Shown: positions 1-64,000 of the stretch, piece by piece
Numbering within the stretch: position 1 is the stretch's first letter
Layout of the letters: every line of letters starts with the position of its first letter
Source of the DNA: an uncultured delta proteobacterium
GTDB taxonomy: Bacteria; Desulfobacterota; Desulfomonilia; Desulfomonilales; Desulfomonilaceae
Assembly (NCBI GenBank): GCA_963789265.1
Contig: CAWBKB010000001.1
Coordinates: forward strand, 1,728,001-1,792,000
Length of the DNA: 64,000 bases
Reading direction: 5' to 3'
Notes under the pieces: generated by a model
The model's input: only the letters and a program-made list of their open reading frames with translations
Told to the model about the DNA's origin: nothing
Database searches by the model: none
Position numbers and translations under genes: made by a program

Positions 1-2726
1 TCACTTCGGGAAAGATAATCGGGGCTTTCTGTCTTTGGGGCTTCTATTGGCCCAGCAACAGTAGCTACACCGGAAGGCAGAATCCCTGCTTTAGCAGCGT
101 AGAAAGCAAGCTCCACATTACCGACCGGCTGCTCCTGCGACAAATACTCGGAAACATTTACCCTCAGCTCCTCAATGCGGTTGTGTTGAGCCAAAGCCCG
201 AATCAACAAGTATCGCACGAGCTTGTGTGGGAAGAGTATCTTTACTCTCTTGAGCTTAGACCACTTCTCCACATGTCCGAAGTGGACAAGAGCGTCGATA
301 TAAGCCTCTAACTGCGGTGCATATCCGGGAGCGAATGGGTCATTTTGTTCCAGGGTCCCGGGGGCCAGTCTGAACTGTGATAGCCATCGAAGCGCTCTGG
401 GCAAGGCCTCCAAGTAAATTCCCAAACATCTCGCGATTCTAACGACCTGGGACTTGATGTCACTTCCGATTCGGGTATCGACGCCCCGGAACTCATCCGT
501 GAATACCTCGAAGAGACGGTTTCCAAGCTCCCTCTTTCCTTCCTCTGCGAGGCTGAACATGACATCAAGCGCTGTGCGAGGTTCTATAAGCCAGCGATTG
601 GCTTCCGCTGAATAGGCGAAGCTCATAACCTCCTGCTCGCGGCCTAGTGCGAGCAGTGCATTTGCGAGGAGAGTGTGATCGAGATTGTGTTCAAATCGCT
701 CCCACGTTCGGTATCCTAACGGCCCGAGTCGACTGAGCCGTACGATATTGCGGCTCTTAAAGGCTGACTCGACGGCCCAGTGTATGGCATCCAGAATTTC
801 CGGAGATGGCCTGCAGTGCATTAACGCACGATCAACGAACTCAGTGTTCACCTCCTCCAAGACGTATATGTAATCCTCGGCCTCGTGGGAGTACTCGAAA
901 ACATGACTGAACCAACGGGGCGAATCCTTGTTGGCCTTGAGAAAGGATGCGATCTGACCACGTATCTCACGTAACCAATCATCAGAGATTTGACCAATCA
1001 TAAATTCGCGGAAGCTATTGTGGAAAACGGTCAACCTGTCTTGGGTGGGCCTCAGAAGGTGGCTCATGCATTTGAACGCGTCCTCGAACGCTGGCCGTGT
1101 CAGAGCCCCCTGTATTCGAAAGAGTTCATCCCTGTGCACACTGAAACGCAAGCAAGCCATGACGGCACACAGATGCCTTGCCTCACCCATGCCAACACGC
1201 TCAAATTCTTCCCACAAAAGCTCGTAGTAGCGACGTATGTCGCCTCCGGCCGCAGGGGCTAATGAATCCAAAGTCTCTGTTGGCGACTCACTCGCAATAA
1301 GTTTCTCCGCCACGTACCACAGATAAAGAGGCAAGCCTTCGCACTTCCTGTGCACCTTCACAATGTCGGCGTGAGACAGCTCTGAGAGTCCTCTCTTGGT
1401 GCATAAGTATTCCTCTGTCTCCGCTTCGGAAAAGAGGGGCATTTGGATATGGCTGCTTGGATTTTCTCTCGCGCGTTTAAGGAAATGGGGCCATTTGTGC
1501 AGCTCTTGGGTCCCCACAATAATGGTAACACCTGAGGGAACGTCGGGCGGAAGAGTTGAAATCACCGTGTCTCTGATTTCGGGCTGCAGTCGTTCAGCAT
1601 GATCCAATCCGTCCAGAAAAATTATGAATCTTCTGTTTTTCTGGGTGAAATGTTTGGCAAGGGTTGCCAGGCTTTCCAGAAAGTTACTTTCACTGTAATC
1701 GAAACGCCTTTTGAGGACGTTCGGATATCGCCGGTGGAACTCACTCAGAAGATTCGCACGAAGGCTTTCAGCCTGAACCCGCATTTTTTGCGCGTTATCG
1801 TTTACACCAACGAAACAGTAGTAGCTAAAGATCTCGCATTCGCGTCTGTCAAACCGGTTGAAGTACGTGGTCAATGAGGTGGACTTACCACTTCCGGGAA
1901 GGCCGGTGACAATCAGGTATCCGCCGCTGATCTCAGGCAGCACCCGGTCAAGTTGCTCTGAAAGGGACCGCTGCTCTACGAATTGCGCAGAGTTAACTGG
2001 GAACACTTGGGGCATAAGCAGTTTGCTCTGAAGTCTCTCCAGAAGCCTGTCTATCAAATAGGGTGTTATAGGGTCTCGGGAATAAAGTGCATTCTCCTTG
2101 ATGGCATCCCTGAGGTCAAAAAAGATCGAGTCCTCCGACAACCCCAACTCTTTGTCCAGAAAGTTTCTGATGTGCTGCTCTAGGTCCGGAAGCATTGGTT
2201 GTCGCAACATAAACCGGAACTCACCCAAGAAGGTGGTGAAAGGTTCGGCGTCGAGTCCTGAGGCAGTGGCTAGCTGCGAACGGATTTCCTTAGCATCCCC
2301 CCGACTTCGGTCCTCGATGACCTCACACGCAAATCCCGTTCCTTTCGCGTTCACAAGGTCTACTAGAGGTGCATCAAGACCTCGGTTGGAGCAAAGGTAG
2401 GCAGTACGCTTGTGATTGGGGAACCGTTCCCTCAATTTCTGCCAACTGGCAGCGAATTTTCTGATGCTAACAGGGCTCTCCGGGTTAAGGAAGTCAGCCA
2501 ACTCATAGACCGAAAGGGGTTTGACGGCATACTTGACTTGGTAGGCGAGGATATCTGATTCCTGGAAAAGAACGATGTCATCGAGGTTGCCAGACTTTTC
2601 GTACTCGAGATATATCTCGAAAGGCTTTCGATCGACATACGCTTCAAGGACTAAGCGTAGCGCAGTAAGGTCCTGATAGTCATCTCCCTTTCTTCGGGAG
2701 CTTCCTCTTTTGCCTGATTCCGACAT
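1..2726 (-). CDS. Avs3-like antiviral STAND NTPase with N-terminal Cap4/DUF4297-like PD-(D/E)xK nuclease (3' end runs off the window)
   Basis: Manual translation of the segments checked from ATG 2726 is open and in one frame, and no stop is reached before the window edge, so it is absent from the ORF track. Motifs: GDDYQD, NLDDIV, YQVK (nuclease); Walker A GLPGSGKST; YYCFV; Walker B IIFLDGLDH; GxP motif EGLPLYL; GDIRRYYELLW; FHNSFREF. Confidence 0.85.
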   Translation of the reverse strand, partial: MSESGKRGSSRRKGDDYQDLTALRLVLEAYVDRKPFEIYLEYEKSGNLDDIVLFQESDILAYQVKYAVKPLSVYELADFLNPESPVSIRKFAASWQKLRERFPNHKRTAYLCSNRGLDAPLVDLVNAKGTGFACEVIEDRSRGDAKEIRSQLATASGLDAEPFTTFLGEFRFMLRQPMLPDLEQHIRNFLDKELGLSEDSIFFDLRDAIKENALYSRDPITPYLIDRLLERLQSKLLMPQVFPVNSAQFVEQRSLSEQLDRVLPEISGGYLIVTGLPGSGKSTSLTTYFNRFDRRECEIFSYYCFVGVNDNAQKMRVQAESLRANLLSEFHRRYPNVLKRRFDYSESNFLESLATLAKHFTQKNRRFIIFLDGLDHAERLQPEIRDTVISTLPPDVPSGVTIIVGTQELHKWPHFLKRARENPSSHIQMPLFSEAETEEYLCTKRGLSELSHADIVKVHRKCEGLPLYLWYVAEKLIASESPTETLDSLAPAAGGDIRRYYELLWEEFERVGMGEARHLCAVMACLRFSVHRDELFRIQGALTRPAFEDAFKCMSHLLRPTQDRLTVFHNSFREFMIGQISDDWLREIRGQIASFLKANKDSPRWFSHVFEYSHEAEDYIYVLEEVNTEFVDRALMHCRPSPEILDAIHWAVESAFKSRNIVRLSRLGPLGYRTWERFEHNLDHTLLANALLALGREQEVMSFAYSAEANRWLIEPRTALDVMFSLAEEGKRELGNRLFEVFTDEFRGVDTRIGSDIKSQVVRIARCLGIYLEALPRALRWLSQFRLAPGTLEQNDPFAPGYAPQLEAYIDALVHFGHVEKWSKLKRVKILFPHKLVRYLLIRALAQHNRIEELRVNVSEYLSQEQPVGNVELAFYAAKAGILPSGVATVAGPIEAPKTESPDYLSRS

Positions 2727-2965
2727 AACAGTTCCAATATGCTCCGGTCCTTATGGTTTTCGTCTATGACCGGAAATAGATCTCCACTCTCACAGACTTC
2801 GTTTGTACGCGAGGCATTAGGTCATCCCGAACTGCATCACGATCCGTATAGGCATCATGTCGTCCGACCAATTCCACACCATTGTACTCCGTTACGTCAT
2901 TAACTCTCCCTTAGCCACTCCTTCTCCACCACAAGACCGGCTGCAACTTCAACGAGCCACAGACC

Positions 2966-3043
2966 TCATGAGACTACGGGCGGCTCCAGTGCTTCCAGTT
3001 CTTTACGGGCAGAGCGCGCAAATGTGATGGAATAATCAGCCGT
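2966..3043 (-). pseudogene. RelE/ParE-like toxin N-terminal remnant
   Basis: Reads (ACG)ADYSITFARSARKELEALEPPVVS*. Resembles a RelE N-terminus, has lost its start codon, is truncated after 25 codons and overlaps the stop of the upstream ORF. Confidence 0.55.
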
Positions 3044-3887
3044 TCCGGGTCAGTTTGCCCTTTTGGCGCAGCCGCTTCTTAACGGCATCCAAAGATTCGC
3101 GCGGTTCGTCCTGCCGCTCTTTAGCCAGATCGGTGACTGCTAGATCGCAAACAATTTGCCGTATTCGTCTCCTCGAAGACTCCAGGACCTCTTTCTCCAG
3201 CTCCAGCGTCACGGTTCCGTTGTAGCCTTTATTCATCAGCGCACCGAATATCTTTTGAAAATCAATAATTCCCTCTCCGATCGGGAGATGCAGATCATCG
3301 TTCACACCTCGCCCCCCCCTATTGTCATGAACGTGAATGTGTTTTATGGAAGCAGAAAGTCTCTCGATGATGTCGAACGAGGTGTTGGTGCTGCTTAGGA
3401 GTTGTCCGTGCCCGACGTCCAAGGTCAGACCGAGATCCGGGACAGCTTCCAATATCCGTCCTAGATCTGCTGCGGTTTCGGAAAGGTTTTCAAGACCTAT
3501 GAGCACACCGTTCTCACGGGCATAGGCGCAGATCGCCGTCAAGAAACGTCGCTTCTCCCCGCGTGCTTCCGAATTTACAAAGCGAGGATCCAGCCAGAGA
3601 TGGATAGTGAGAAACGCTATTTTCAGCTCACGTACATCATCTACAGTCTTCTTGAGCGCGGGATAGTAGATCTCCCACAAGTGATTGATATCGTTAGGCG
3701 GCCCTTCCTGAGGACCATGAGCAATTAGAAAGTAGCCCGAGTTAAACTCATTAGTGATCTCTGAGGCAAGCCAATAGGCGCGCGATTCGGCATTTCGTAG
3801 GATAATCTCGCCCAGGTCAAATTTTCGATCTCGAAGGTACTCGATATCATCCAGAAATTTAACATGGCCCCCGTAAAGCATAGCCAT
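3036..3887 (-). CDS. Sugar phosphate isomerase/epimerase family (xylose isomerase-like TIM barrel) with antitoxin-like C-terminal tail
   Basis: Metal-binding motifs LENL, LDVGH, HIHVHDN, DLHLPIGEG, TLE. Confidence 0.85.
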   Translation of the reverse strand: MAMLYGGHVKFLDDIEYLRDRKFDLGEIILRNAESRAYWLASEITNEFNSGYFLIAHGPQEGPPNDINHLWEIYYPALKKTVDDVRELKIAFLTIHLWLDPRFVNSEARGEKRRFLTAICAYARENGVLIGLENLSETAADLGRILEAVPDLGLTLDVGHGQLLSSTNTSFDIIERLSASIKHIHVHDNRGGRGVNDDLHLPIGEGIIDFQKIFGALMNKGYNGTVTLELEKEVLESSRRRIRQIVCDLAVTDLAKERQDEPRESLDAVKKRLRQKGKLTRNG

Positions 3888-3952
3888 ACCTGCCCGAAAA
3901 TTTGTATTCCGACAAAGGCGGCGGAATGGAATCCTTCACCGCTGAGAGCGCC

Positions 3953-4023
<71 letters not shown>

Positions 4024-4192
4024 AAATACACGATCATATTTCCGGAACGCAGTAATTAGAGCAAACTTGCATGCCTGCGTTGTTTTCGCTCCATCTCGCT
4101 GCGGCACGAACATGAATGCGATGTGCCACAACTTATGGAAATTCAGGAAAAAATAGAAGTCTCTGCGTTCTCTGCGCTCTCAGCGGTGAGTC

Positions 4193-5377
4193 TTATTCCA
4201 ACCCAATTTCTTGATCCGTGAGATAACAGGCCGGGTCCGGTGCCCACACATCTCCGAAGATAGCTTCCGCCCGAACTCTGAAGTTGCCTCCGCAGATGTC
4301 CAACCAGCGGCACCGGGCACAACGCCCTTTCACGTGCCTTTTCTTTTCTTTGAGTTTCATCAACAGCTCGTCGGATGGGTCCGTCCAAATCTTGCTGAAC
4401 GGGCGCTGGCGAACATTTCCAAACGAGTGGTGCCGCCAAAATTGGTCCGCGTGAACAGCTCCGTCCCAGGACACGCAGCCGATGCCTCGGCCGGAATTGT
4501 TGCCCTCGTTCATCTCAAGGAGTTGCAATACTTCCGCGGCTCGCTTCGGATCTTCTTTTGTCAAACGGAGGTACGTGTACGGGCCGTCTGCATGATTGTC
4601 CACAGTAAGGACTTCCACCGGCTGCCCCTTTTCGTGAAGCATTCTGGTGCGATCCAGGATTAGATCCACCACTTCTCTGGTCCGCTCGTGATCGAGGTCT
4701 TCGTTGACGAGTTCCGTGCCCCGGCCGGCATACACCAGATGATAGAAACAGATCCTCGGGATCCCTTTTTCTTCCACAAGATCGAAGATCCCTGGAATAT
4801 CCTGGATATTGCGCTTGTTGATGGTGAACCTCAACCCCACCTTCAAGCCTACAGCCTGGCAGTTCTTGATTGCCGCCATGACTCGCGAAAATGTGCCTGG
4901 AATGCCTCTAAATGCATCGTGGACTTCTTGAAGGCCGTCCAGACTAATTCCCACATACGACAAACCGATATCTTTGAGCTTTTCAGCCAGAGCAGGGGTG
5001 ATGAGAGTGCCGTTCGTGGAAAGGACCGCTCTCCTGCCTTGCTGCGCCGCGTATCTGATCAAATCGAGGATGTCAGGGCGGATTAGGGGCTCTCCGCCTG
5101 AAAAAAGAATCACCGGAGACCCGAATCGGGCGAGGTCGTCAATCAGGCTCTTCCCCTCTTCAAACGAGAGTTCACCGCTGTACCCGCGGTCCTCGGACTG
5201 GGAATAGCAATGAACGCATCGGAGGTTGCAGCGACGGGTCACGTTCCATACTACGACCGGCTTTTTATCGATGGAGAACTGCAGCAGGTGAGAGGGGAGA
5301 TCTTCGGACCGGCGTGCGTAGCGCAAAGGATCGGAGGCTTCTACCGCGCCGCAATAAAGTTTTGAAATTCCAATCAT
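4193..5377 (-). CDS. ahbC: Radical SAM/SPASM 12,18-didecarboxysiroheme deacetylase (alternative haem biosynthesis)
   Basis: N-terminus MIGISKLYCG..DPLRY; CNLRCVHC radical SAM motif; SPASM cysteines CARCRWLDICGG and DPACY. Confidence 0.85.
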   Translation of the reverse strand: MIGISKLYCGAVEASDPLRYARRSEDLPSHLLQFSIDKKPVVVWNVTRRCNLRCVHCYSQSEDRGYSGELSFEEGKSLIDDLARFGSPVILFSGGEPLIRPDILDLIRYAAQQGRRAVLSTNGTLITPALAEKLKDIGLSYVGISLDGLQEVHDAFRGIPGTFSRVMAAIKNCQAVGLKVGLRFTINKRNIQDIPGIFDLVEEKGIPRICFYHLVYAGRGTELVNEDLDHERTREVVDLILDRTRMLHEKGQPVEVLTVDNHADGPYTYLRLTKEDPKRAAEVLQLLEMNEGNNSGRGIGCVSWDGAVHADQFWRHHSFGNVRQRPFSKIWTDPSDELLMKLKEKKRHVKGRCARCRWLDICGGNFRVRAEAIFGDVWAPDPACYLTDQEIGLE

Positions 5378-5462
5378 ACGGGACCTCATGTGGGAGACTT
5401 ATAAGTAAGGATAACGCGTACAATAATGACTTGCAACCAAAGCAAGTGAATGGAATCAGTAC

Positions 5463-5491
5463 TTGACACTTGTGATTTTAGATACTATAAC
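5463..5491 (+). promoter_or_regulatory. Sigma70 promoter of marR (probably leaderless) with overlapping operator
   Basis: TTGACA-17 nt-TATAAC. ATG at 5498 lies at the expected +1. The motif TTTTAGATACTATAA (5476-5490) overlaps the -10. Confidence 0.7.
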
Positions 5492-5497
5492 CATCCC

Positions 5498-5946
5498 ATG
5501 TCCGTGGAATCGAGCAACCTGGCTGAACGGATTCGCCGCATTATCAACCGGCTGATTTTCTTGGAAAAGCGTAGCGTTATTCAGCAAGAGGGGGTGCGGC
5601 TCCACCCCTCGGAAATCCATTTGATGCAGGTCATTAAGGAACGTCCCGAGCTAAATGCCGGCGAGATGGCGCAACAGCTCGCAGTTAGCAACGGCGCGGT
5701 ATCCCAAACTTTGGCCCGACTTGAAAGAAAAGGAGTTATCACGAAGTCCCGAGATCCCTCCCTCAGAACAGAGTAACTGCGATGTTTACCGAGCCCGGAA
5801 GGATGGCTATACAGCGTTTTGAGGAGGAACGGGCCTCGTCTGTTAGGTCTTTCTCTAACTACCTTTCCAGTCTCTCCGAAGGGGAAATGAAACTGATCGA
5901 CAGCTTCCTTTCGCACATGGAAGAATTCCTCGCAGAGTTAGAGTAA
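5498..5946 (+). CDS. MarR family transcriptional regulator (frameshift near 5765, probably an assembly error)
   Basis: Winged HTH (AGEMAQQLAVSNGAVSQTLARLERKG). After ~5765 the alternative frame continues NRVTAMFTEPG...FLAELE* to 5946. Confidence 0.8.
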
Positions 5947-5963
5947 TTTTTTTTGCGTTGTGT

Positions 5964-5978
5964 TTATAGCATCTAAAA
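5964..5978. promoter_or_regulatory. Second copy (inverted) of the putative MarR operator, upstream of the MerB-like gene
   Basis: TTATAGCATCTAAAA has reverse complement TTTTAGATGCTATAA, 14/15 identical to 5476-5490. Confidence 0.6.
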
Positions 5979-6033
5979 CCAACATTATCATGTTTTCTGG
6001 ACTTAACCTCAAAAAGCAATGAAAGGAGCGAGC

Positions 6034-6777
6034 ATGCGTAACAAGCTGATGGCTGGGGTGTGGCGCTACATCCTGGGTGTTCCGCCGTTTCTCTGGGAAA
6101 AACAAATTCAGAGAGCTGTCCGCAAAGTGGAACGTTCCACTCGATTCATGACCGCGGAGCACAGGCTGGTTCATCACTACGTGGTCAAAGAGTTGCCGCG
6201 CTACAGTAAGCCCATGGCTCCGGACTTGGTGGCCCGGAGATTGAACCTAGATCCGGCGCGCACTGTGGAGATACTGGAGGACTTAGAGAGGCACCTGACC
6301 TTCGTGTACAGGGACAAGGAGGGAAAAGTGACCTGGGCTTATCCCGTGACGGTGGAAGAAACGCCCCATTCCATAACCTTCCATTCGGGAGAGGAGTTAT
6401 ACGCTGCTTGAGCGGTAGACGCGTTCGCGACGCCCTTCGTGCAGGGGCGACTCAGGGGTGACGCAGTGTCTGTGGGCGTGGTATCTGAATGCGCCCATTG
6501 CAAGCGAACCATGCGTATGGAGATCGACAGTGATATGAATTGCAGGTGTCAGGACGGGGATTGCAGCCCTATAATCTTCGTTCCTGAAGTGGATTTTCAA
6601 ACTCTGAAAGATCCAAGCATAATAGATTCGTTTTGAAAGGAGAGCGTTTTCTTCTGGTCAGAAGAACATGCTAGAGAATACCGTAGAGAGACTCACAGGG
6701 TGCGGGGCTCGTACTTCACGGCTCGACAAATAGCTTACTTGAATACGCGAATTCAGAGCGCTTTATTCGGATGGTAG
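6034..6777 (+). CDS. MerB (alkylmercury lyase)-like selenoprotein with two selenocysteines (U126, U201), 247 aa
   Basis: RBS AAGGAG. One frame with TGA at 6409 (LYAA-U-AVD vs MerB LYAWCALD) and 6634 (IDSF-U-KESVFF vs MerB RQSFCCHVHFF). AYPVT..TPH and SEC motifs. Ends at TAG 6777. Confidence 0.85.
6431..6449 (+). promoter_or_regulatory. SECIS-like hairpin for UGA 6409
   Basis: CGCCCTT-CGTGC-AGGGGCG; 26 nt separate the UGA from the loop, which has GU at positions 2-3. Confidence 0.65.
6643..6672 (+). promoter_or_regulatory. SECIS-like hairpin for UGA 6634
   Basis: AGCGT-T-TTCTTCT-GGTC-AGAAGAA-C-ATGCT; GGUC loop 19 nt after the UGA. Confidence 0.8.
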
Positions 6778-6916
6778 GTTTGCCGTGCCGGATCTGACGA
6801 AGAGGCTTTTGGAAATCGGTTACAGACATCTATGATGAATGAAATCATCATTGAGTTTGCGTCTGTCTTTCTCGGTCCCGGGCTCGGCCCGGGAACCAGG
6901 CATCCAGTGGGTACTC

Positions 6917-7369
6917 TCAGCCGGATTGGCCTGCTTGCAAGCTGCTGAAGAAATCCTCGAGAATCTTCGCGTGGTCAAAAGCCAGTGGGGTAGGGAGGGT
7001 CTGCCGGTCAAATAGGCCAATGTCCGCAGCGTCATCCGCGGCCTTGGGGACTCCGTTTGCCTGGCCGGTAAAAACTACGCTGAGCGTATGTTGGCGCGGG
7101 TCTCGATCGGGCGCGGAGTAGACCCCAAAAAGCTCCAGTCGCTCAACATCCAAACCGGTCTCCTCCTTCGCTTCCCGTAGCGCCGCGTGCTCCGCGGGCT
7201 CGCCGTAGTCAATAAAACCGCCGGGGATTGCCCAACCGTGCGGCGGATTCTTTCGTTTTATGAGCACAACGAATCGGCCGACCCGGATGATCACATCAGC
7301 CGCGGGTATAGGGTTTCTATACACAGTGACAAGCCGGCCGCAGTTGGGGCAGGTAACACCTTCTTTCAT
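6917..7369 (-). CDS. NUDIX hydrolase
   Basis: Nudix box GGFIDYGEPAEHAALREAKEETGL; RDPR and LAFDH motifs; start taken at MKEGVTCPNC. Confidence 0.9.
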   Translation of the reverse strand: MKEGVTCPNCGRLVTVYRNPIPAADVIIRVGRFVVLIKRKNPPHGWAIPGGFIDYGEPAEHAALREAKEETGLDVERLELFGVYSAPDRDPRQHTLSVVFTGQANGVPKAADDAADIGLFDRQTLPTPLAFDHAKILEDFFSSLQAGQSG

Positions 7370-7476
7370 GGATTTGCTCCTGATGGATGTGATGGCGAGA
7401 GGATACGCGGGAAATTGAAATGATGCCAGATTATCCTGAAAAAAGAGTGTGGCCGTGTTTTTTTTGGACGAGGGGG

Positions 7477-7522
7477 TTGACAATTGGGACGGATATTGGC
7501 ACTCACTAAGGTAGAGTGCTAA
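7477..7522 (+). promoter_or_regulatory. groESL promoter -35 and CIRCE (HrcA operator)
   Basis: TTGACA at 7477; TTGGCACTC-N9-GAGTGCTAA at 7496-7522 (1 mismatch to the CIRCE consensus). Confidence 0.9.
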
Positions 7523-7568
7523 CAAACTCGAGCACCATACTTTTAACTAAACACCAGGAGGTAAAACG

Positions 7569-7856
7569 ATGAAATTTCGCCCTCTGTATGATCGAATCCT
7601 CGTCGAGAGGGTAGAGTCGGAGGAAGTTACCAAAGGAGGCATAATCCTCCCCGACACCGCGAAGGAAAAACCTCAGCAAGGTAAGATTATTGCGGTCGGT
7701 TCGGGCAAACACACAGAAGACGGGAAAGTCATTCCTTTGGAGCTTAAGGCAGGCGACACCATTCTTTTCGGGAAATATTCAGGTTCGGAAATTAAGATTG
7801 AAGGCACAGAATACCTGATAATGAAAGAAGACGACGTATTGGGCCTAGTCGAATGA
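7569..7856 (+). CDS. groES: Co-chaperonin GroES
   Basis: [30 protein letters not shown]. Confidence 0.98.
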
Positions 7857-7930
7857 CGACCGCTGCGCTTTCGAAACCCGACTCACGTTTCAAATCCAAA
7901 CCACGAAACAATTCAGGGAGGAGCAAATAA

Positions 7931-9562
7931 ATGGCCGCGAAGATTATCATGTTCGAACAACAGGCCAGAGACAAGATCCTGAAAGGGGTCAACATGATGG
8001 CCGATGCTGTGAAGTCTACTCTGGGCCCCAGGGGCCGGAACGCGATTCTCGAGAAATCCTGGGGCGCGCCCAACGTTACCAAAGATGGTGTGACTGTGGC
8101 CAAGGAGATCGAACTTGAAGACAGGTTCGAAAATCTCGGCGCCCAAATGCTCAAAGAGGTTGCTTCCAAAACTTCCGATGTAGCCGGCGATGGTACCACC
8201 ACAGCGACTGTCCTGGCTCAAGCCATTTACCGCGAAGGCATCAAGATGGTTGCCGCGGGTTCGTCCCCTATGGACCTCAAGAGGGGGATCGAGTCGGCGG
8301 TGGAGGCAGTCGTAAAGAACCTGAAGAGTCTGTCCAAACCTACCAAGGACAAGAAAGAAATTGCCCAGGTGGGCACGATTTCCGCCAACAACGACCCCAC
8401 TATCGGGAACATTATTGCCGAAGCAATGGAAAAGGTTGGAAAGGAAGGGGTCATCACCGTCGAAGAGGCCAAGGCCATGGAGACGACCTTGGAAGTGGTC
8501 GAGGGAATGCAATTCGACCGTGGATACCTGTCTCCGTACTTCGTCACCGATGCGGAGCGAATGGAAGTCTCCTTGGAAGAGCCTTATATCCTTATTCATG
8601 AGAAGAAGATTTCCAACATGCGCGATATGCTGCCGCTACTGGAACAGGTAGCAAAGATGGGCAGACCGCTCCTCATCGTTGCTGAAGATGTCGAAGGCGA
8701 AGCACTGGCTACACTTGTGGTAAACAAGCTCAGAGGAACCCTTAATGCTTCCGCGGTCAAGGCCCCTGGCTTTGGTGATCGTCGTAAGGCGATGCTCGAG
8801 GATATCGCCGTGCTGACCGGCGGCCAGGTCATTTCCGAGGATTTGGGACTGAAACTTGAGAAGGTATCAGTCAATGACCTCGGACGGTGCAAACGGGTGG
8901 CGGTGGACAAAGACAACACCACAATCGTTGATGGTTATGGTGCAAAAGAAAAGATTGAAGGTCGGGTAAAGCAGATTCGGACTCAGATTGAGGAGACCAC
9001 CTCGGACTATGACCGTGAAAAGCTTCAAGAAAGGCTGGCCAAGTTGGTCGGCGGAGTGGCCGTCATTAACGTTGGGGCCGCGACCGAGACCGAGATGAAG
9101 GAAAAGAAGGCCAGAGTTGAGGACGCACTCAATGCTACCCGCGCTGCGGTGGAGGAAGGCATTGTCCCGGGTGGTGGCGTTGCTTATCTGCGATGCCTGG
9201 GAGAAGTGGAAAAACTGAAACTGGAAGGGGATCAGGCTGTCGGGGCCAAGATCGTTCGCCGTGCATTAGAAGAACCTCTTCGCCAAATAGCAGCCAATGC
9301 CGGTCACGACGGCTCCATCGTCGTTGACAAAGTCAAGTCAAACGAAGGTGCGTGGGGCTTCAACGCTCAAAATGAACGCTACGAAGACCTTCTGGACAAC
9401 GGCATAATCGATCCTACCAAGGTGACCAGATTGGCATTGCAGAACGCCGCCTCAGTGGCGGGGCTCATGCTGACAACCGAGGTCATGGTTGCAGAGAAGC
9501 CCAAGGATAAAGAGATGCCGCCTATGCCCGGTGGTGGTATGCCGCCTGGTGGTATGTATTAA
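7931..9562 (+). CDS. groEL: Chaperonin GroEL
   Basis: [25 protein letters not shown]-type tail. Confidence 0.99.
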
Positions 9563-9606
9563 TCGGCTGCCGGGGGACCGGCCAGACTCTGTCCCGCACA
9601 GCAACA

Positions 9607-9634
9607 GGAGAGGGGGAAAATTGGCCCCCTCTCC
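9607..9634. terminator. Hairpin between convergent groEL and pyrI
   Basis: GGAGAGGGGG-8 nt-CCCCCTCTCC, 10-bp stem, no clear U-tract. Confidence 0.6.
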
Positions 9635-9694
9635 GACTTGTGCGCAGCGAAGATCTATGTTCTTCAAGCGCCATATGTTCGCCGTGCCGTTTTT

Positions 9695-10171
9695 TTACCC
9701 CTTCTCTTTATACCTTATCAGGGGCCCGAAAAACTCCGTCTCACAATAGTGGCACCTCAGCGTGAGGGGGTCTTGGCTGACTACGAGAAATTTCCCTGGA
9801 ACTTCCTCGTGGTTGGTTATGCAGAATCGGTCGGGGCAAACGACGATGTCTCCGATCTGATTGGGGATTTCGACTTTGTGTTTTTCTATGACTTGCCCAT
9901 CTGCTATGCGAGTTATTGTAGCAAAAGGGGCTATAAGCGCTACCACATTGAGCATATCTCGCGACAGGCTCAGATTTTCCACCTTTATTATGTCCTTCTT
10001 CTTCATTGACGGGGACTCAAAGTTTGTACCTATGGCTATTATATCTCCGGTTTCTCGTGCGAGAGCGTTCAGCGCCAGAACCCGTACGATGAGGTAAGCT
10101 TTGCCCGCGGGTATGTGGTCAATGACTATACCTGTTTCAATTTTTGCAATAGTGATAGGCCTTTTTTTCAT
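9695..10171 (-). CDS. pyrI: Aspartate carbamoyltransferase regulatory chain
   Basis: GIVIDHIPAG, KKDIIKVE, Zn ligands CPDRFC and CHYC. Confidence 0.95.
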   Translation of the reverse strand: MKKRPITIAKIETGIVIDHIPAGKAYLIVRVLALNALARETGDIIAIGTNFESPSMKKKDIIKVENLSLSRDMLNVVALIAPFATITRIADGQVIEKHKVEIPNQIGDIVVCPDRFCITNHEEVPGKFLVVSQDPLTLRCHYCETEFFGPLIRYKEKG

Positions 10172-11106
10172 CGAACGGCTCCCAGGATCATTGCAAGCAG
10201 TGTTTCCCGCACGAAGAGCCCGTTGCGCGCCTGCTGGAAGTAGTAGGCGTGCGGGGTGTGATCAACGTCCAGAGCTATTTCGGTCACGCGAGGCAGCGGG
10301 TGCATCACTTTCATGTGCGGCTTTGCCTCTTTCAACATGCCCGCTTCAAGCCGATAGATGCTCCTGAACTTCTCTGCGAGCGCTTTTCGTTCCTCAAGTC
10401 GCTCTTTCTGTATTCTTGTCACGTACAGAATGTCTACCTCGGAGATAAAGTCCTCTATTCGGCTCCCCTCATCGACCCTTATGCCTCGATCCGAGGCCGC
10501 TTTGCATTTGTCTATCAGGGATCTGGGCATGGCTAGATCGCGGGGAGAGATGAAAAACAGCGTGCAATTATCATATTTCAATAGGGCTTCGGTCAGGGAG
10601 TGGACGGTGCGGCCGTTCACCAAATCCCCGACCATAGCGACGGTCAACCCATCCAACTTTCCTTGGGTCTCCTTGATAGAATACAGATCCAACAGCGTCT
10701 GGGTGGGGTGCTGATTCGGGCCGTCGCCGGCATTGATCACTGGAATGTCGGCAGCCTCAGCCGCGAGGCGAGCTGCCCCCTTCAGCGGATGACGAATCAC
10801 GATAACGTCAAAACCGTACCCGTCATGCATCTTCACCGTGTCCCACAGTGATTCCTCTTTTACAACGGAGGTGATGTTGGCATCGTAGAACCCGCCGACC
10901 TCTCCGCCAAGATTGCGCATGGCGACCTCGAAAGAAGTGCGGGTCCGAGTTGACGGCTCGAAGAACAGCATGGCCGAGACCTTGTCTTTACATAAGCTCT
11001 TCTTTTTAGGATGATTTCGGACTGTTTCGACTTTCGAGAGGATCTCGTCTATTTCCTCACGGGTCAAATCATTCATCGAAATGATATCCCTGTTTTCAAA
11101 GTTCAT
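10168..11106 (-). CDS. pyrB: Aspartate carbamoyltransferase catalytic chain
   Basis: FFEPSTRT, HPTQTLLD, MHPLPR. Confidence 0.97.
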   Translation of the reverse strand: MNFENRDIISMNDLTREEIDEILSKVETVRNHPKKKSLCKDKVSAMLFFEPSTRTRTSFEVAMRNLGGEVGGFYDANITSVVKEESLWDTVKMHDGYGFDVIVIRHPLKGAARLAAEAADIPVINAGDGPNQHPTQTLLDLYSIKETQGKLDGLTVAMVGDLVNGRTVHSLTEALLKYDNCTLFFISPRDLAMPRSLIDKCKAASDRGIRVDEGSRIEDFISEVDILYVTRIQKERLEERKALAEKFRSIYRLEAGMLKEAKPHMKVMHPLPRVTEIALDVDHTPHAYYFQQARNGLFVRETLLAMILGAVR

Positions 11107-11223
11107 CCTTGCTCACCTCGAAAATCGACGGCACCGACTTCTCCGGTCTGTTAAAGACCGACATAGTTAATCTCTTCGCCAATCTTTTAGGAACAGCCCC
11201 AACTCGACCGTACGCGGATCAGG

Positions 11224-12531
11224 TCAGAAGACATGCTGTTTCCCTCGCACTACGGTTCCAGTGACTCTCGCTGGAAGAGGCACGCCATCGAAGGGAGACC
11301 ATCCGCAGAGGGTCTTTAACGCGCCTCTCCCTTTGATCTGACTTCCTTCCACCAGCGTGGAGTTTCTCATATCGAGAATGGTTAGCGACGCGGCGTATCC
11401 CGCACCTATCTTACCTTGTGGCAGGTCCAGATCTTGATGAAATAGCCCGGCCGGGGCTGTCGAAAGAACCTCGGCCACACGCACCGGCGAGAATCCGCGC
11501 TGGTTCATAAGCCATCCAGCGAACGGGCCCAGCGTGTCCAGGTGCGGCATACCGGGAGATCCATTCCTTTTGTCGTCCATTGTGTGCGGAGCATGATCCG
11601 AGGCCAGCACATCAATCACGCCTTGTTTGAGAGCATCCAGAAGGAAGCGTCGATCACTTTCCGGACGCAAGGGCGGATTACATTCCAGTAGCGCCGATGC
11701 GGAAACATCTTGTTCTCCCGCCGCAAAGATTTTCCCATCTTGGACGCTGAAGAACAGGTGGTGCGGCGTAACCTCGCAGGTCACGCGGTCTTCGGACGTT
11801 CGGTTATAGTCTCGAATCAGAGACACGGCTCTTTCCGTAGAGACATGGCAGATATGGGTGTGTAGTCCGAACTTGGCCGTGATTTCAAGGATTTTTTCCA
11901 CCGCCCTTATTTCGGCCTCCGGGGGTCTGGTTTTCCATCTCGGCCCGGGCCCTGGGGCATGTCTCAGTATTTCCGGGTCCTCAGCATGAAAAAAAACCCG
12001 GCACTTATTGTACCGGGCCAGGACGTTTTCCAGATCGCCCCACGACGTGAAGGACACCGGGGAAGGGGCCGCATCAAGATAGACCTTGTACGGTATGTCT
12101 TGCCACGGTTCGGAACGTTCGGTTACGGCCGCGAATAAGATGACCGGACAGATAGATGAAGCCGAGAGCTCTTTCTTCCGAGCGTACGCCTGGGCATTGT
12201 CCGGCGGCATCGGGTCATTCGGCATGGCCGCGAATAGAGTCACGCCGCCGTTGATTGCAGCCTCACCCGCGCTTCGGAATGTTTCCTTTCGGCAGGCCAC
12301 TTCCCATTGTGCCATAGCCTGTGGGTTGGAGGGATCTGGTCGAGAATATTCTCTCGCGTGAACGTGAATATCAATGAAACCGGGAAAGATGAGATCGCCT
12401 ATCTCTTCATCCTTGTCCAATTCCTCTACGGACCGTATAGAGCCGCCCTTAGTGTCGAGAGAAATTTCAGCCCAGCGGACACCATCGGCAAATACTGTTC
12501 GGCCTGAAATGAGAGATTCCATTGTCTCCAC
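11224..12531 (-). CDS. pyrC: Dihydroorotase
   Basis: DIHVHARE, AMPND, HICHVST, CEVTPHHL, SDHAPH; directly upstream of pyrBI. Confidence 0.85.
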   Translation of the reverse strand: METMESLISGRTVFADGVRWAEISLDTKGGSIRSVEELDKDEEIGDLIFPGFIDIHVHAREYSRPDPSNPQAMAQWEVACRKETFRSAGEAAINGGVTLFAAMPNDPMPPDNAQAYARKKELSASSICPVILFAAVTERSEPWQDIPYKVYLDAAPSPVSFTSWGDLENVLARYNKCRVFFHAEDPEILRHAPGPGPRWKTRPPEAEIRAVEKILEITAKFGLHTHICHVSTERAVSLIRDYNRTSEDRVTCEVTPHHLFFSVQDGKIFAAGEQDVSASALLECNPPLRPESDRRFLLDALKQGVIDVLASDHAPHTMDDKRNGSPGMPHLDTLGPFAGWLMNQRGFSPVRVAEVLSTAPAGLFHQDLDLPQGKIGAGYAASLTILDMRNSTLVEGSQIKGRGALKTLCGWSPFDGVPLPARVTGTVVRGKQHVF

Positions 12532-12598
12532 ATCCGTTCATGGCCGGCTCAACGCCCCGGATTAGCCGTAAACGAGAACGCACAAACCATTAGGCCGC

Positions 12599-13204
12599 TT
12601 ATTGACCTTCGGCTGCCGGAATTGTGGCATTAACGAGGGCTGCCACGTCACGAAAGAATTTGTCGAAAGAGGGACACCGCTCGCGGCAGAGCGAGAGATC
12701 CATGCGGCTCGCAAACTCTGATTGGTGCACTGACGGCGTATATTTCATACCCTGGCAAAAGCGCTTGAGCGTTCCCTTCCCACCCAAATTCTCGGGATTG
12801 TCCGGCGTTGCCGCGTCGACTGGTATGCCCATGAATCCTCTGAAAGACTCCAGGCACCCCAGAAACCACGCCTCGAATTCCTTCTTGGCCAGGACCACCG
12901 CTACGGGCAACTGAGCGGCCTGTTTCGCACGCCTGAGCAGCTCCGGCTCCAATTTCGCCGGGCAATCTTTGTCAGCATCGAGAAGGACCAGAATAGCTCC
13001 CACATTCTTTCTTGTCCTCATCGCAAGTTCGATGGCCTTTTCCAGCTCACCCTCATTGACAATCTTGTGGCGTTTTTGTCTGATAGGTTTTTGATCCGGG
13101 TACACTGTGTACACCTTCATAAACCGTAAGATTCTACTTAGCAGAACCGGAACAGACTTCACTTCGCCGTGCCCCTCGACAATTGCTACAATCGAGCGGC
13201 TCAT
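12599..13204 (-). CDS. DUF4276-like (TOPRIM-type) protein
   Basis: IVEGHGE, LLDADKDCP, KEFEAWFL, CPSFDKF; follows an ABC-type ATPase. Confidence 0.75.
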   Translation of the reverse strand: MSRSIVAIVEGHGEVKSVPVLLSRILRFMKVYTVYPDQKPIRQKRHKIVNEGELEKAIELAMRTRKNVGAILVLLDADKDCPAKLEPELLRRAKQAAQLPVAVVLAKKEFEAWFLGCLESFRGFMGIPVDAATPDNPENLGGKGTLKRFCQGMKYTPSVHQSEFASRMDLSLCRERCPSFDKFFRDVAALVNATIPAAEGQ

Positions 13205-13209
13205 CGTTA

Positions 13210-14442
13210 TCAAACCGTTTTGTCGACAAGAGATTCATCGGATGACCGAGGACCATGAGGTGAAATTTCCGGTGCCTCGTCGTCAGGGCGTATCTCATTC
13301 ATTTTCAGGAGTTCCCCGGGAGAGTACAAGCGCTCTCGTATAACGTCGCGGCTCGATTCAGAAAGGGGGGCAATGACGGTCTGCCCTTTCTTCAAATAAA
13401 CCATGCGAATCTGAGAATCTTCTAACTCCTTTTGGTCAAGGATTTCGGGGCTATGGGTAGTTATCAAAACCTGTTTTTCATTGGAGGCTCCCATAAGGAT
13501 CTCCATGATCATTTCAAGCAGGGCAGGGTGGACCGTAGCCTCCGGTTCCTCGATGCCCACAACCTTTGGCAACGGCTGCAGCACAGAGAGGGCTAAACCC
13601 AATACTCTCAAGGTACCGTCTGACATGTCCAGGGCATCAAATTCCACAGGCTCTGTCAAACCGATATCTTGGAAAAATAACAGCTTCTCTTTATTGTCAA
13701 CTGACTTAGTAGCTACCCTATGGATCCCTGGACAGGCTTCGGCAAGAATTTTGTTCAAAAACTGAACTACAGGAGGGTACAACCGGCTCCCTCTTTCATT
13801 GATTTGTTTCAAGACCGATGTTGCATTGCTCCCATCCCGTTTAAGAAGTAACCCCGAATCGGGAATTTGAAATTCGCGCAAACTCCTGGGCTCGATAGCG
13901 TAAACCCGCATAAAATCCAGGAAAAACCAGAGCTGTTGGAACTCTTCCACTCCGGCCACCAGCCGTAAGGCTAGATTGTTTGCTGAAATATGAGGTTTGA
14001 TGCCTGGGACAGATGTCGTGAACTGGCCTCTGTCCATCAGAAATTCGGATCTGCTCCCGCCGGGGCCTTCTATGATGCAAGACTCGTACGCCACGGAGAA
14101 AGGTCGTGAAATGTCTTCGACCCAAGTATCTATTTCAAACGTATATTCGGCGGTAACATCGGATGCTAGCTCAATTGAAAGACTGAATCTTATGCCAGGA
14201 TAAGGCGCACCGGACGTAAGGTCTTTCGCGCGATTCATGACGTGCGCCCAACCACCCCTTCGATTCAGAGCCACCTCCACAGAATCGGCCAGGCATTCTT
14301 GGACAAAAGCAAGCGCATCAATGAAGTTGCTCTTTCCTGACCCGTTGGTTCCAACGAAGACTGTAAATGGTTCAAGATCGACTCTAACGTCGGACAGACT
14401 TTTGAAGTTCAATATTTCAACCGACTTTATGCGGGGAATCAT
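13210..14442 (-). CDS. AAA_21/ABC-type ATPase
   Basis: NFKS, Walker A GTNGSGKS, signature MSDGT, Walker B IEEPE, TTHSP. Confidence 0.9.
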   Translation of the reverse strand: MIPRIKSVEILNFKSLSDVRVDLEPFTVFVGTNGSGKSNFIDALAFVQECLADSVEVALNRRGGWAHVMNRAKDLTSGAPYPGIRFSLSIELASDVTAEYTFEIDTWVEDISRPFSVAYESCIIEGPGGSRSEFLMDRGQFTTSVPGIKPHISANNLALRLVAGVEEFQQLWFFLDFMRVYAIEPRSLREFQIPDSGLLLKRDGSNATSVLKQINERGSRLYPPVVQFLNKILAEACPGIHRVATKSVDNKEKLLFFQDIGLTEPVEFDALDMSDGTLRVLGLALSVLQPLPKVVGIEEPEATVHPALLEMIMEILMGASNEKQVLITTHSPEILDQKELEDSQIRMVYLKKGQTVIAPLSESSRDVIRERLYSPGELLKMNEIRPDDEAPEISPHGPRSSDESLVDKTV

Positions 14443-14553
14443 ACAAACCACTCCATGAACTTATCCGTCGTGCTCAGACCTTGAGCCTTCTCAGGCAAGA
14501 TTATGCTTCTCCCGCGGTTGTGCAAGCTTTTCCGCGACCCGTGGAAACAGTAC

Positions 14554-15083
14554 TTAGGATTTCTCTTCCATAGCCTGGATGATTGTCCGGCAGAAGGCGG
14601 GCAAGTCATCAGGCTTCCGAGATGTTATGAGGTTGCCGTCCCGGACCATCTCGGAGTCTTCCCATTTGGCCCCTGCATGGATCATGTCATCCTTGATGGC
14701 AACATACGAAGTGGCTTTCTTCCCTTTGAGTATTCCCGCGCTGGCCAACATCCAACCTGCATGGCAGATCGCTGCCACTACTTTGCCTTTGTTGAATGCG
14801 TCCCGGACAAGACCCACCATTGCCGCGTGCAAGCGCATCCTGTCCGGAGCGTATCCGCCAGAGGGATCACGACCGCATCGAAATCATCCGCGGTCACTTC
14901 AGATGCCGATTTGTCGACCTGCACAGGGATACCGTACTTGCTGTGATAGACGGATGCAGATCCGGAGCCGACAACAGTAACGTTCACCCCTTCTTCCTTC
15001 AATCTGTAGTAAGGTATCCAGAGTTCGAAATCGTTGTAATTGTCCTCAGCGAGCAAAGCGGCCTTTTTACCTTTCAATTTCAT
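14554..15083 (-). CDS. PfpI/DJ-1 family protein (frameshift near 14860)
   Basis: The two frames join into VIPGGYAPDRMR...AAICHAG...TSRKPDDLPAF if an extra CT is removed. Confidence 0.85.
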
Positions 15084-15181
15084 TATCTTTTCCCCCTATT
15101 TGGTTTTTGCACAATTAGTTTCTGATTGGATCGGTAGCAACCTTCCCCCGGGAATTTCTCCGGAGACCTGTTCCATTGACT

Positions 15182-15538
15182 CTAGGTGGGAGAGTCTTCG
15201 ACCTCCAGCGAGGCTATCCGCATTTCATCACGACCTTGGAGAATCTGGAGAGATGCTGAAGAGCAGACCGGGCAGAAGGGCTGATAAACTTCCAGTTCGA
15301 ACTCTTTGCCGCACTCGAAGCAGTAAACCTTGATGGGGACGATGCTTATGTCCACCTCAGCCCCTTCGGCGATACCGCCCTTGGAAAGCACTTCAAACCC
15401 GAAAGTTATGGCTGCGGGCATTACACCTGTAAGCGCGCCGAATTCCAGGTTTATTTTTAAAATCCTTTTCGCGTTGTGGAGTTTGGCCTGCTGCTCCAGT
15501 ATATCTATGATGTTTTGTACTATGGCCATTTCGTGCAT
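15182..15538 (-). CDS. hypA: Hydrogenase maturation nickel metallochaperone
   Basis: MHE N-terminus, two CxxC (CFEC, CPVC), GRDE. Confidence 0.95.
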   Translation of the reverse strand: MHEMAIVQNIIDILEQQAKLHNAKRILKINLEFGALTGVMPAAITFGFEVLSKGGIAEGAEVDISIVPIKVYCFECGKEFELEVYQPFCPVCSSASLQILQGRDEMRIASLEVEDSPT

Positions 15539-15601
15539 GAATCGGTACCTCAACAATTTATGAAAGCTATCATTAAGGATTAGTTCCGAGTATTTCAGTT
15601 T

Positions 15602-15979
15602 TCAGCTTGGCTGCCTTACCCATGCAGGAAGCTGCCACTGCACCGATCTGTTTATCTCCTGGAACCAGCCCTCACCCGTCAAGTCTATGAAAGTACGGTA
15701 TGTATTCTGAATGTTGCTGTTGCTGTAAATGCTAAAGGCTACGTTTCTTCCACGATATGAATAGACCGTAACCATTTGGCCGCCCGGACCCGAATAAAAA
15801 TCCATAGTGGTTTGCTTGCCCGGGATGTCAGGCGCGTGATTGGAGCTGCTTGTGGTCAGGTGTTTGAACGATCTGAGGTCGGGAAGTCGATATTTTTGCG
15901 GCGCTTGCTGAGCAGAGGCCAACACAGCCAGAGACAAGAAGGCAGTAATTCCGCAAAGGATAGCACAGATTCTCGCCAT
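15602..15979 (-). CDS. Hypothetical exported protein
   Basis: Signal peptide ending ASA-Q; 125 aa. Confidence 0.65.
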   Translation of the reverse strand: MARICAILCGITAFLSLAVLASAQQAPQKYRLPDLRSFKHLTTSSSNHAPDIPGKQTTMDFYSGPGGQMVTVYSYRGRNVAFSIYSNSNIQNTYRTFIDLTGEGWFQEINRSVQWQLPAWVRQPS

Positions 15980-16003
15980 AAGATACAGATCCTTTCAGTC
16001 CTC

Positions 16004-16221
16004 GTAACCGTTCAGCGGGCAATCAGGATTCACCGCAGAGTGCGCCGAGAACGCAGAGAGAAAAAATGGCTTCCGCAAGCCCACATAAGTAGCGGGGCTA
16101 CTCAGTCAGGCCGGTAGCACCTTCAGTGCCAGAGACCGGAATCCCCTGCGTCTCACCTGGGAGAATGGCACAGAAAACAGAACCCTTAGTGATCTCTGCG
16201 ATCTCCGCGGTGAACGATTAC
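16004..16221. mobile_element. MITE with GTAACCRTTCA-type terminal inverted repeats and 8-bp target duplication
   Basis: GTAACCGTTCA...TGAACGATTAC, flanked on both sides by CAGTCCTC; carries CACCGCAGAG..CGCAGAG-type palindromic repeats. Confidence 0.8.
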
Positions 16222-16542
16222 CAGTCCTCTTATGTGTGTTCAAATGGGGTCTATACCAGATTTCGATTCCTTGAACAACACGGACAACCCGCTAACTGTA
16301 CGCACCCAGTTTTCAACGGGTGTAATTGTCATTGCAATAGTTGGCAAGGAGGTCGTCGGTTGCGGTGCGCCTGAAATCGTTCCAAACAATCTTGCGAAGA
16401 TCACTATGGCAGATAGGATTCCGTTCGCCGAAATCAAGACCCGTACGGGAACATCCTGTTCGCGACATTCAAGGAACAATTGACAGAGCATTCGGATTGC
16501 TTCAAGATTGTGTTCTGACTCCAATTTCGAACCAAGTGGAAG

Positions 16543-17049
16543 ATGACTATGACCTTCGACGGCATGGGCGGAGATGAGTTGCGAGAGTACCTTGATTTTC
16601 TTATGTGGAATTATCGTGTGGTAGACGCTTTTTGGTACATTTATATAGAGCAAACATACGGTTCGGATACGGCCAACCATTTCAATGAAAAGGTTTGGGA
16701 CCGCGTGGCTGGTCTCTCGGCAAGGGATATTATCAAGAGGTTCAACATAACCGAACCGGGTCTCGGCGGCTTTGTGAAAGCTCTGAAATACTTTCCCTGG
16801 ACGATGCTAGTGGGTTACCACATTGAACAAACACCCCGGGAAGTGATCGTCACCGTGCCGGAGTGCCCGACTCAAATGGCCCGCCTGCGTCGGGACCAGG
16901 GCGAGTACCATTGCAAAGAGATGCACCGCGGCGAATTCATAAGCTTTGCGCGGGAAATAGATCCGAACATCAAAGTGGAATGCGTTCATGCACCACCTGA
17001 TCCACATCCGGCGGATAGATTTTGTAGGTGGAGGTTCACCACCTCGTGA
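16543..17049 (+). CDS. DUF6125-like conserved hypothetical protein
   Basis: [38 protein letters not shown]. Confidence 0.7.
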
Positions 17050-17225
17050 ACCATTCCAAGCTTTAAGCAGAGTGGAAACCACCAGGCTCTTGCCGGGATG
17101 AGCGTGGATTCTTGACAGGCATCTTTTCGGAATGGTACCTTGCTAGGGGAAAGGCTCTCAGCTAACCCTCGGTCAAGGATGCAGACCCAGACTTAATTCC
17201 ACCCTCCGTACGACGGTGACAGCTC

Positions 17226-18752
17226 ATGTCCAAGGAAATTGAGGCCAAAGTTCTGGTCGCATTGTTGGATGACCGATACCTTCTCAGTCGGGTCCTTAGT
17301 GACGGTTTTGTGCCCGACGTGTTCAAAGACAGCAGTTTCCGAATCATCTTCAAGACTGTGTACGAGATGATTCAAATCCCCGGCCAAGTTATTGATTGGA
17401 TCACCATAGAGAATACTATCAAGCGAAAAGAGTGGCACACGCCGGAGGTGGCACAAGCCATTGCCAAGTTGAGAAGCGATGAAGCCCCTGAAGCCGATCA
17501 ATTGATGGCCTATGTCGATATTCTCAAAGACCGCAACCTTCGTGACAAAATGATGAAATTGTCGCAGGTGATGGCCGACTATTGCATGCATAAGGGGCAG
17601 TACAAGGACCAGGATTTCGTCGATTTTAGCAGCCGCACGATTCAGACCCTTATCGAATTGCAAAAACAAAAAGTAAAAAAGCGCATCAGCCCGGTGAAAG
17701 AAACCATCCGTGAGATTCAGAATCTAACCGACCGCAGCAAGACGGAATCCAACAGGCTTCTAGGATTTTCCATCGCCCCGTTCGATAGACTGGAGCACGT
17801 TCTTTCCGGCGTTCGAAAGGGATTCTACTACGGGCTGGCGGGACCCCCTCGCCGGGGCAAGACAACCCTGGCCCTGGACATAGCTTCGCGGCTCGCGGAA
17901 AGAAACGACTTCCCCGTGTTGTTCTACACCTGGGAACAGACAAGACGTACTCTCGCGGCCCGACTGCTCGGCCGGGAATGCTACATAAACCCGGTGAAGC
18001 TCCTGACCGAGGTTTCTCCCGAAGAGAAACAGCGTCACTCTCTGGTAACCAAGGTGATTGAGCGGTCTGCCTCATACAGCAGCAACTTGTTTGTGATCGA
18101 AGCCGGGCGACAGGACACCATCGAGCGGATCAAGGCTCAGGCTTACAATGTCATGCACGAATATCGGTCGAATGACATTGCCATTTTTTTCGACTACTTG
18201 CAAAAAATCCCGCTTGGCAGACAATATGAAGATATAAGGAGCCAGGTGAATGAGGCATCGGCTCAATTGGCCGACCTTAGCCTCGAACTGAACTGCCCGG
18301 TGTTGGCCATCTCCGCAATGGATAAGGAAGGGTGCAAGCTGGATGAGAAGCCCCCTTCTTATGACGAATTCTCTACCACTTACTTCGCCAGACCAACGAT
18401 GCACAACTGCGTCGGAGGCGGCGACTTGGAATACGACCTGGATGTGGCGATGATACTTTCGAAGGATTGGGTTGCAACAAAGAATCTCCATGACCGCCTC
18501 AGTTTAAAAGACAAAGACAAGAAGGCTCCGGATCTTCCTCAGATAGATATCATCAATCTTCACGTGGACAAGAACCGAGATTCAGCGGGTGAGACTTCGC
18601 CCACAATTCAGTATGCTTTCTTCATTAACATCAACAAATTCGTGGAAGTGGGTTTCAAAACTGAAGAAGAATATTCCAAGGAATTCAAAGGATTCGCGAA
18701 GGCCGAAGACATGTTCGGCACACTTTTGGACACAGGGATCTTTAAGCTGTAG
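17226..18752 (+). CDS. Divergent DnaB-like (SF4) helicase domain protein
   Basis: Walker A AGPPRRGKT, WEQ, FFDYLQ, LEYDLD, DKNR. Confidence 0.75.
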   Translation: MSKEIEAKVLVALLDDRYLLSRVLSDGFVPDVFKDSSFRIIFKTVYEMIQIPGQVIDWITIENTIKRKEWHTPEVAQAIAKLRSDEAPEADQLMAYVDILKDRNLRDKMMKLSQVMADYCMHKGQYKDQDFVDFSSRTIQTLIELQKQKVKKRISPVKETIREIQNLTDRSKTESNRLLGFSIAPFDRLEHVLSGVRKGFYYGLAGPPRRGKTTLALDIASRLAERNDFPVLFYTWEQTRRTLAARLLGRECYINPVKLLTEVSPEEKQRHSLVTKVIERSASYSSNLFVIEAGRQDTIERIKAQAYNVMHEYRSNDIAIFFDYLQKIPLGRQYEDIRSQVNEASAQLADLSLELNCPVLAISAMDKEGCKLDEKPPSYDEFSTTYFARPTMHNCVGGGDLEYDLDVAMILSKDWVATKNLHDRLSLKDKDKKAPDLPQIDIINLHVDKNRDSAGETSPTIQYAFFININKFVEVGFKTEEEYSKEFKGFAKAEDMFGTLLDTGIFKL

Positions 18753-18819
18753 AATCCTCTCGTATAAGTGACGCCGGCAATAGCGAACTTTGGAAACCCG
18801 CCCGAAAGAAAAATCTTCC

Positions 18820-19539
18820 ATGTACTTGAAAGAAATACGAATAAACGGCTCCGAATTTCCCATCCGCGATCGATTCCCTTTCGACATCGCAGCCTTTCAG
18901 AAAACCTGCGAAGTTGAGATTTCCTCCCCGGTGGCATTCTTTGTGGGCGAAAACGGAACCGGCAAATCTGCTCTGCTGGACGCGATAGCTCGCAGAAGCG
19001 GCTTTCTTCCCTGGGGCGGGAGCAAGATTCATCGAGTTCATAAGAACCCTTACGAGACGCAGCTCGCCAACCACATTGAGCTGATGTTCGGGCCAAGGCA
19101 TCGTTACGGGTTCCATTTTCGTGCCGAGGCCTTTTTCAACTTCGCTTCCTCCCTCGATGACATTATTCTTGACGATCCCGCCCGCGATAAGTATTACGGC
19201 GGTGGGTCATTGAATGCGCTCTCCCACGGAGAATCGTTCCTCTCCTTTTTCAAGGGCTACAGCTTTCAACTGGATGGATTGTATCTTCTCGATGAGCCGG
19301 AAGCGGCGCTTTCGCCGCAGAACCAGGCAGAGTTCGTGCGCATCATTCACGAGTCCGCTATTTCGGGAAACAGGCAGTATATCATTGCCACGCATTCCCC
19401 GATCATCTTAGGCTGTCCGGGCGGACAGATCTTCAGTTTTGACTCTCCGCCCATACGGCCTATTGAGTACCGAGAGACGGCTTCTTACTTGTTTTACAAG
19501 CAATTTTTAGCTGACCCGGACCACTTTTTTCGGCGCTGA
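18820..19539 (+). CDS. Predicted ABC-type/AAA ATPase
   Basis: GENGTGKS, RAE, LSHGESF, LLDEPEAALSP, ATHSP. Confidence 0.9.
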   Translation: MYLKEIRINGSEFPIRDRFPFDIAAFQKTCEVEISSPVAFFVGENGTGKSALLDAIARRSGFLPWGGSKIHRVHKNPYETQLANHIELMFGPRHRYGFHFRAEAFFNFASSLDDIILDDPARDKYYGGGSLNALSHGESFLSFFKGYSFQLDGLYLLDEPEAALSPQNQAEFVRIIHESAISGNRQYIIATHSPIILGCPGGQIFSFDSPPIRPIEYRETASYLFYKQFLADPDHFFRR

Positions 19540-19644
19540 CTACTGAGTTCCGAAATTTGTGGGCTGGGGCAATCATATCAAGTTCGCGTCAAAAGTTGAC
19601 AGCCTGTGGCATTATCTCTCTCAGGGGCTCGCAAGGTGTTCGCG

Positions 19645-20788
19645 ATGAAGTCCCTCAACCGGCAGGATAAGGTCCGCTCTACCGGACACAACGGCATGAT
19701 GGACGCTTCGATCGTCAGCGACGTTCTGGAAAGCATGAGTGACAGCCTTCTGGTGATAGGCCGAGAAGGGGAGATCCTCTATGCCAACCGCGTTACCCGC
19801 GAGATCTTGGGATACTCGTTCGAAGATCTGCAAGACAGGGGCTTGGAAGCCCTGATCTCGGATGAGCAAAATTTTGACTTTAATCAGATTCTTTGGAGCG
19901 CTGTGCAGAATCAGAGTGTCAACTATTACTCAGAAGTGGACTATCGCCATCCGGACGGCTCAATCAAAAGACTGACCGCCACCACTACTTACTTCGTCAC
20001 TGAAGGCGATCGCGAAAGCACACTTAGAGGTTTTGTAGCCCTATTCAAAGACATCACCGAGGTATTTAGACTCCGACGGAAAGAGCAGGAGCTGATTCAG
20101 GAAAAGCAAAGAATTGATCGAGAAAGAATAAGAAGCCTTCACAAACTGGCCATGGGAGTAGCTCATGAGATCAGAAAACCCCATGGTCAGTATCGGCGGC
20201 TTTGCAGCGCGAATCGCGCGAGATGAACGAAATTCTGAAGAGACCAGACGATACGCTCAGAATATTGTCGAAGAAGCCAGAAGACTTGAAATCGTCGTAG
20301 ATGAAATTCAGCAATACTGCAACTTGCCTCAAATCAGAGCACTTACAGGGGAAATATCAGTAGTTGTGGGGCAGGTGGTGTCCCAAATGAGGCCAGTCGG
20401 GCTTGAAAAAAAGGTTAGGATCGAATTTCATGACTCTCTTCCCGCTCACCATGAGATGACTTTCGATCCCTTCTTGATCAGGATGGCAGCACGCCATCTG
20501 CTTGCCAATGCCATCGAGTTTTCATCTGGCGGCGGCCTGATCGAGGTCTCTCTCTATTCGGCCGATCAAGGAATCGTTTTGGAGGTAAAAGATTCAGGAG
20601 TTGGCATCTCGGACCTAGACCGTGAGTATATCTTTGACCCGTTCTTCTCGACACGGGCTCATGGTTCGGGAATGGGACTGGCCATAGTAGAGAGAATAGT
20701 CCGCGAACACATGGGAAGGATTGAAGTTGAGTCCAAGCCCGGCATGGGCACAATGTTTCGCATGGTGCTCCCTCCGGTGCTGAACTGA
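19645..20788 (+). CDS. PAS domain sensor histidine kinase (frameshift in A-run near 20176)
   Basis: PAS; H-box AHEIR(N)P broken by an extra A; N/G/F boxes ANAIE, DSGVG, FDPFFST, GMGL. Confidence 0.85.
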
Positions 20789-20919
20789 ATGCTTCCGTGC
20801 AAGCCAAACTTCTTTGTCCCTCGAAATCGTTAGGCACCGCCGGCATAGAATGTCTGTATGAGAAGACGTTCTGCCGCGTTTCCGGTGAGAATCCTTCTAA
20901 TGGATACTTAGTTTGTTTA

Positions 20920-21717
20920 TCACCTTTCCAAAAAGTCCAGAACGTCTGCATTCAATCTCTCGGAGGCTTCAATCGGCGGCAAGTGGCCGATATTTGGATA
21001 GGTCAATAGTTGAGCGGTTCCGATCTGTCGGCCCAGATATTGGCCGTTGCCGTACGGAATAAGCGGATCAGCATCTCCATGAACAACCAGCACGGGGACA
21101 CTTATATCCTTGAGCCTATCCCCGACACCCTGCCACGTCATTACCGCTGCGAGTTGTCGCTGATAGGATTCCATCGACATAGGTTTGGACGTCTCGCGAG
21201 AAACGATCTGATTCAGGTCTTCGGGATGGGAATCCATATATCCCTGCGCTGTAAAAAAAGGATAAATACGGCGAAGCCGCGTTTCAAGATCTTCATTCTC
21301 GGTGGGCATGAGCAGGGTCTCTATTTCCGGGGCAGCTCTTACAAAATTCGGTCCGCCGGCGGTCGTGGCCACTAGGATCAATCGTTCCACCAAGTCGGGA
21401 TGACGCAGGATCAATTCCTGAGAAATGAAGCCACCCATGGACCAGCCCATCACATAAGCCGGTCCGAGATTGAGGTTCCGAATCAAGCTCGCCGCGTCGT
21501 CAGCCATATCCGGTATTCCGTACGGCCCAGTGCCAGGCGCACTCTCGCCCGCGTCGCGGTTGTCCATGTTGATCACGCGATACTTTTGGGCGAGTGGCTC
21601 AATTTGCTTCCACCAGACCAATCGCGAGTTGCTAAGTCCGGGGATGAGCAGCAGCGGGCGACCCTCACCGTATTCGTCATAATAGACACTATGCGATCCA
21701 GCTTGCGTAATGGGCAT
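20920..21717 (-). CDS. Alpha/beta hydrolase
   Basis: GWSMGG nucleophile elbow, HGDAD, GH. Confidence 0.9.
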   Translation of the reverse strand: MPITQAGSHSVYYDEYGEGRPLLLIPGLSNSRLVWWKQIEPLAQKYRVINMDNRDAGESAPGTGPYGIPDMADDAASLIRNLNLGPAYVMGWSMGGFISQELILRHPDLVERLILVATTAGGPNFVRAAPEIETLLMPTENEDLETRLRRIYPFFTAQGYMDSHPEDLNQIVSRETSKPMSMESYQRQLAAVMTWQGVGDRLKDISVPVLVVHGDADPLIPYGNGQYLGRQIGTAQLLTYPNIGHLPPIEASERLNADVLDFLER

Positions 21718-21799
21718 ATCGTCTCCTTTGCTCAGGCCGCGGCCCTAAAACTCGGCCTGGTCGACATTTAGGTGTATCCGCGGATGCCCATGCAACGCT

Positions 21800-22135
21800 T
21801 CAATCGCGCGGCAAAGGACATTGCTTTACGGTTAGGCAAGATGAGATGAACTGACCCGCAGCCCAGATCCCTACGGCAAAGGTCCCGAAAGAAAATATTC
21901 CCAGCGAAAAAACTCCGACCGAGAAGATGCCGACAGAAAATAGGCCTGCGGAAAATATTCCGACGGAAAAAAGACCGGCTGACAGGACTCCGGTGCTAAA
22001 GAGACCTCCGGATAACCATCCCGAAGAAGTCGCTGCACTCGGCATGGAATTCGGAATAGGTGGAGCGATTAAACCTATGAGCAGCAAAATGATAAGGGCC
22101 GCCCAAATGATAATACTTACAGTACGCTGAGTCAC
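21800..22135 (-). CDS. Small membrane protein with tandem G-x-F-S-x pentapeptide repeats
   Basis: N-terminal TM helix, then about 11 GxFSx-type repeats; RBS AAGGAG upstream of GTG. Confidence 0.6.
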   Translation of the reverse strand: MTQRTVSIIIWAALIILLLIGLIAPPIPNSMPSAATSSGWLSGGLFSTGVLSAGLFSVGIFSAGLFSVGIFSVGVFSLGIFSFGTFAVGIWAAGQFISSCLTVKQCPLPRD

Positions 22136-22313
22136 AACGATCCCCTCCTTTGAAATTTCCAAACGCAATTTTGCGGTCACCATCAATTCACCTGTTTCAG
22201 CATATCAGATCGTTGATTCGAACAACACATATTTCTGTAAAGTGCCGTGCAACGATCCGCATTCAAGCCGCCGGGAGAGCGCCGTCGATTACCGGCTAAC
22301 CCTCTAATGGCTT

Positions 22314-22346
22314 AGATTGCTTCGTCCTTTCACTCCTCGCGATGAC
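22314..22346 (-). repeat. Partial GTCATTGCGAG...GAAGCAATC REP-like element
   Basis: Reverse complement matches 32169 and 42616. Confidence 0.7.
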
Positions 22347-22457
22347 AGAGAACCGAGAACTCTGCCTCGTACCAGAATGCATACAGTACCGGCTCCCCGG
22401 TCATTGACCCCCAGAGCCAAGTGGGGTAAAATTATATGCTTTTCAGGAGGAACCCAC

Positions 22458-23138
22458 GTGAAGCCTTACCCAATCATGATGAGCCTCGCCGGCAAGCGCG
22501 TCATAGTGGTCGGTGGCGGACGGGTGGGCATGCGCAAGATCATGGGCCTTCTCGAAAGTGCAGCCAGCATAACCGTGATTGCCCCTGACCTGGAACCGGA
22601 ACTGCAAGATCTAGTACGGCAAGACCAGATCGAATGGGTGCCTGAAAGGTTCGACAAAACTCTCCTCGATAGGTACCCCGAAGCCGTCCTCGTGTTCGGC
22701 ACGACGGATCGGCGCGAAGTAAACATGGCCATTTATAGAGCATGCATGGACAGACAGATCCTGTGCAATATCGCGGACGTTCCCAACCTTTGCTCCTTCA
22801 TTGTCCCGGCAGTGATTACCCAAGGAGACCTTATGATAGCTGTCAGTACGGGCGGAGCGTCCCCCGCTTTGGCCCGTCGAATCAGAGAAGATCTGGAAAA
22901 GCACTACGGGCCTGAGTACGGTGAGATGACACGCGTTCTTGGAGAGCTAAGAAAACTTGTTCTTCGAACCGGCAGCTCGCCGGACGCGAATAAGAAAATC
23001 TTTCGAGAGATAGTGAGTTCTGAGATTTTAGCGGCTCTTCGAGAAAACGATCGCGAGCGCGTTCTGGAAATCTTGAAGGCAATATTGCCTCAGAATGTCG
23101 ATCCCGAGCCGGCCGTTGAGCAGAGGCCGAAGAATTGA
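22458..23138 (+). CDS. sirC: Precorrin-2 dehydrogenase/sirohydrochlorin ferrochelatase
   Basis: GGGRVG Rossmann motif, CNIAD, STGGASPALA; RBS AGGAGG before GTG 22458. Confidence 0.88.
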   Translation: MKPYPIMMSLAGKRVIVVGGGRVGMRKIMGLLESAASITVIAPDLEPELQDLVRQDQIEWVPERFDKTLLDRYPEAVLVFGTTDRREVNMAIYRACMDRQILCNIADVPNLCSFIVPAVITQGDLMIAVSTGGASPALARRIREDLEKHYGPEYGEMTRVLGELRKLVLRTGSSPDANKKIFREIVSSEILAALRENDRERVLEILKAILPQNVDPEPAVEQRPKN

Positions 23139-23157
23139 GTCACGCTAGGATGCCGTA

Positions 23158-24009
23158 GTGGATCTGATCTTCTTTAAGCTTGCGATAGCGTTGTACTTGG
23201 CGGCCTCCGTGGCTTACGTTGTCTTCTTGATGATGTCATCGGGGAGCCGTGGCACACTAGGTTTCTGGTGCGCCCTGATTGGATTCGCGTCACATAGTCT
23301 ATCAATTCTTGACAGGGCGGTCTTTTCAGGATTCTTTCCTCTGGCAACGGCCTTTGACGCGCTGTCGTTGTTTGCCTGGCTCATAGTGGGCCTGTTTCTG
23401 GTTATGCGGTACCGAGATCCCAGCCCCATCTTCGGCGCGATTGCCGCGCCTATGGCTGCGGTGCTGATGCTCTTCGCATCAACGTTCTCCTATCAAGCCA
23501 AAGAGCCGCTCGTTCCCGTCATGAGAAGCTGGTGGCTACCCATCCACGTCATCTTTGCGCTTGCGGGCAATGGGGTGTTCGCACTAATGGCCATTAGCGG
23601 CCTCATGTACATAGTCCAGGAGCGCCTTATAAAAACCAAAAAGATAGGGAGGTTTCACAGGCTGCTCCCGTCATTGGAAGTTCTTGATGTTATCAACCGT
23701 CACGGCCTTCCTTTGGGGTTCTTTCTGCTGACCCTGGGGATCATTTCCGGGGCATTGTGGGCCGGTAGCGCCTGGGGCTCCTATTGGAGCTGGGATCCCA
23801 AGGAAACTTGGAGTCTTATCACCTGGTTCGCTTACGCGGCTATGGTTCACCAACGACTTGCACTCGGATGGCGGGGCAAGAAGGCTGCCGTACTTGCTCT
23901 AGTAGGATTTGCCCTTGTTATATTCACTTTCTTGGGAGTCAGCGCCCTGATGGGCGGACATCATGCCTTCAGCGTGATGCCCACGGGTATGGGGGCAAGC
24001 CGACCATGA
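23158..24009 (+). CDS. ccsA: Cytochrome c biogenesis protein CcsA/CcsB
   Basis: WWD domain WGSYWSWDPKETW, conserved His residues, multiple TM helices. Confidence 0.9.
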   Translation: MDLIFFKLAIALYLAASVAYVVFLMMSSGSRGTLGFWCALIGFASHSLSILDRAVFSGFFPLATAFDALSLFAWLIVGLFLVMRYRDPSPIFGAIAAPMAAVLMLFASTFSYQAKEPLVPVMRSWWLPIHVIFALAGNGVFALMAISGLMYIVQERLIKTKKIGRFHRLLPSLEVLDVINRHGLPLGFFLLTLGIISGALWAGSAWGSYWSWDPKETWSLITWFAYAAMVHQRLALGWRGKKAAVLALVGFALVIFTFLGVSALMGGHHAFSVMPTGMGASRP

Positions 24010-25346
24010 AGGCTGAAATACTGGTCATTGGCCTCAACCATTCCACTGCACCGGTTCAAATCCGAGAGAAGATAACTTTTCCCGGAGACGAAAAGGGTGA
24101 AGTGACTCGGTCGTTGGCTGACGTGGATGGCGTTGAAGAGGCAATGATCTTGTCCACGTGCAACAGAGCGGAGATCATCGTAACAACCGAGGACCCGGTC
24201 GAGTTGAGCGAAAAACTCATCGAGCTCACAGGGTCGATCCACGGGCTGAATCCGGAACCGTTCCGAGCATTTCTCTATTCGAAAGCAGGGGAGGATGCGA
24301 TACGCCACGTCTTCCGGGTGGCCGCCAGCCTCGATTCGATGGTGGTCGGAGAGCCGCAAATTCTGGGCCAGGTCAAAGAGGGCTACAGGAGGGCCGCAAA
24401 TGTCAACGCAACCGGCCCGATTCTCAACCGCCTCATGCACAGAGCCTTCTTCACGGCCAAGAGAGTTCGGAACGAAACCGGCATAGGTATGGCGGCGGTC
24501 TCGGTAGCTTATGTGGCCGTAGAACTGGCAAAGAAAATCCTGGGCGAACTCCGAGACAAGACCGTTCTGTTGATCGGCGCAGGAGAAATGGCCGAACTGG
24601 CCGCGAAGCACCTGGCCGGCCACGTAGAACGCCCAATCATAGTAGTAAACCGGACCCTGGAAAACGCCTGTGATCTCGCCCGGCGCCTGTCAGGCGATGC
24701 GCTCTCCATGGAAATGCTTGAAGACGGACTTATCAAAGCCGACGTGGTGATAACTTCTACCGGGAGTTGCGAACCGGTGATCCGAATGGATCCGCTGAAG
24801 AGTGTCATGAGGAGGAGAAGGTATAGCCCTATTTTCATTATAGATATTGCCATGCCGCGAGATGTGGAACCAGCCGTAAACAACATCGACGGTGTGTACC
24901 TTTACAATATCGACGACCTGCAAGCAGTCGTGGAAGAGAACCTCGGCGAACGCCGCGAAGAGGCCCTCAGGGGAGAGCAGATCGTCGAGGAAGAAGTGGC
25001 GAAGTATCTCAGTTGGGCCAAGAGCTTGGATTCCACACCCACGATTGTGGCCCTCAAAGAGAAACTTGAGGCCATCAGAGCCGGTGAGATGGAGCGTATG
25101 AACGGAAAACTGGCGGCGCTGGACCCTTCTCAACGAGAAGCCGTGGAAATGGTTACTAGGTCCATTATCAACAAAATCGCCCATGACCCCATTGCGTACT
25201 TGAAAAAGGCCGGAGCCCGGTCCAAGCGAAATCTGTACCTGGACATGACGCAAAAACTGTTCAAGTTGGACGTGCTACCGGCTGACCCCGCCTGCGAGAA
25301 AGACGAATCGTTGGAAGATGAAGCTTACTATCGGAACGAGGGGTAG
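24006..25346 (+). CDS. hemA: Glutamyl-tRNA reductase
   Basis: GLNHSTAP, STCNR, GEPQILGQ, GAGEM, DIAMPRD; ATG 24006 overlaps the ccsA stop. Confidence 0.97.
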   Translation: MKAEILVIGLNHSTAPVQIREKITFPGDEKGEVTRSLADVDGVEEAMILSTCNRAEIIVTTEDPVELSEKLIELTGSIHGLNPEPFRAFLYSKAGEDAIRHVFRVAASLDSMVVGEPQILGQVKEGYRRAANVNATGPILNRLMHRAFFTAKRVRNETGIGMAAVSVAYVAVELAKKILGELRDKTVLLIGAGEMAELAAKHLAGHVERPIIVVNRTLENACDLARRLSGDALSMEMLEDGLIKADVVITSTGSCEPVIRMDPLKSVMRRRRYSPIFIIDIAMPRDVEPAVNNIDGVYLYNIDDLQAVVEENLGERREEALRGEQIVEEEVAKYLSWAKSLDSTPTIVALKEKLEAIRAGEMERMNGKLAALDPSQREAVEMVTRSIINKIAHDPIAYLKKAGARSKRNLYLDMTQKLFKLDVLPADPACEKDESLEDEAYYRNEG

Positions 25347-26268
25347 TGCGCTCGCTCTATGGCAGGCTCGACACGTCGCCGCTGCCGTTGAGAAAGCGCA
25401 CTCAAACATCAGAGTCGAATTGATGACAGTGAAAACCCAGGGAGACAAGATCCTGGACACGCCTCTGGCCCAAATCGGCAATAAAGGGCTTTTCACCAAG
25501 GAGATCGAAGATGCGCTCCTGGCGGGAAAAGTGGATCTCGCCGTCCATTCCATGAAGGATTTACCCACGGATCTGCCCGCGGGTCTGGAAGTCGCAGCAG
25601 TTATGCAGCGCGAGGACCCAAGAGATGTTTTCATTTCAAAAGATGGCCGCGGCCTTAACGAATTGGAGAGTGGTGCGAGAATCGGCACGTCGAGCTTGAG
25701 GCGGAAGGCATTTCTTCTGAACCGCTTCCCTCACTTGGAAGTAATCTCAATCAGAGGAAATGTCGACACTCGCCTGAAGAAGATTGAGACCGAAAACCTT
25801 GCCGGCGTAATGCTCGCCGCGGCAGGAGTTCTCAGATTGGGTTACGGCGATCGTGTGACGGCTTTCATGGAGCAGGATTCGATGATTCCGGCTATAGGGC
25901 AGGGGGCTCTGGCAATCGAAACTCGAACGGACGATAATCGCACCTGGGATGTAGTGGCCGCCTTGAATCACGACGATACAGCTCAATGTGTTGGCGTTGA
26001 GCGAGCCTTCCTCAGAAGAATGGGAGGCGGCTGCCAGGTGCCGATGGCCGCGCACTGCGTCACGGATGGCGATCGCCTTAAGGTGATCGCCGCAGTTGTT
26101 CACCCGGACGGAGACCCCATGATTCGGGACCTTCTAGCAGGCCCGAGAGGAGAAGCCAGTACAGGATCCAAGCTTGCCGACATGCTCATAGAACGAGGCG
26201 CGGATCAGATTCTTCGAAGCGTCCTAGACCAGGACTGGGAACCGGGTCCGACAACCGATATCATCTAA
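25318..26268 (+). CDS. hemC: Hydroxymethylbilane synthase
   Basis: GTRGSALALWQ, GLFTKE, HSMKD, GTSSLRR, GGCQVP. Confidence 0.97.
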   Translation: MKLTIGTRGSALALWQARHVAAAVEKAHSNIRVELMTVKTQGDKILDTPLAQIGNKGLFTKEIEDALLAGKVDLAVHSMKDLPTDLPAGLEVAAVMQREDPRDVFISKDGRGLNELESGARIGTSSLRRKAFLLNRFPHLEVISIRGNVDTRLKKIETENLAGVMLAAAGVLRLGYGDRVTAFMEQDSMIPAIGQGALAIETRTDDNRTWDVVAALNHDDTAQCVGVERAFLRRMGGGCQVPMAAHCVTDGDRLKVIAAVVHPDGDPMIRDLLAGPRGEASTGSKLADMLIERGADQILRSVLDQDWEPGPTTDII

Positions 26269-26361
26269 TGGAGCGGAGCGACCTTATTGAAATCGTGAGC
26301 CATTCCAGTGGCTGCACCTTGCACTTTCAGAGATATCGCGAGGGTGAACTAGGAATCTTTC

Positions 26362-27921
26362 ATGCAAAGACAAAATCCGGAAATGGAGAATTCGCGTTCC
26401 GCTCCAGGCACGGTTTGCCTTGTGGGCGCGGGCCCGGGCGACCCAGGTTTGATAACGGTCAAAGGTCTGGATAAGATCAGAGCCGCGGATGTCATCGTGT
26501 ATGACTATTTGGCAGGATCGGAACTGCTCGAAGAAGCCCGAGAGGATGCCGAACTGATCTATGTGGGGAAGAAGGGTAAGGATCACACCCTGGAACAAGC
26601 CGACATCAATGATCTTTTAGTCCGTAAGGCAAATGAGGGCAAGAGCGTCGTTAGATTAAAAGGCGGAGATCCTTACGTTTTTGGTCGAGGAGGCGAGGAA
26701 GCGGAACAATTGGTCGAAGCCGGAATCCCATTCGAGGTCGTTCCGGGAGTAACTTCTGCCGTAGCCGCACCCGCTTATGCAGGCATCCCGGTAACTCATC
26801 GGGATCACGCGTCAATGATTACGTTCATCACGGGTCACGAAGATCCCTCCAAAGACGAATCCGCCATAGATTGGGATGTGTTGGCACGCAACCCCGGGAC
26901 ATTGGTCTTTCTCATGGGCGTTAAGAATCTTCGCAATATATCTGAATCGCTTATAAAATACGGCAAGCCTGCGCTTACGCCTGCTGCACTGGTCAGATGG
27001 GGAACAACTCCGCAGCAGATCTCCATTATTTCGACCCTTGGCGAAATCCCGCTTGAAGCCGAACACAAGGAACTGAAGCCACCCGCAGTTCTGATTGTTG
27101 GGTCGGTGGTCAACCTCCGTAAAAAGCTGGAATGGTTCGAAAGCAAACCGCTCTTCGGGAAAAAGATTCTCATAACCCGTAGCCGCGAGCAATCGAAAAG
27201 GATGGCCGACAAGATTTTCGAGCACGGCGGAGAGCCGATCCTCTTCCCCACTATAAGCATATTGCCTCCATCAGATCCTGGCCCTCTCGATCAGGCAATT
27301 GGCAAAATTCAGACCTTCCACTGGGTGCTTTTCACTTCTGCAAATGGAGTAGAGAAGTTCTTGCAAAGATTCTTTGAGCTCAAAGACGACATACGAGACA
27401 TGGCTGGTCCCAAAATCGGAGCTATTGGGCCTATGACTGCCGCAGCGATTCGCCGGTACGGCCTGAAGGTAGATCTCCAGGCAAAGGAGTTCGTAGCGGA
27501 AGGGGTCCTGGATGCGCTCGAAGAAGCCGAGGTTAAGGGAAAGAAATTTCTCATACCCAGGGCTGAGTCTGCGCGGGAGGTCCTTCCTGAGGGCATCTCT
27601 CGCGCTGGTGGCGAGGTAGAAGTGGTCAGCGTTTACCGAACCGGGCTCCCCGAAAGAGGAGACGTCGAGAAGATCCGGACAATGCTGATCCGAAAGCAGG
27701 TCGATGCAGCCACATTTACTTCCTCTTCTACGGTCACTCACTTGACCAACATGATCGGAACCGATTTGCCCAGCCTGCTGGACGGAACCGTCGTGGCTTC
27801 CATTGGGCCGATAACCTCCCGAACATTAAGAGAAAACGGATTGCCGGTCCACGTGGAGGCATCGGAGTACACTATTGATGGGTTAGTTAGCGCCCTCGCG
27901 AAATACTTCAAGCCGGTCTAA
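26362..27921 (+). CDS. cobA: Uroporphyrinogen-III C-methyltransferase/synthase fusion (CobA/HemD)
   Basis: GAGPGDPGL, RLKGGDP; HemD part TSANGV, FTSSST, IGPIT. Confidence 0.93.
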   Translation: MQRQNPEMENSRSAPGTVCLVGAGPGDPGLITVKGLDKIRAADVIVYDYLAGSELLEEAREDAELIYVGKKGKDHTLEQADINDLLVRKANEGKSVVRLKGGDPYVFGRGGEEAEQLVEAGIPFEVVPGVTSAVAAPAYAGIPVTHRDHASMITFITGHEDPSKDESAIDWDVLARNPGTLVFLMGVKNLRNISESLIKYGKPALTPAALVRWGTTPQQISIISTLGEIPLEAEHKELKPPAVLIVGSVVNLRKKLEWFESKPLFGKKILITRSREQSKRMADKIFEHGGEPILFPTISILPPSDPGPLDQAIGKIQTFHWVLFTSANGVEKFLQRFFELKDDIRDMAGPKIGAIGPMTAAAIRRYGLKVDLQAKEFVAEGVLDALEEAEVKGKKFLIPRAESAREVLPEGISRAGGEVEVVSVYRTGLPERGDVEKIRTMLIRKQVDAATFTSSSTVTHLTNMIGTDLPSLLDGTVVASIGPITSRTLRENGLPVHVEASEYTIDGLVSALAKYFKPV

Positions 27922-28074
27922 TGTGACACCTGATTTAGATTGGTGGGACAGTCCCGCGAGGCGCGGGACAGCCTGTCGAATGGGAATGACGGGCAACTCC
28001 GCGTTTCGCGGGACACCCTACTGTGATGAAGTACTATTCGTTTGAAAGCGCGTTTGCCTGGCTGCACAACCGGT

Positions 28075-29244
28075 TTATCGTCTTTGACGTTCGGCAACTT
28101 CCTTAAATATACCAAGCATTAGCTGGTGGTTAGCCTGCGCGGTATAAGCTGAAGCTGTCTGCCTTGCCGCTTGAGAGGCTGATTTTAATTGTCCCGGCTG
28201 AAGAAAACGCTCCATGGCATGGGCCATTTCATCTATATTCCTGGGATGATGCAGTACCACTCCGTCTCCACCGTCGTGGATTATTCCTGCGGCGCCGTTG
28301 AACGCCGTAGTGATCGCAGGCAACCCCGCAGCCATGGCCTCGAAGACCACCAAAGAGCACGCGTCGTAAAAGGTCGGCAGGACAAAGACGTCACTCGCGT
28401 TGTAAAAGGCTTCCGGCTCTTTGGTTGCGCCCGGGAACACAACCACTTGACTTAATCGCAATTTGTCGAGCAATCGTTGAAGGCTAGGGGAGGGTTGGGC
28501 CCCTACCGCTACCACGCCAAAGCGACCCTTACCGACTCGATCCCTAAGTCTCCCGGCAGCCTCGACCAGATACCTGAGACCTTTCTTTCTGAAATCATAG
28601 GCCAGAAAAAGGAACAAAACTTCATTATCAAACCCAAGTCTCTTTCGCCATTCCAGTCGCCGGTCCAGGTTACCCGAAGCGAACCTGGTCGGATCAATCC
28701 CGTTGTACACAAGTCTTATATCTCTCTTATCGACGCGAAAGTAATCGGCCATATCGTTCCTGACCATGTCTGAAATGGCAATAATAACGGGATGCTTGGT
28801 CATTCTGAAAGGCGCGGATTCTATCCATGCTCGGGCATGGTACTTTGGTGTCGCTAGCATAGCGACTAGCTTCAACCACCGCTTCACGGGGTTCCGTATG
28901 GCCTGAACTTTCCTGACATTGCTTATGAAATGGACACCTCCGTGAGACTGGTACACATTCATCGTCAAAGTATTTCCGAAGCCCAAGACCACATCGAATT
29001 CTTCACCGACTATCATTCTCCGGTGCCGGAGCGCAAATGCCATTATCCTTATGGAAGGGGGAATCCAGCGAGGGAGCTTCGGAATCGAGTGGAAGACAGC
29101 TCCGGCAGGTAGACCATCCCACGTGTGGCCGTACAGATGGACTTCCCAGCCTCGTGAAACCAGCGTCTCTGCCAGCGAAACTGCGTAAGATTCAGCGCCG
29201 CCTCCATGACGGCTGAAATTCTCCATTGCGATAGCAATTTTCAT
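28075..29244 (-). CDS. Glycosyltransferase family 4 (WaaG-like LPS core)
   Basis: GGGAE, YNGID, RKKG, PTFYDACSLVVFEAMAAG. Confidence 0.9.
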   Translation of the reverse strand: MKIAIAMENFSRHGGGAESYAVSLAETLVSRGWEVHLYGHTWDGLPAGAVFHSIPKLPRWIPPSIRIMAFALRHRRMIVGEEFDVVLGFGNTLTMNVYQSHGGVHFISNVRKVQAIRNPVKRWLKLVAMLATPKYHARAWIESAPFRMTKHPVIIAISDMVRNDMADYFRVDKRDIRLVYNGIDPTRFASGNLDRRLEWRKRLGFDNEVLFLFLAYDFRKKGLRYLVEAAGRLRDRVGKGRFGVVAVGAQPSPSLQRLLDKLRLSQVVVFPGATKEPEAFYNASDVFVLPTFYDACSLVVFEAMAAGLPAITTAFNGAAGIIHDGGDGVVLHHPRNIDEMAHAMERFLQPGQLKSASQAARQTASAYTAQANHQLMLGIFKEVAERQRR

Positions 29245-29279
29245 CGGGTCACCGAGGGGTCTGAATGACAGGGAAGATG

Positions 29280-29446
29280 AAACCCTCTCAAAACTATTTT
29301 GATGTTGCCCTCACCCCGACCTTCTCCCAGAGGGAGAGGGAGCTTTACAAAGCAGCTATCATAGCCCCTTCGCCCTTTGGGAGAGGGTCAGGCTGAGGGA
29401 ATTTCGTGATACGATTTCATTCTGTTCACGGGTTTTGAGACACCTT
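29280..29446. mobile_element. MITE-like element (CTCAAAA/TTTTGAGA ends, CCCTCACCCC..GAGAGGG palindromes)
   Basis: Same ends and internal palindrome family as 35575-35780 and 45718-45925. Confidence 0.65.
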
Positions 29447-29482
29447 CAGGTGCCCGTCCCACCAAATGTCGTTGCTCGAAAC

Positions 29483-30274
29483 TTATTTCTTGTCGTCAAT
29501 AATGAGACTCTTTTCCCAAGCTTTGGCATGCTTGAGGAAGACGTAAAACGCACTATTGACGGCAATTACGATTCCCGGTATGCCATCGAGGAAGCCCTTT
29601 TTCCATACTGCACATTCCAAAAACTTGCCCGCGGCATGGAGGAGACCCAGAAAAATGTGTGCCGCTGACGCAGAACCTTTACGATGATCGGCACTCACTG
29701 TAGAGAAACGATTGATCGTGTTCATCTGGTCGGAAATGTCGCGGTACACGTAATGAAGCAGCGGATGCTCCAGTTCCTTCACTATGCCGAATACTTCGAG
29801 CCTTTCGTGTAGGCCGTCTCCCGCCCAGCGACCGCGCCCTTTCCGGACGAGCCGGACCTTCCTGTCAGGGTACCATCCACCGTGACGGATCCACCTGTTA
29901 AGATACCGGCTTAAGCGCGGCATGGAAAATCCGGCGATATCCGGCCCGGCGCTCTTAATCGCGGCCAGGATCTCGTCAGCGGACTCCTCGGATAAAGCCT
30001 CGTCCCCATCCATATTGAGAATCCATCTGCCTTGAGCCGTTTCCAAGGCAAACTGCTTCTGCGCAGCGTATCCCTTCCACTCATTATGCACGACCCGAGC
30101 CCCGCGAGATTGGCATATCTCTACTGTGCCGTCAGAGCTTCCCGAATCCACGACAAGGACCTCATCGGCAATTGAGGCGCTGGAAAGCAGCCGGCCGATT
30201 CGGTCTGCTTCGTTCTTTGTTATGACAACCAGACTGAGGAGGAGGACCTCGCTGGATCGTGGAGGATTACTCAT
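29483..30274 (-). CDS. Glycosyltransferase family 2 (KdtX/WaaE-like)
   Basis: VDSGSSDGT, MDGDE, GWYPD, GFLDG. Confidence 0.9.
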   Translation of the reverse strand: MSNPPRSSEVLLLSLVVITKNEADRIGRLLSSASIADEVLVVDSGSSDGTVEICQSRGARVVHNEWKGYAAQKQFALETAQGRWILNMDGDEALSEESADEILAAIKSAGPDIAGFSMPRLSRYLNRWIRHGGWYPDRKVRLVRKGRGRWAGDGLHERLEVFGIVKELEHPLLHYVYRDISDQMNTINRFSTVSADHRKGSASAAHIFLGLLHAAGKFLECAVWKKGFLDGIPGIVIAVNSAFYVFLKHAKAWEKSLIIDDKK

Positions 30275-30418
30275 GGCAACAAATGATAGAAACGGTCGAG
30301 CCCATTGTCAATTCATCTTTGGCGCGGTCGGATGTACACCCAGGTAACCGGTGCGGATGTCAGAGTTAACATAATATATCTTATCGGACGTCATGCACGG
30401 AACTGACGGCTCATGATC

Positions 30419-30826
30419 TCAATGTGCCATTTGATTCAACGGATTCACCCGAACCTCAATGCCTATGGTACGAATGATCTCAGCAACCTCCTCAGCGTCC
30501 TGCTCGGGTCCGTGACCAACCACACGAGAACCGAGATGATCCACCTCCCAGGCTATGGCAAATGCCTGCTCCTCACTGATGCCCAGGGCCTGTATGGTTA
30601 TTTGCATGACCTCTTGGTACGTGTTGTAGTCATTGTCAATAATTCGGATTTCGTAGAGAGCTTCAGAGTCACCGTCCGCGTCGTCCCGAGGTCGGCCCCC
30701 AACTCTAATGAGAGGAAAACGTCGGCTGGTATAACAATGGAGAGGAAACGAGGCATCCCCATAAAAGAAAATCCTCTCTGCAGAAAACTCGCTGTCCTGC
30801 CGATGCATTGGCCGCGTATGCTCCAT
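30419..30826 (-). CDS. clpS: ClpS-like Clp protease adaptor (start uncertain)
   Basis: IIDNDYNTYQEV...AWEVDHLG. Confidence 0.7.
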   Translation of the reverse strand: MEHTRPMHRQDSEFSAERIFFYGDASFPLHCYTSRRFPLIRVGGRPRDDADGDSEALYEIRIIDNDYNTYQEVMQITIQALGISEEQAFAIAWEVDHLGSRVVGHGPEQDAEEVAEIIRTIGIEVRVNPLNQMAH

Positions 30827-30856
30827 GATTGTAAGGAATTATTGACCGCAAGGATG

Positions 30857-31249
30857 CTATTCGACTTTTAGGCTCAACTCAGGTTGGATCTTGAATGTCT
30901 TGGAAATCGTGCATCCTTTGGCAATTGCGGTAAAACCTTTGGTCTTCTCTCCCAGTTGGCTGACCACATTTCGGATGGTCACATCAATTCTCGAGATCCT
31001 ATCAGGCTTCTCCTCGTACTCCCATGACACTTCCGCTTCGATGTCACGCAACTCCATCTTGTGGCGTCGAGCGGCCCAGACTACACCCGTAAGCACCTGG
31101 CAGGATGCCAAGGCAGTCGCGGTCAATTCCGAGGGATTAGGGCCTGAATCCTCACCTCCGAACTTTTCCTTCAGATCCACGATAAAGCTCCATCTCTCGG
31201 AGATGACTTCCATTTTTCTGGGTCCGATTTGTCTGAGCTTAAGATTCAT
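30857..31249 (-). CDS. OsmC family protein
   Basis: GGEDSGPNPSEL...LASC and GCTIS cysteines. Confidence 0.85.
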   Translation of the reverse strand: MNLKLRQIGPRKMEVISERWSFIVDLKEKFGGEDSGPNPSELTATALASCQVLTGVVWAARRHKMELRDIEAEVSWEYEEKPDRISRIDVTIRNVVSQLGEKTKGFTAIAKGCTISKTFKIQPELSLKVE

Positions 31250-31418
31250 CTGTGCTTCCTTCAAATGGATCACGGATCTGACAAAGCCTAGATCCGTGGG
31301 ACCCAAGATCTGACGTTGGCCGTATGCTGGGTGCCACTGACCTGGCCCCGAGGATTGCCGCCAGGTCAGTGCTGGTTTAGCAACCAATCGAGGTTCCATG
31401 ATTGAGAGCGAACCGCTG

Positions 31419-31913
31419 TCATAGTCTGCCGCCGGGAAAGAGTTCCAAAGCCCTTTCCAGGTCCGAGACCCTGAAGATAAAAAGAGCAGATTCGCTGTCC
31501 GAAAAACCCGATCCATAGGTATAGGAAATATTTATCCCTGCATCGCCTAATTTCCGTGAGACCTTGTTCAGTATTCCTGGCTTATTTTCCAAAACAAGTC
31601 CTATGACGTCGTGCATCTTAACTTGATACCCGCTCTTAGCCAAGACCTCCACGGCTTTGTCCGGATTGTCCGTGATTAGGCGGATCATCGAGTACTTAGC
31701 TGATTCCTTCAGTATTGCCTCGTAGTAATCCCGAGGCGCGACCCGTCGTCCAGTATGACTCCGGACATCGTAGAGAGCCAGAAGGTACTCATTCGCATCC
31801 TGGATGCTCATGGCCTCGATATTGACGTGTTCGTCCTTGAGAAGGGCCGTGAGTTTGGCCAGTTCTCCAGGCGCGTCCGCGAGCATTACTTCTAGCTGTC
31901 GTTTCACAGGCAT
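31419..31913 (-). CDS. Tandem ACT domain protein
   Basis: DAPGELAKL..NIEA and NKPGIL..INISYTY. Confidence 0.85.
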   Translation of the reverse strand: MPVKRQLEVMLADAPGELAKLTALLKDEHVNIEAMSIQDANEYLLALYDVRSHTGRRVAPRDYYEAILKESAKYSMIRLITDNPDKAVEVLAKSGYQVKMHDVIGLVLENKPGILNKVSRKLGDAGINISYTYGSGFSDSESALFIFRVSDLERALELFPGGRL

Positions 31914-31990
31914 AGCTCTCTCCACGCGATAGCTTTTCCCAACCGGTACATGATTATGCCTCAAGTCCCGACAAACGGGCAAGAAAATCT

Positions 31991-32123
31991 GTAACCATTC
32001 AATCTCGTGGGGCGGTCCCGCGAGGCGCGGGACTGCTTGGCGGAGAAACTCCTGTTTAATGGCGGGCTAGAAAGCCCACCCCACGAAGCCATCCGCAAAT
32101 TCCGGCTGTAACTGAATGCATAC
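31991..32123. mobile_element. Degenerate MITE with GTAACCATTCA-type ends
   Basis: GTAACCATTCA...TGAATGCATAC, with internal CCCGCGAGGCGCGGG palindrome. Confidence 0.55.
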
Positions 32124-32131
32124 ATCTAAAC

Positions 32132-32278
32132 GGAACCATTCACTTACGCGGGGATTTTTCTGCCCCTTGTCATTGCGAGGAGTGAAACGACGAAGCAATC
32201 TAAGCGGCGTTCAAAGGAAAAGATTGCTTCGCTTTGCTCGCAATGACAATCTCTTGCCGCGCGTAAGTGAATGGTTAC
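32132..32278. mobile_element. MITE carrying a GTCATTGCGAG-type REP pair
   Basis: TIR AACCATTCACTTACGCG/CGCGTAAGTGAATGGTT; flanks ATCTAAAC/ATCGAAAC (7/8 target duplication). Confidence 0.8.
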
Positions 32279-32602
32279 ATCGAAACCGACTTTTTCCTTG
32301 ACTTGTCCAAATCCGTAGTTAAACTGACCAAGCGCGGAACGATTTCGCTTTGAAGGAGATTGGAAGTCAAGGAAATGAACGATTCTGACGGCCCTAGTTG
32401 TTGCAAGACAACGAGACCAAGGATGTTGGACATCAAGAAACAAAACCAAGGACCCCGCGGAAAAGTCCGGCGGCAATTGAGGTGACCCGTCCTTTAGTGT
32501 GATCCCCGTTCGCCTCCAGCCGCATCGGACTGCGGTCCCCACCTGAGAGGCGAAACTAATAAACGCGTAAAACCAACAAACTTTCGCTAGAGATGGTTCA
32601 GA

Positions 32603-32660
32603 GTCATGATCGGCCGGTCGAATGTGGCTAGGTCCGCTTTCCGATTGGCCGATCTGTGAC
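32603..32660 (+). promoter_or_regulatory. Long stem-loop in the leader of the Mg2+-transport genes
   Basis: GTCA-T-GATCGGCCGGTCG...CGATTGGCCGATC-TG-TGAC. Confidence 0.45.
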
Positions 32661-32714
32661 TTCCAGAAGTCCTAAAGAGACCGTCCTACTGGCAGCCTTT
32701 ATCGGAGTGACGGC

Positions 32715-33977
32715 TTGGAAACTGCTCAATTTCACACATATTATCTTAGCGGCTTGCTCGCTACGAGAGTCCTCTCCGCCGAAGGGAAAGTCCTCGGTAA
32801 GACTCTGGATTTGCTGGTAGACTTGGATCGGCCGCAACCCGAAGTGGTGAAGCTTGTCTATCGCCATTCCTGGTCCAGAGAACGCTGGTGCGGCAACTGG
32901 ACTGACGTCGAATTGGTAGAGCCTCGAGGGATCAGGCTGAAGGCCGGTGCCATTCCAAAGCCCCTGGCCGACGGGTCATTCCCATCTTCCCAGATTCTTT
33001 TGAGGGATTTCCTTTTGGATAAACAGATAGTGGACGTTCATGGGGCTAAGCTCGAACGGGTGAACGATCTTCAGTTTGTCGGCTCCAATGGAAAGCTTAT
33101 GCTGACGCAAGTGGATGTCGGCCTCAGGGGCCTCTTGCGCCGTCTAGGATTTGAAAACGCCGTCATGCGGTTTACCGAATGGTTTTTCGATTACACGCCC
33201 AAGGAAAAGTTTATCGCCTGGAATTACGTGCAGCCACTGGCCGATAGGGATCGCCTCAGGTTGCAGATTCCTCAGGGCAGTCTTCCTCAGCTTCATCCAG
33301 CCGATCTTGCCGACATTATCGAAGACATGGATGTTCACGAGCGGGCTGCTGTGGTCGAGTCTCTCAATGAAGAGGTCCTTGCCGACGCGTTGGAAGAAAT
33401 GGACCCAAAGGTTCAAGTCTCAATAATGAGAGGGCTTGAGCCCGAAAAGGCCGCGGATATTCTGGAAGAAATGTCTCCGGACGACGCCGCGGACCTTATC
33501 GCCGATCTCCCCACCGATACCGTTAAGGGAATTTTCCAAGAGATGGACGGCCAGTACCAGGAGACTGTCAAAGGCTTACTGGCCCATGAGGAAGATGAGG
33601 CTGGCGGTCTGATGACCACTCAATTTATCGCGCTCCCCCCTGACAATACTATTGTGGACGCGCTTGCCGCCGTGAAACAAAATGCAGACAAGACGGATGT
33701 AATCTATTACATCTACGTAGTAGATCAGCGCTCCAGCCTCCTTGGTGTAATAAATCTGAGAGAACTCCTTTCTCATGAGATCTTCACCCCCCTTGAGAGA
33801 ATAATGACGACCAGGTTGATCACGGCCAAAATCGATGATGAGGCCGCTGACCTGGCGGACCTGTTCGTCAAGTACGGTTTCCGAGCGATTCCGGTGGTCG
33901 ATGACGAAAACCGGATCCAAGGAGTAATTCGATTTAAAGCCTTGATGGACATCGTCGCTCCGCATCTTGGCAAGTGA
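32715..33977 (+). CDS. MgtE intracellular-domain protein (PRC-barrel, MgtE_N, CBS pair; no TM domain)
   Basis: LLDKQIVD, LHPADLADI, MSPDDAADL, AGGLMT, CBS pair; ends without membrane helices. Confidence 0.9.
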   Translation: METAQFHTYYLSGLLATRVLSAEGKVLGKTLDLLVDLDRPQPEVVKLVYRHSWSRERWCGNWTDVELVEPRGIRLKAGAIPKPLADGSFPSSQILLRDFLLDKQIVDVHGAKLERVNDLQFVGSNGKLMLTQVDVGLRGLLRRLGFENAVMRFTEWFFDYTPKEKFIAWNYVQPLADRDRLRLQIPQGSLPQLHPADLADIIEDMDVHERAAVVESLNEEVLADALEEMDPKVQVSIMRGLEPEKAADILEEMSPDDAADLIADLPTDTVKGIFQEMDGQYQETVKGLLAHEEDEAGGLMTTQFIALPPDNTIVDALAAVKQNADKTDVIYYIYVVDQRSSLLGVINLRELLSHEIFTPLERIMTTRLITAKIDDEAADLADLFVKYGFRAIPVVDDENRIQGVIRFKALMDIVAPHLGK

Positions 33978-33993
33978 TTCTGGAGAGTAAACA

Positions 33994-35274
33994 GTGTCGA
34001 ACGAAATCGCCAACTCGAGTAACGCCAAAGGACAAGGATACTTCGGGCGACGAATGATAGCCTTGTGGGGTGTGCTCATCCTGCTCGGACCAGGTATTAT
34101 CACGTCCAACGTGGATAATGATGCCGGCGGAATTACAACTTATTCTCTTGCCGGCGCTCAATTTGGCCTGACCCTGCTCTGGTCGCTGATTCCGATCGCG
34201 ATTATTCTTCTAATCGTTCAAGAAATGGGCGCCAGGATGGGAGTGGTCTCCGGCAAGGGGCTATCGGACTTGATTCGGGAACGTTTTGGGGCCAAACATA
34301 CCTTCTACCTGATGATTCTGCTGGTCCTCACGAACCTGGCGAATACTCTGGCAGAATTTGCAGGGATCGCCGCCTCCCTGGAGATCTTCGGCCTTTCCCG
34401 TTACATCACTATTCCTCTGAGTATCCTCTTCCTCATGTGGCTCGCGGTCAAAGGATCATACAGGTCGGTTGAAAAGGTCTTTCTCACTGCCTGCGTCTTT
34501 TATGTATCGTATATAGCCGCCGGTTTTCTGGTTCGACCGGACTGGTTTCACGTAGTCAGGGCTGTGGCTGTCCCGACTTTCAGGACCGATTCCGCTTTTC
34601 TGGTCATGCTCGTGGGGCTGGTGGGTACCACAATTGCCCCATGGCAGCAATTCTATCTTCAGGCCTCAATCGTGGACAAAGGCTTGATGGCAAAAGACAT
34701 AAGGGTCGCTCGTATAGATGTCATCGCAGGCTCAATACTCGTGAACGTGGTGGCTTTCTTCATCATTCTCGCCTGTGCGGCCACACTCTTCAAAGCCGGC
34801 GTTAAGATCGAGACCGCGAAAGATGCTGCGCTCGCCTTAAGGCCGTTAGCAGGACCTTACTGCACTTGGCTTTTCGCCTTCGGTCTTTTTAATGCCTCGA
34901 TGTTTTCGGCGGCGATTCTGCCATTGTCGACTGCATACACTGTTTGCGAAGCTTTTGGCTGGGAGTCCAGTCTGGATAAGAAGTTCTCGGAAGCTCCTCA
35001 ATTTTATGGCCTCTACTGTTTCACGATTTTTTTCTCGGGTCTGGTAATCCTGATCCCCACCCTACCCCTTGTCCCGATCATGTTTATTTCTCAGGTCATT
35101 AACGGTCTCGTGCTCCCTGTGGTCCTGGTTTTTATGCTACTGCTGATTAACGACTCTTCAATAATGGGGGACCACACGAACGGGTTTTTTCTGAATCTTG
35201 TGTCATGGTCCGTGGTGATCATGCTCGCGGTTTTGAGCATTGTCATGATCTTTTCCGGGTTTTCGCCGGCTTGA
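33994..35274 (+). CDS. NRAMP-family divalent metal transporter (Mg2+-type variant)
   Basis: GPGIIT..DNDAGG in place of DPGN; TM6 GTTIAPW; polytopic membrane protein. Confidence 0.88.
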   Translation: MSNEIANSSNAKGQGYFGRRMIALWGVLILLGPGIITSNVDNDAGGITTYSLAGAQFGLTLLWSLIPIAIILLIVQEMGARMGVVSGKGLSDLIRERFGAKHTFYLMILLVLTNLANTLAEFAGIAASLEIFGLSRYITIPLSILFLMWLAVKGSYRSVEKVFLTACVFYVSYIAAGFLVRPDWFHVVRAVAVPTFRTDSAFLVMLVGLVGTTIAPWQQFYLQASIVDKGLMAKDIRVARIDVIAGSILVNVVAFFIILACAATLFKAGVKIETAKDAALALRPLAGPYCTWLFAFGLFNASMFSAAILPLSTAYTVCEAFGWESSLDKKFSEAPQFYGLYCFTIFFSGLVILIPTLPLVPIMFISQVINGLVLPVVLVFMLLLINDSSIMGDHTNGFFLNLVSWSVVIMLAVLSIVMIFSGFSPA

Positions 35275-35574
35275 GACCGAATTAGCGAATGTGCTACTCA
35301 ATGGCCCTCTTGGCCTCGATCGCAGCCAAATTTGTCACGGGGGGGGCGGGTAAGTGCTTGGGAAGTCATAAGGCAGCCTTTCTCGCACACACACAGAAAA
35401 TGGACTTGACAGATTCATCACGTTTTGTTAGCCTCGTCTACTACTAGGCGACTTGTCTGTCAATGTCTGATCGTCGTAAACAAGGAAGGGGTCCGTCATG
35501 ATGCCTGTGGCCGGGACCCTCTTCTGGTAGGATCGGCCTCAACGCCGGTTGTTTATGAAACGCCTGCAGGGAGG

Positions 35575-35780
35575 AACTGTCTCAAAATTCTTGAACTGGA
35601 CGCAACCGTAACACGAAATTCCCTCACCCTGACCCTCTCCCAATGGGCGAGAGGACGCTAACAGAGACCTTGGATCAGCTCCCTCTCCTTCTGGGAGAGG
35701 GCTGGGGTGAGGGCGCTGAAAATGCTGACCAGGCCTAATCGTGGCACGATTCTGGGCATCATATTCGTTTTGAGACAGTT
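35575..35780. mobile_element. MITE with AACTGTCTCAAAA terminal inverted repeats
   Basis: Perfect 13-bp TIR; internal CCCTCACCC..CTCTCCC/GGGAGAGGG..GTGAGGG pair; inverted homologue at 45718-45925. Confidence 0.8.
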
Positions 35781-35956
35781 TGCGGACTCCGGCGCTACCG
35801 GACAAGTGGCACCGTACTTAGTAAATTGAGCACTGGGTTCGACTTTGATGCTATTTCTACAAGTTGTATGTTTGAGTTGCCACGATCACACGAATCGTGC
35901 TACGATAGTGCGTCCTTTTGACAGTTTTTGGTTCTAATGCAATGGGAGGATGGATC

Positions 35957-37657
35957 ATGCGGAGGCTCACGCGCTGGATTTTATTCGCTGTTTGCGGAGT
36001 CTGGACGGTCTTTTTTGCTCCGTGCGCATTTGGATGGGAATTCGACTTGGGCGTATCCTTTAATTGGATTTACGAATGGTATGATCAGCAGGGTCATAGC
36101 GGTTTTTTCGGACCATATAATGTCGACAACGGCCCCGGTAATACGGCAAATCTTAACTTTTGGAACGGCGCGCAGTTTGACACCAACACGACCACCGGCG
36201 CGAGTGCAGGATGGTCTTACTTCTACGTGGAATTCCTGCCGAAATTTAGGGTGAACCCGGCAATCAAGTTTGAGGGCAAATATCGGCTCGCCACCTGGGG
36301 CAGTCTGATAAACAACTTCTACCATACACAGGACGCGCCCGGGGTGAACACGGCATTCACCGACGGGCAGTGGACCATGTTCTGGGTTACCGCGCAAACT
36401 CCCTGGGGTATCTTTGGGATCGGGAAAAGGCCGTGGGAATTCGGAACCGGCCTCCAGTACGACATGGATGGACTTTCGACTGAATCCATGGTTCTTGTGA
36501 TTCCGTATGGGCCTCTGGACATCGGGATCGGCTACTATCCATACAGGTTCGTTGGAACTTCAAGTATTCCGGAGTTAGCTCCCTTGGGAGATCCGTTCGA
36601 TTTGATAACGGTGACACCTGGGGTCAGAAGACAGTATTTTAGTCGTGCAGACAAAAGCGGGAGCACATCAACCGACGTTTTGGCTTTCTTAACTTACTCC
36701 AGCGGGCCTCTTCAAGCGGGAGTTATCGGAAACTACGGCACCTTCCATATAGGTCCGGAAGCCCCGCTGGAGGTGGCTGCAGCACAACCGGTGGGTCAAG
36801 ACTCGGAGTATTGCCACGGGTCGATCTTTTCAAAATATAATAACGGCCGATTCTTCTTCAACGCTGAAGCAGCCTGGGTATATTGGACCGACCGGTATTC
36901 AGATCCAACCGGACTTTTTGTCACGAACGGCATTCATGCCACCACAAGATACATCGAGCAGTGGCGGTACATGGTTGAGTTGGGATGCTTTGCAGGCCCT
37001 GCAAAGGTCAGCTTTTTGTACGGCATGGCTCCCGGTCCGGATCGTAGGAATGGTACCTTCATTGACAGGCAGCCCGCAGCTTTTGTATGGCATCCCACTT
37101 TTGATGCTTACCTCGGCAATTTCAGTGTGTTCCGGCCCTACGCGTATCTCATCGGTTACGACTATGGATCCGGGCTGAATGCGTACAATCTCTCACGCGA
37201 TGGTTACATTAGAGATGCCTCGGTCTTAGCTACCCGAATCGATTATGCTGTGGCCGCTAATCTCAACGTCTTTGGGACATTTGCCTGGGCTGAAAGGACA
37301 TCCAATGGCTATAGCTGGGGCTGTATCGGCCCCAACGCCGGAGGCGGAAATTTTCCCGCTCCGTTAGATGGCGACATAAACTTCAACTTTAATCGCTATC
37401 CCGCGTCGCCAAACATTCCCGACCGCGGCCTTGGTTATGAGATCGACACGGGTTTCGCCTGGAGACTCCTTGAGGGGTTCGATGCCGGTATGATGTTCGC
37501 GTACTGGCAGCCTGGGAAATGGTTCAACTACGCGTGCATCGACAGATCGGTCGCTGGTTGGCAGGCTGGGACGGCCGGGAATTTTTTTGGTACGAGGCCG
37601 GGAAGGAGCATTGACCCGGTAATTGGCGGACAGTTCACCTTGATGATTTCCTTTTAG
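35957..37657 (+). CDS. Probable outer-membrane beta-barrel protein
   Basis: Signal peptide, alternating aromatic strands, C-terminal Phe (GGQFTLMISF); RBS GGGAGG. Confidence 0.7.
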   Translation: MRRLTRWILFAVCGVWTVFFAPCAFGWEFDLGVSFNWIYEWYDQQGHSGFFGPYNVDNGPGNTANLNFWNGAQFDTNTTTGASAGWSYFYVEFLPKFRVNPAIKFEGKYRLATWGSLINNFYHTQDAPGVNTAFTDGQWTMFWVTAQTPWGIFGIGKRPWEFGTGLQYDMDGLSTESMVLVIPYGPLDIGIGYYPYRFVGTSSIPELAPLGDPFDLITVTPGVRRQYFSRADKSGSTSTDVLAFLTYSSGPLQAGVIGNYGTFHIGPEAPLEVAAAQPVGQDSEYCHGSIFSKYNNGRFFFNAEAAWVYWTDRYSDPTGLFVTNGIHATTRYIEQWRYMVELGCFAGPAKVSFLYGMAPGPDRRNGTFIDRQPAAFVWHPTFDAYLGNFSVFRPYAYLIGYDYGSGLNAYNLSRDGYIRDASVLATRIDYAVAANLNVFGTFAWAERTSNGYSWGCIGPNAGGGNFPAPLDGDINFNFNRYPASPNIPDRGLGYEIDTGFAWRLLEGFDAGMMFAYWQPGKWFNYACIDRSVAGWQAGTAGNFFGTRPGRSIDPVIGGQFTLMISF

Positions 37658-37692
37658 TCAATCCCCCTCTGCCAATCGACGGAAAATTCAGC

Positions 37693-38064
37693 ATGAGAAC
37701 ATCTACAATTTTGGTCGTGTGCATAGCCGCGATGACAGCAGCGTACGGTTTGGTAATTCCGGCTCCATTCAACTTGCATCCGAGCCGATATTCGTACGAC
37801 AAGTTTTATGGAATCGAACCGACTATCGCATGGTCTGCAGAGAATCGAACTCCTGCCCTGACTGAGGAAATGCCTGCACCGCGCACGGAAACATCACTCC
37901 CCTTCCCCACTCTGACCGCAGCTAGCGATAACAGTGGCGACGCGGAAGCCAACGACGGAAACGGCGACATAAAGAAAGACAGCGAGAAAGCGGACAAGAA
38001 AGGCGAAGACGCAGGGGACGAAGGGGGCTGGGATCGACTTTGGGATGTGCCAAAGCTCGGATGA
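37693..38064 (+). CDS. Hypothetical exported/membrane-anchored protein
   Basis: Hydrophobic N-terminus, acidic low-complexity C-terminal half. Confidence 0.55.
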   Translation: MRTSTILVVCIAAMTAAYGLVIPAPFNLHPSRYSYDKFYGIEPTIAWSAENRTPALTEEMPAPRTETSLPFPTLTAASDNSGDAEANDGNGDIKKDSEKADKKGEDAGDEGGWDRLWDVPKLG

Positions 38065-38073
38065 CAAGATAGT

Positions 38074-38260
38074 GCACCGCGGAGGACGCAAAGATTGCTG
38101 AGTTTTCAGTTTTCTCCACCCCTCCACGGTCGGCACGGCCAAATGTAGCCAGCGATAGTGAGATCAATTCCGGCCTACTGGGGTGAATTATCTGCGTTTT
38201 AGGCCCATACCGCGTTTCACGGAACGGTTATCCCGCGCGGACCGCTGGATTGATTGCCGG
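38074..38260 (+). repeat. Dispersed ~100-230 bp degenerate repeat, copy 1
   Basis: Shares CAATTCCGGCC and ACGGTTATCCCGC..GGATTGATTGC with 44863-45087; the latter block is also at 41230-41344. Confidence 0.7.
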
Positions 38261-38389
38261 CGAGGCGTTCCTTCTTTCTTCCTAGTGCGGGGGGCAGAAG
38301 ACTCACAATCCAACAACTACCTTTGCGAATTATAAGGCATTAATAGTAAAACATAACAATAAGATATTTTGATTTCTTAAAGTATTTTC

Positions 38390-38418
38390 TTGACTTTTAA
38401 TCCTGCTTCTCCTATAGT
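38390..38418 (+). promoter_or_regulatory. Sigma70 promoter
   Basis: TTGACT-17 nt-TATAGT, with AT-rich upstream region. Confidence 0.7.
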
Positions 38419-38424
38419 CCCGAA

Positions 38425-38562
38425 CTGTGAGATGGCCGTTTGGTGAAAGCCGATGGCTGTCTTACTAGACCTCTCACCCTGGATGGACACCCTCCCTCCC
38501 CCATAACCCCCCCATCCAGGGCCCAGAGGTCATTTCAATCATTGGGCTTCTCTTCAAGCCCG
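38425..38562 (+). ncRNA. Putative small RNA or structured leader with C-rich loop
   Basis: GAAA-capped hairpin, then a GACCTCT/CCCTGGATGG stem presenting a CCCUCCCUCCCCC loop, then a GGGCTT/AAGCCC hairpin; starts at the predicted +1. Confidence 0.5.
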
Positions 38563-38851
38563 TACTCTTGTGTCTGGGTGGCGGTCGCCGATGCGGCCGC
38601 CATCGGCGCGTCGGGACGACGGATCGGTCCAATCCCGATCTCCAGCTAATTAGAGACTCTGCCAATGCTCCATCAAGCGAGTGACAATCCCAAGACAGGA
38701 TGTGGTGCGGCAGGCACCGTGCCAGCGTACGCTGGCATGACGACAGACTGAAAGTGTGCCTGCCTTGCCAAGTTGTATTGTCAGAATTGGAGAGTCTGTG
38801 ATACGTAGTTCTTGTTTGCGAGCTTGACGAAACAACTCGAGGGGGCCTGAT

Positions 38852-38941
38852 ATGCGAGATATTCTGTCGCGGTTGATAGTGGCCCTTTTTCTTATTGCAT
38901 GCGTCTTGTTTCTTCGCTGGATCGGTTCGGTCTATCCGTAG
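38852..38941 (+). CDS. 29-aa hydrophobic single-TM peptide
   Basis: RBS GAGGGGG; MRDILSRLIVALFLIACVLFLRWIGSVYP*; below the ORF-track length cutoff. Confidence 0.55.
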   Translation: MRDILSRLIVALFLIACVLFLRWIGSVYP

Positions 38942-39180
38942 AGTGCTGCGGGGGCCGAGTGATTTCGGGCAATACTCCACCGCTGAGAATTTTGTTTTCG
39001 ATGCACGTCTATCCGGTGGACCACACCAAATTCTGCTCTGCGACAGTCAAGGCTACACCGGCTTGGCGATACGCTCTGATGACTCGGACCAGTGCGCCAT
39101 CAAGCAAGTGACAATCCCCGCGAGGCTATGGTGGGGCATCCCGCGTTCCGCGGGATCACCCCGGACTTCGATCCGGGGAT

Positions 39181-39235
39181 GTAGGGGCCGACCTTGTGTC
39201 TGCCCTCTTTCGGGCACCCACGAGAGGTGCCCCTA
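39181..39235. repeat. Inverted pair of GTAG-type REPs (second one interrupted by the intron)
   Basis: GTAGGGGCCGACCTTGTGTCTGCCC, then GGGCACCCACGAGAGGTGCCCCTA|C, with the final C found after the intron at 41131. Confidence 0.75.
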
Positions 39236-41130
39236 GTGCGCCTGCGAGCGTACCTAATCAGAGAGGTGCAAGTCCTCTCCAGGTCCACGCTACAGCCTGT
39301 AGCCGCCTGCAACTGCGTCGCTGCGAGGCGGGGTGGAGAGCAGCAGGGGGCGAACGACCAGTCCGTAGGCTGACAAACCCGTTTCGGCCGGGTGTTTTCG
39401 GCGAGCCTGCTAGGGAAAGGTGAAGCCTGGACGTATCTCCTGAGGCCTGAGTCGCCGGAACGCGACAATACACGGTACAGAGGTACGAGATCTGTTGCGC
39501 TGACAAACAAAGTGGCGGAAGGAAAAGCGACAACAGAGGAACACAAGGTGGTTAGGGACGGAATGGTCAGGAAGGTTGAGTACGTGAAGCAGGGAGACCT
39601 GTACGCCGGGAAGAGGCGTACAGGAGTCAGAGCCCCCATAGTAGCGTCGAGGCGCCGTAATGGGCGCGGAGCCAAGGGGGGCAGGGAGGTGGATACGTGG
39701 GTATCAGACAAGAGGAGGAGAAACCGACTCCAGTGTGCCGCGCTGTGTGCGGAACTAAACCGGCCGGAGAGACCCGAGACCGATGGTCCTGGGTTGAACC
39801 TAGTGTCTGGACAAAACGTATGTTGACGGCCCTGGAAAACGGGGTGAAAGGCGGCAAATGGTACAGCCTGATGGACAAGGTCAGCTCTCCGACGAACCTT
39901 AAGAGCGCTTTTGCCACGGTGAAAGCGAACAAAGGGGGGCCGGGCGTCGACCATCAGACCATCGAGATGTTCGAGTCCCGACTCGAAGATAATCTTAGGC
40001 TTTTGGAAGAGAGTCTTCGGACGGGAACGTACCGGCCTCAGGCCATCAAAAGGGTTTGGATACCCAAACCCGGAACGGCGGAAAAACGACCGCTGGGCAT
40101 ACCCACGGTTCGTGACCGCGTGGTCCAGGCCGCGTTGCGCAATGTTTTGGAACCGATATTTGAAAAGGACTTTGCTGTCCACAGTTACGGGTTTCGTCCG
40201 GGCTGCGGCTGCAAGGACGCACTGCGACGAGTCGATGCCCTGCTTCGCCAGGGCCATGTCTTTGTCGTGGATGCGGATCTCAAGTCCTACTTTGATACGA
40301 TTCCCCATGATCCTCTCATGGCCCGGCTTCGGGGAAAGCTTGCCGACAAGCCTCTCTTGGACCTCGTGGAGTCGTTCCTGCGTCAACGGGTAATGGATAC
40401 GATGGAGTGCTGGACTCCCGAGACAGGTACCCCCCAAGGGGCTGTCCTGTCTCCACTGCTCTCCAACATCTATCTTGACCCCCTTGACCATCTGATGGCT
40501 GGACATGGTGTCCAGATGGTGCGGTATGCCGATGACTTTGTGATCCTGTGCCGGACGGAGGGGGAGGCGCATATTGCGCTGGCTCTTGTTCAGGACTGGA
40601 CGACCACGGCCGGTCTGAGTTTGCACCCCACCAAGACCCGGATCGTCGATGCGACCGCCCGAGGCGGATTCGATTTTCTGGGTTATCACTTTGAGCGGGG
40701 TATGCGATGGCCTCGGCCCAAGAGTCTCCGGAAACTGAAAGACACTCTCCGAGCCAAGACCAAGCGCACCAACGGTCACAGTCTTTCGGCGATCGTCTTG
40801 GATGTGAACCGAACCCTCGGGGGCTGGTTTGAGTACTTCAAACACAGTCATTACACGACCTTTGCTCCACTGGACGGCTGGATACGCATGCGTCTGCGCA
40901 GTATCTTGCGCCGCCGGCGTGGCGGCTCCGGCCGTGGCCGAGGTGTCGATCATGTCCGCTGGCCCAATGCTTTCTTCGCCGAACATGGGTTGTTCTTCCT
41001 TGCCACAGCCTATCGTTTGGCCGGTCAATCCGCCCAGCGGTGAACCACCAACCGGAGAGCCGTATGCGGGAGATCCGCTCGTACGGTTCGGAGGGGGGAG
41101 CGCCGGGTAACCGGTCGTTCCTACCCCTAT
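39236..41130 (+). mobile_element. Full-length group II intron
   Basis: 5' GTGCG; domain V GAGCCGTATGCGGGAGATCCGCTCGTACGGTTC (41057-41089); domain VI ending CCTACCCCTAT; internal RT ORF. Confidence 0.92.
39697..41043 (+). CDS. ltrA: Group II intron reverse transcriptase/maturase (no endonuclease domain)
   Basis: RPLGIPTVRDR, SYGFRPG, GTPQG, YADD, FDFLG, domain X; no HNH. Confidence 0.95.
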   Translation: MGIRQEEEKPTPVCRAVCGTKPAGETRDRWSWVEPSVWTKRMLTALENGVKGGKWYSLMDKVSSPTNLKSAFATVKANKGGPGVDHQTIEMFESRLEDNLRLLEESLRTGTYRPQAIKRVWIPKPGTAEKRPLGIPTVRDRVVQAALRNVLEPIFEKDFAVHSYGFRPGCGCKDALRRVDALLRQGHVFVVDADLKSYFDTIPHDPLMARLRGKLADKPLLDLVESFLRQRVMDTMECWTPETGTPQGAVLSPLLSNIYLDPLDHLMAGHGVQMVRYADDFVILCRTEGEAHIALALVQDWTTTAGLSLHPTKTRIVDATARGGFDFLGYHFERGMRWPRPKSLRKLKDTLRAKTKRTNGHSLSAIVLDVNRTLGGWFEYFKHSHYTTFAPLDGWIRMRLRSILRRRRGGSGRGRGVDHVRWPNAFFAEHGLFFLATAYRLAGQSAQR

Positions 41131-41165
41131 CAATTGATGCCCGCGGTCGCGGGCATGACGACATG

Positions 41166-41193
41166 TAAGGGCGGGTTTGGAACCCGCCCCTAC
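41166..41193. repeat. GTAG-type REP palindrome
   Basis: GTAAGGGCGGGTTTGGAACCCGCCCCTAC. Confidence 0.7.
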
Positions 41194-41229
41194 CGGTAAC
41201 ACGATGTCACTTGTTTAAAAGCGAATCGG

Positions 41230-41344
41230 TATCACACCGCACTGAATAAGCTATCCTATTTCTCTGCGTTCCCTGTGCATCCCGCGTCTTGCGACACGGT
41301 GATCCCGCGTTCCCCGCTGGATTGATTGCCCGGTGAACAGTTAC
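41230..41344 (+). repeat. Dispersed degenerate repeat, copy 2
   Basis: TGAATAAGCTATCCT..GCATCCCGCG..GGATTGATTGC matches 44990-45087. Confidence 0.7.
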
Positions 41345-41381
41345 GATTTTGGTTTGCCGGCAAGAGGGCCGCGTTTCTCCA

Positions 41382-42440
41382 CTATCTGAAGATGTCCAGG
41401 ACACTCTGGAGGCCCGCTCTAATTTGCGACAGCCCATCCTGGATCATCGACGTTAAGTCTAATTGCTCGCCCGTGTCCGGATAGTCACCGTCTATGACCA
41501 CCTCGACCGGTTTGTCGAGCCAGTGGTATGAACCTCTGTCGTTGTGCTTCAGTGGACCTATGCCGACCAGTTTGATCAGAGTTGACTTGAACTTGCAAGG
41601 GTCCGGCAACCTTATGCAGCCTGCCGAAATTGCCCCGTAGGCATTCGCCAGAGTTACGTGGGGCGCCGGGTCCCTCCCCGGAGTGAAGCCGTGCAAACCC
41701 AGTTCGTGATACCTCTCGCACTTGCCCTGCTCGTTACAGAGAAGTAATGGAGCGAAGAATCCACCGTATACATGCGGGATATGTTCGCCCGAAACTCCGA
41801 AAAGGACCACATCCGGGTAGCAATACACGTGATTGATGAGAAATCGCCCTTCAGGAGTGGGAGAAGAAATGTCTCCCAAACCCACGAAGGTCCTGTAGAT
41901 CTCCTCCACGGACTCATCCGGGTGAATCCCTTCGAAGGTCAGCTCGAAGTTGGATCGATCAATGTGTATTCTGAACGCAGCGAATCCGTGACGCCGAGCT
42001 TCGTCCTGGTTGTTGAGGCTCATTTCCTGCCAGTCTTTGTATAGCGGCGGGAGGCAGGGGTCATCGGGAGCTTCGAGGGGCGCGGCCGGCACTTCGGCTG
42101 CTGGAGGTGTGGCTTCCGGAAGTTCGGCTTCCGGCGGCTTGGCCGCTGGAGGTTCAACTGCTGGAGGTTTGGCTTCCGGAGGTTCGGCTTCCGGCGGCTT
42201 GACCGTTGGAGGCTCCACTGCTGCAGGCTGGGTACCGATCTCAGTCGGAGAAGGCGCGCTTGGGGCAGGTGAGGCCTCATCGGCAGGTTGTTTTTGTGTA
42301 GATGCCGCTGAATCGGGCGCTGGCACTGCGGAGTAAGTCGGAATGACCAACACGGCAACGATGAGGAGCAGCCCCAATGTGAGTGCCATTGCAAGCACAC
42401 GGGCGTTCATAGGGTTGTCTGCTCCGGCAGCCTTCTTCAT
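41382..42440 (-). CDS. L,D-transpeptidase (YkuD) family protein with Pro-rich repeat linker
   Basis: N-terminal TM, PPAVEPPAAKPPEAE repeats, TPEG, GLHG...SAGCIRL. Confidence 0.8.
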   Translation of the reverse strand: MKKAAGADNPMNARVLAMALTLGLLLIVAVLVIPTYSAVPAPDSAASTQKQPADEASPAPSAPSPTEIGTQPAAVEPPTVKPPEAEPPEAKPPAVEPPAAKPPEAELPEATPPAAEVPAAPLEAPDDPCLPPLYKDWQEMSLNNQDEARRHGFAAFRIHIDRSNFELTFEGIHPDESVEEIYRTFVGLGDISSPTPEGRFLINHVYCYPDVVLFGVSGEHIPHVYGGFFAPLLLCNEQGKCERYHELGLHGFTPGRDPAPHVTLANAYGAISAGCIRLPDPCKFKSTLIKLVGIGPLKHNDRGSYHWLDKPVEVVIDGDYPDTGEQLDLTSMIQDGLSQIRAGLQSVLDIFR

Positions 42441-42615
42441 GACGGGCTGATTGTATCCGGTCTTCCATGTCCTGTCAATGAGCGCACTAGCAGCGGGTAC
42501 CTGATGAGCCCGGCCTCAAATGATTGAAGCTAACCGCTTAGCAGACCATACCTGGGCCGAGACCAGATCAATTCTGCTGCAACCTTTCAAGTGCGCGGGG
42601 AATTGTCGGTTCCCT

Positions 42616-42754
42616 GTCATTGCGAGGAGTGAAACGACGAAGCAATCTAAACCTTAATCCAGTAATCGTCATTCCGGCGTAGGCCGGAATCCAGTCTGGA
42701 CCCCGGATCAAGTCCGGGGTGACGGTGTCATTGCTTCGCTTGGCTCGCAATGAC
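42616..42754. repeat. Nested REP cluster (GTCATTGCGAG pair enclosing GTCATTCCGG and CCCCGGATCAAGTCCGGGG palindromes)
   Basis: Outer arm identical to 32169-32201. Confidence 0.8.
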
Positions 42755-42903
42755 AATCTTTCACGGTTCGTAAGCGATTATTTGCATTCCGTCAACTTGA
42801 CCCACGGTCCTCCAACGCGAACATGGCGTTTCGCCGGAAGAGGCAACCGTCGCACTCATGGCCTCACTGACAGGCCTCCCCTTGAGTTCACAAAATTGTG
42901 AAA

Positions 42904-43485
42904 TCACGCTGATCCAAAGTCAAAGCGAAATAGTTGTATATATTCTGCGCCGGACGGCTTCAAAATACTCTGAAAGAGTACCACATGGTCTGCTACAAAA
43001 GACGGGCCGGCAATATTCATTTTATGGCGGATGGCTTCGATGAGATTTGAACTCCTCTCGCTGGATTTGAATCGTCCAAGAGTAAGGTGCGGGTTGAAGG
43101 GTCTCTTTTCTTTTGCAAATCCGAGAGGTTCCAGCAGGCTCTCCAGCCGATTGACGAGAGGAGGAAGGACTCCTGCGGAGTCTGATAGTCCAGCCCAAAC
43201 CACTCTAGGTCTCCTCAAATCCGGGAAGGCTCCCAATCCGAGCACCTGCAAGTGTATGGAGCCCTGTTCATTAAACAGCGGTTGAGCAGCCTCTTGAATT
43301 AGCGGCAGCAGGTCCGTACGGGTCGAACCCAGGAACTTGAGGGTCAGATGGATACCCTCGGGTCGTACCCACATCACTGGACCGCGGCATTTTTTCAGTT
43401 CGTCCGAAGTGCTTTCGAGGAATGATTTTACAGTATCAGGCAATTCGATGGCGATAAAGACTCTGACTTCGTCACTGTTTGTCAT
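42904..43485 (-). CDS. thpR: RNA 2',3'-cyclic phosphodiesterase (2H family)
   Basis: RVFIAI, two HLTL motifs, GAFP..RPRVVWAG. Confidence 0.93.
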   Translation of the reverse strand: MTNSDEVRVFIAIELPDTVKSFLESTSDELKKCRGPVMWVRPEGIHLTLKFLGSTRTDLLPLIQEAAQPLFNEQGSIHLQVLGLGAFPDLRRPRVVWAGLSDSAGVLPPLVNRLESLLEPLGFAKEKRPFNPHLTLGRFKSSERSSNLIEAIRHKMNIAGPSFVADHVVLFQSILKPSGAEYIQLFRFDFGSA

Positions 43486-43589
43486 AAGTTACCCCCTCTC
43501 GGTGCCGAAGATCGCGGCTCACGGTTCCGACAATCCGACAGCTCAGCGGCTATTCACTTTAAAGAGACAAAACAGTGCCGCGGGTAGTT

Positions 43590-44405
43590 TCAAAGCAGAG
43601 CCCCGGCACCATACTTTACAGGGGCTTGCGCGTAACTTTTTTGCGCTTGCGGCAGATACTCTCTGAGCTTGCGGAGCCGATCTTCATCGGAAGGATGCGT
43701 AGAGAGCCATATCGGTATTGGAGGTTTCTTGATCTTGGACATCCTCGTCCATAGCCTCACCGCCTCAGCCGGGTCGTAGCCGGCAGCAGCCATGTATATC
43801 TGTCCTATGCGATCTGCTTCGAATTCCTGGACGCGGCTGTACGGCAACAAAATACCGAGCGTTCCGCCCATTCCTAATGCTCCCAGAATTACTCGAGATT
43901 TAGTGTCAAGGCTTCCATCGTCCTTTTTCAAGATCGCGCCTCCGGTCGCAATCGCGCCTTTCAGCGCCAATTGTTGACTCAATCGCTCCCCGCTGTGCCG
44001 GGCAACGGCGTGTCCGGTCTCATGAGCGATGACCGCGGCCAGGCCCGCCTCATTTCTTGCGTAGGGAATCATGCCCGTATATACGACGATCTTCCCTCCC
44101 GGAAGACAAAAAGCGTTAGGCACATCCTTGTCGATGACTCGCACTTCCCAATCGAACTTAGGCTTGTCAATCTTCTACGCGGCCTTGCTCACGCGGTCGG
44201 CAACTCTTCGCACGATCTGGGTGAAGCGTTGGTCTTTGCATGGGGCTTCCTTTGCAACTACCTCGTTGAACGCCTTCAAGGCCAGACTGTCGAGTTCCCG
44301 GTCAGAGAGCACGTTGAACTGATGGCGCCCCGTATGGGGCACGGTGGCACAGCCGCAGGCAATGAAGAGTAGTAGCACGCCAACGATCTTCCAGAGAAAC
44401 GCCAT
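43590..44405 (-). CDS. M48 family metallopeptidase lipoprotein interrupted by an in-frame TAG (44175-44177)
   Basis: Lipobox-like IACGC; both ORF-track pieces are in one frame (RVSKAA*KIDKPKFDWEV); NAFCLPGG, HETGH, EFEAD, STHP. Confidence 0.8.
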
Positions 44406-44512
44406 CACCGGGCGATCAAGCGTCGGCTTGCTCGATAAAACTTGATTTATCAAGTAGTTCATGTTATTTTTCTATATGATTAGATAAAGTACCCCATGCG
44501 TAGAGGTGCGCC

Positions 44513-44749
44513 TTGAAGTGTGAAAAATGCGGCTACATAAGCTTCGATCACAACGTTGTGTGTCCATCATGCAACAAGGATCTCAATGCGACGTGTCGAA
44601 AGCTTGGTGTCACTTACGATACCCCGGAGAAGACTTTCGACGAATTCTTTGCAGGGCCTTCTTCGTCCTACCGAACACTGCCCCCAACCCAAGAAGCGGA
44701 ACTCGACCTGGATTCAGAGGAAGATTTCGAGTTCACGCTCGATGATTAA
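44513..44749 (+). CDS. Small zinc-ribbon protein
   Basis: MKCEKCGYISFD..CPSC, acidic tail; RBS GAGGTG. Confidence 0.7.
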   Translation: MKCEKCGYISFDHNVVCPSCNKDLNATCRKLGVTYDTPEKTFDEFFAGPSSSYRTLPPTQEAELDLDSEEDFEFTLDD

Positions 44750-44862
44750 TTACTGGCATACTGGAAACGTTAAGACCAGTCATGACCGATAACATCACTC
44801 CTATTGTGATTCAGCCCAGAAAACCTGCCGAGGTCCAGCCATAATCTTCAATCTTAACAGGT

Positions 44863-45087
44863 TTACCGCAGAGAACGCGGAGACCGCTGAGAATTCTGTT
44901 TTCCCACGCCTCTAACCGTTGGAGCACTGAAAGTCTCGGTCCGCGACAGTGAGGGCAATTCCGGCCCGACTGGAGGCATGGATGTCTCACGTGGCATTGA
45001 ATAGGCTATCCTTGTTCCACTGCGTTCTCGGCGCATCCCGCGCCTCGCGAGACGGTTATCCCGCTCGGAACGCGGGATTGATTGCAG
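44863..45087 (+). repeat. Dispersed degenerate repeat, copy 3
   Basis: Colinear with 38074-38260 and 41230-41344. Confidence 0.7.
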
Positions 45088-45148
45088 CGTTACCTTCAAC
45101 CATGGTGGCGATCCTTGGATCGACGCAGGCCGACTCGCGGGCGTCCGA

Positions 45149-45550
45149 CTAATCGACTCTCTCTTCAATGGGCCAATCACCTTTTTCCTGCAGGACTTCC
45201 TTCAGGACCTTCAGAGCGCTATTCACTACCGGCATGCCGCCGTAAATTCCGCACTGAAAAATTACTTCCGCGACGTCCCGTGGATTGCATCCAACGTTTA
45301 ATGCCGCGTAGATGTGGAGTTTAAGCTCATCGGGCCTTTCCAGGACCGTCAAAGCGGCTACGGCCACGAGCTGGCGCGTGGTGTGTGGTATCTTCTCTCG
45401 AGCGTACATTTGCCCGGTTATGAATAGCGAAAGGTCTCTTGCGAGTCTTTTGTCAAAGGAGCGCCACAAGTCAAACGGTCTTTCATCCGGGAACCCTTCG
45501 AAGTAGATCTTTGCCGTCTTGGCGGTCCTAGTTTTGAGATCGTCATCCAT
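45149..45550 (-). CDS. Carboxymuconolactone decarboxylase (AhpD-like) family protein
   Basis: RQLVAVAAL..ELKLHIYAALNVG..EVIFQ..YGGMP. Confidence 0.88.
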   Translation of the reverse strand: MDDDLKTRTAKTAKIYFEGFPDERPFDLWRSFDKRLARDLSLFITGQMYAREKIPHTTRQLVAVAALTVLERPDELKLHIYAALNVGCNPRDVAEVIFQCGIYGGMPVVNSALKVLKEVLQEKGDWPIEERVD

Positions 45551-45717
45551 TGATCACCTCTTGATTCTAAGTTGGAATCGGCGCGGCGAGTCTCTGGTAT
45601 GATACACGCGATTACCCATGAATTCCACTCGACCGGCACCAACCGGCGACACCGGTGGCGACTTCCGGTGGGCTGCCTTCAGTTGTACCCATTCAGTCTG
45701 GTGGGGCACGGTTTCCG

Positions 45718-45925
45718 AAAGCGTCTCAAAACTATTCAGATGACCAGAATCGTGCCACGATAGAGGCTCATTCGTATAGTCGTCGCCCCTCACCCCAACC
45801 CTCTCCCAGAGAGAGAGGGAGCAGATCCAGGGCCGTTTTGCACTTCCCTCGCCCTCTGGGAGAGGGACACAGGGTGAGGGATTCGTGCTACGATTCCGAC
45901 CGTTTCATTGTTTTTGAGACAGTTT
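45718..45925. mobile_element. MITE, inverted homologue of 35575-35780
   Basis: GTCTCAAAA...TTTTGAGACAGTTT ends; same internal palindromes and AATCGTGCCACGAT. Confidence 0.8.
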
Positions 45926-46172
45926 CTTCCAGCCAGCCCCACAAGATCGAATGCTTGCCTTCGGTTCAATTTTTTCATTGCAAAAATTTCTTCGGAGTGA
46001 AAAAATATAGACAAAGTACGTCGTAATCGGTTATACGGACAGGATTAACCGCTAAGTCGGAGGGGAGAATTTTTCAGGCTTTTTGTCCAGCGATCGCTGG
46101 AAGCAAACGTTCTAAACTACAACAAACTCTATTCCCTGGCTCTCTCTCAGCAGCCAAGAAGGAGCGAAACTT

Positions 46173-48033
46173 ATGGCAAACCTTCTCGTTGATGAGCGCG
46201 ATGCTAAGTTCGTGCTTTATGAACAGCTCAACATCGAAGAACTGTGCCAATCGGAAAGATATGCGGAGTTTTCCCGAGAGATGTTCGACATGGTCCTCGA
46301 TGCGGCCCAAAAACTGGCCGAAAAGGAGCTTTTCCCAACCAATCGCGATGGCGACACCCAGGGTGTTGTCCTCGAAAATGGACAAGTTAAAGTCCCTGAA
46401 TCCTTCCACGCCGCTTACGGCCACTACTGCGAAGGCGGTTGGGCCGCGCTCCCCATCGACCAGGACAAGGGAGGGCAAGGCTTCCCGCATGTCCTGTATT
46501 GCGCCGTCACAGAGCTTTTTGTTGCCGCAAATCAGGCCCTTATGATGTACCCAGGCCTTACGATCGGTGCTGCGCGCCTCCTGGAAAAGTATGGTACCGA
46601 AGATCAGCAACGAACGTACATGGATAAAATGTACACCGGCGAATGGGCCGGCACCATGTGTTTGACGGAACCGCAGGCAGGCAGCGACGTCGGAGCGCTA
46701 CGGACCAAGGCCGTGAAGAGGCAAGACGGGAGCTATTCCATAACCGGCAGCAAGATATTCATTTCAGCCGGGGACCACGATCTTACCGAAAATATCATTC
46801 ACATGGTGTTGGCTCGGATAGAAGGAGCGCCCCCGGGAACCAAAGGGATCAGCATATTCGTGGTTCCCAAGAAGAGAATCGAAAACGGGGGGTTCGCGGA
46901 CAACGACGTGACGACAGCGGCAGCGGAAAAAAAGCTGGGTATTCATGCATCCGCGACCTGTGCGCTCAACTTCGGTGAACAGGACAACTGCATCGGGTAC
47001 CTGCTCGGGGAAGAGAACCAGGGCATGAAGATCATGTTCAACATGATGAATGAGGCCCGGCTGGCTGTTGGATTTCAAGGATTGGCCCAAGCCTCGGCCG
47101 CTTATCTGCATGCCTTGAAGTATGCCAAGGAGCGCTATCAGGGGCCTGAGATCAGTTCCATGCGGGACCCCAACTCACCTAAAGTCCCCATCTTCCAGCA
47201 TCCCGACGTGCGGCGCATGTTGATGTGGATGAAGAGCGTTACAGAGGGCATCCGGGCATTGCTCTATTACGCGGGCTATTGTGCGGATAGGCTTGTTACT
47301 GCGAAGAGTCAAGAAGAAGCTGACAGGTACCAGGGATTCCTGGACATATTGATCCCTGTTTGCAAAGCCTGGAGCTCGGATATGGGCTTCCGGGTAACTG
47401 AGCTGGCCGTCCAGATATACGGCGGCTACGGATATTGCAAAGAGTATCCGGTTGAGCAATTCCTGCGTGATGCAAAGATAGCATCTATTTATGAGGGAAC
47501 AAACGGCATTCAGGCCCTGGACCTTGTGGGCCGGAAACTCGGATACCGCCAAGGGGCCTTGTTCAACGGAATTGTTAAGGAGACCAGCGATCTTATCAAG
47601 CTCGCCCAGAAGAACTACCGCCTCAAGGACATTGTTGAACCTTTTGACGCTGCACAAAAGCAGTTGATAGAAGTCACACGTTATTTCGGCCTCAAGAGTA
47701 TTACAGAGGATTTCATGACGCCGATACTGGACGCTGACCCCGTACCTGGAGCTTTTCGGCGACGTGGCAGTCGGGTTCATGCTCCTATGGCAGGCGGTAA
47801 TCGCTGATCGTCGCCTGGAAGAGCTCTATAGCGACGCAAAGGCGGATACGTCTGAGAAGAAAGCGGAACTTTGCAAGGCTAACAGAAGCGCCGCGTTTTA
47901 CCGAGGCAAGATAGCTTCGGCGCAGTTTTTCTCCAACACCATCCTTTCTCTGGCTAAGGGGAAGGCCCGTGCGATCATGAGCGGCGATCGCTCGGCAATT
48001 GACCTCCCGGAAGAATCGTTCGCTCTATTCTAA
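46173..48033 (+). CDS. Acyl-CoA dehydrogenase (frameshift near 47737)
   Basis: MCLTEPQAGSD, KIFISAG, IYEGTNGIQ; C-terminal domain continues in another frame (TPYLELFGD...). Confidence 0.9.
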
Positions 48034-48053
48034 TCTCGATCGGAGTCTCGATT

Positions 48054-49298
48054 ATGAAAGCAAGAAAAGTCGTTTTGGTTGATGCAATACGGACCGCTTT
48101 CGGCAAGGCCGGAGAAAAGGGTATTTTCTGGAATACCCGAGCCGATGACATGGTTGTGAAGGTTATCCGTGAGCTTCTCAGGCGAAATCCTCTCGTGAAG
48201 CCGGAGATGATCGGTGAAAATGCCTGGGGAGTCTTTTGTCAAGAAAAAGACCAGGGATTGACGCTTGGAAGGACTTCAGTCATCCTTGCGGGCCTACCTG
48301 AAACTACCGCGGGATTCTCTATAGATCGCATGTGTGCCGGAGGAATGAGCGCCCTTACCACGGCCGCAGCCGAGATAGCGCTTGGCGCGTGCGATGTAGC
48401 CATCGCGGGAGGTGTCGAACACATGGGTCATCATCCCATGGGGGCAACGGCCGATCCTAACCCTCGATTTCTGACGGACAAGCTGGTCGATTCCAGTGCC
48501 ATGTCCATGGGGGAAACCGCGGAAAATCTCCACGATATGTTCCCTGAAATAACCAAGGAGATGGCGGATGAATACTCCTTGCTTTGCCAGCAAAAGGCGG
48601 CCCGAGCCGCCGAATCCGGAAAGATTCGGGAGATGATCGTCCCCATGACCGTGTACACCAAAAGTGGCTGGGTTGTCGCGGACAAAGACGAACAGCCGCG
48701 GCCGGAAACCACCCTGGAAGGGCTGGCCAAACTACGAACTCCCTTTCGGGTCATGGGAAATGTGACCGCCGGAAACTCATCGGGCTTAAACGACGGTGCA
48801 GCCGGAGCTCTCTTGATGGCGAAGGAAAAAGCCGAAGAACTTGGCATCGTACCTAGAATGCAACTCCAGGCGTTTGCGTATGCCGGGGTTAAGCCCGAAA
48901 TCATGGGCATAGGCCCGATTCCGGCCACCCATAAGGCTCTCAACATAGCAGGACTATCTATTGACGACATCGGGCTCGTTGAGCTGAACGAAGCTTTCGC
49001 AGTCCAGGCCGTGGCTTTCATGAAGGAATTCGGCCTACAATTCCCGGATGATCCTCGGATGAACATCTACGGCGGAGCAATTGCTTTCGGGCATCCCCTC
49101 GCCTCCTCAGGCGTCAGACTTGCCTGCCATCTGATGCACGGGTTTGCAGAAAGGCCGGACGTCGAGTATGGGCTGACAACTATGTGCGTGGGCCTGGGTC
49201 AGGGTGGAACAGTCGTATGGAAGAACCTTCAACGCAACGGCAACAAGGCGGAGAAAGAAGAGCACAAGGACAAGGAAAAGAAGAAGAAAAAGGAATAG
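48054..49298 (+). CDS. fadA: Acetyl-CoA C-acyltransferase (thiolase)
   Basis: DRMCAGG, NEAFA, GHPLASSG, MCVGLGQG. Confidence 0.93.
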   Translation: MKARKVVLVDAIRTAFGKAGEKGIFWNTRADDMVVKVIRELLRRNPLVKPEMIGENAWGVFCQEKDQGLTLGRTSVILAGLPETTAGFSIDRMCAGGMSALTTAAAEIALGACDVAIAGGVEHMGHHPMGATADPNPRFLTDKLVDSSAMSMGETAENLHDMFPEITKEMADEYSLLCQQKAARAAESGKIREMIVPMTVYTKSGWVVADKDEQPRPETTLEGLAKLRTPFRVMGNVTAGNSSGLNDGAAGALLMAKEKAEELGIVPRMQLQAFAYAGVKPEIMGIGPIPATHKALNIAGLSIDDIGLVELNEAFAVQAVAFMKEFGLQFPDDPRMNIYGGAIAFGHPLASSGVRLACHLMHGFAERPDVEYGLTTMCVGLGQGGTVVWKNLQRNGNKAEKEEHKDKEKKKKKE

Positions 49299-49428
49299 AC
49301 ATCTACTTCTCGGGATTACCGGTTGCCGAACCGAATAAGAGGGGGCGTTACGGCCTAATCCAACGGGCATTTGGAATCCATCAATTTCGCTGCTCCCTCT
49401 GGAGAGAGCTTGAACGAAAGGAACTATC

Positions 49429-51480
49429 ATGGCTGAAGCACCGACTTTATTCTATACGAATTACTACAATTCCCGCGTGGGGAAGATCGCCATCGTCACC
49501 ATGGATAATGGCGAAGACTACAAGAAGCCCAATACCTTCGGTGAAAAAGCGCTTGCGTCCTTGCACGAAACTATAGACAAGATCCAAGCTGACAAGGATC
49601 TGAAAGGCATGATGCTCTGCGGTAAACATTACATTTTCGCCGTGGGAGCGGATCTGATGCAGATCCCCTTTGTAAATACCTTCGAGCAGGGCCGGCGTAA
49701 CGGCGCGGCGGGCCACGCGGCCATGAAGCGGATTATGGACCTGAAGATACCTACTCTGGCTGCAATCAACGGCGCTGCACTCGGGGGAGGGCTTGAAATC
49801 GGTTTGTATTGCAACTACCGCACCGTATCCAAGGCTGTTACCGCGATAGCATTTCCCGAATGCTTCCTCGGACTTATCCCTGGCTGGGGAGGATCCACCC
49901 TCATGCCTCGGCTGATAGGTCCGGAGAAGGCATTGGAACTTATCGTGTACAACCCGATGAACCAGAATCGAATGATAGACGGCACTAAAGCCTTCCAAAT
50001 GGGAATTGCCGACAGGCTCTACGATTCCGTAGATTTTTTCGACGAATCCCTTGCGTTTCTTGAGGATCTGATTGAAGGCAAAGAAACAGTCGAGCGAAAT
50101 CAGCCCGACACGTCAAAGCTCAAGAACCTTGTTGACTCGGCCCGGAGCTTCCTGGACATGAGGGTACATGGAGCCACGCCTGCCCCTTACCGGGCCATCG
50201 AACTGATTCAAGGGGCCTGCGACTTCGATAGAAGCTTGGAAGAGTGCTTCGCAGAGGAAGACAAAGCCTTGGGCGATCTTATCAAGAGCCGCCAATGCAA
50301 AGCCGGCGTTTACAGCTTCGATCTGGTGCAACGCCGTGCGAAAAGGCCGGCCGGTCGGCCTGCGGATGTCAGTCCTCGCCCTATCAAGAAGATAGGCGTC
50401 ATTGGCGCGGGACTGATGGCTTCTCAGCTAGCCATGCTTTTCCTCAGACGTTACGGCGTTCCTGTGGTGATGAAGGACATCAAGCAAGAGTTTTTGGATA
50501 AAGGGCTCGGGTACGTCAAAGGCGAGCTGGCAGGTCAAGTTGCCAGGGGAAAAATGACTCAGGCCAGGGCGGACTATCTCTTCCGGCTTCTTATCGGGAC
50601 TCTGGACTGGGATGCGTTCGCGGATTGCGACTTCGTAATAGAGGCGGTCTTCGAAGAGATGCGCGTGAAACAGGATGTCTTTGCGCAGGCAGAAGCTGTG
50701 GTCTCTCCTACGTGCATTCTGGCCACTAACACTTCCAGTTTATCCATCACTGAGATGGCATCCCAGTTGAAGAACCCGGAACGTGTGGTGGGATTCCACT
50801 TTTTCAACCCTGTTGCAGTCCTGCCGCTCCTGGAGATCATCAAGGGAGAGAAGACTGACGATGCAACACTCGCCACAGCGTTCGAGTGCGCCAAGAAGAT
50901 CAGGAAGACCGCGATACTTGTCAAAGATTCGCCCGGCTTCCTTGTGAACAGGATTCTCACAAAATTCATAGGTGACTGTTTCGAGATCGTAGACGAAGGA
51001 GCGGATTTCGTTCAGGTGGACGACGCCGCACTCATGTTGGGGCTTCCTATGGCGCCTTTTGAGCTTTTGGCCTTGGTAGGACCGGCAGTGGGATTTCATG
51101 TTGGTGAAACCCTCCACAAGGCGTGGCCGGATCGCTTCCCCATTAACGAGCACTTCAAGAAGCTCGTCGAGGCGAAGATACCGGGGATATACCGAGGCAT
51201 GGGTCCTGGAAAGCAAGTATTACCTCAGGTGGCTGAAATCTGGAAAGACAAGGGCAACAAGGAGTTTGTAAAAGAAGAAATTCTGGATCGGCTTCTCACC
51301 AACCTGACGGTGGAGATCGATCTGATTCTCAAAGAGAAGGTTGTTGCGGACCCCAAGGACATAGATACGGCCATGATCATGGGCGCGGGGTGGCCGTTCT
51401 TCAACGGTGGGATAACCTTGTACCTGGATGTTACGGGCTATACCCCCAAAATCTTGCAGAAAGTGTTCTTCAGAATTTAG
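49429..51480 (+). CDS. fadB: Enoyl-CoA hydratase/3-hydroxyacyl-CoA dehydrogenase
   Basis: ALGGGLE, PECFLGLIPGWGG, GAGLMA, EAVFE, NTSS, HFFNP. Confidence 0.93.
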   Translation: MAEAPTLFYTNYYNSRVGKIAIVTMDNGEDYKKPNTFGEKALASLHETIDKIQADKDLKGMMLCGKHYIFAVGADLMQIPFVNTFEQGRRNGAAGHAAMKRIMDLKIPTLAAINGAALGGGLEIGLYCNYRTVSKAVTAIAFPECFLGLIPGWGGSTLMPRLIGPEKALELIVYNPMNQNRMIDGTKAFQMGIADRLYDSVDFFDESLAFLEDLIEGKETVERNQPDTSKLKNLVDSARSFLDMRVHGATPAPYRAIELIQGACDFDRSLEECFAEEDKALGDLIKSRQCKAGVYSFDLVQRRAKRPAGRPADVSPRPIKKIGVIGAGLMASQLAMLFLRRYGVPVVMKDIKQEFLDKGLGYVKGELAGQVARGKMTQARADYLFRLLIGTLDWDAFADCDFVIEAVFEEMRVKQDVFAQAEAVVSPTCILATNTSSLSITEMASQLKNPERVVGFHFFNPVAVLPLLEIIKGEKTDDATLATAFECAKKIRKTAILVKDSPGFLVNRILTKFIGDCFEIVDEGADFVQVDDAALMLGLPMAPFELLALVGPAVGFHVGETLHKAWPDRFPINEHFKKLVEAKIPGIYRGMGPGKQVLPQVAEIWKDKGNKEFVKEEILDRLLTNLTVEIDLILKEKVVADPKDIDTAMIMGAGWPFFNGGITLYLDVTGYTPKILQKVFFRI

Positions 51481-51492
51481 ATTACAGAAGAA

Positions 51493-51517
51493 AGGGGGAC
51501 CTGGTAGCAGGCCCCCT
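51493..51517. terminator. Hairpin between convergent fadB and APC permease
   Basis: AGGGGGACCTG-GTAG-CAGGCCCCCT. Confidence 0.5.
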
Positions 51518-51571
51518 GCCCGCCTTTTGCCAAGTCACGCGCGCAAAGAAGATTTCTAGTTGGTCCTCGTC

Positions 51572-52888
51572 TTAAGAGACCGGTGGGTTGACCGCCGATA
51601 AGCCCACTCCGCGCGACAAACAAATCGGAATCAGAACTACCATGGTAATCAATGCCACCCGGGAGTTTTGGTAAATGTAGACGCAGAGAACTGCCAGCAT
51701 GGCCAGGCATGTGGCCAAGGCCAGAGCCACAATCGCTTTATTTCCTCCGGTCTCTGCGGCCACTCTCAGATGAGCGACATGCACACAGGCATAGATCAAA
51801 AGAAAAGCCCCACTTCCCATCATCGCAATACCGGACAAATCGAAAAACAGAATGAATAAAATCACCAGAGCAGAGGTGACAAAAAGGCCTCCACCGGGGT
51901 TTTGCCGAAATTGCCATGAAAACACGTCAGGCAATTCACCGTCGCGGGCGATCGTGTAACTAACATTGGCCGCGCCAAAAAGGGTTGCATTGATTGCCGA
52001 GGCGGTGGAAAAGAGGGCCCCTACTGCAATCAGTCTGAAACCGAAATTTCCCAGGAACGGCTTTGCGGCTTCAGCCAGAGCATAGTCCTTTGCGCTCAAG
52101 ATTGTTTTAATATCAAGGTTCCCAATCACCGCCACCGATACTGCCACGTATATGAGGATGACGATGATAACGCTCAGGTACAGAGCCGTTGGCAACAATT
52201 TTCGGGGATCGTTCATATCTTCCGCAGCATTTGCCACCAATCCGAATCCTTCGTACCCGATGAAGAGAACACCTGCCCCAAAGAGGATTCCAGGGACCGC
52301 GGGCCATAATGCCGGCGCCAGGTATGCAGGATGAATAAAGAACAGCCCCGCACCAGCGAACAGAAGGAGAATGATTAATTTCACTGCAACGATTAATGTC
52401 TCGGATCCGCCCACCACTCTTGCGCCTATTAGATTAACGCCGGTAAATACCAGTACGATTCCGACACCTATGGCTTTGGGCAACCAAAAGGGCAAGCCTG
52501 ATGGCACGAAAGTCATAGCGTATCCGGAGAATCCTTGCGCATAAAGGGCCAATGCGATCACATAGCCGATCCACATATAAAGGTTGATCCCCCCACTGAG
52601 CACACCGTCGCCGAAGCCCTTCACGAGGAATTCCACAGCGCCTCCTGCGGAAGGATAGCGAGCCCCCAGCTTCGCATAAGAGTAGGTAGAAAGAAGTGCG
52701 ACGGCTCCGCCAATCATAAATGACATCCACATCGCCGTTCCGGAAGCCTCAGCCACAACGCCCAGGATGGAAAAAATTCCGGCACCGATCATTCCGCCGA
52801 TGCCTATGGACATGGCAGCGAAAAGGCCGATCCGGCCTGCAGAAGTATGGCTTTGTTTACCAATTCTAACGCCGGCTCTATCAACCAT
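51572..52888 (-). CDS. APC family amino-acid permease (extreme C-terminus probably frameshifted; alternative stop 51556)
   Basis: GGMIGAGIF, PSAGG, YEGF...AED; alternative frame gives EWAYRRSTHRSLKTRTN*. Confidence 0.9.
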   Translation of the reverse strand: MVDRAGVRIGKQSHTSAGRIGLFAAMSIGIGGMIGAGIFSILGVVAEASGTAMWMSFMIGGAVALLSTYSYAKLGARYPSAGGAVEFLVKGFGDGVLSGGINLYMWIGYVIALALYAQGFSGYAMTFVPSGLPFWLPKAIGVGIVLVFTGVNLIGARVVGGSETLIVAVKLIILLLFAGAGLFFIHPAYLAPALWPAVPGILFGAGVLFIGYEGFGLVANAAEDMNDPRKLLPTALYLSVIIVILIYVAVSVAVIGNLDIKTILSAKDYALAEAAKPFLGNFGFRLIAVGALFSTASAINATLFGAANVSYTIARDGELPDVFSWQFRQNPGGGLFVTSALVILFILFFDLSGIAMMGSGAFLLIYACVHVAHLRVAAETGGNKAIVALALATCLAMLAVLCVYIYQNSRVALITMVVLIPICLSRGVGLSAVNPPVS

Positions 52889-52992
52889 GTGGCACCCCCT
52901 ACTCCAAACTTCGCTTACAATTATTCGGATAATAGTTTATTGCAGTGTTGCGTCTCCACGCAATAGTTTATAAGCTATTTGCAAGCAAGCAA

Positions 52993-53220
52993 ATGCGAAG
53001 ATACAGGGTAATAGTTGAAAAGCACTCCGATTGCTACGTGGCCTACCCCCTCGGGATCAAGGGAGTCGTCGTGGGTCAAGGCGATACCTACGAACAAGCC
53101 CTGTCGGACGTCAAGTCAGCCATTAAGTTTCACATCGAAACTTTTGGCGCAGATGCATTGGCAAACTGCAGCGGGACCTCGGACGAAAGGCGCCCCTTAC
53201 GCTACCCCCGAAAACCCTGA
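52993..53220 (+). CDS. HicB-like antitoxin (cognate hicA apparently lost)
   Basis: YVAYPLGIKGVVVGQGDTYEQAL..AIKFHIE. Confidence 0.75.
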   Translation: MRRYRVIVEKHSDCYVAYPLGIKGVVVGQGDTYEQALSDVKSAIKFHIETFGADALANCSGTSDERRPLRYPRKP

Positions 53221-53354
53221 TGTTGCGCGTCGCTTCTCTTGGAGGCCAAAAAAAAACTGTGGTCAAATAACCTAGGAAGGAAATAATCAGGAGATCTTAA
53301 AGATGGGGCACGAGGAAGACCCTGTCGTTAGAGTCTTCCTCTACTATTTCACTC

Positions 53355-54281
53355 TTACGCTTCTGCAGCTTCCTTTTCCGGGACTTCCGCGGCCTTCTTG
53401 GCAGCGGCAGCAGCCTTTTTCGCGGCCTGGTCCGCCTTTATTTCCGCGACTGCCTGCGCTTGCCGCTCAGGATCGGTGTATCGGAAGATAAACTGACGGT
53501 TACAAGCCCACACACACGCTTTGGCCATTCCTTCGTCGAATTTATCGTAGTCGATCTCGATGCGGTCCTTGACCATGTTGACCACATCTTTGGCCTTTCT
53601 CGTGCAGGCCATGCAGTGAATGCACCCGGCTTTGCACACATTGCTCACCGCCTTGCCCGAATCATGGTTGCTGCAAGGAACATACGCAGTCGCATCCTTG
53701 GGAAGCAGTTGCAATACCTGTTTCGGGCAAGTCTTAACGCATATACCGCAACCGGTGCAGGCTTCAGGATCGATTACCGGCATATTGTCTTTCATGTGGA
53801 TAGCGTTGAAGGGGCACGCGGCTTCACAGTCGCCGTAACCGACGCACGCGAAATTGCACTCGTACGGGCCGCCAAACGCTATTGAAGCTGCCTGGCAACT
53901 GTCAAATCCGATGTAGGAATGCTTCCTCTTGACTTCACCGTCGTTCCGAGCACATCGAAGGAAGGAAATCACGCTGCTCGCCGCACCCGCAGCCTTGCCC
54001 GTGATCGCGGCAACCTTTTCCGCCACTTCTTGCTTCCCCGGCGCACACTTACCCGGGGGACAATTGGGATCGACGACACAGGCTTCTGCATACGATTCGC
54101 ACCCGGCGAATCCGCACGCGCCTCAATTAGCTCCAGGCAGACACGCCCTCACTGCCTCGATTTTAGGATTGACCTTTACAGCAAACTGCTTGGCCAACAG
54201 GGCCAGAGCTGCGCCTGTGAGCCCACCGAATACCGCAAAGAATATTGTTCCGATTATCGCTATGAACCAAACATTATCCAT
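53355..54281 (-). CDS. rnfB: Rnf complex subunit B, selenoprotein (U53), 308 aa
   Basis: N-terminal TM; LPGAN-TGA-GACGFAGC in frame with the downstream ferredoxin motifs (CVGYGDCEAACP, CTGCGICVKTCP); RBS GAGGTG. Confidence 0.9.
54088..54119 (-). promoter_or_regulatory. SECIS-like hairpin of rnfB
   Basis: mRNA GCGUGC-G-GAUUCGC-CGGGU-GCGAAUC-GUAUGC; loop 17 nt after the UGA. Confidence 0.8.
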
Positions 54282-54435
54282 GCTATGGCACCTCGAAAAA
54301 ACCGCGTGCTTGTGCCGCGGCATTGTGTGACGAGCGGATTTCAGGCGAATGATTCTCAGGACCGAGAAATTGCCCGCATCGGATCATCATAATCAGTTAA
54401 ACCACCTGAATCAAGTGTCCGGCCTCCAACGGGCT

Positions 54436-55392
54436 CTAAAATATTGAAAGGCCCGAGAAGCCCAGGAAGGCCAACGCGAACAACCCGGTCACTATGAAGG
54501 CAATGGGAAGCCCCTGAAAAGTTGGCGGTACCCGGCTTACCTCGAGTTTCTCTCGAACACAGGACATGAGGAACAGCGCGAGAGCAAAACCAAGCCCCGC
54601 ACCTACGCCAAGGGTCAGGCTGGCAAATGGCCCGTTGCCGCTATCCGCATTTAACAGCGGGACAGCAAGAATGATGCAGTTGGTAACGATCAGTACAAGG
54701 TAGACACCAAACCTTTTAAACAGAAAAGGGTTGACCTTTCTGAGAACTGTATCCGCTGCTTGTACAAAAATCGCCACGGTCCCGATAAACACAATGATTT
54801 TCAAAAAGTCGAGATGTAGTGTCTGCAGGACATAAGAGAAAAGGGCCCAGCACATGATTGAGCTTAACCCAATCACTATGGTGAAGGTGATTCCCATGCC
54901 TATGGCTGTTTCCTTCTTCTGAGAAACTCCGAAGAAGATGCACAATCCCAGATACTTAGTAAACACAAAGTTGTTGATCAGCATCGCCCCAAGGAAGATC
55001 GCGAACAGAACCTGAGTCTGGCTCTTCTTGACCAAAAAACCGACCCGGTTCTTCAGGATCTTGCCGCCGGAAGTGACATCCTTTGCCTCAACTATGTATT
55101 GGCTGGAGAGGTTCAACGGATCCTTGAATTTTAGTATGGCGGTTGTCTTACGAGGGCCGAGCGTGACTGATTCGACCGGGATCTTAATGTCAGGGTTGGG
55201 TTTCTCGTACGTGGAGTAGTTCGACGGATTCTTGGCCCAGGCCTCATCTACGGGAACGCCAAATGAAATTTTTATTTGTTTATCATTCTTGAATGAGCCC
55301 GTCTGAGTAGATTCTGCCAGAAGGGGGCCGCAAATCCAGAGGGATAGAGCCGCAGCTAATACTAGCTTGAGAAGATGCTTCCGTATATGCAT
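54436..55392 (-). CDS. rnfA: Rnf complex subunit A with N-terminal exported Ig-like domain
   Basis: RnfA core NNFVFTKYLGLC and LIVTNC, preceded by a signal peptide and ~100-aa beta-rich domain. Confidence 0.88.
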   Translation of the reverse strand: MHIRKHLLKLVLAAALSLWICGPLLAESTQTGSFKNDKQIKISFGVPVDEAWAKNPSNYSTYEKPNPDIKIPVESVTLGPRKTTAILKFKDPLNLSSQYIVEAKDVTSGGKILKNRVGFLVKKSQTQVLFAIFLGAMLINNFVFTKYLGLCIFFGVSQKKETAIGMGITFTIVIGLSSIMCWALFSYVLQTLHLDFLKIIVFIGTVAIFVQAADTVLRKVNPFLFKRFGVYLVLIVTNCIILAVPLLNADSGNGPFASLTLGVGAGLGFALALFLMSCVREKLEVSRVPPTFQGLPIAFIVTGLFALAFLGFSGLSIF

Positions 55393-55393
55393 G

Positions 55394-56014
55394 TCAGTGC
55401 GCTCCTCCCGACCTGGGCAGCTTGCCCGTGATCTTGTATTCAAACCAGTTGAAGGTTGCCATGATGAAGCCGATCACAAAAAAGCCACCGGCAGGCAAAA
55501 TCAACAATAAGAGGGGTCTGAATCCCAGCACGTCATAACCCCAAAGCTGACCGGCCCCGAAAAATTCTCTGATAGCCCCAATTAGAACGAGGCCGAAGCA
55601 AAAGCCTGCGCCCATGCCGACTCCATCCCAAAAAGACGGAACTAGCGGCTCTTTTGATGCAAACAGCTCAAGCCTTGAAATAATGATCGCAAAGACGACT
55701 ATCAATTTGACAAACAGGGCAACCTGTTTGTACACCGCCGGGGAAATGACCGGTAGTATCATATCGATCACTGTGACCCACAAGGCGATCACGATGACGT
55801 AAGCGGGTATTCTGATCCTGGGATGAATCCAGGACTTGAATATCGAAACCGTGCAGCTCGAGAACACTTGGACGAATAGGACCGCGATCCCCAGGAGGAG
55901 GCCGTTCTTGATGGAAGTGGTTACCGCCACGGCAGGGCACAGACTGAGAGCTAATCGGAAGATCGGATTTTCGGGAATTAATCCGTTCCACACAAGTCTT
56001 ACGTTCCGGTTCAC
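55394..56014 (-). CDS. rnfE: Rnf complex subunit E
   Basis: ENPIF..LSLCPAVAVT, IRIP, REFFG, LPAGGF. Confidence 0.92.
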   Translation of the reverse strand: MNRNVRLVWNGLIPENPIFRLALSLCPAVAVTTSIKNGLLLGIAVLFVQVFSSCTVSIFKSWIHPRIRIPAYVIVIALWVTVIDMILPVISPAVYKQVALFVKLIVVFAIIISRLELFASKEPLVPSFWDGVGMGAGFCFGLVLIGAIREFFGAGQLWGYDVLGFRPLLLLILPAGGFFVIGFIMATFNWFEYKITGKLPRSGGAH

Positions 56015-56025
56015 CTTAACCTCCC

Positions 56026-56934
56026 CTAGAATGCAACCCGCACATTTTCTTGCTTGAGAGCGTCGGTTAATATGCCAATCCGATACGCAAACTTTCTGAC
56101 CGTACTCTTTACTCCGCGAGTCACAGCGCGGCTTGATATGGTCGCACCGGTCAAGGCATATATATTCTGTTTTGCGTACTTTTTCTTTGTGTCGCGAATC
56201 TGATCCGGCGTGAGATGCTCCTGCTTGGCTTTCTCGGGCTCAAGAACGCTGAGATAGTCGGCAGGCAACGGCTCTTTTATAACTTTGAGAGTCTTCAAGA
56301 CCTCGAGGGTCTTCCCCACAAATTGATTTCTGAAGTAGCGATGCTCTATTCCCGCTCCCAGCCCAGGATCCTCTTCGGAGGAGATAATAGCCACACCTGT
56401 GACCGCTAATTCCGGGTCAAGGGAAACCATCATCTTGATGAACGTCTTAAAACCCTGTGTCACCCCCGGGATCACATATCCAAGGCGTTTGCCCCCGAGG
56501 TCCGCAATTGACAGGGTTTCCGTGTAGGTGGCCTTGGAGCCTTTAGGCAGGGCTTTCTCGATCGCGGCGTCCCTGGTGCCCTTCTCAGCCAATTCCGCAG
56601 CACTAGCCGAGATGGGGATTATCTTGTCCGGCTCACCCGAGAGGTCGATTTCCACCAGGCCAAATCCCTTTTCCTTAAGCGGAAGCAGGTAGCCCAAGAC
56701 TGTAGTCCCTTTGCTATCTGTGATTACATACCGGTAAACGTCAAAGATTTTGAGGTCATTCGGTATCTTGGTACCGGCGCCGTAGCCGAGGAGGCTCTGA
56801 ACCGTCTCTTTTGTCTGTCTTGCCTCGTTTTCCTTACGCAAGCGTTCCGTCTTGGCGTACACGAAGCCCAATATCGAGGCTGCGGCAAGGCACACTATGG
56901 TCAAACTAGCAGTGATCTTGAGAATATCTTTCAT
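56026..56934 (-). CDS. rnfG: Rnf complex subunit G
   Basis: N-terminal anchor, EDPGLG, FMN-binding LTGATISS. Confidence 0.9.
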   Translation of the reverse strand: MKDILKITASLTIVCLAAASILGFVYAKTERLRKENEARQTKETVQSLLGYGAGTKIPNDLKIFDVYRYVITDSKGTTVLGYLLPLKEKGFGLVEIDLSGEPDKIIPISASAAELAEKGTRDAAIEKALPKGSKATYTETLSIADLGGKRLGYVIPGVTQGFKTFIKMMVSLDPELAVTGVAIISSEEDPGLGAGIEHRYFRNQFVGKTLEVLKTLKVIKEPLPADYLSVLEPEKAKQEHLTPDQIRDTKKKYAKQNIYALTGATISSRAVTRGVKSTVRKFAYRIGILTDALKQENVRVAF

Positions 56935-56960
56935 TGAACCCTCTTACGACAGCGGAAGCC

Positions 56961-57992
56961 CTATTTTACGGCCGCGACGGGCGCCTGCTTCGGCGGAGCG
57001 AATCTCTTCGGCTTGAACCATTCATCAAGGGCCGGAGTAAGGCAGTTCATCAGTAAAATGGCGTAGCAAACCCCTTCTGGATAGCCACCTTTAAGGCGAA
57101 TGACCACCGTAAGGACACCTACACCGATACCAAAGACGACCTGAGCGCTCTTGAGCGTGGGAGAAGTGACATAGTCGGTGCACATAAAGAAAGCGCCCAG
57201 CATGAGACCACCTGATAGCATATAAATGAGGGGATGGCCTGTGAACCAAGTCTCTCCGCCGAAGATCCAACTGAGAATACCCACAGTAGCTATAGTCGAA
57301 ACTGGAATATGCCAGGTTATGATACCCCGGGCCAAAAGAAACAGGCCCCCAAGAAGGATCAGCACAGCGGATGTTTCCCCGATGCATCCCGGCCTCAAGC
57401 CGATGAAAAAATTATGATAAATAGTCGAGAGACCTCCGAACTGCTCCGTGAGTGCGTGGAAACCATAATGCCTCAATACGTACAACGGCGTAGCGGTTGA
57501 AACCGCATCCAACCCTTTCACGTAGATGTCCAGAGGAGCTTTTGCCCAGTTCACCGGCGGTATCCAGGCAGAGGTCATATACACAGGAAAGGAGGCAGTG
57601 AGAAGCGCGCGTCCCACAAGAGCGGGGTTCCAAACGTTGAATCCCAGGCCCCCCACCAATTCTTTGTTGATGAAGATTGCGCCGACAGCTCCGATTATCG
57701 GTAGCCAATACGGCACTCCCGGCGGTATCACGAAGGCCATCAAAATGCCGGTTAGAACCGCACTCCCGTCACTGACGGTCACAGCTCTTCCGAGTGCCTT
57801 CGAAGAGATCGCTTCGACCACCACGCACGAGATGACGCTCACAAGGGTGATGAACAGCGCTCTGAGGCCAAAGTTGTAAATGGACAACAGCATTACCGGA
57901 ATCAGGGTCGCGGACACGGTCCACATGATTTCGGCAGTGGTTCTCCCCATTCGTATGTGAGGAGAAACCGAAACAGCCCATTGGGGGCCCAA
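56961..57992 (-). CDS. rnfD: Rnf complex subunit D (start uncertain)
   Basis: SPHIR, GGLGFNVWNPA, STATPL, GCIGETS, TDYVTSP, GYPEG. Confidence 0.93.
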   Translation of the reverse strand: MGPQWAVSVSPHIRMGRTTAEIMWTVSATLIPVMLLSIYNFGLRALFITLVSVISCVVVEAISSKALGRAVTVSDGSAVLTGILMAFVIPPGVPYWLPIIGAVGAIFINKELVGGLGFNVWNPALVGRALLTASFPVYMTSAWIPPVNWAKAPLDIYVKGLDAVSTATPLYVLRHYGFHALTEQFGGLSTIYHNFFIGLRPGCIGETSAVLILLGGLFLLARGIITWHIPVSTIATVGILSWIFGGETWFTGHPLIYMLSGGLMLGAFFMCTDYVTSPTLKSAQVVFGIGVGVLTVVIRLKGGYPEGVCYAILLMNCLTPALDEWFKPKRFAPPKQAPVAAVK

Positions 57993-58118
57993 ACTCGGGT
58001 CCCTTTGTTCTAGCGTGTCGATTTTCCCATCCTCCCTCGGATATATTGATTCAGAAGGGGGGCCGTGCGTTTAGCCACACCCCTCTGTGGATGCAAAGGT
58101 TCCCTAAACCGGCAGCTA

Positions 58119-59444
58119 TCAGCCGTGCTTTTTTATTTGTATTTTGGCCAGCCTGGCAAACTGGACCAACGGACGCTTCGCAGGACATACATACGCACAG
58201 CACCCGCATTCAAAGCAATCAAATACGCCGAATTTCTCAGTCAGGTGCCCCTTGCCTGCTTCCACATAGATTGCTACTTCTTTTGGTAAAAGCCCCATCG
58301 GACAAGCTTCCAAACACCAACCACAATGGATGCACGGCCCATAGGCGCTAACATCCGTCTCTTTCTTATTCAAGAACAACACCCCGGACGTTGTCTTGGT
58401 GATTGGAACGTCCAGCGTAGACATAGCGAATCCCATCATCGGGCCGCCTGAAACTATCTTCAAAAGATCTTTGGTGGTACCGCCCAGATAGGCCACCACA
58501 TCGGAAAGCAGGGTACCGACCTTCACTTTCAGGTTGGCCTGTCGATTTATGGCTCTTCCCGAGATGGTTGCAACTTTCTCATACAAGGGCTTATTCATAG
58601 CGGCGGCTTCAAATACAGCGAGAGTCGTGGAAATATTCTGAACTATCACGCCCACGTCAAACGGAAGGCCACCACCGGGAACTGATCGCTTCGTAAGCGA
58701 GTAAATGAGCTGTTTCTCCGATCCCTGGGGATACTTTACCCTCATGCCCTGAATCGCGACAGTTAAATCATCATAACGTGAAGCATCTTTGGCAGCCTTA
58801 CTCATTGCGTTTATCGCATCAGCTTTGTTCAGCTCTATCCCGATGATCCCGCGTTTTATTCCAAGGATCCTGAGGAGGATCTTGGCCCCCGCCACCACCT
58901 TGTCCGGGTATTCCAGCATGAGCCGATGGTCTGTGGTCAGGTAGGGCTCACATTCTGCACCATTGAGCACTAGAACATCGACCTTCGCGGTAGGGGGAGG
59001 TGAAAGCTTAACATGGGTGGGAAATCCGGCTCCTCCCAGTCCCACTATTCCGGCGTCCTTGACCCGGGCCAAAAGCTGCTCGGGAGTTAATTTACGCCAG
59101 TCCTCCACCTCGTATTTCCTGGGCGGCGCGGCCGGGTCTCGCTCGATGATTACGGCATCACATCGAACCATTGTAGGATGAGGACGAGGCTCTATTGCCT
59201 TTACCACGCCGGTGACGCTGCTGTGAATGGCGGCACCAAGCGCTTTTTCAACCACGCCAATGACCTCCCCCTCCTGCACTTCTTGCTTCTTCTTGACAAC
59301 CGGCTGGGCAATCGCGCCAAAATGCATGGACAAGGGGAGAACGACCTGGTCGGGAGGCGGCATCTCCTCGATCGCAAGATGTTCCGTTAGTTCCTTATGT
59401 TCTGCGGGATGCACCCCGCCTTTGGGGAAAGTCGATCCTGCCAT
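58119..59444 (-). CDS. rnfC: Rnf complex subunit C
   Basis: GGVHP, GLGGAGFP, NGAECEP, GGPMMG, two 4Fe-4S motifs. Confidence 0.95.
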   Translation of the reverse strand: MAGSTFPKGGVHPAEHKELTEHLAIEEMPPPDQVVLPLSMHFGAIAQPVVKKKQEVQEGEVIGVVEKALGAAIHSSVTGVVKAIEPRPHPTMVRCDAVIIERDPAAPPRKYEVEDWRKLTPEQLLARVKDAGIVGLGGAGFPTHVKLSPPPTAKVDVLVLNGAECEPYLTTDHRLMLEYPDKVVAGAKILLRILGIKRGIIGIELNKADAINAMSKAAKDASRYDDLTVAIQGMRVKYPQGSEKQLIYSLTKRSVPGGGLPFDVGVIVQNISTTLAVFEAAAMNKPLYEKVATISGRAINRQANLKVKVGTLLSDVVAYLGGTTKDLLKIVSGGPMMGFAMSTLDVPITKTTSGVLFLNKKETDVSAYGPCIHCGWCLEACPMGLLPKEVAIYVEAGKGHLTEKFGVFDCFECGCCAYVCPAKRPLVQFARLAKIQIKKHG

Positions 59445-59938
59445 GATTCCTCTTTATAGCTGCTTCGCACTTCCCGACTGCACCAAAAGGAACGGGCTCG
59501 ACTCCTCGCGTGTCTCCTGTCCCTGACACGTCGCCGCATGTCGGAAAGATGAGCTCGAGATGATTGTATTTTAAGGCTCTTCCTTATAATGCTGGAGAGC
59601 CGTACGTTCTCCCCCTCCGGGAGATGTAACACAGCCGAATAGGTTAATATCAGGAGCCTCTTCTGTCAAGAAATTCTTCGGTTGTCCAGCGTCCTTTCAC
59701 TTACGCGAGGAATCTTCGAGGTTTTGTCGTTGCTGTAGATGTTTTGCTGAATGTAAGTTAATACTCGCGTGCAGCGAGCAGGCAGTTGATGGGACGCCAA
59801 GGAGCCTGCTCCCAGAATGAAATGACACTCGGCTTCCGAGACTGACTACAAAGGTTGCCCAAGATACTATAAAAAGGCTTGCCCTCGGGCCTCCTTTCTC
59901 ATACAAGCACCGGTCAGGGACGGGAGCCGAGGAGAGAC

Positions 59939-60232
59939 ATGAACAAAGATATTGAAGAAGCCATTATGGAGAGAATAAACCGGCCCGGCTGGGTCACAAC
60001 TCGCGGGGTACTCCCGGGCGCTTCCGGGCAATCCGAGGAGGAGGATTACCGCATGGTCGAAGAGGCCATGAAGAGGCTCGCGGAAGAAGGTCTGGTTACT
60101 CTGTGGCGTCTGGCGCTTGAAAATGAGCCGGTTGAACTGCTGGCTGCTGCCAAACCTGGCTTTGAGCTGGATAAGGACCTGGAGCAGAGAGGCGCGGCCG
60201 CCAGAGCCCAGAAGTACGTGCCGACGCTCTGA
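59939..60232 (+). CDS. Hypothetical protein (possible winged helix)
   Basis: RBS AGGAG; 97 aa, VEEAMKRLAEEGLV. Confidence 0.6.
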   Translation: MNKDIEEAIMERINRPGWVTTRGVLPGASGQSEEEDYRMVEEAMKRLAEEGLVTLWRLALENEPVELLAAAKPGFELDKDLEQRGAAARAQKYVPTL

Positions 60233-60415
60233 TACTGCCTCGCTCCGCAGATCGGATTAGAAACACCGTGATTATCGGTCGGCTAGTGAGGCGCCTATGG
60301 CCCCTTGCAAAAGCCCTGATATGGTCGGAAGCCCGAAACCTCGCTAGACTCTGGGCCGACTCCGACGCGGATGGGAGGGACGTATCGTCCGGCCGGTCAC
60401 GAGACGCTCCACACC

Positions 60416-60937
60416 ATGAAACTTCTATTTGATCGCGACATCTACGAAGGGTTCACCGAAGCTCATTTGGTTAAAGCAAGACGTTTCGTGTGGATCTCTA
60501 CCGCGAACATAAAAGCGACCGGCCTACGGTACCGCGGAGGTTTCTTTTCTTTCGTGGACTTCATGGCCTCGCTGGTTAACCAGGGGGTGTCATTCCGAGT
60601 AATTCACGCGGAACTTCCTTCAAATCCCTTTCGTGAGCGTTACGAGCAGATAGATTCCAGAGGACAGCTCAGTGCCGGTGTCGAGTTCCTCCACTGCATC
60701 CGAATGCATGCGAAGATATTTATTGTCGACGGCCGGATCGCCCTCGTGGGTAGCCCGAATTTGACGGGCGCGGGAATCGGCGCGAAGGGCAAGGCAAAGC
60801 GTAACTTCGAGGTTGCTTTCCTGTTCGAAGAGCAAAAAGAAACAGAACCATACATGGAATACTTTGATTACGTATGGATGGGGGGGCCGTGCCCGGACTG
60901 CGGCCTGCGCCATCTTTGTCCGGCCCCGGTAGGCTGA
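60416..60937 (+). CDS. Single-HKD phospholipase D-like protein with C-terminal Cys cluster
   Basis: HAKIFIVD..GSPNLT..NFE; CPDCGLRHLC. Confidence 0.85.
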   Translation: MKLLFDRDIYEGFTEAHLVKARRFVWISTANIKATGLRYRGGFFSFVDFMASLVNQGVSFRVIHAELPSNPFRERYEQIDSRGQLSAGVEFLHCIRMHAKIFIVDGRIALVGSPNLTGAGIGAKGKAKRNFEVAFLFEEQKETEPYMEYFDYVWMGGPCPDCGLRHLCPAPVG

Positions 60938-61002
60938 TAACGCGGCCACGGGGGAAATGAGTCCCGGCAATTCCGGACAATTGATGCCGACTTCGCATTC
61001 AA

Positions 61003-61155
61003 AATCCCCTCTTCTCCACTTTACTAAAGTTGGGTTAGAGGGCATAGGTGTTAAAGTAGCTCCGCGGGCCGAGGGTTTTCCCCCCTTTCTTAAAGGGGGG
61101 CAGGGGGGATTTTGGGATAACTAGTTGAAAATCCCCCTTTACAAAAGGGGGACTT
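61003..61155. repeat. CCCCCTTT..AAAGGGGG REP-like palindrome cluster
   Basis: Three related palindromes, e.g. CCCCCTTTACAAAAGGGGG. Confidence 0.65.
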
Positions 61156-61770
61156 TGAATGCCTGTCAGTCATCTGGAGTGCTCAATACCAAGCAGCCAA
61201 CTCTATTTTAACGCCTGTGGGGGTTAGAGGGGATTCTTTCTATACCTTTGAATGCGAAGTCGGTACGACACGACCTGATCGATTACTAATCAGGAACCGG
61301 TCCGAGAATTATGTGTCCGAGCATTTGGAATGGTTGTGGCCGGAGATATGCGGTGTGTCAACGAAACGCAGCTTTGCTTATGGTACGCATGACGTGGCAA
61401 GCCACTTGGGCAGTGGAAATTTTGCCGGTGGCAAGCTACTACATGGTCCCTTGAAGGCTATATTTCGCCGGCCGCAAACGGCTCCCGAAGTGGCAGATTT
61501 GGCGACAGCCCTCCGGCGAGAAACAATTGAGTGCATTATAGTTGTTCAATAATCAACACCAATAATCGATAAGGGGTGTTGCCATCAATTGCTTTTGGAA
61601 AGTTCAAGTAACGGACTCTTGGAAATTCTCAATAGCTTAACGAGACTTGGAGGCGCGGGAATGGCGCAAAGCCACGAACTGGTGTCGGCGAGGCTTCACG
61701 TTTGAACGGGTACGCGCCAATTTGCGATTACCGTTGCCCTCTGCGCTCCCCATAAAAAGAAGGAGAAGTC

Positions 61771-62770
61771 ATGGAAACGACTCAACTACAAGGTATACCC
61801 ATCGGGGCATCTCGGATTGCCCTTGGCACTTGGGCCATCGGGGGCTGGATGTGGGGCGGCACCGAGGAAGAGGAATCGATCCGCACGATCCATGCCGCTC
61901 TTGACCATGGGATAACGGTGATCGACACCGCGCCGGTGTACGGATTCGGCCGATCGGAGGAGATCGTCGGCAAGGCCATTGCCCGCCGCGGCGGCAGAGA
62001 CCGGGTTATTATCGCCACAAAAGTTGCCCTGGAGTGGCAGGATGGGGCTGTCTTCCGCAATGCAACCGCTGCACGGATCGCATCCGAAATGGAGGACTCG
62101 CTTCGCAGGCTGCAAACCGACTACATCGACATATATCAGGTCCACTGGCCCGATCCTCTCGTTCCTTTCGAAGAGACCGCCACGGCTATGGCTAAGCTTT
62201 ACCAGGCGGGAAAGATACGCGCAATCGGTGTCAGCAACTATTCTCCCGCGCAGATGGATGTCTTTCGCCAGACAGCACCGATCCAGACCTGTCAGCCTCC
62301 TTACAACTTGTTCGAGCGGCAGATTGAGCAGGACGTGCTCCCCTACTGCAAGAAAAACGGTATTGCGCTGCTTACCTACGGAGCCCTTTGCCGCGGCCTG
62401 CTCAGTGGCAAGATGAAACCGGACACACAGTTCAGCGGCGATGACTTGCGAAAAATCGACCCCAAATTCCAACAGCCTCGCTTCGGTCAGTATCTGGCTG
62501 CGGTCAGCCGACTCGATCAGCTTGCCCGGGAGCGTCACGGCCAGGGAGTGATGCAGTTGGCGGTGCGGTGGATTCTCGATCAGGGAGTAGATATAGCCCT
62601 CTGGGGCTCTCGTCATCCCCATCAGGTGGAAGGAGTCGGCCCCGCGGATGGGTTGGACCCTCACAGCCGCTGATAAGGAGGAGATCGACCGCATTCTGAA
62701 TGAGACGATCACCGATCCGGTCGGCCCCGAATTCATGGCGCCTCCGGCGCGAAACGCAGAGGAAAAATAG
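61771..62770 (+). CDS. Aldo/keto reductase (frameshift near 62647)
   Basis: LGTWAIGG, DTAPVYG, IATK, QVHWPD; removing one G restores MGWTL..DPVGPEFMAPP to TAG 62770. Confidence 0.9.
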
Positions 62771-62820
62771 GTCGGTTGCCCGTCTGTCGGCGGGCATTGT
62801 ACTTACAGCGAGGTATTTTC

Positions 62821-63615
62821 ATGAATATTCAACTTTCCGGCAAAACCGCCATCGTCACGGGCTCGACAAAGGGTATCGGCTTCGCAATTGCCCGCGGCCT
62901 CGCGGATAGCGGCGCGACGGTTGTGATTAACGGTCGAACGGAGTCCGCGGTGAGTCGGGCCGTAGCGGCTGTGAAGGACGCAGCATCCGCGACAGGCGTG
63001 CGTGGAGTCGCCGCGGACCTTGCCACCGCGGCCGGGTGCGACGCTCTGGTGAATGCCGAACCGACCTGTGACATTCTTGTTAACAATCTGGGTATTTATG
63101 TCCACCAAGACTTCTTCGAGATTCCTGACAGCGAGTGGATGCGATTTTTCGAGATCAATGTCATGTCAGGTGTACGCATGTCCCGCGCATACATGCCCGC
63201 AATGATGGAGCGCAACTGGGGTAGAGTCGTGTTCCTGTCTTCGGAGTCCGCGCTGAATATTCCGCCGAACATGATTCACTACGGTTTTACCAAGACGGCG
63301 GTGCTGTCGATTGCGCGTGGTCTCGCCAAGCTCGCGGCCGGATCCGATGTGACGGTGAATGCCGTGCTGCCCGGACCGACTCGGTCGGATACTGTTGAAA
63401 AGATGTTGAAGGACATGGCAGAGAAGACAGGCCAGTCCATCGAACAGGCCGGCATCGCTTTCGTAAAGGCGAACAGGCCGTCCTCCATCATTCAGAGGAC
63501 AACCTCTCCGGAAGAAGTGGCTAACATGGTGGTCTACGTCGTGTCTCCTCAGGCGTCCGCGACCACGGGCGCCGCATTGCGGGTGGATGGCGGCATTGTC
63601 GACACGATCGCATAA
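62821..63615 (+). CDS. SDR family oxidoreductase
   Basis: TGSTKGIG, VNNLG, YGFTK, VDGG. Confidence 0.93.
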   Translation: MNIQLSGKTAIVTGSTKGIGFAIARGLADSGATVVINGRTESAVSRAVAAVKDAASATGVRGVAADLATAAGCDALVNAEPTCDILVNNLGIYVHQDFFEIPDSEWMRFFEINVMSGVRMSRAYMPAMMERNWGRVVFLSSESALNIPPNMIHYGFTKTAVLSIARGLAKLAAGSDVTVNAVLPGPTRSDTVEKMLKDMAEKTGQSIEQAGIAFVKANRPSSIIQRTTSPEEVANMVVYVVSPQASATTGAALRVDGGIVDTIA

Positions 63616-63668
63616 TCGGCGTAAGTCAATTGGAGGACAACGCTCGAAGCAGATGAAGAGGTTAAGTT

Positions 63669-64000
63669 ATGAAGGTAGGGTTTATCGGATTGGGGCGTAT
63701 GGGATCCGGCATGGCCGCCAACCTGCTCAAGGCGGGTCATGAGGTCACGGTTTACAACCGGACGCCGAGCAAAGCACAAACGCTGGTCGAGCGAGGAGCG
63801 CACGCGACCGCCCAGGTTGCGGACACCTGCCGGGGCGAGGTCGTCATCACGATGCTGGCAGACGACGCGGCAGTTGAAAGCGTTGTTTTCGGCAACAATG
63901 GCGTGATAGGCAGCTTGAGCAAGGGTGGAATCCACATATCCATGAGCACGATCAGCGTCGCGCTATCAGAACGGCTCACTGACACGCACGAAAATTCCGG
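63669..64000 (+). CDS. NAD(P)-dependent oxidoreductase, 3-hydroxyisobutyrate dehydrogenase family (partial, runs off the window)
   Basis: MKVGFIGLGRMGSGMAANLLKAGHEVTVYNRT..SMSTIS; not in the ORF track. Confidence 0.9.
   Translation, partial: MKVGFIGLGRMGSGMAANLLKAGHEVTVYNRTPSKAQTLVERGAHATAQVADTCRGEVVITMLADDAAVESVVFGNNGVIGSLSKGGIHISMSTISVALSERLTDTHENS

Follow-up and report, generated by a model that had tools for sequence, protein, structure and literature searches.

A MerB-fold protein family of anaerobic bacteria with selenocysteine predicted at both metal-holding positions

Introduction

The organomercurial (alkylmercury) lyase MerB (EC 4.99.1.2; PDB 3F0O/3F0P and 1S6L; MerB2, 5C17) uses cysteine at both catalytic positions, and its genes lie in plasmid- or transposon-borne resistance loci with merA, merR, merT, and merP of the mer operon nearby. 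A selenoprotein of related sequence, the MerB-like organometallic lyase SaoL (NCBIfam NF040728), was reported by Haft & Gwadz (2022 preprint; 2023 J Bacteriol), who placed it in 45 of the 52 sao loci of about 0.3% of species. “Organic mercuric lyase MerB2” was listed without detail among the predicted prokaryotic selenoproteins in a table of a 2020 review, and the origin of this entry was not found in the candidate source papers. A 2026 review counted 119 prokaryotic selenoprotein families or subfamilies, the vast majority with a single selenocysteine (Sec), and its sole MerB-like entry was the one-Sec SaoL. MerB was not mentioned in the main texts on deep-Sep and BSepDB, and no description of a two-Sec MerB was found in the main texts of the literature searched.

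In anoxic soils and sediments, demethylation matters as much as methylation for net methylmercury. In a 2021 review, the selective pressure behind MerB was called unclear, and further study was said to be needed of what MerB homologues do in an anaerobe capable of both methylation and demethylation. Here we describe a gene from an anaerobic lineage whose product belongs to the MerB superfamily and is predicted to carry Sec at both positions that hold the metal in MerB, each encoded by a UGA followed by its own in-frame SECIS-like hairpin, which would make it an unusual enzyme.

Results and Discussion

Reading frame of the gene

The window, which is the whole stretch of 64,000 nucleotides that was analysed, contained a single plus-strand frame of 247 codons at 6034-6774, which was interrupted only by TGA at 6409-6411 and 6634-6636 and was closed by TAG at 6775-6777. 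The translation agreed with the first-pass annotation of this DNA, which had joined the two fragments of the ORF track (6019-6411, 130 aa, and 6439-6636, 65 aa) into one frame broken only by these two TGA codons. That annotation also expected standard gene calling to split the gene, and the pieces found in the databases were labelled “hypothetical” or “HTH domain-containing protein”. The start methionine of the homologues aligned with the ATG at 6034. The features of the coding region were as follows.

6022..6028, plus strand: ribosome-binding site AAAGGAG, 5 nt upstream of the ATG at 6034 (read from the sequence)
6034..6777, plus strand: coding sequence of the predicted MerB-fold selenoprotein, 247 aa, TAG included (frame, Pfam, structure model)
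6409..6411, plus strand: UGA-1, predicted Sec126, equivalent to MerB Cys96 (HMMER alignment, TGA conservation)
6418..6420, plus strand: GAC, Asp129, equivalent to MerB Asp99, the proton donor (alignment; Asp in 79/79 and 85/85 loci)
6490..6492, plus strand: TGC, Cys153, counterpart of the third conserved cysteine of MerB (MerB2 alignment)
6634..6636, plus strand: UGA-2, predicted Sec201, equivalent to MerB Cys159 (HMMER alignments, TGA conservation)

Re-reading of the frame gave the same two catalytic motifs as before, LYAA-U-AVD at site 1 and DSF-U-KESVFF at site 2. Contigs of the public run X1 (short-read type), which may be the source sample of the window, spanned 6159-6572 and 6583-6785 with no differences and showed TGA, rather than TGC or TGG, at both sites. 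Runs X2, X4, and X8 gave relatives or short parts only, and the comparison at the two sites rests on X1. Sequencing error was rejected.

Conservation of the two TGA codons

Relatives were searched with a profile built from an alignment of 23 full-length relatives, which found at least 335 relatives in species-representative genomes. Matches on at least 552 metagenome contigs were also obtained. The relatives analysed were the best 80 of the at least 335 genome loci and the best 80 of the at least 552 metagenome loci, and the statistics on hairpins and codons were calculated from 79 non-identical loci. All 93 full-length genome loci and all 80 metagenome loci (the best 80 of at least 552) carried both TGA codons. 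The 93 genome loci comprised all 88 that were parsed at first and five of the seven that were initially unparsed; the remaining two were fragments. Loci with TGA at both sites came from several phyla and reached down to 45% protein identity. The first-pass annotation had named homologues ending at these codons as evidence against its reading; instead, both TGA codons were kept and the coding sequence downstream of them was conserved in all 173 full-length loci, which greatly exceeds what chance would give. All 14 full-length matches found in 61 related genomes likewise had two TGA codons, as did all 8 matches from a sample of 201 genomes of another class. Cysteine replaced TGA in rare relatives at one site each, at site 1 in P0016 and P0051 and at site 2 in P0028, and MerB and MerB2 carried Cys at both sites in the alignment. 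In-frame UGA conservation and Cys-bearing homologues, two marks by which bacterial selenoproteins are recognised, were thus both found for the predicted Sec positions. By these counts the predicted two-Sec form is the norm of a large family and not a rare variant.

It is very improbable that the gene is not read through, that is, that it is a pseudogene or encodes a 125-residue N-terminal product and owes its downstream conservation to the accident of recent decay. Gene callers halted at the first TGA, where 24 of 63 database relatives ended exactly, and one locus (L035), the remnant of a relative, carried TAA at site 2. Against this, both TGA codons and the coding sequence beyond them were conserved at 45-91% identity across phyla in every full-length locus, the Pfam MerB profile was matched only by the read-through frame, and synonymous sites were frozen precisely at the two hairpins described below.

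Selenocysteine machinery and genetic code

The genome encoded tRNA-Sec (71.3 bits), selA (594.5 bits), selB (386.3 bits), and selD (359.6 bits), all above their cut-offs, where a lack of this machinery had been held to count against the proposal. Decoding of TGA as tryptophan or another standard residue, as in codes 4 or 25, was suggested by the W found at both sites in 32 of the 63 database relatives, but we regard it as extremely improbable. TGA was the commonest stop codon in the window and ended 14 of 32 long ORFs, the carriers were spread over many phyla with the standard code, and TGG was found at neither site in any of the 173 loci. The entries with W were all on contigs of about 0.9-1.6 kb, on which a gene caller could prefer code 4; none of these W/W proteins was encoded exactly or nearly in 160 loci, and the best match was 90%.

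SECIS-like hairpins downstream of each UGA

Each UGA was followed by a hairpin within the coding sequence, as had been proposed from the letters alone, including the GGUC loop of the second.

6431..6449, plus strand: SECIS-like hairpin 1, 7-bp stem, loop CGUGC, within codons T133-R139 (conserved in 79/79 loci)
6643..6672, plus strand: SECIS-like hairpin 2, within codons S204-A213 (folding and cross-locus comparison)

Hairpin 1 began 19 nt past UGA-1, and its 6-bp core was kept in 79 of 79 loci with changes of U-A to U-G only. Hairpin 2 was composed of a lower stem of 5 bp (6643-6647/6668-6672) and an upper stem of 7 bp (6649-6655/6660-6666), which began 12 nt past UGA-2 and closed the GGUC loop at 6656-6659. 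The stems of both hairpins were retained in all 79 non-identical loci. Codon entropy was 0 bits (79/79 identical) at P134, F135, V136, and G138 of hairpin 1 and at F206, F207, and E210 of hairpin 2, compared with an average of 1.44 bits (minimum 0.55) at 49 other codons for conserved residues.

Because the stems were invariant within the family, covariation could be obtained only from comparison with the paralogous family described below. When both families were compared, hairpin 2 was paired in 238 of 238 cells and contained two compensatory changes of U-A to C-G pairs; its covariation score was reached by 0 of 500 shuffles, with one event per pair, between the family and the paralogue. Single-sequence folding of the two 62-nt stretches showed no stability above shuffles (z -0.12 and -0.62), and the minimum-energy fold at site 1 differed from the conserved hairpin, so that the significance of the hairpins comes from the cross-locus comparison and not from single-sequence folding. 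An Rfam scan of 5900-6900 (E up to 10) returned no SECIS family and six chance-level matches, the best with an E of 0.77. The hairpins downstream of the two UGA codons were SECIS-like and under constraint at the RNA level, and binding of SelB to them is predicted.

MerB fold and catalytic residues

The read-through protein matched Pfam MerB (PF03243) with 55.2 bits (cut-off 27, E 9.3e-15) over residues 106-239, a region which spanned both TGA codons and covered profile positions 2-123 of 126. The AlphaFold2 model of the same protein had a pLDDT of 89.2 and a pTM of 0.87. In a Foldseek search of the PDB with this model, the best 11 matches were all MerB or MerB2 (E 4.5e-11 to 2e-6, probability 1.00, target TM-score up to 0.81). 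The gathering threshold of Pfam was passed and the fold of the model matched that of MerB, which places the protein in the MerB superfamily on predicted sequence and structure and bears out the original assignment.

The HMMER alignments placed U126 on the Cys and D129 on the Asp of the MerB motif LYAWCALD, and U201 on the Cys of the MerB2 motif TCK, the same equivalents of Cys96, Asp99, and Cys159 as had been assigned by eye. The layout of MerB was therefore kept, with a nucleophile, an Asp three residues later, and a second nucleophile ahead of a hydrophobic F/Y-F motif. The Asp and the third cysteine, which had been noted as retained, were aligned and conserved across loci, Cys153 being Cys in 78 of 79 and 85 of 85 loci. 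The counterpart of Cys153 in MerB is presumably Cys117.

The protein shared the fold and the Pfam family with MerB but differed from it in several respects. It was only 17-20% identical to the MerB structures, carried some 35 additional residues between sites 1 and 2, and had Lys in place of the vicinal Cys160 of MerB. The literal Cys96 and Cys159 were absent, with TGA (predicted Sec) at both positions, which are chemically analogous. The NCBIfam equivalog cut-offs for MerB were missed (NF033555, 42.8 against 200 bits; NF009710, 46.4 against 193 bits).

Relation to SaoL and to a second two-Sec family

The first-pass annotation stated that MerB-like selenoproteins had been proposed before, and SaoL, as described by Haft & Gwadz, is such a protein. 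Like the product of the window gene, SaoL is a MerB-like selenoprotein of anaerobes which is truncated at UGA in databases and has Sec at the equivalent of Cys159. In SaoL a single Sec lies in a CU dipeptide and the Cys96 position is still Cys, whereas the window protein has two predicted Sec residues and the second lies in an F-U-K motif. The SaoL cut-off (NF040728) was missed with 47.4 bits against 140. Pfam scans of the flanking genes and of the recurrent neighbours in 79 loci revealed no ABC transporter or other sao-type neighbour, and by these scans the nine-gene sao neighbourhood was absent. The family, with its at least 335 species-representative relatives, compares with the 45 of 52 sao loci, from about 0.3% of species, given for SaoL in that report. 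By score, motif, and neighbourhood, the family is neither canonical MerB nor SaoL.

A second two-Sec MerB-like gene was found in the same genome outside the window (P0066, G000:C1:710531-711235). Its product of 235 aa matched Pfam MerB with 59.7 bits and had two TGA codons at the same two catalytic positions, and its site-2 hairpin matched that of the window gene in both the GGUC loop and the register. The two proteins were only 20% identical, and P0066 had Glu instead of Asp three residues past the first predicted Sec. The two TGA codons of this family were conserved in 17 places among 61 related genomes; more distant relatives of P0066, of about 31% identity, were without in-frame stops.

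Neighbourhood of the gene

A regulator of the MarR family had been reported upstream of the gene; it was present by Pfam, but the gene was frameshifted in the window.

5450..5946, plus strand: gene of a MarR-family regulator, immediately upstream and codirectional, frameshifted (Pfam MarR, 43.7 bits on 5450-5773)
5963..5991, plus strand: TTTATA-17-TATCAT, resembling a sigma-70 promoter, between the end of MarR and the ATG (consensus match only)

The MarR gene lay in two frames, 5450-5776 and 5782-5946, separated by a 1-nt deletion near 5766, and alignment with an intact 149-aa orthologue (L022) showed that one A was missing. The region 5300-7100 contained 10 sigma-70-like sites, compared with 1.4 on average in shuffled sequences. 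Among the 79 non-identical loci, the upstream position was occupied by an intact MarR gene in 15 and by a MerR-family regulator in 13, which gave 28 loci with either regulator in addition to the broken MarR of the window, and no other neighbour recurred in more than 7 of the 79. The gene stands alone, and a MarR- or MerR-family regulator which may control it often lies upstream. Pfam scans of the flanking genes identified a xylose-isomerase-like protein, a radical SAM protein, MarR, NUDIX, and GroEL. No mer operon context was found among these genes, in line with the earlier remark that the window lacked mer genes and in contrast to MerB; the carriers of the family were anaerobes, and its loci were not plasmid- or transposon-borne resistance loci. 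MerA above the cut-off was absent from the genome (best 387.5 bits against 454.45), and the usual route by which Hg(II) is removed from MerB is therefore missing.

Proposed mechanism and alternative functions

The best explanation, which we consider highly probable together with the chemistry and context proposed for it, is that the gene encodes a true MerB-fold selenoprotein, with Sec as each of the two metal-holding nucleophiles. The ribosome would decode UGA twice, each event being steered by its own SelB-binding hairpin inside the coding sequence. By analogy with MerB, the selenolates of Sec126 and Sec201 would hold the soft metal of an organometal cation (methylmercury or another organomercury being the most plausible), Asp129 would protonate the leaving carbon to release a hydrocarbon, and the metal would be held on both Sec residues until it was handed to an acceptor. 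Once formed, the bis-selenolate complex of Hg(II) should give up its metal only with great difficulty.

Such near-irreversible binding would suit a trap better than a turnover enzyme. A non-catalytic metal binder, either a chaperone, a store, or a sensor, could capture Hg(II) or another soft metal with its two selenolates, and its winged-helix-like N-terminal part might bind DNA. In keeping with this, an N-terminal fragment (P0064) was labelled “HTH domain-containing protein” by NCBI, and the N-terminal 85 or so residues gave weak Foldseek matches to MarR-type regulators (E around 0.1). Nevertheless, Asp129, the equivalent of the proton donor of MerB, was kept in all of the 79 and 85 loci and the MerB core was conserved throughout; MerB has the same N-terminal domain yet no role as a regulator, and two Sec insertions would be costly for a mere store. 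A binder of this kind is unlikely.

It is possible, at less than even likelihood, that the protein is the same two-Sec lyase of the MerB fold with a physiological substrate other than organomercury. The substrate would then be a carbon compound of some other soft metal or metalloid, for example arsenic, tin, lead, selenium, or tellurium. The lack of a nearby mer operon and of MerA above the cut-off points in this direction. HgcA over the cut-off was found in 22 of 50 other carrier genomes and was absent from 28 of the 50. In the Haft & Gwadz report, Sec at the metal site of SaoL was considered to leave the substrate range uncertain, and MerB was noted to bind other metals. On the other side, no activity other than Hg-C protonolysis has been characterised for the MerB fold, and the protein kept the full MerB triad of chalcogen, Asp, and chalcogen. 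In a sample of one class, HgcA was found in 4 of 7 carriers against 12 of 193 non-carriers (one-sided Fisher p = 8.5e-4, phylogeny-uncorrected). The MerR-family regulator upstream in 13 of the 79 loci also favours mercury, but this family senses many signals.

A narrower form of the organomercury reading, which we put forward tentatively and hold to be doubtful, is that the two-Sec family and its two-Sec paralogue demethylate methylmercury, independently of any mer operon, in anaerobic bacteria that often bear hgcA. If so, the di-selenolate site would let methylators and their neighbours cleave methylmercury at trace levels in anoxic sediments. The family is invisible to protein-based merB surveys because its members are truncated or split at UGA, and merB counts from annotated proteins would then miss it entirely. 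The gene was commoner in hgcA-bearing genomes than in their sampled relatives (phylogeny-uncorrected), and the enrichment of carriers for HgcA is suggestive, with common descent and an anaerobic, Sec-using way of life as confounders. The carriers belonged to strictly or mostly anaerobic lineages, and HgcA was present in the genome of the window itself with 468 bits against a cut-off of 275.

Two in-frame TGA codons in a single gene

The window contained two ORF fragments in the same frame (6019-6411 and 6439-6636). Translation of 6034-6774 with TGA read as selenocysteine (Sec, U) produced 247 residues that were otherwise free of stops, in agreement with the first-pass annotation, which had described a single frame interrupted only by two TGA codons, here U126 (site 1) and U201 (site 2). 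The start methionine aligned with the starts of the homologues. The elements below are those of the read-through frame.

6034, +, ATG start of the MerB-like gene, with AAAGGAG 5 nt ahead
6409-6411, +, TGA codon of U126
6634-6636, +, TGA codon of U201
6775-6777, +, TAG stop of the MerB-like gene

Contigs of short-read type from the public sequencing run X1 showed no differences across both sites (6159-6572 and 6583-6785); therefore the two TGA codons are not an assembly artefact, with the reservation that X1 is possibly the window's own source sample.

As expected earlier, standard annotation splits or truncates the gene. When 63 relatives from a protein search were classified by the residues at both sites, 24 stopped exactly ahead of site 1, two had Cys at site 1 and ended ahead of site 2, one combined Ser at site 1 with Cys at site 2, four were partial, and 32 had Trp at both sites. 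All of the Trp/Trp entries came from contigs of approximately 0.9-1.6 kb, and TGG was found in none of the 173 loci with readable DNA; these Trp residues were therefore inferred to be TGA, probably decoded by the gene caller under another code. One N-terminal fragment was named "HTH domain-containing protein" by NCBI. A 296-aa database protein (P0055) from a 945-nt metagenome contig carried the C-terminal part of the MerB-like family together with a GNAT acetyltransferase domain; it may represent a gene fusion or, given how short the contig is, a read-through call.

Selenocysteine machinery and conservation of the TGA codons

The window's own genome (G000; 6.06 Mb, 9 contigs) encoded tRNA-Sec (71.3 bits, anticodon tca by ARAGORN), selA (594.5 bits), selB (386.3 bits) and selD (359.6 bits), all over their cut-offs. 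The selD gene, which lies outside the window (G000:C7:193442-194362, minus strand), had one in-frame TGA, which makes its product a selenophosphate synthetase of the selenoprotein type. TGA otherwise serves as a normal stop codon, terminating 14 of the 32 window ORFs of at least 250 aa. This use, together with the lack of TGG among the readable loci, left practically no probability for the alternative that TGA encodes tryptophan.

Exactly two TGA codons were present in all 14 full-length matches from 61 related genomes, at 45-99% identity and with coding retained downstream. From the species-representative genomes the best 80 of 335 relatives were kept, and from the metagenomes the best 80 of at least 552. 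A scripted check of the genome loci found TGA/TGA in 88 of 88 parsed loci, and the seven left unparsed comprised five with TGA/TGA and two fragments, one of which had TAA at site 2; all 80 kept metagenome loci were TGA/TGA as well. Asp129 and Cys153 were retained in 85 of 85 loci. By record title, carriers among the best 80 of 335 included Syntrophales-type and Desulfobacterales-type deltaproteobacteria, Chloroflexota, Acidobacteriota, Bacteroidota, Rokubacteria, Binatia and Omnitrophota. With both codons kept over this range, the alternative that the gene is not read through was of negligible probability. A 41-residue remnant of the family (L035, G014:C12:99799-99921), with 73% identity to residues 178-218 and TAA at site 2, looks like a decayed copy of the gene.

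SECIS-like hairpins

RNAalifold analysis of 79 non-identical loci recovered a conserved hairpin after each UGA, as claimed from the single sequence. Hairpin 1 (6431-6449, with a 7-bp stem in the window) had a 6-bp stem across the loci and the loop CGUGC, at columns 24-40 past the first UGA; hairpin 2 (6643-6672) had a 7-bp stem, the loop GGUC and an additional lower stem, at columns 16-33 past the second. The GGUC loop is presumably similar to that of the E. coli fdhF SECIS. No Rfam model matched either hairpin. The sole stem variation in both was U-A to U-G. Because the stems overlap the coding sequence, codon choice was measured wherever 90% of loci or more shared a residue. The codons of P134, F135, V136, G138, F206, F207 and E210 did not vary in any of the 79 loci (0 bits), against a mean codon entropy of 1.44 bits and a minimum of 0.55 at the 49 conserved positions not covered by a hairpin. 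These frozen codons reflect selection on the RNA and not on the protein.

Hairpin 2 was shared, in the same register, with the family of a second two-Sec gene of the same genome, in which C-G replaced U-A in two of the seven pairs. In the joint alignment pairing held in 238 of 238 cells and fell to 56-68% when the partner was slid, and the covariation score was equalled by none of 500 shuffles; the compensatory changes were single events between two families and are thus supportive, not a statistical proof. Five lines of evidence (machinery, TGA as stop, TGA conservation, hairpins and compensatory change) agreed on a predicted selenoprotein. Contigs of other organisms in three further sequencing runs (X2, X4 and X8) matched the window only at 6402-6450 and 6641-6681, with at least 85% likeness, which fits nucleotide-level conservation at the hairpins.

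Fold and active site

The read-through product belongs to the Pfam MerB superfamily (PF03243; 55.2 bits, cut-off 27), and the match covered residues 106-239 and spanned both TGA codons. The AlphaFold2 model, built with 23 full-length relatives as input, had a mean pLDDT of 89.2 and a pTM of 0.87. MerB and MerB2 structures made up the whole of its best 11 Foldseek matches in the PDB (E 4.5e-11 to 2e-6; target TM-scores as high as 0.81), followed by just weak, partial matches to winged-helix regulators; the model has the MerB fold proposed earlier. The proposed correspondence of catalytic sites was reproduced by HMMER, which aligned U126 and D129 to the Cys and Asp of the MerB motif LYAWCALD, C153 to the conserved Cys in the next MerB strand, and U201 to the Cys of the TCK motif in MerB2. 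This TCK cysteine is the equivalent of Cys159 in the SaoL paper (Haft and Gwadz). Lys stands directly after U201, in place of the vicinal second Cys that E. coli-type MerB has.

Relation to known families and a second two-Sec gene

The window protein fell under the NCBIfam cut-offs for canonical MerB (46.4 vs 193 and 42.8 vs 200 bits) and SaoL (47.4 vs 140 bits), and none of the models in the June 2026 release of NCBIfam claimed its family. SaoL, described by Haft and Gwadz as the marker of a nine-gene sao locus, has Cys at the first site, and its single Sec forms part of a CU dipeptide at the second. In contrast, the window protein has Sec at both sites (F-U-K at the second), and its gene has unrelated neighbours (a xylose-isomerase-like protein, a radical SAM protein, MarR, NUDIX and GroEL).

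Search of G000 with the Pfam model found just two MerB-like genes, both with two TGA codons. The second lies outside the window:

G000:C1:710531-711235 (L117:1372-2076), -, second two-Sec MerB-like gene, 235 aa

Its product was 20% identical to the window protein, was under the SaoL and MerB cut-offs, and had Sec at both equivalent positions and Glu where the window protein has Asp. A GGUC-loop hairpin lay 3' of its second TGA. Both TGA codons were kept at 17 locations in the 61 related genomes; farther relatives (approximately 31% identity) had no in-frame stop. Replacement of both catalytic cysteines by Sec is therefore either recurrent or old within this branch of the MerB superfamily.

Proposed mechanism and novelty

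The analysis established the gene with both recoding signals, as well as the fold and the layout of the active site. The protein is very probably a true selenoprotein of the MerB fold, with two Sec residues and a carbon-metal bond as its target. In a mechanism modelled on that of MerB, an organometal cation would have its metal bound by the two selenolates, its carbon would be protonated by Asp129, and the hydrocarbon would be released. Selenolates surpass thiolates in acidity, in nucleophilicity and in the tightness with which they hold mercury. These properties would favour capture of trace substrates and make product release hard, especially without MerA, and no MerA above the cut-off was found in G000. 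If the protein does act on a carbon-metal bond, a substrate other than mercury is possible, if unlikely; a non-catalytic metal binder is improbable.

MerB-like selenoproteins are already known from SaoL. An unexplained entry, "Organic mercuric lyase MerB2", stands in the selenoprotein table of a 2020 review, and the accessible portion of a 2026 review of 119 prokaryotic selenoprotein families and subfamilies had SaoL, with one Sec, as its sole MerB-like entry. A two-Sec MerB was not found in the full-text literature searched. Such a gene is of high interest for selenoprotein and mercury-cycling specialists.

Genomic neighbourhood and HgcA

Only one kind of neighbour recurred in the 79 non-identical loci, a small regulator immediately 5' of the gene and in the same orientation; it was MarR in 15 and a MerR-family protein in 13.

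5450-5946, +, MarR gene preceding the selenoprotein gene, split into two frames (comparison with L022)

The MarR regulator noted earlier was present on the same strand but not intact: one A was missing near 5766 relative to the intact 149-aa orthologue in a 91%-identical locus (L022). The frameshift could be genuine or could stem from faulty sequencing.

Outside the window, G000 also encodes HgcA, a corrinoid protein that acts in mercury methylation (G000:C4:258989-259975, minus strand; 468 bits, cut-off 275), which makes the organism a predicted mercury methylator. In the set of 61 relatives, HgcA exceeded the cut-off in 11 of the 14 genomes with the full-length gene vs 21 of the 47 without it (one-sided Fisher p = 0.025), and another 50 carrier genomes, spread over several phyla, included 22 with HgcA. 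In 201 genomes evenly drawn from the class of the L098 genome (titled uncultured Chloroflexia), there were eight carriers (all with two TGA), 17 HgcA holders and five genomes with both; without the chosen centre genome, HgcA was present in four of seven carriers vs 12 of 193 others (p = 8.5e-4). Related genomes are non-independent and both traits track anaerobic, Sec-using lifestyles, and the co-occurrence is a lead, not a demonstration.

A 398-aa radical SAM protein (4193-5389, minus strand) was encoded divergently from the MarR/MerB-like pair and had a homologue near the gene in only 3 of the 79 loci. Elsewhere in the window (12599-14451, minus strand), adjoining genes encoded a DUF4276 protein (204 aa) and an AAA_21/AAA_15 ATPase (413 aa), a layout reminiscent of defence-type ATPase pairs.

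Follow-up and report, generated by a model that had tools for sequence, protein, structure and literature searches.

A probable selenocysteine at an iron-sulfur ligand position of RnfB, encoded by an in-frame UGA in Desulfomonilaceae

Many anaerobes have the Rnf complex as their main ferredoxin:NAD+ ion pump. Its RnfB subunit has been solved in the cysteine form from C. tetanomorphum (chain 7zc6_B), A. woodii (9eri_B) and A. vinelandii (8ahx_B). The passages of PMC9588780 that deal with RnfB describe a transmembrane helix formed by residues 1–29 and assign a CxxC...C...x17C motif to the [4Fe-4S] cluster RnfB-1. They place RnfB-1 in the mobile FdI domain, as the last cytoplasmic station from which electrons pass to RnfA/E, and identify a separate cluster, RnfB-6, as the site of ferredoxin docking. 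The FdI cluster is portrayed as a mobile shuttle to RnfA/E in both PMC9588780 and PMC12174285.

Selenocysteine (Sec) stands in for Cys at or near the redox metal site of several other proteins in the energy metabolism of anaerobes, including formate dehydrogenase (Mo/W), [NiFeSe] hydrogenase (Ni), VhuD and HdrA, all of which have Cys-form homologues in related organisms. The partner of selenium in these enzymes is Mo, W or Ni, or else a Cys-Sec bridge, as set out for HdrA Sec197 in the pertinent section of PMC13518236; in this they differ from the RnfB described here. In the portions of the literature examined, natural Sec ligation of a [4Fe-4S] cluster is nowhere described as experimentally demonstrated, and the corresponding section of PMC13188914 derives such ligand roles from Cys homologues. 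In a table of that 2026 review, NF005503 is entered with a Sec form whose motif is UxxC (representative WP_258165141.1). The novelty question raised in the initial annotation of our locus must therefore be answered largely in the negative, the Sec RnfB reported here being largely of this catalogued type. The protein encoded in the window (the whole 64-kb stretch of DNA that was analyzed) likewise passes NF005503 and reads U53-G-A-C56. The match extends to the family model and the UxxC motif only, and since RnfB has several CxxC motifs, the U column of the catalogued form may differ.

The word Rnf does not occur in PMC13188914 (0 occurrences), which gives no function for the NF005503 Sec form. 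The source cited by the review, the GOS 2008 paper, uses none of the terms Rnf, Fe-S and 4Fe-4S in the main text or 4 supplementary files, and WP_258165141 was found mentioned in the literature only in the review itself. RnfB is missing from the 2016 selenoprotein list, and the known selenoprotein related to an Rnf subunit differs from the window RnfB in both subunit and motif. Within the accessible portions of the literature, no description pairing RnfB with selenocysteine was found. A search on Desulfomonile, selenocysteine and Rnf returned nothing relevant to RnfB, and one on Desulfonema magnum and selenocysteine returned a paper with a title on Syntrophomonas wolfei.

In the window, rnfB is the last gene of an intact rnfCDGEAB operon, with rnfCDGEA directly upstream on the same (minus) strand. 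The rnfC gene (58119..59444) matches Pfam RnfC_N, Complex1_51K and SLBB as well as TIGR01945 (506.6 bits); it has no in-frame TGA and terminates at an ordinary TGA stop. It is followed by rnfD (56961..57992; NQR2_RnfD_RnfE, PF03116, E 7e-109), rnfG (56026..56934; FMN_bind, PF04205) and rnfE (55394..56014; PF02508, E 3e-52). The start of rnfA (54436..55392) was placed at the ATG giving MHIRKH..., and the Rnf-Nqr domain (PF02508) occupies residues 147–332 of the resulting 335-aa ORF. The N-terminal extension of about 125 residues that this start implies is in frame in 11 of 11 Sec loci of the family, with 51–85% identity, and rnfCDGEA lies upstream of rnfB in all 11. Apart from the TGA at codon 53, rnfB and rnfCDGEA of the window carry nothing that could count as a lesion.

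The rnfB coding sequence (53355..54281, minus strand) runs from an ATG at 54281 to a TAA at 53357–53355. It comprises 308 sense codons when its single in-frame TGA is read as Sec. As the initial annotation had it, the apparently split gene lies in one frame and reads LPGAN-U-GACGFAGC at the interruption (...RACLPGAN-U-GACGFAGCESYAEAC...). Under translation table 11, rnfB breaks into a 5′ ORF that ends at the TGA (54123..54323; 66 aa from an upstream in-frame ATG, or 52 residues when counted from the proposed start at 54281) and a 3′ ORF with a GTG start (53355..54026; 223 aa). The predicted full-length product is built like a normal RnfB: a membrane anchor leads into FdI, a small and mobile domain of ferredoxin-like type, which is followed by the larger poly-ferredoxin domain. 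It passes NCBIfam NF005503 (RnfABCDGE type electron transport complex subunit B) with 309.8 bits against a cutoff of 252, and also TIGR01944 (71.9 bits, cutoff 68.7). Pfam places FeS (PF04060) at residues 48–80 and Fer4 domains at 145–190, and residues 14–228 align with the PDB chains 7zc6_B (E 7e-54) and 9eri_B (E 1.5e-48). A hydrophobic segment at residues ~5–30 (54192..54269, minus strand), the putative membrane anchor, aligns with the N-terminal part of both chains. This N-terminal anchor is followed by the FdI domain and then the ferredoxin domains, with U rather than C as the first FdI ligand.

The UGA at codon 53 (54123..54125, minus strand), the proposed Sec site, aligns with the first Cys of the FdI cluster-binding motif, which reads U53-x2-C56-x4-C61-x17-C79 in the translation (54045..54125, minus strand). 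Full-length homologues have LPGANCGACG in the alignment, that is, Cys at the U53 column, and Cys is also found there in 7zc6_B, 9eri_B and 8ahx_B. This bears out the earlier claim that UGA replaces the first cluster-ligating Cys. The remaining ligand positions, C56, C61 and C79, are invariant in the alignment. The window protein thus shares its architecture, the LPGANCGxCG column and the operon with Cys-type RnfB; it differs in having UGA where those chains have Cys, and the similarity is at family level only (E 7e-54 to 2e-17).

Cys/Sec interchange among relatives was examined in 80 kept loci of 360 relatives found, 79 of which cover the codon-53 site. The codon at the U53 column is TGA in 16 loci and TGC or TGT in 63. 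Eleven of the TGA loci are of Desulfomonilaceae type (L001–L004, L030, L033, L036, L044, L045, L049 and L058) and five of Desulfobacterales type (L063, L064, L065, L067 and L070). One of the latter, L065, belongs to the finished genome of an isolate, Desulfonema magnum 4be13 (NZ_CP061800.1). Complete ORFs of 305–309 codons, with an ATG start and only the codon-53 TGA, are present in 10 of the 11 family Sec loci, and Sec loci of 294–295 codons in 4 of the 5 from Desulfobacterales; in L058 a frameshift breaks the ORF about 102 codons in. For 9 pairs of Sec forms, dN/dS was 0.06–0.20 over codons 1–52 and 0.03–0.13 over codons 54–85 (ranges from pairs with defined dS). Such low values on either side of the TGA argue that both pieces of rnfB are translated. 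The tree forces only 3 to 6 changes of state, with at least 3 inside Desulfomonilaceae, and shows that Cys and Sec forms were swapped several times in this family; Sec forms are found in Desulfobacterales as well. A close natural pair is L042 (Cys) with L044 (Sec).

A SECIS-like hairpin follows the UGA. Its core (54094..54112, minus strand) consists of GAUUCGC and GCGAAUC, which form 7 Watson-Crick pairs around a 5-nt loop, CGGGU. The initial annotation had located this hairpin 17 nt after the UGA; the 7-bp stem and the loop are as described there, but 17 nt is the distance to the loop, and the stem begins after a 10-nt spacer. The bacterial SECIS (bSECIS) model, in the relevant part of PMC13188914, calls for a loop of 3–9 nt, a stem of 4–16 bp and a G within the first two loop positions, with 16–37 nt from UGA to loop and an MFE of -7.5 kcal/mol or lower. 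The rnfB hairpin lies within all these limits, at 5 nt, 7 bp, CGGGU, 17 nt and, for the 21-nt core segment, -9.3 kcal/mol. It departs from the consensus model in that its stem is a palindrome of coding sequence, one that Cys forms already come close to having, and it has no Rfam match: a scan of 53900–54300 with E values up to 10 found 0 families in Rfam, which holds described, curated families only. The palindrome arises partly from the peptide itself.

When 60 nt of the single sequence were folded, the energy of -21.9 kcal/mol had a z of -0.82 and was equalled by 41 of 200 shuffles, which is not above chance. Because this fold is no better than shuffles, the significance of the hairpin derives solely from comparison across genomes. 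All 7 Watson-Crick pairs of the stem are present in 12 of 12 family Sec forms versus 2 of 48 Cys forms (Fisher 6.5e-11, relatedness ignored). When G-U pairs are allowed, the stem is fully paired in 15 of the 48 family Cys forms. The stem codons GGA, TTC, TGC and GAA are fixed in Sec forms and variable in Cys forms, and the loop wobble positions of Sec forms vary within N-GG-R-U. The hairpin is kept in 17 of 17 Sec forms, and the upper stem is 100% paired in the 16 distinct Sec rows, with pair 15-31 being A-U in 12 rows and C-G in the 4 that represent Desulfobacterales forms. The covariation score was reached by 0 of 500 shuffles, the covariation being essentially one event, at the split between the two orders. 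The extended lower stem proposed earlier (54080..54123, minus strand) is indeed predicted in the MFE structure of the window sequence. It is weakly supported across the 16 rows, since four pairs (7-38, 8-37, 10-35 and 11-34) never vary and two (9-36 and 12-33) are each unpaired in 10 of 16.

We consider it likely that rnfB encodes a selenoprotein, in which UGA53 would be recoded via the hairpin and Sec53 would occupy an FdI cluster ligand position. The hairpin and its conservation point to recoding by SelB and Sec-tRNA, which would be recruited by the hairpin 10 nt downstream. The hairpin is made of the codons for G-F-A-G-C-E-S, which supply the near-palindrome GGA UUC GC / GC GAA UC, and its N-G-G-R-U loop is composed of the Ala and Gly wobble bases together with the U that opens the Cys codon. 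Exchange of Cys for Sec may be easy, because the G-F-A-G-C-E-S/A codons already form a hairpin that synonymous tuning alone could turn into a SECIS. By homology to Cys forms, Sec53 would be the first of four ligands (U-x2-C-x4-C-x17-C) of the FdI [4Fe-4S] cluster; ligation by selenium is proposed purely from alignment to the Cys ligands. The cluster would carry electrons one at a time between the chain of cytoplasmic clusters in RnfB and the [2Fe-2S] centre that RnfA/E holds in the membrane. The initial annotation had placed it on the ferredoxin-facing subunit. RnfB does face ferredoxin, but the cluster concerned corresponds to RnfB-1 of FdI and not to the docking cluster RnfB-6, following the RnfB passages of PMC9588780. 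One can speculate that the selenolate alters the potential, the electron-transfer rate or the robustness to oxygen.

The selA, selB and selD genes were not detected among 47 window proteins scanned with Pfam, and a tRNA-Sec search gave 0 tRNAs in the 64-kb window and 0 in the 11 family Sec loci. The related Desulfomonile tiedjei DSM 6799 is Sec+, with 28 selenoproteins given in the consulted part of the supplement to PMC5029168. Reassignment of UGA in the genetic code was rejected because other genes of the window, rnfC among them, end at TGA in the ordinary way. Further in-frame TGAs occur in the window. A MerB-like gene has two, one of them followed by a hairpin with a GGUC loop, which adds to the signs that this lineage uses Sec, and a PDB sequence search with this ORF gave 0 matches at E up to 0.01. 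The candidates at 45149–45793, 41382–42620 and 3036–4037 were rejected as Sec sites, as their TGAs lie in non-conserved upstream sequence; in 45149–45793 a CMD domain begins well past the TGA.

Sec53 could be inserted and yet not serve as a passive ligand. It might instead form a redox-active selenylsulfide with C47, C56, C68 or C74, or act with one of them as an electron relay, the cluster being completed by a different Cys. The window RnfB has extra Cys at positions 47, 68 and 74, close to the FdI motif, and the accessible part of PMC13518236 offers a precedent: in the M. maripaludis Hdr-Vhu-Fwd cryo-EM structure, HdrA Sec197 lies in a Cys-Sec bridge and is a proposed relay rather than a cluster ligand. 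C68 is confined to the clade of the window (the window and L001–L004 read AEACV, most other loci AEAVV). It is missing from the Sec loci L030, L033, L036, L044, L045, L049 and L058 and from the five Desulfobacterales forms, and some Cys forms (e.g. L012, L014 and L017) have Ala in place of C47. With the U53 column occupied by Cys in 63 of 63 non-TGA loci and in the three solved RnfB chains, we regard a non-ligand role as unlikely.

We give rather less credence to UGA as a real stop, or as a site of near-cognate read-through, in which case translation from GTG 54026 would yield a truncated C-terminal RnfB, perhaps alongside a separate membrane peptide of 52 residues. The required 223-aa ORF does exist under table 11, and at least ten truncated proteins have been deposited, including P0067 and P0088 (the window's own; 223 aa each), P0095 (224 aa) and P0097 (221 aa), together with P0085, P0092–P0094, P0100 and P0101 of other lengths. 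However, such a product would be devoid of both the membrane anchor and the FdI domain, and FdI is argued to be necessary for reaching RnfA/E in the RnfB passages of PMC9588780. Residues 54–85, which hold the three other ligands, lie upstream of the GTG, yet they show the low dN/dS between Sec forms (0.03–0.13). The TGA falls exactly on the Cys column in 17 independent sequences, and fixation of the hairpin at synonymous sites is seen only where the codon is TGA. The metagenome-type assembly from which the window evidently comes, and the frameshift in the related Sec locus L058, might suggest that the TGA arose in a Cys-type rnfB through faulty sequencing or assembly, or through a recent mutation that inactivated the gene. 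This is the most improbable of the explanations, as 16 other genomes, independently assembled and one of them a finished isolate genome, have the identical TGA, rnfB and rnfCDGEA are free of further lesions, and both flanks of the TGA are under purifying selection.

Sec insertion at the ligand position remains our preferred reading. The wider proposal, which combines a repeated natural Cys-to-Sec swap at the first FdI ligand, a selenium-ligated cluster, hairpin-ready codons and a selenium-dependent Rnf, appears moderately probable as a whole. No second close rnfB copy was found in the genomes represented among the 80 kept loci, and a working Rnf should therefore depend on selenium and the Sec machinery. 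The Rnf complex of these organisms thus probably needs both, a conclusion that is partly inferred. Truncated RnfB entries in the protein collection span 202–254 aa; since gene callers split the Sec form of rnfB, metabolic reconstructions of these MAGs may count Rnf as defective. Close Cys and Sec forms, together with a cultured carrier in Desulfonema magnum 4be13, bring the question within reach of experiment, and pairs such as L042/L044 would be natural experiments on the effects of a selenolate ligand. If our reading is true, this RnfB would be among the few natural cases in which selenium, not sulfur, is expected on a [4Fe-4S] cluster. The selenium-ligated cluster would lie where electrons enter the membrane part of Rnf, and energy conservation in Desulfomonilaceae and some Desulfobacterales would be tied to selenium supply.

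Re-reading the minus strand from 54281 gave a single 308-codon rnfB frame, running from ATG at 54281 to TAA at 53357-53355 and containing one in-frame TGA (54125-54123). The coordinates, frame and RnfB peptide quoted in the initial annotation were all correct. Under the standard code the gene is split into a 5' ORF stopping at the TGA and a GTG-started ORF of 223 aa (53355..54026). With TGA read as U, the product is MDNVWFIAIIGT...RACLPGAN-U-GACGFAGCESYAEACVVDPNCPPGKCAPGK... Scored with C substituted for U, it exceeded the cutoff of NCBIfam NF005503, 'RnfABCDGE type electron transport complex subunit B' (309.8 bits versus 252), and likewise passed the TIGR01944 model. Pfam assigned residues 48-80 to the FeS domain (PF04060) and residues 145-190 to ferredoxin domains. 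The solved RnfB chains 7zc6_B (E 7e-54), 9eri_B (1.5e-48) and 8ahx_B (2e-17) were matched, all three with Cys in the residue-53 column. Nearest database proteins (67-85% identity) were named Desulfomonile tiedjei or Desulfomonilaceae. Further lesions in the rnf operon had been named initially as evidence against a functional gene; rnfC, rnfD, rnfG, rnfE and rnfA were all found intact by Pfam, directly 5' of rnfB on the same strand.

An alignment of the window RnfB with 15 full-length relatives was used to scan one genome per GTDB species (360 relatives), and the best 80 loci were kept. A motif search located the site in 66 of these best 80 of 360 (11 TGA, 55 TGC/TGT). The other 14, read by eye, comprised five TGA, eight Cys codons and one locus (L060) that stops short of the site. 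The homologue alignment proposed in the initial annotation thereby revealed Cys/Sec interchange, with TGA at exactly codon 53 in 16 of 79 site-covering loci from the best 80 of 360 relatives. Eleven Sec loci were of the Desulfomonilaceae type, four sharing 90-96% identity with the window (L001-L004) and seven 75-78% (L030, L033, L036, L044, L045, L049 and L058). Five were of the Desulfobacterales type (L063, L064, L065, L067 and L070; 42-50% identity), with L065 coming from the finished genome of an isolate, Desulfonema magnum 4be13.

Complete ATG-initiated ORFs of 305-309 codons, with codon 53 as the sole TGA, were found in ten family Sec loci; in the eleventh, L058, the Sec-form rnfB (6001-6850) is broken by a frameshift after ~102 codons, which may be an assembly indel error or a real lesion. 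The Desulfobacterales Sec forms spanned 294-295 codons in 4/5 cases, L067 being cut by a contig end. In nine Sec-form pairs, where dS was estimable, codons 1-52 gave dN/dS of 0.06-0.20 and codons 54-85 gave 0.03-0.13. This latter segment encodes the remaining three ligands of the cluster, and the alternative GTG start falls downstream of it. The rnfCDGEA genes preceded rnfB at each of the 11 family Sec loci, except that a contig end removes rnfC in L045. Reassignment of the UGA code was rejected because ordinary window genes, rnfC among them, end in TGA. Recurrence of the TGA, intact ORFs, selection on both sides of codon 53, the upstream rnfCDGEA genes and the use of TGA as a stop elsewhere together exclude, for practical purposes, a sequencing error, a pseudogene or a simple split gene.

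The history of the site was traced on a maximum-likelihood tree built from 62 RnfB rows with the Sec column omitted; three rows of the Desulfovibrio/Desulfarculales type served as its root. L058 and four Halanaerobium rows (incomplete translations) were left out, as were the five Desulfobacterales Sec forms. By this quick method, with SH-aLRT support only, six Cys/Sec state changes were needed, at least three of them forced by well-supported branches. The window and L001-L004 formed one Sec clade (support 99). Cys form L024 (TGT; 6157-6204), sister to Sec form L030, shares its hairpin exactly, and L042 (TGT; 6157-6204) lies within the L036/L044/L045 Sec clade, its hairpin differing by one G-U wobble. 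Both are likely recent Sec-to-Cys reversals, a direction that we infer, and are likely natural Cys/Sec comparison pairs. Each WGS prefix occurred once among the best 80 loci of 360 relatives, and the genomes of this set therefore show no second close rnfB copy, although more distant paralogues may lie among the other 280 relatives.

The hairpin reported in the initial annotation is present (GAUUCGC-CGGGU-GCGAAUC; 54112..54094, minus strand). Its reported 17 nt spacing is, however, the distance from UGA to the apical loop, the stem itself starting after a 10-nt spacer. The 60 nt past the UGA fold to -21.9 kcal/mol, no better than shuffled sequence (z = -0.82; 41/200 shuffles did as well), and the window by itself is therefore no proof of the structure. 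The near-palindrome encodes the peptide G-F-A-G-C-E-S. Its stem codons (GGA, TTC, GCN, GGR, TGC, GAA, TCN) were fixed in all 12 family Sec forms (the window plus 11 loci); the 48 family Cys forms varied freely (GGA/GGG/GGT/GGC, TTC/TTT/TAC/TAT, TGC/TGT, GAA/GAG). A perfect 7-bp Watson-Crick stem was found in 12/12 family Sec forms versus 2/48 Cys forms, L024 being one of these two (Fisher 6.5e-11, relatedness ignored). Loops in the 12 Sec forms were CGGGU (nine), UGGAU (two) and AGGGU (one).

Desulfobacterales Sec forms have a hairpin at the same place, GGCUUCGC-CGGGU-GCGAAGCC, in which C-G replaces an A-U pair: one strand of the stem carries a synonymous Gly change, the other a Ser-to-Ala substitution. 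When all 17 Sec hairpins were aligned, the seven upper pairs formed in 16/16 distinct rows; pair 15-31 was A-U in 12 rows and C-G in four, and pair 18-28 was C-G in 14 and U-G in two. The covariation score was reached by 0/500 shuffles; the covariation itself goes back, in effect, to one event. Pairing in the lower stem is weak, with two pairs open in 10/16 rows. The hairpin falls within every limit of the bacterial SECIS consensus model set out in section 5 of a 2026 review (Zhang et al., PMC13188914): an apical loop of 3-9 nt (here 5 nt), an upper stem of 4-16 bp (7 bp), a required G at loop position 1 or 2 (CGGGU), a UGA-to-loop distance of 16-37 nt (17 nt) and an MFE of -7.5 kcal/mol or lower (-9.3 kcal/mol for the core segment). 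Rfam gave no match for the hairpin region. The observation of an in-frame TGA with a hairpin in rnfB is confirmed.

A Pfam scan and tRNA search of the 64-kb window found no sel genes or tRNAs. A 2016 selenoproteome survey scores Desulfomonile tiedjei DSM 6799 in its supplement as SelD+ and Sec+ and credits it with 28 known selenoproteins (PMC5029168). A MerB-like ORF (6019..6777, plus strand) contains two in-frame TGAs, at 6409 and 6634 (...ELYAA-U-AVDAF... and ...IIDSF-U-KESVFFWSEEHA...), and matched SaoL NF040728 and MerB NF009710 at E about 1e-12, below both cutoffs. After the second TGA comes a 7-bp stem with a GGUC loop 19 nt downstream. Table S3 of the survey lists 'Organic mercuric lyase MerB2' among selenoprotein families (PMC5029168), and the ORF is probably of this known type and the genome's other sign of Sec use. 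No description of two Sec residues in one MerB-like protein was found in the literature covered. The status of D. tiedjei and this ORF lend indirect support to Sec use in the organism.

Other features of the window were also recorded. The rnfA ORF (54436..55443, minus strand) has an N-terminal extension of ~125 residues, especially 55005..55392, whose opening segment resembles a signal or lipoprotein sequence (MHIRKHLLKLVLAAALSLWICGPLLA...). No Pfam family matches the extension, which is kept in frame in 11/11 related Sec loci (51-85% identity); for a membrane subunit that is normally compact, such an addition is unusual. Genes for acyl-CoA dehydrogenase, thiolase and a fused enoyl-CoA hydratase/3-hydroxyacyl-CoA dehydrogenase (46173..51480, plus strand) are encoded on the strand opposite to the rnf operon, a few kb away and past an amino-acid permease gene; these beta-oxidation neighbours would fit a role of Rnf in fatty-acid oxidation. 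An AAA_21/AAA_15 ATPase with a DUF4276 neighbour (12599..14451, minus strand) and a second AAA_15/AAA_21 fragment (18790..19539, plus strand) are candidates for ATPase pairs of the defence or toxin-antitoxin type. At 15182..15560 (minus strand) lies the C-terminal portion of a long frame read with TGA=U, a putative hydrogenase nickel-insertion protein HypA (MHEMAIVQNIID...CxxC...CPxC).

As described by Vitt et al. 2022 (PMC9588780), RnfB comprises a TM helix; the FdI domain (residues 40-90), which is small and highly mobile and whose CxxC...C...x17C motif binds the [4Fe-4S] cluster RnfB-1; and the globular FdII+III domain, which holds another five clusters. The docking site of ferredoxin is RnfB-6, the distal cluster, and a swing of RnfB-1 between RnfB-2 and the RnfA/E metal centre is proposed (PMC9588780). 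A 2025 review agrees with this picture and gives the RnfA/E centre as a [2Fe-2S] cluster (PMC12174285). The window RnfB reads U53-x2-C56-x4-C61-x17-C79, with residue 53 at the first ligand position and C56, C61 and C79 invariant in the 16-sequence alignment. The initial annotation had placed the Sec on the ferredoxin-facing subunit; the subunit stands, but the cluster is the membrane-side shuttle rather than the ferredoxin-docking site (PMC9588780). By analogy with the Cys homologues, selenium would bind iron at residue 53, with possible effects on potential or kinetics. As a minor alternative, Sec53 could act in a selenylsulfide relay, such as that proposed for HdrA Sec197 (PMC13518236). This idea is kept alive by an extra Cys at position 68 (codon 54080..54078; AEACV) in the window and L001-L004. 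Most other RnfB forms have Val there (AEAVV), and L054 and L061 have Cys one position later.

We consider it well supported, and probable, that the UGA at codon 53 is read as selenocysteine. On novelty, Table S3 of the 2016 survey lists an RnfC family and not RnfB (PMC5029168), but a table in the 2026 review already includes a Sec form of NF005503 with a UxxC motif (PMC13188914). The window RnfB, compared by family model and motif alone, is like this entry: it passes NF005503 and its U53-G-A-C56 fits UxxC. A Sec form of the RnfB family has therefore been recorded before and is present in RefSeq, and this rnfB belongs to a catalogued, uncharacterised selenoprotein family. The word Rnf is absent from the review, and its cited source, GOS 2008 (PMC2398784), does not name such a family, either in its text or in four supplements. 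In the openly accessible literature searched, no paper was found discussing Sec-containing RnfB, its FdI position, distribution or SECIS. This analysis adds that the catalogued family is RnfB, here encoded within a complete Rnf operon, that Sec is assigned to ligand position one of the cluster in the mobile FdI domain, that Cys/Sec interchange is repeated and spans two orders, and that the SECIS is built upon a coding palindrome.
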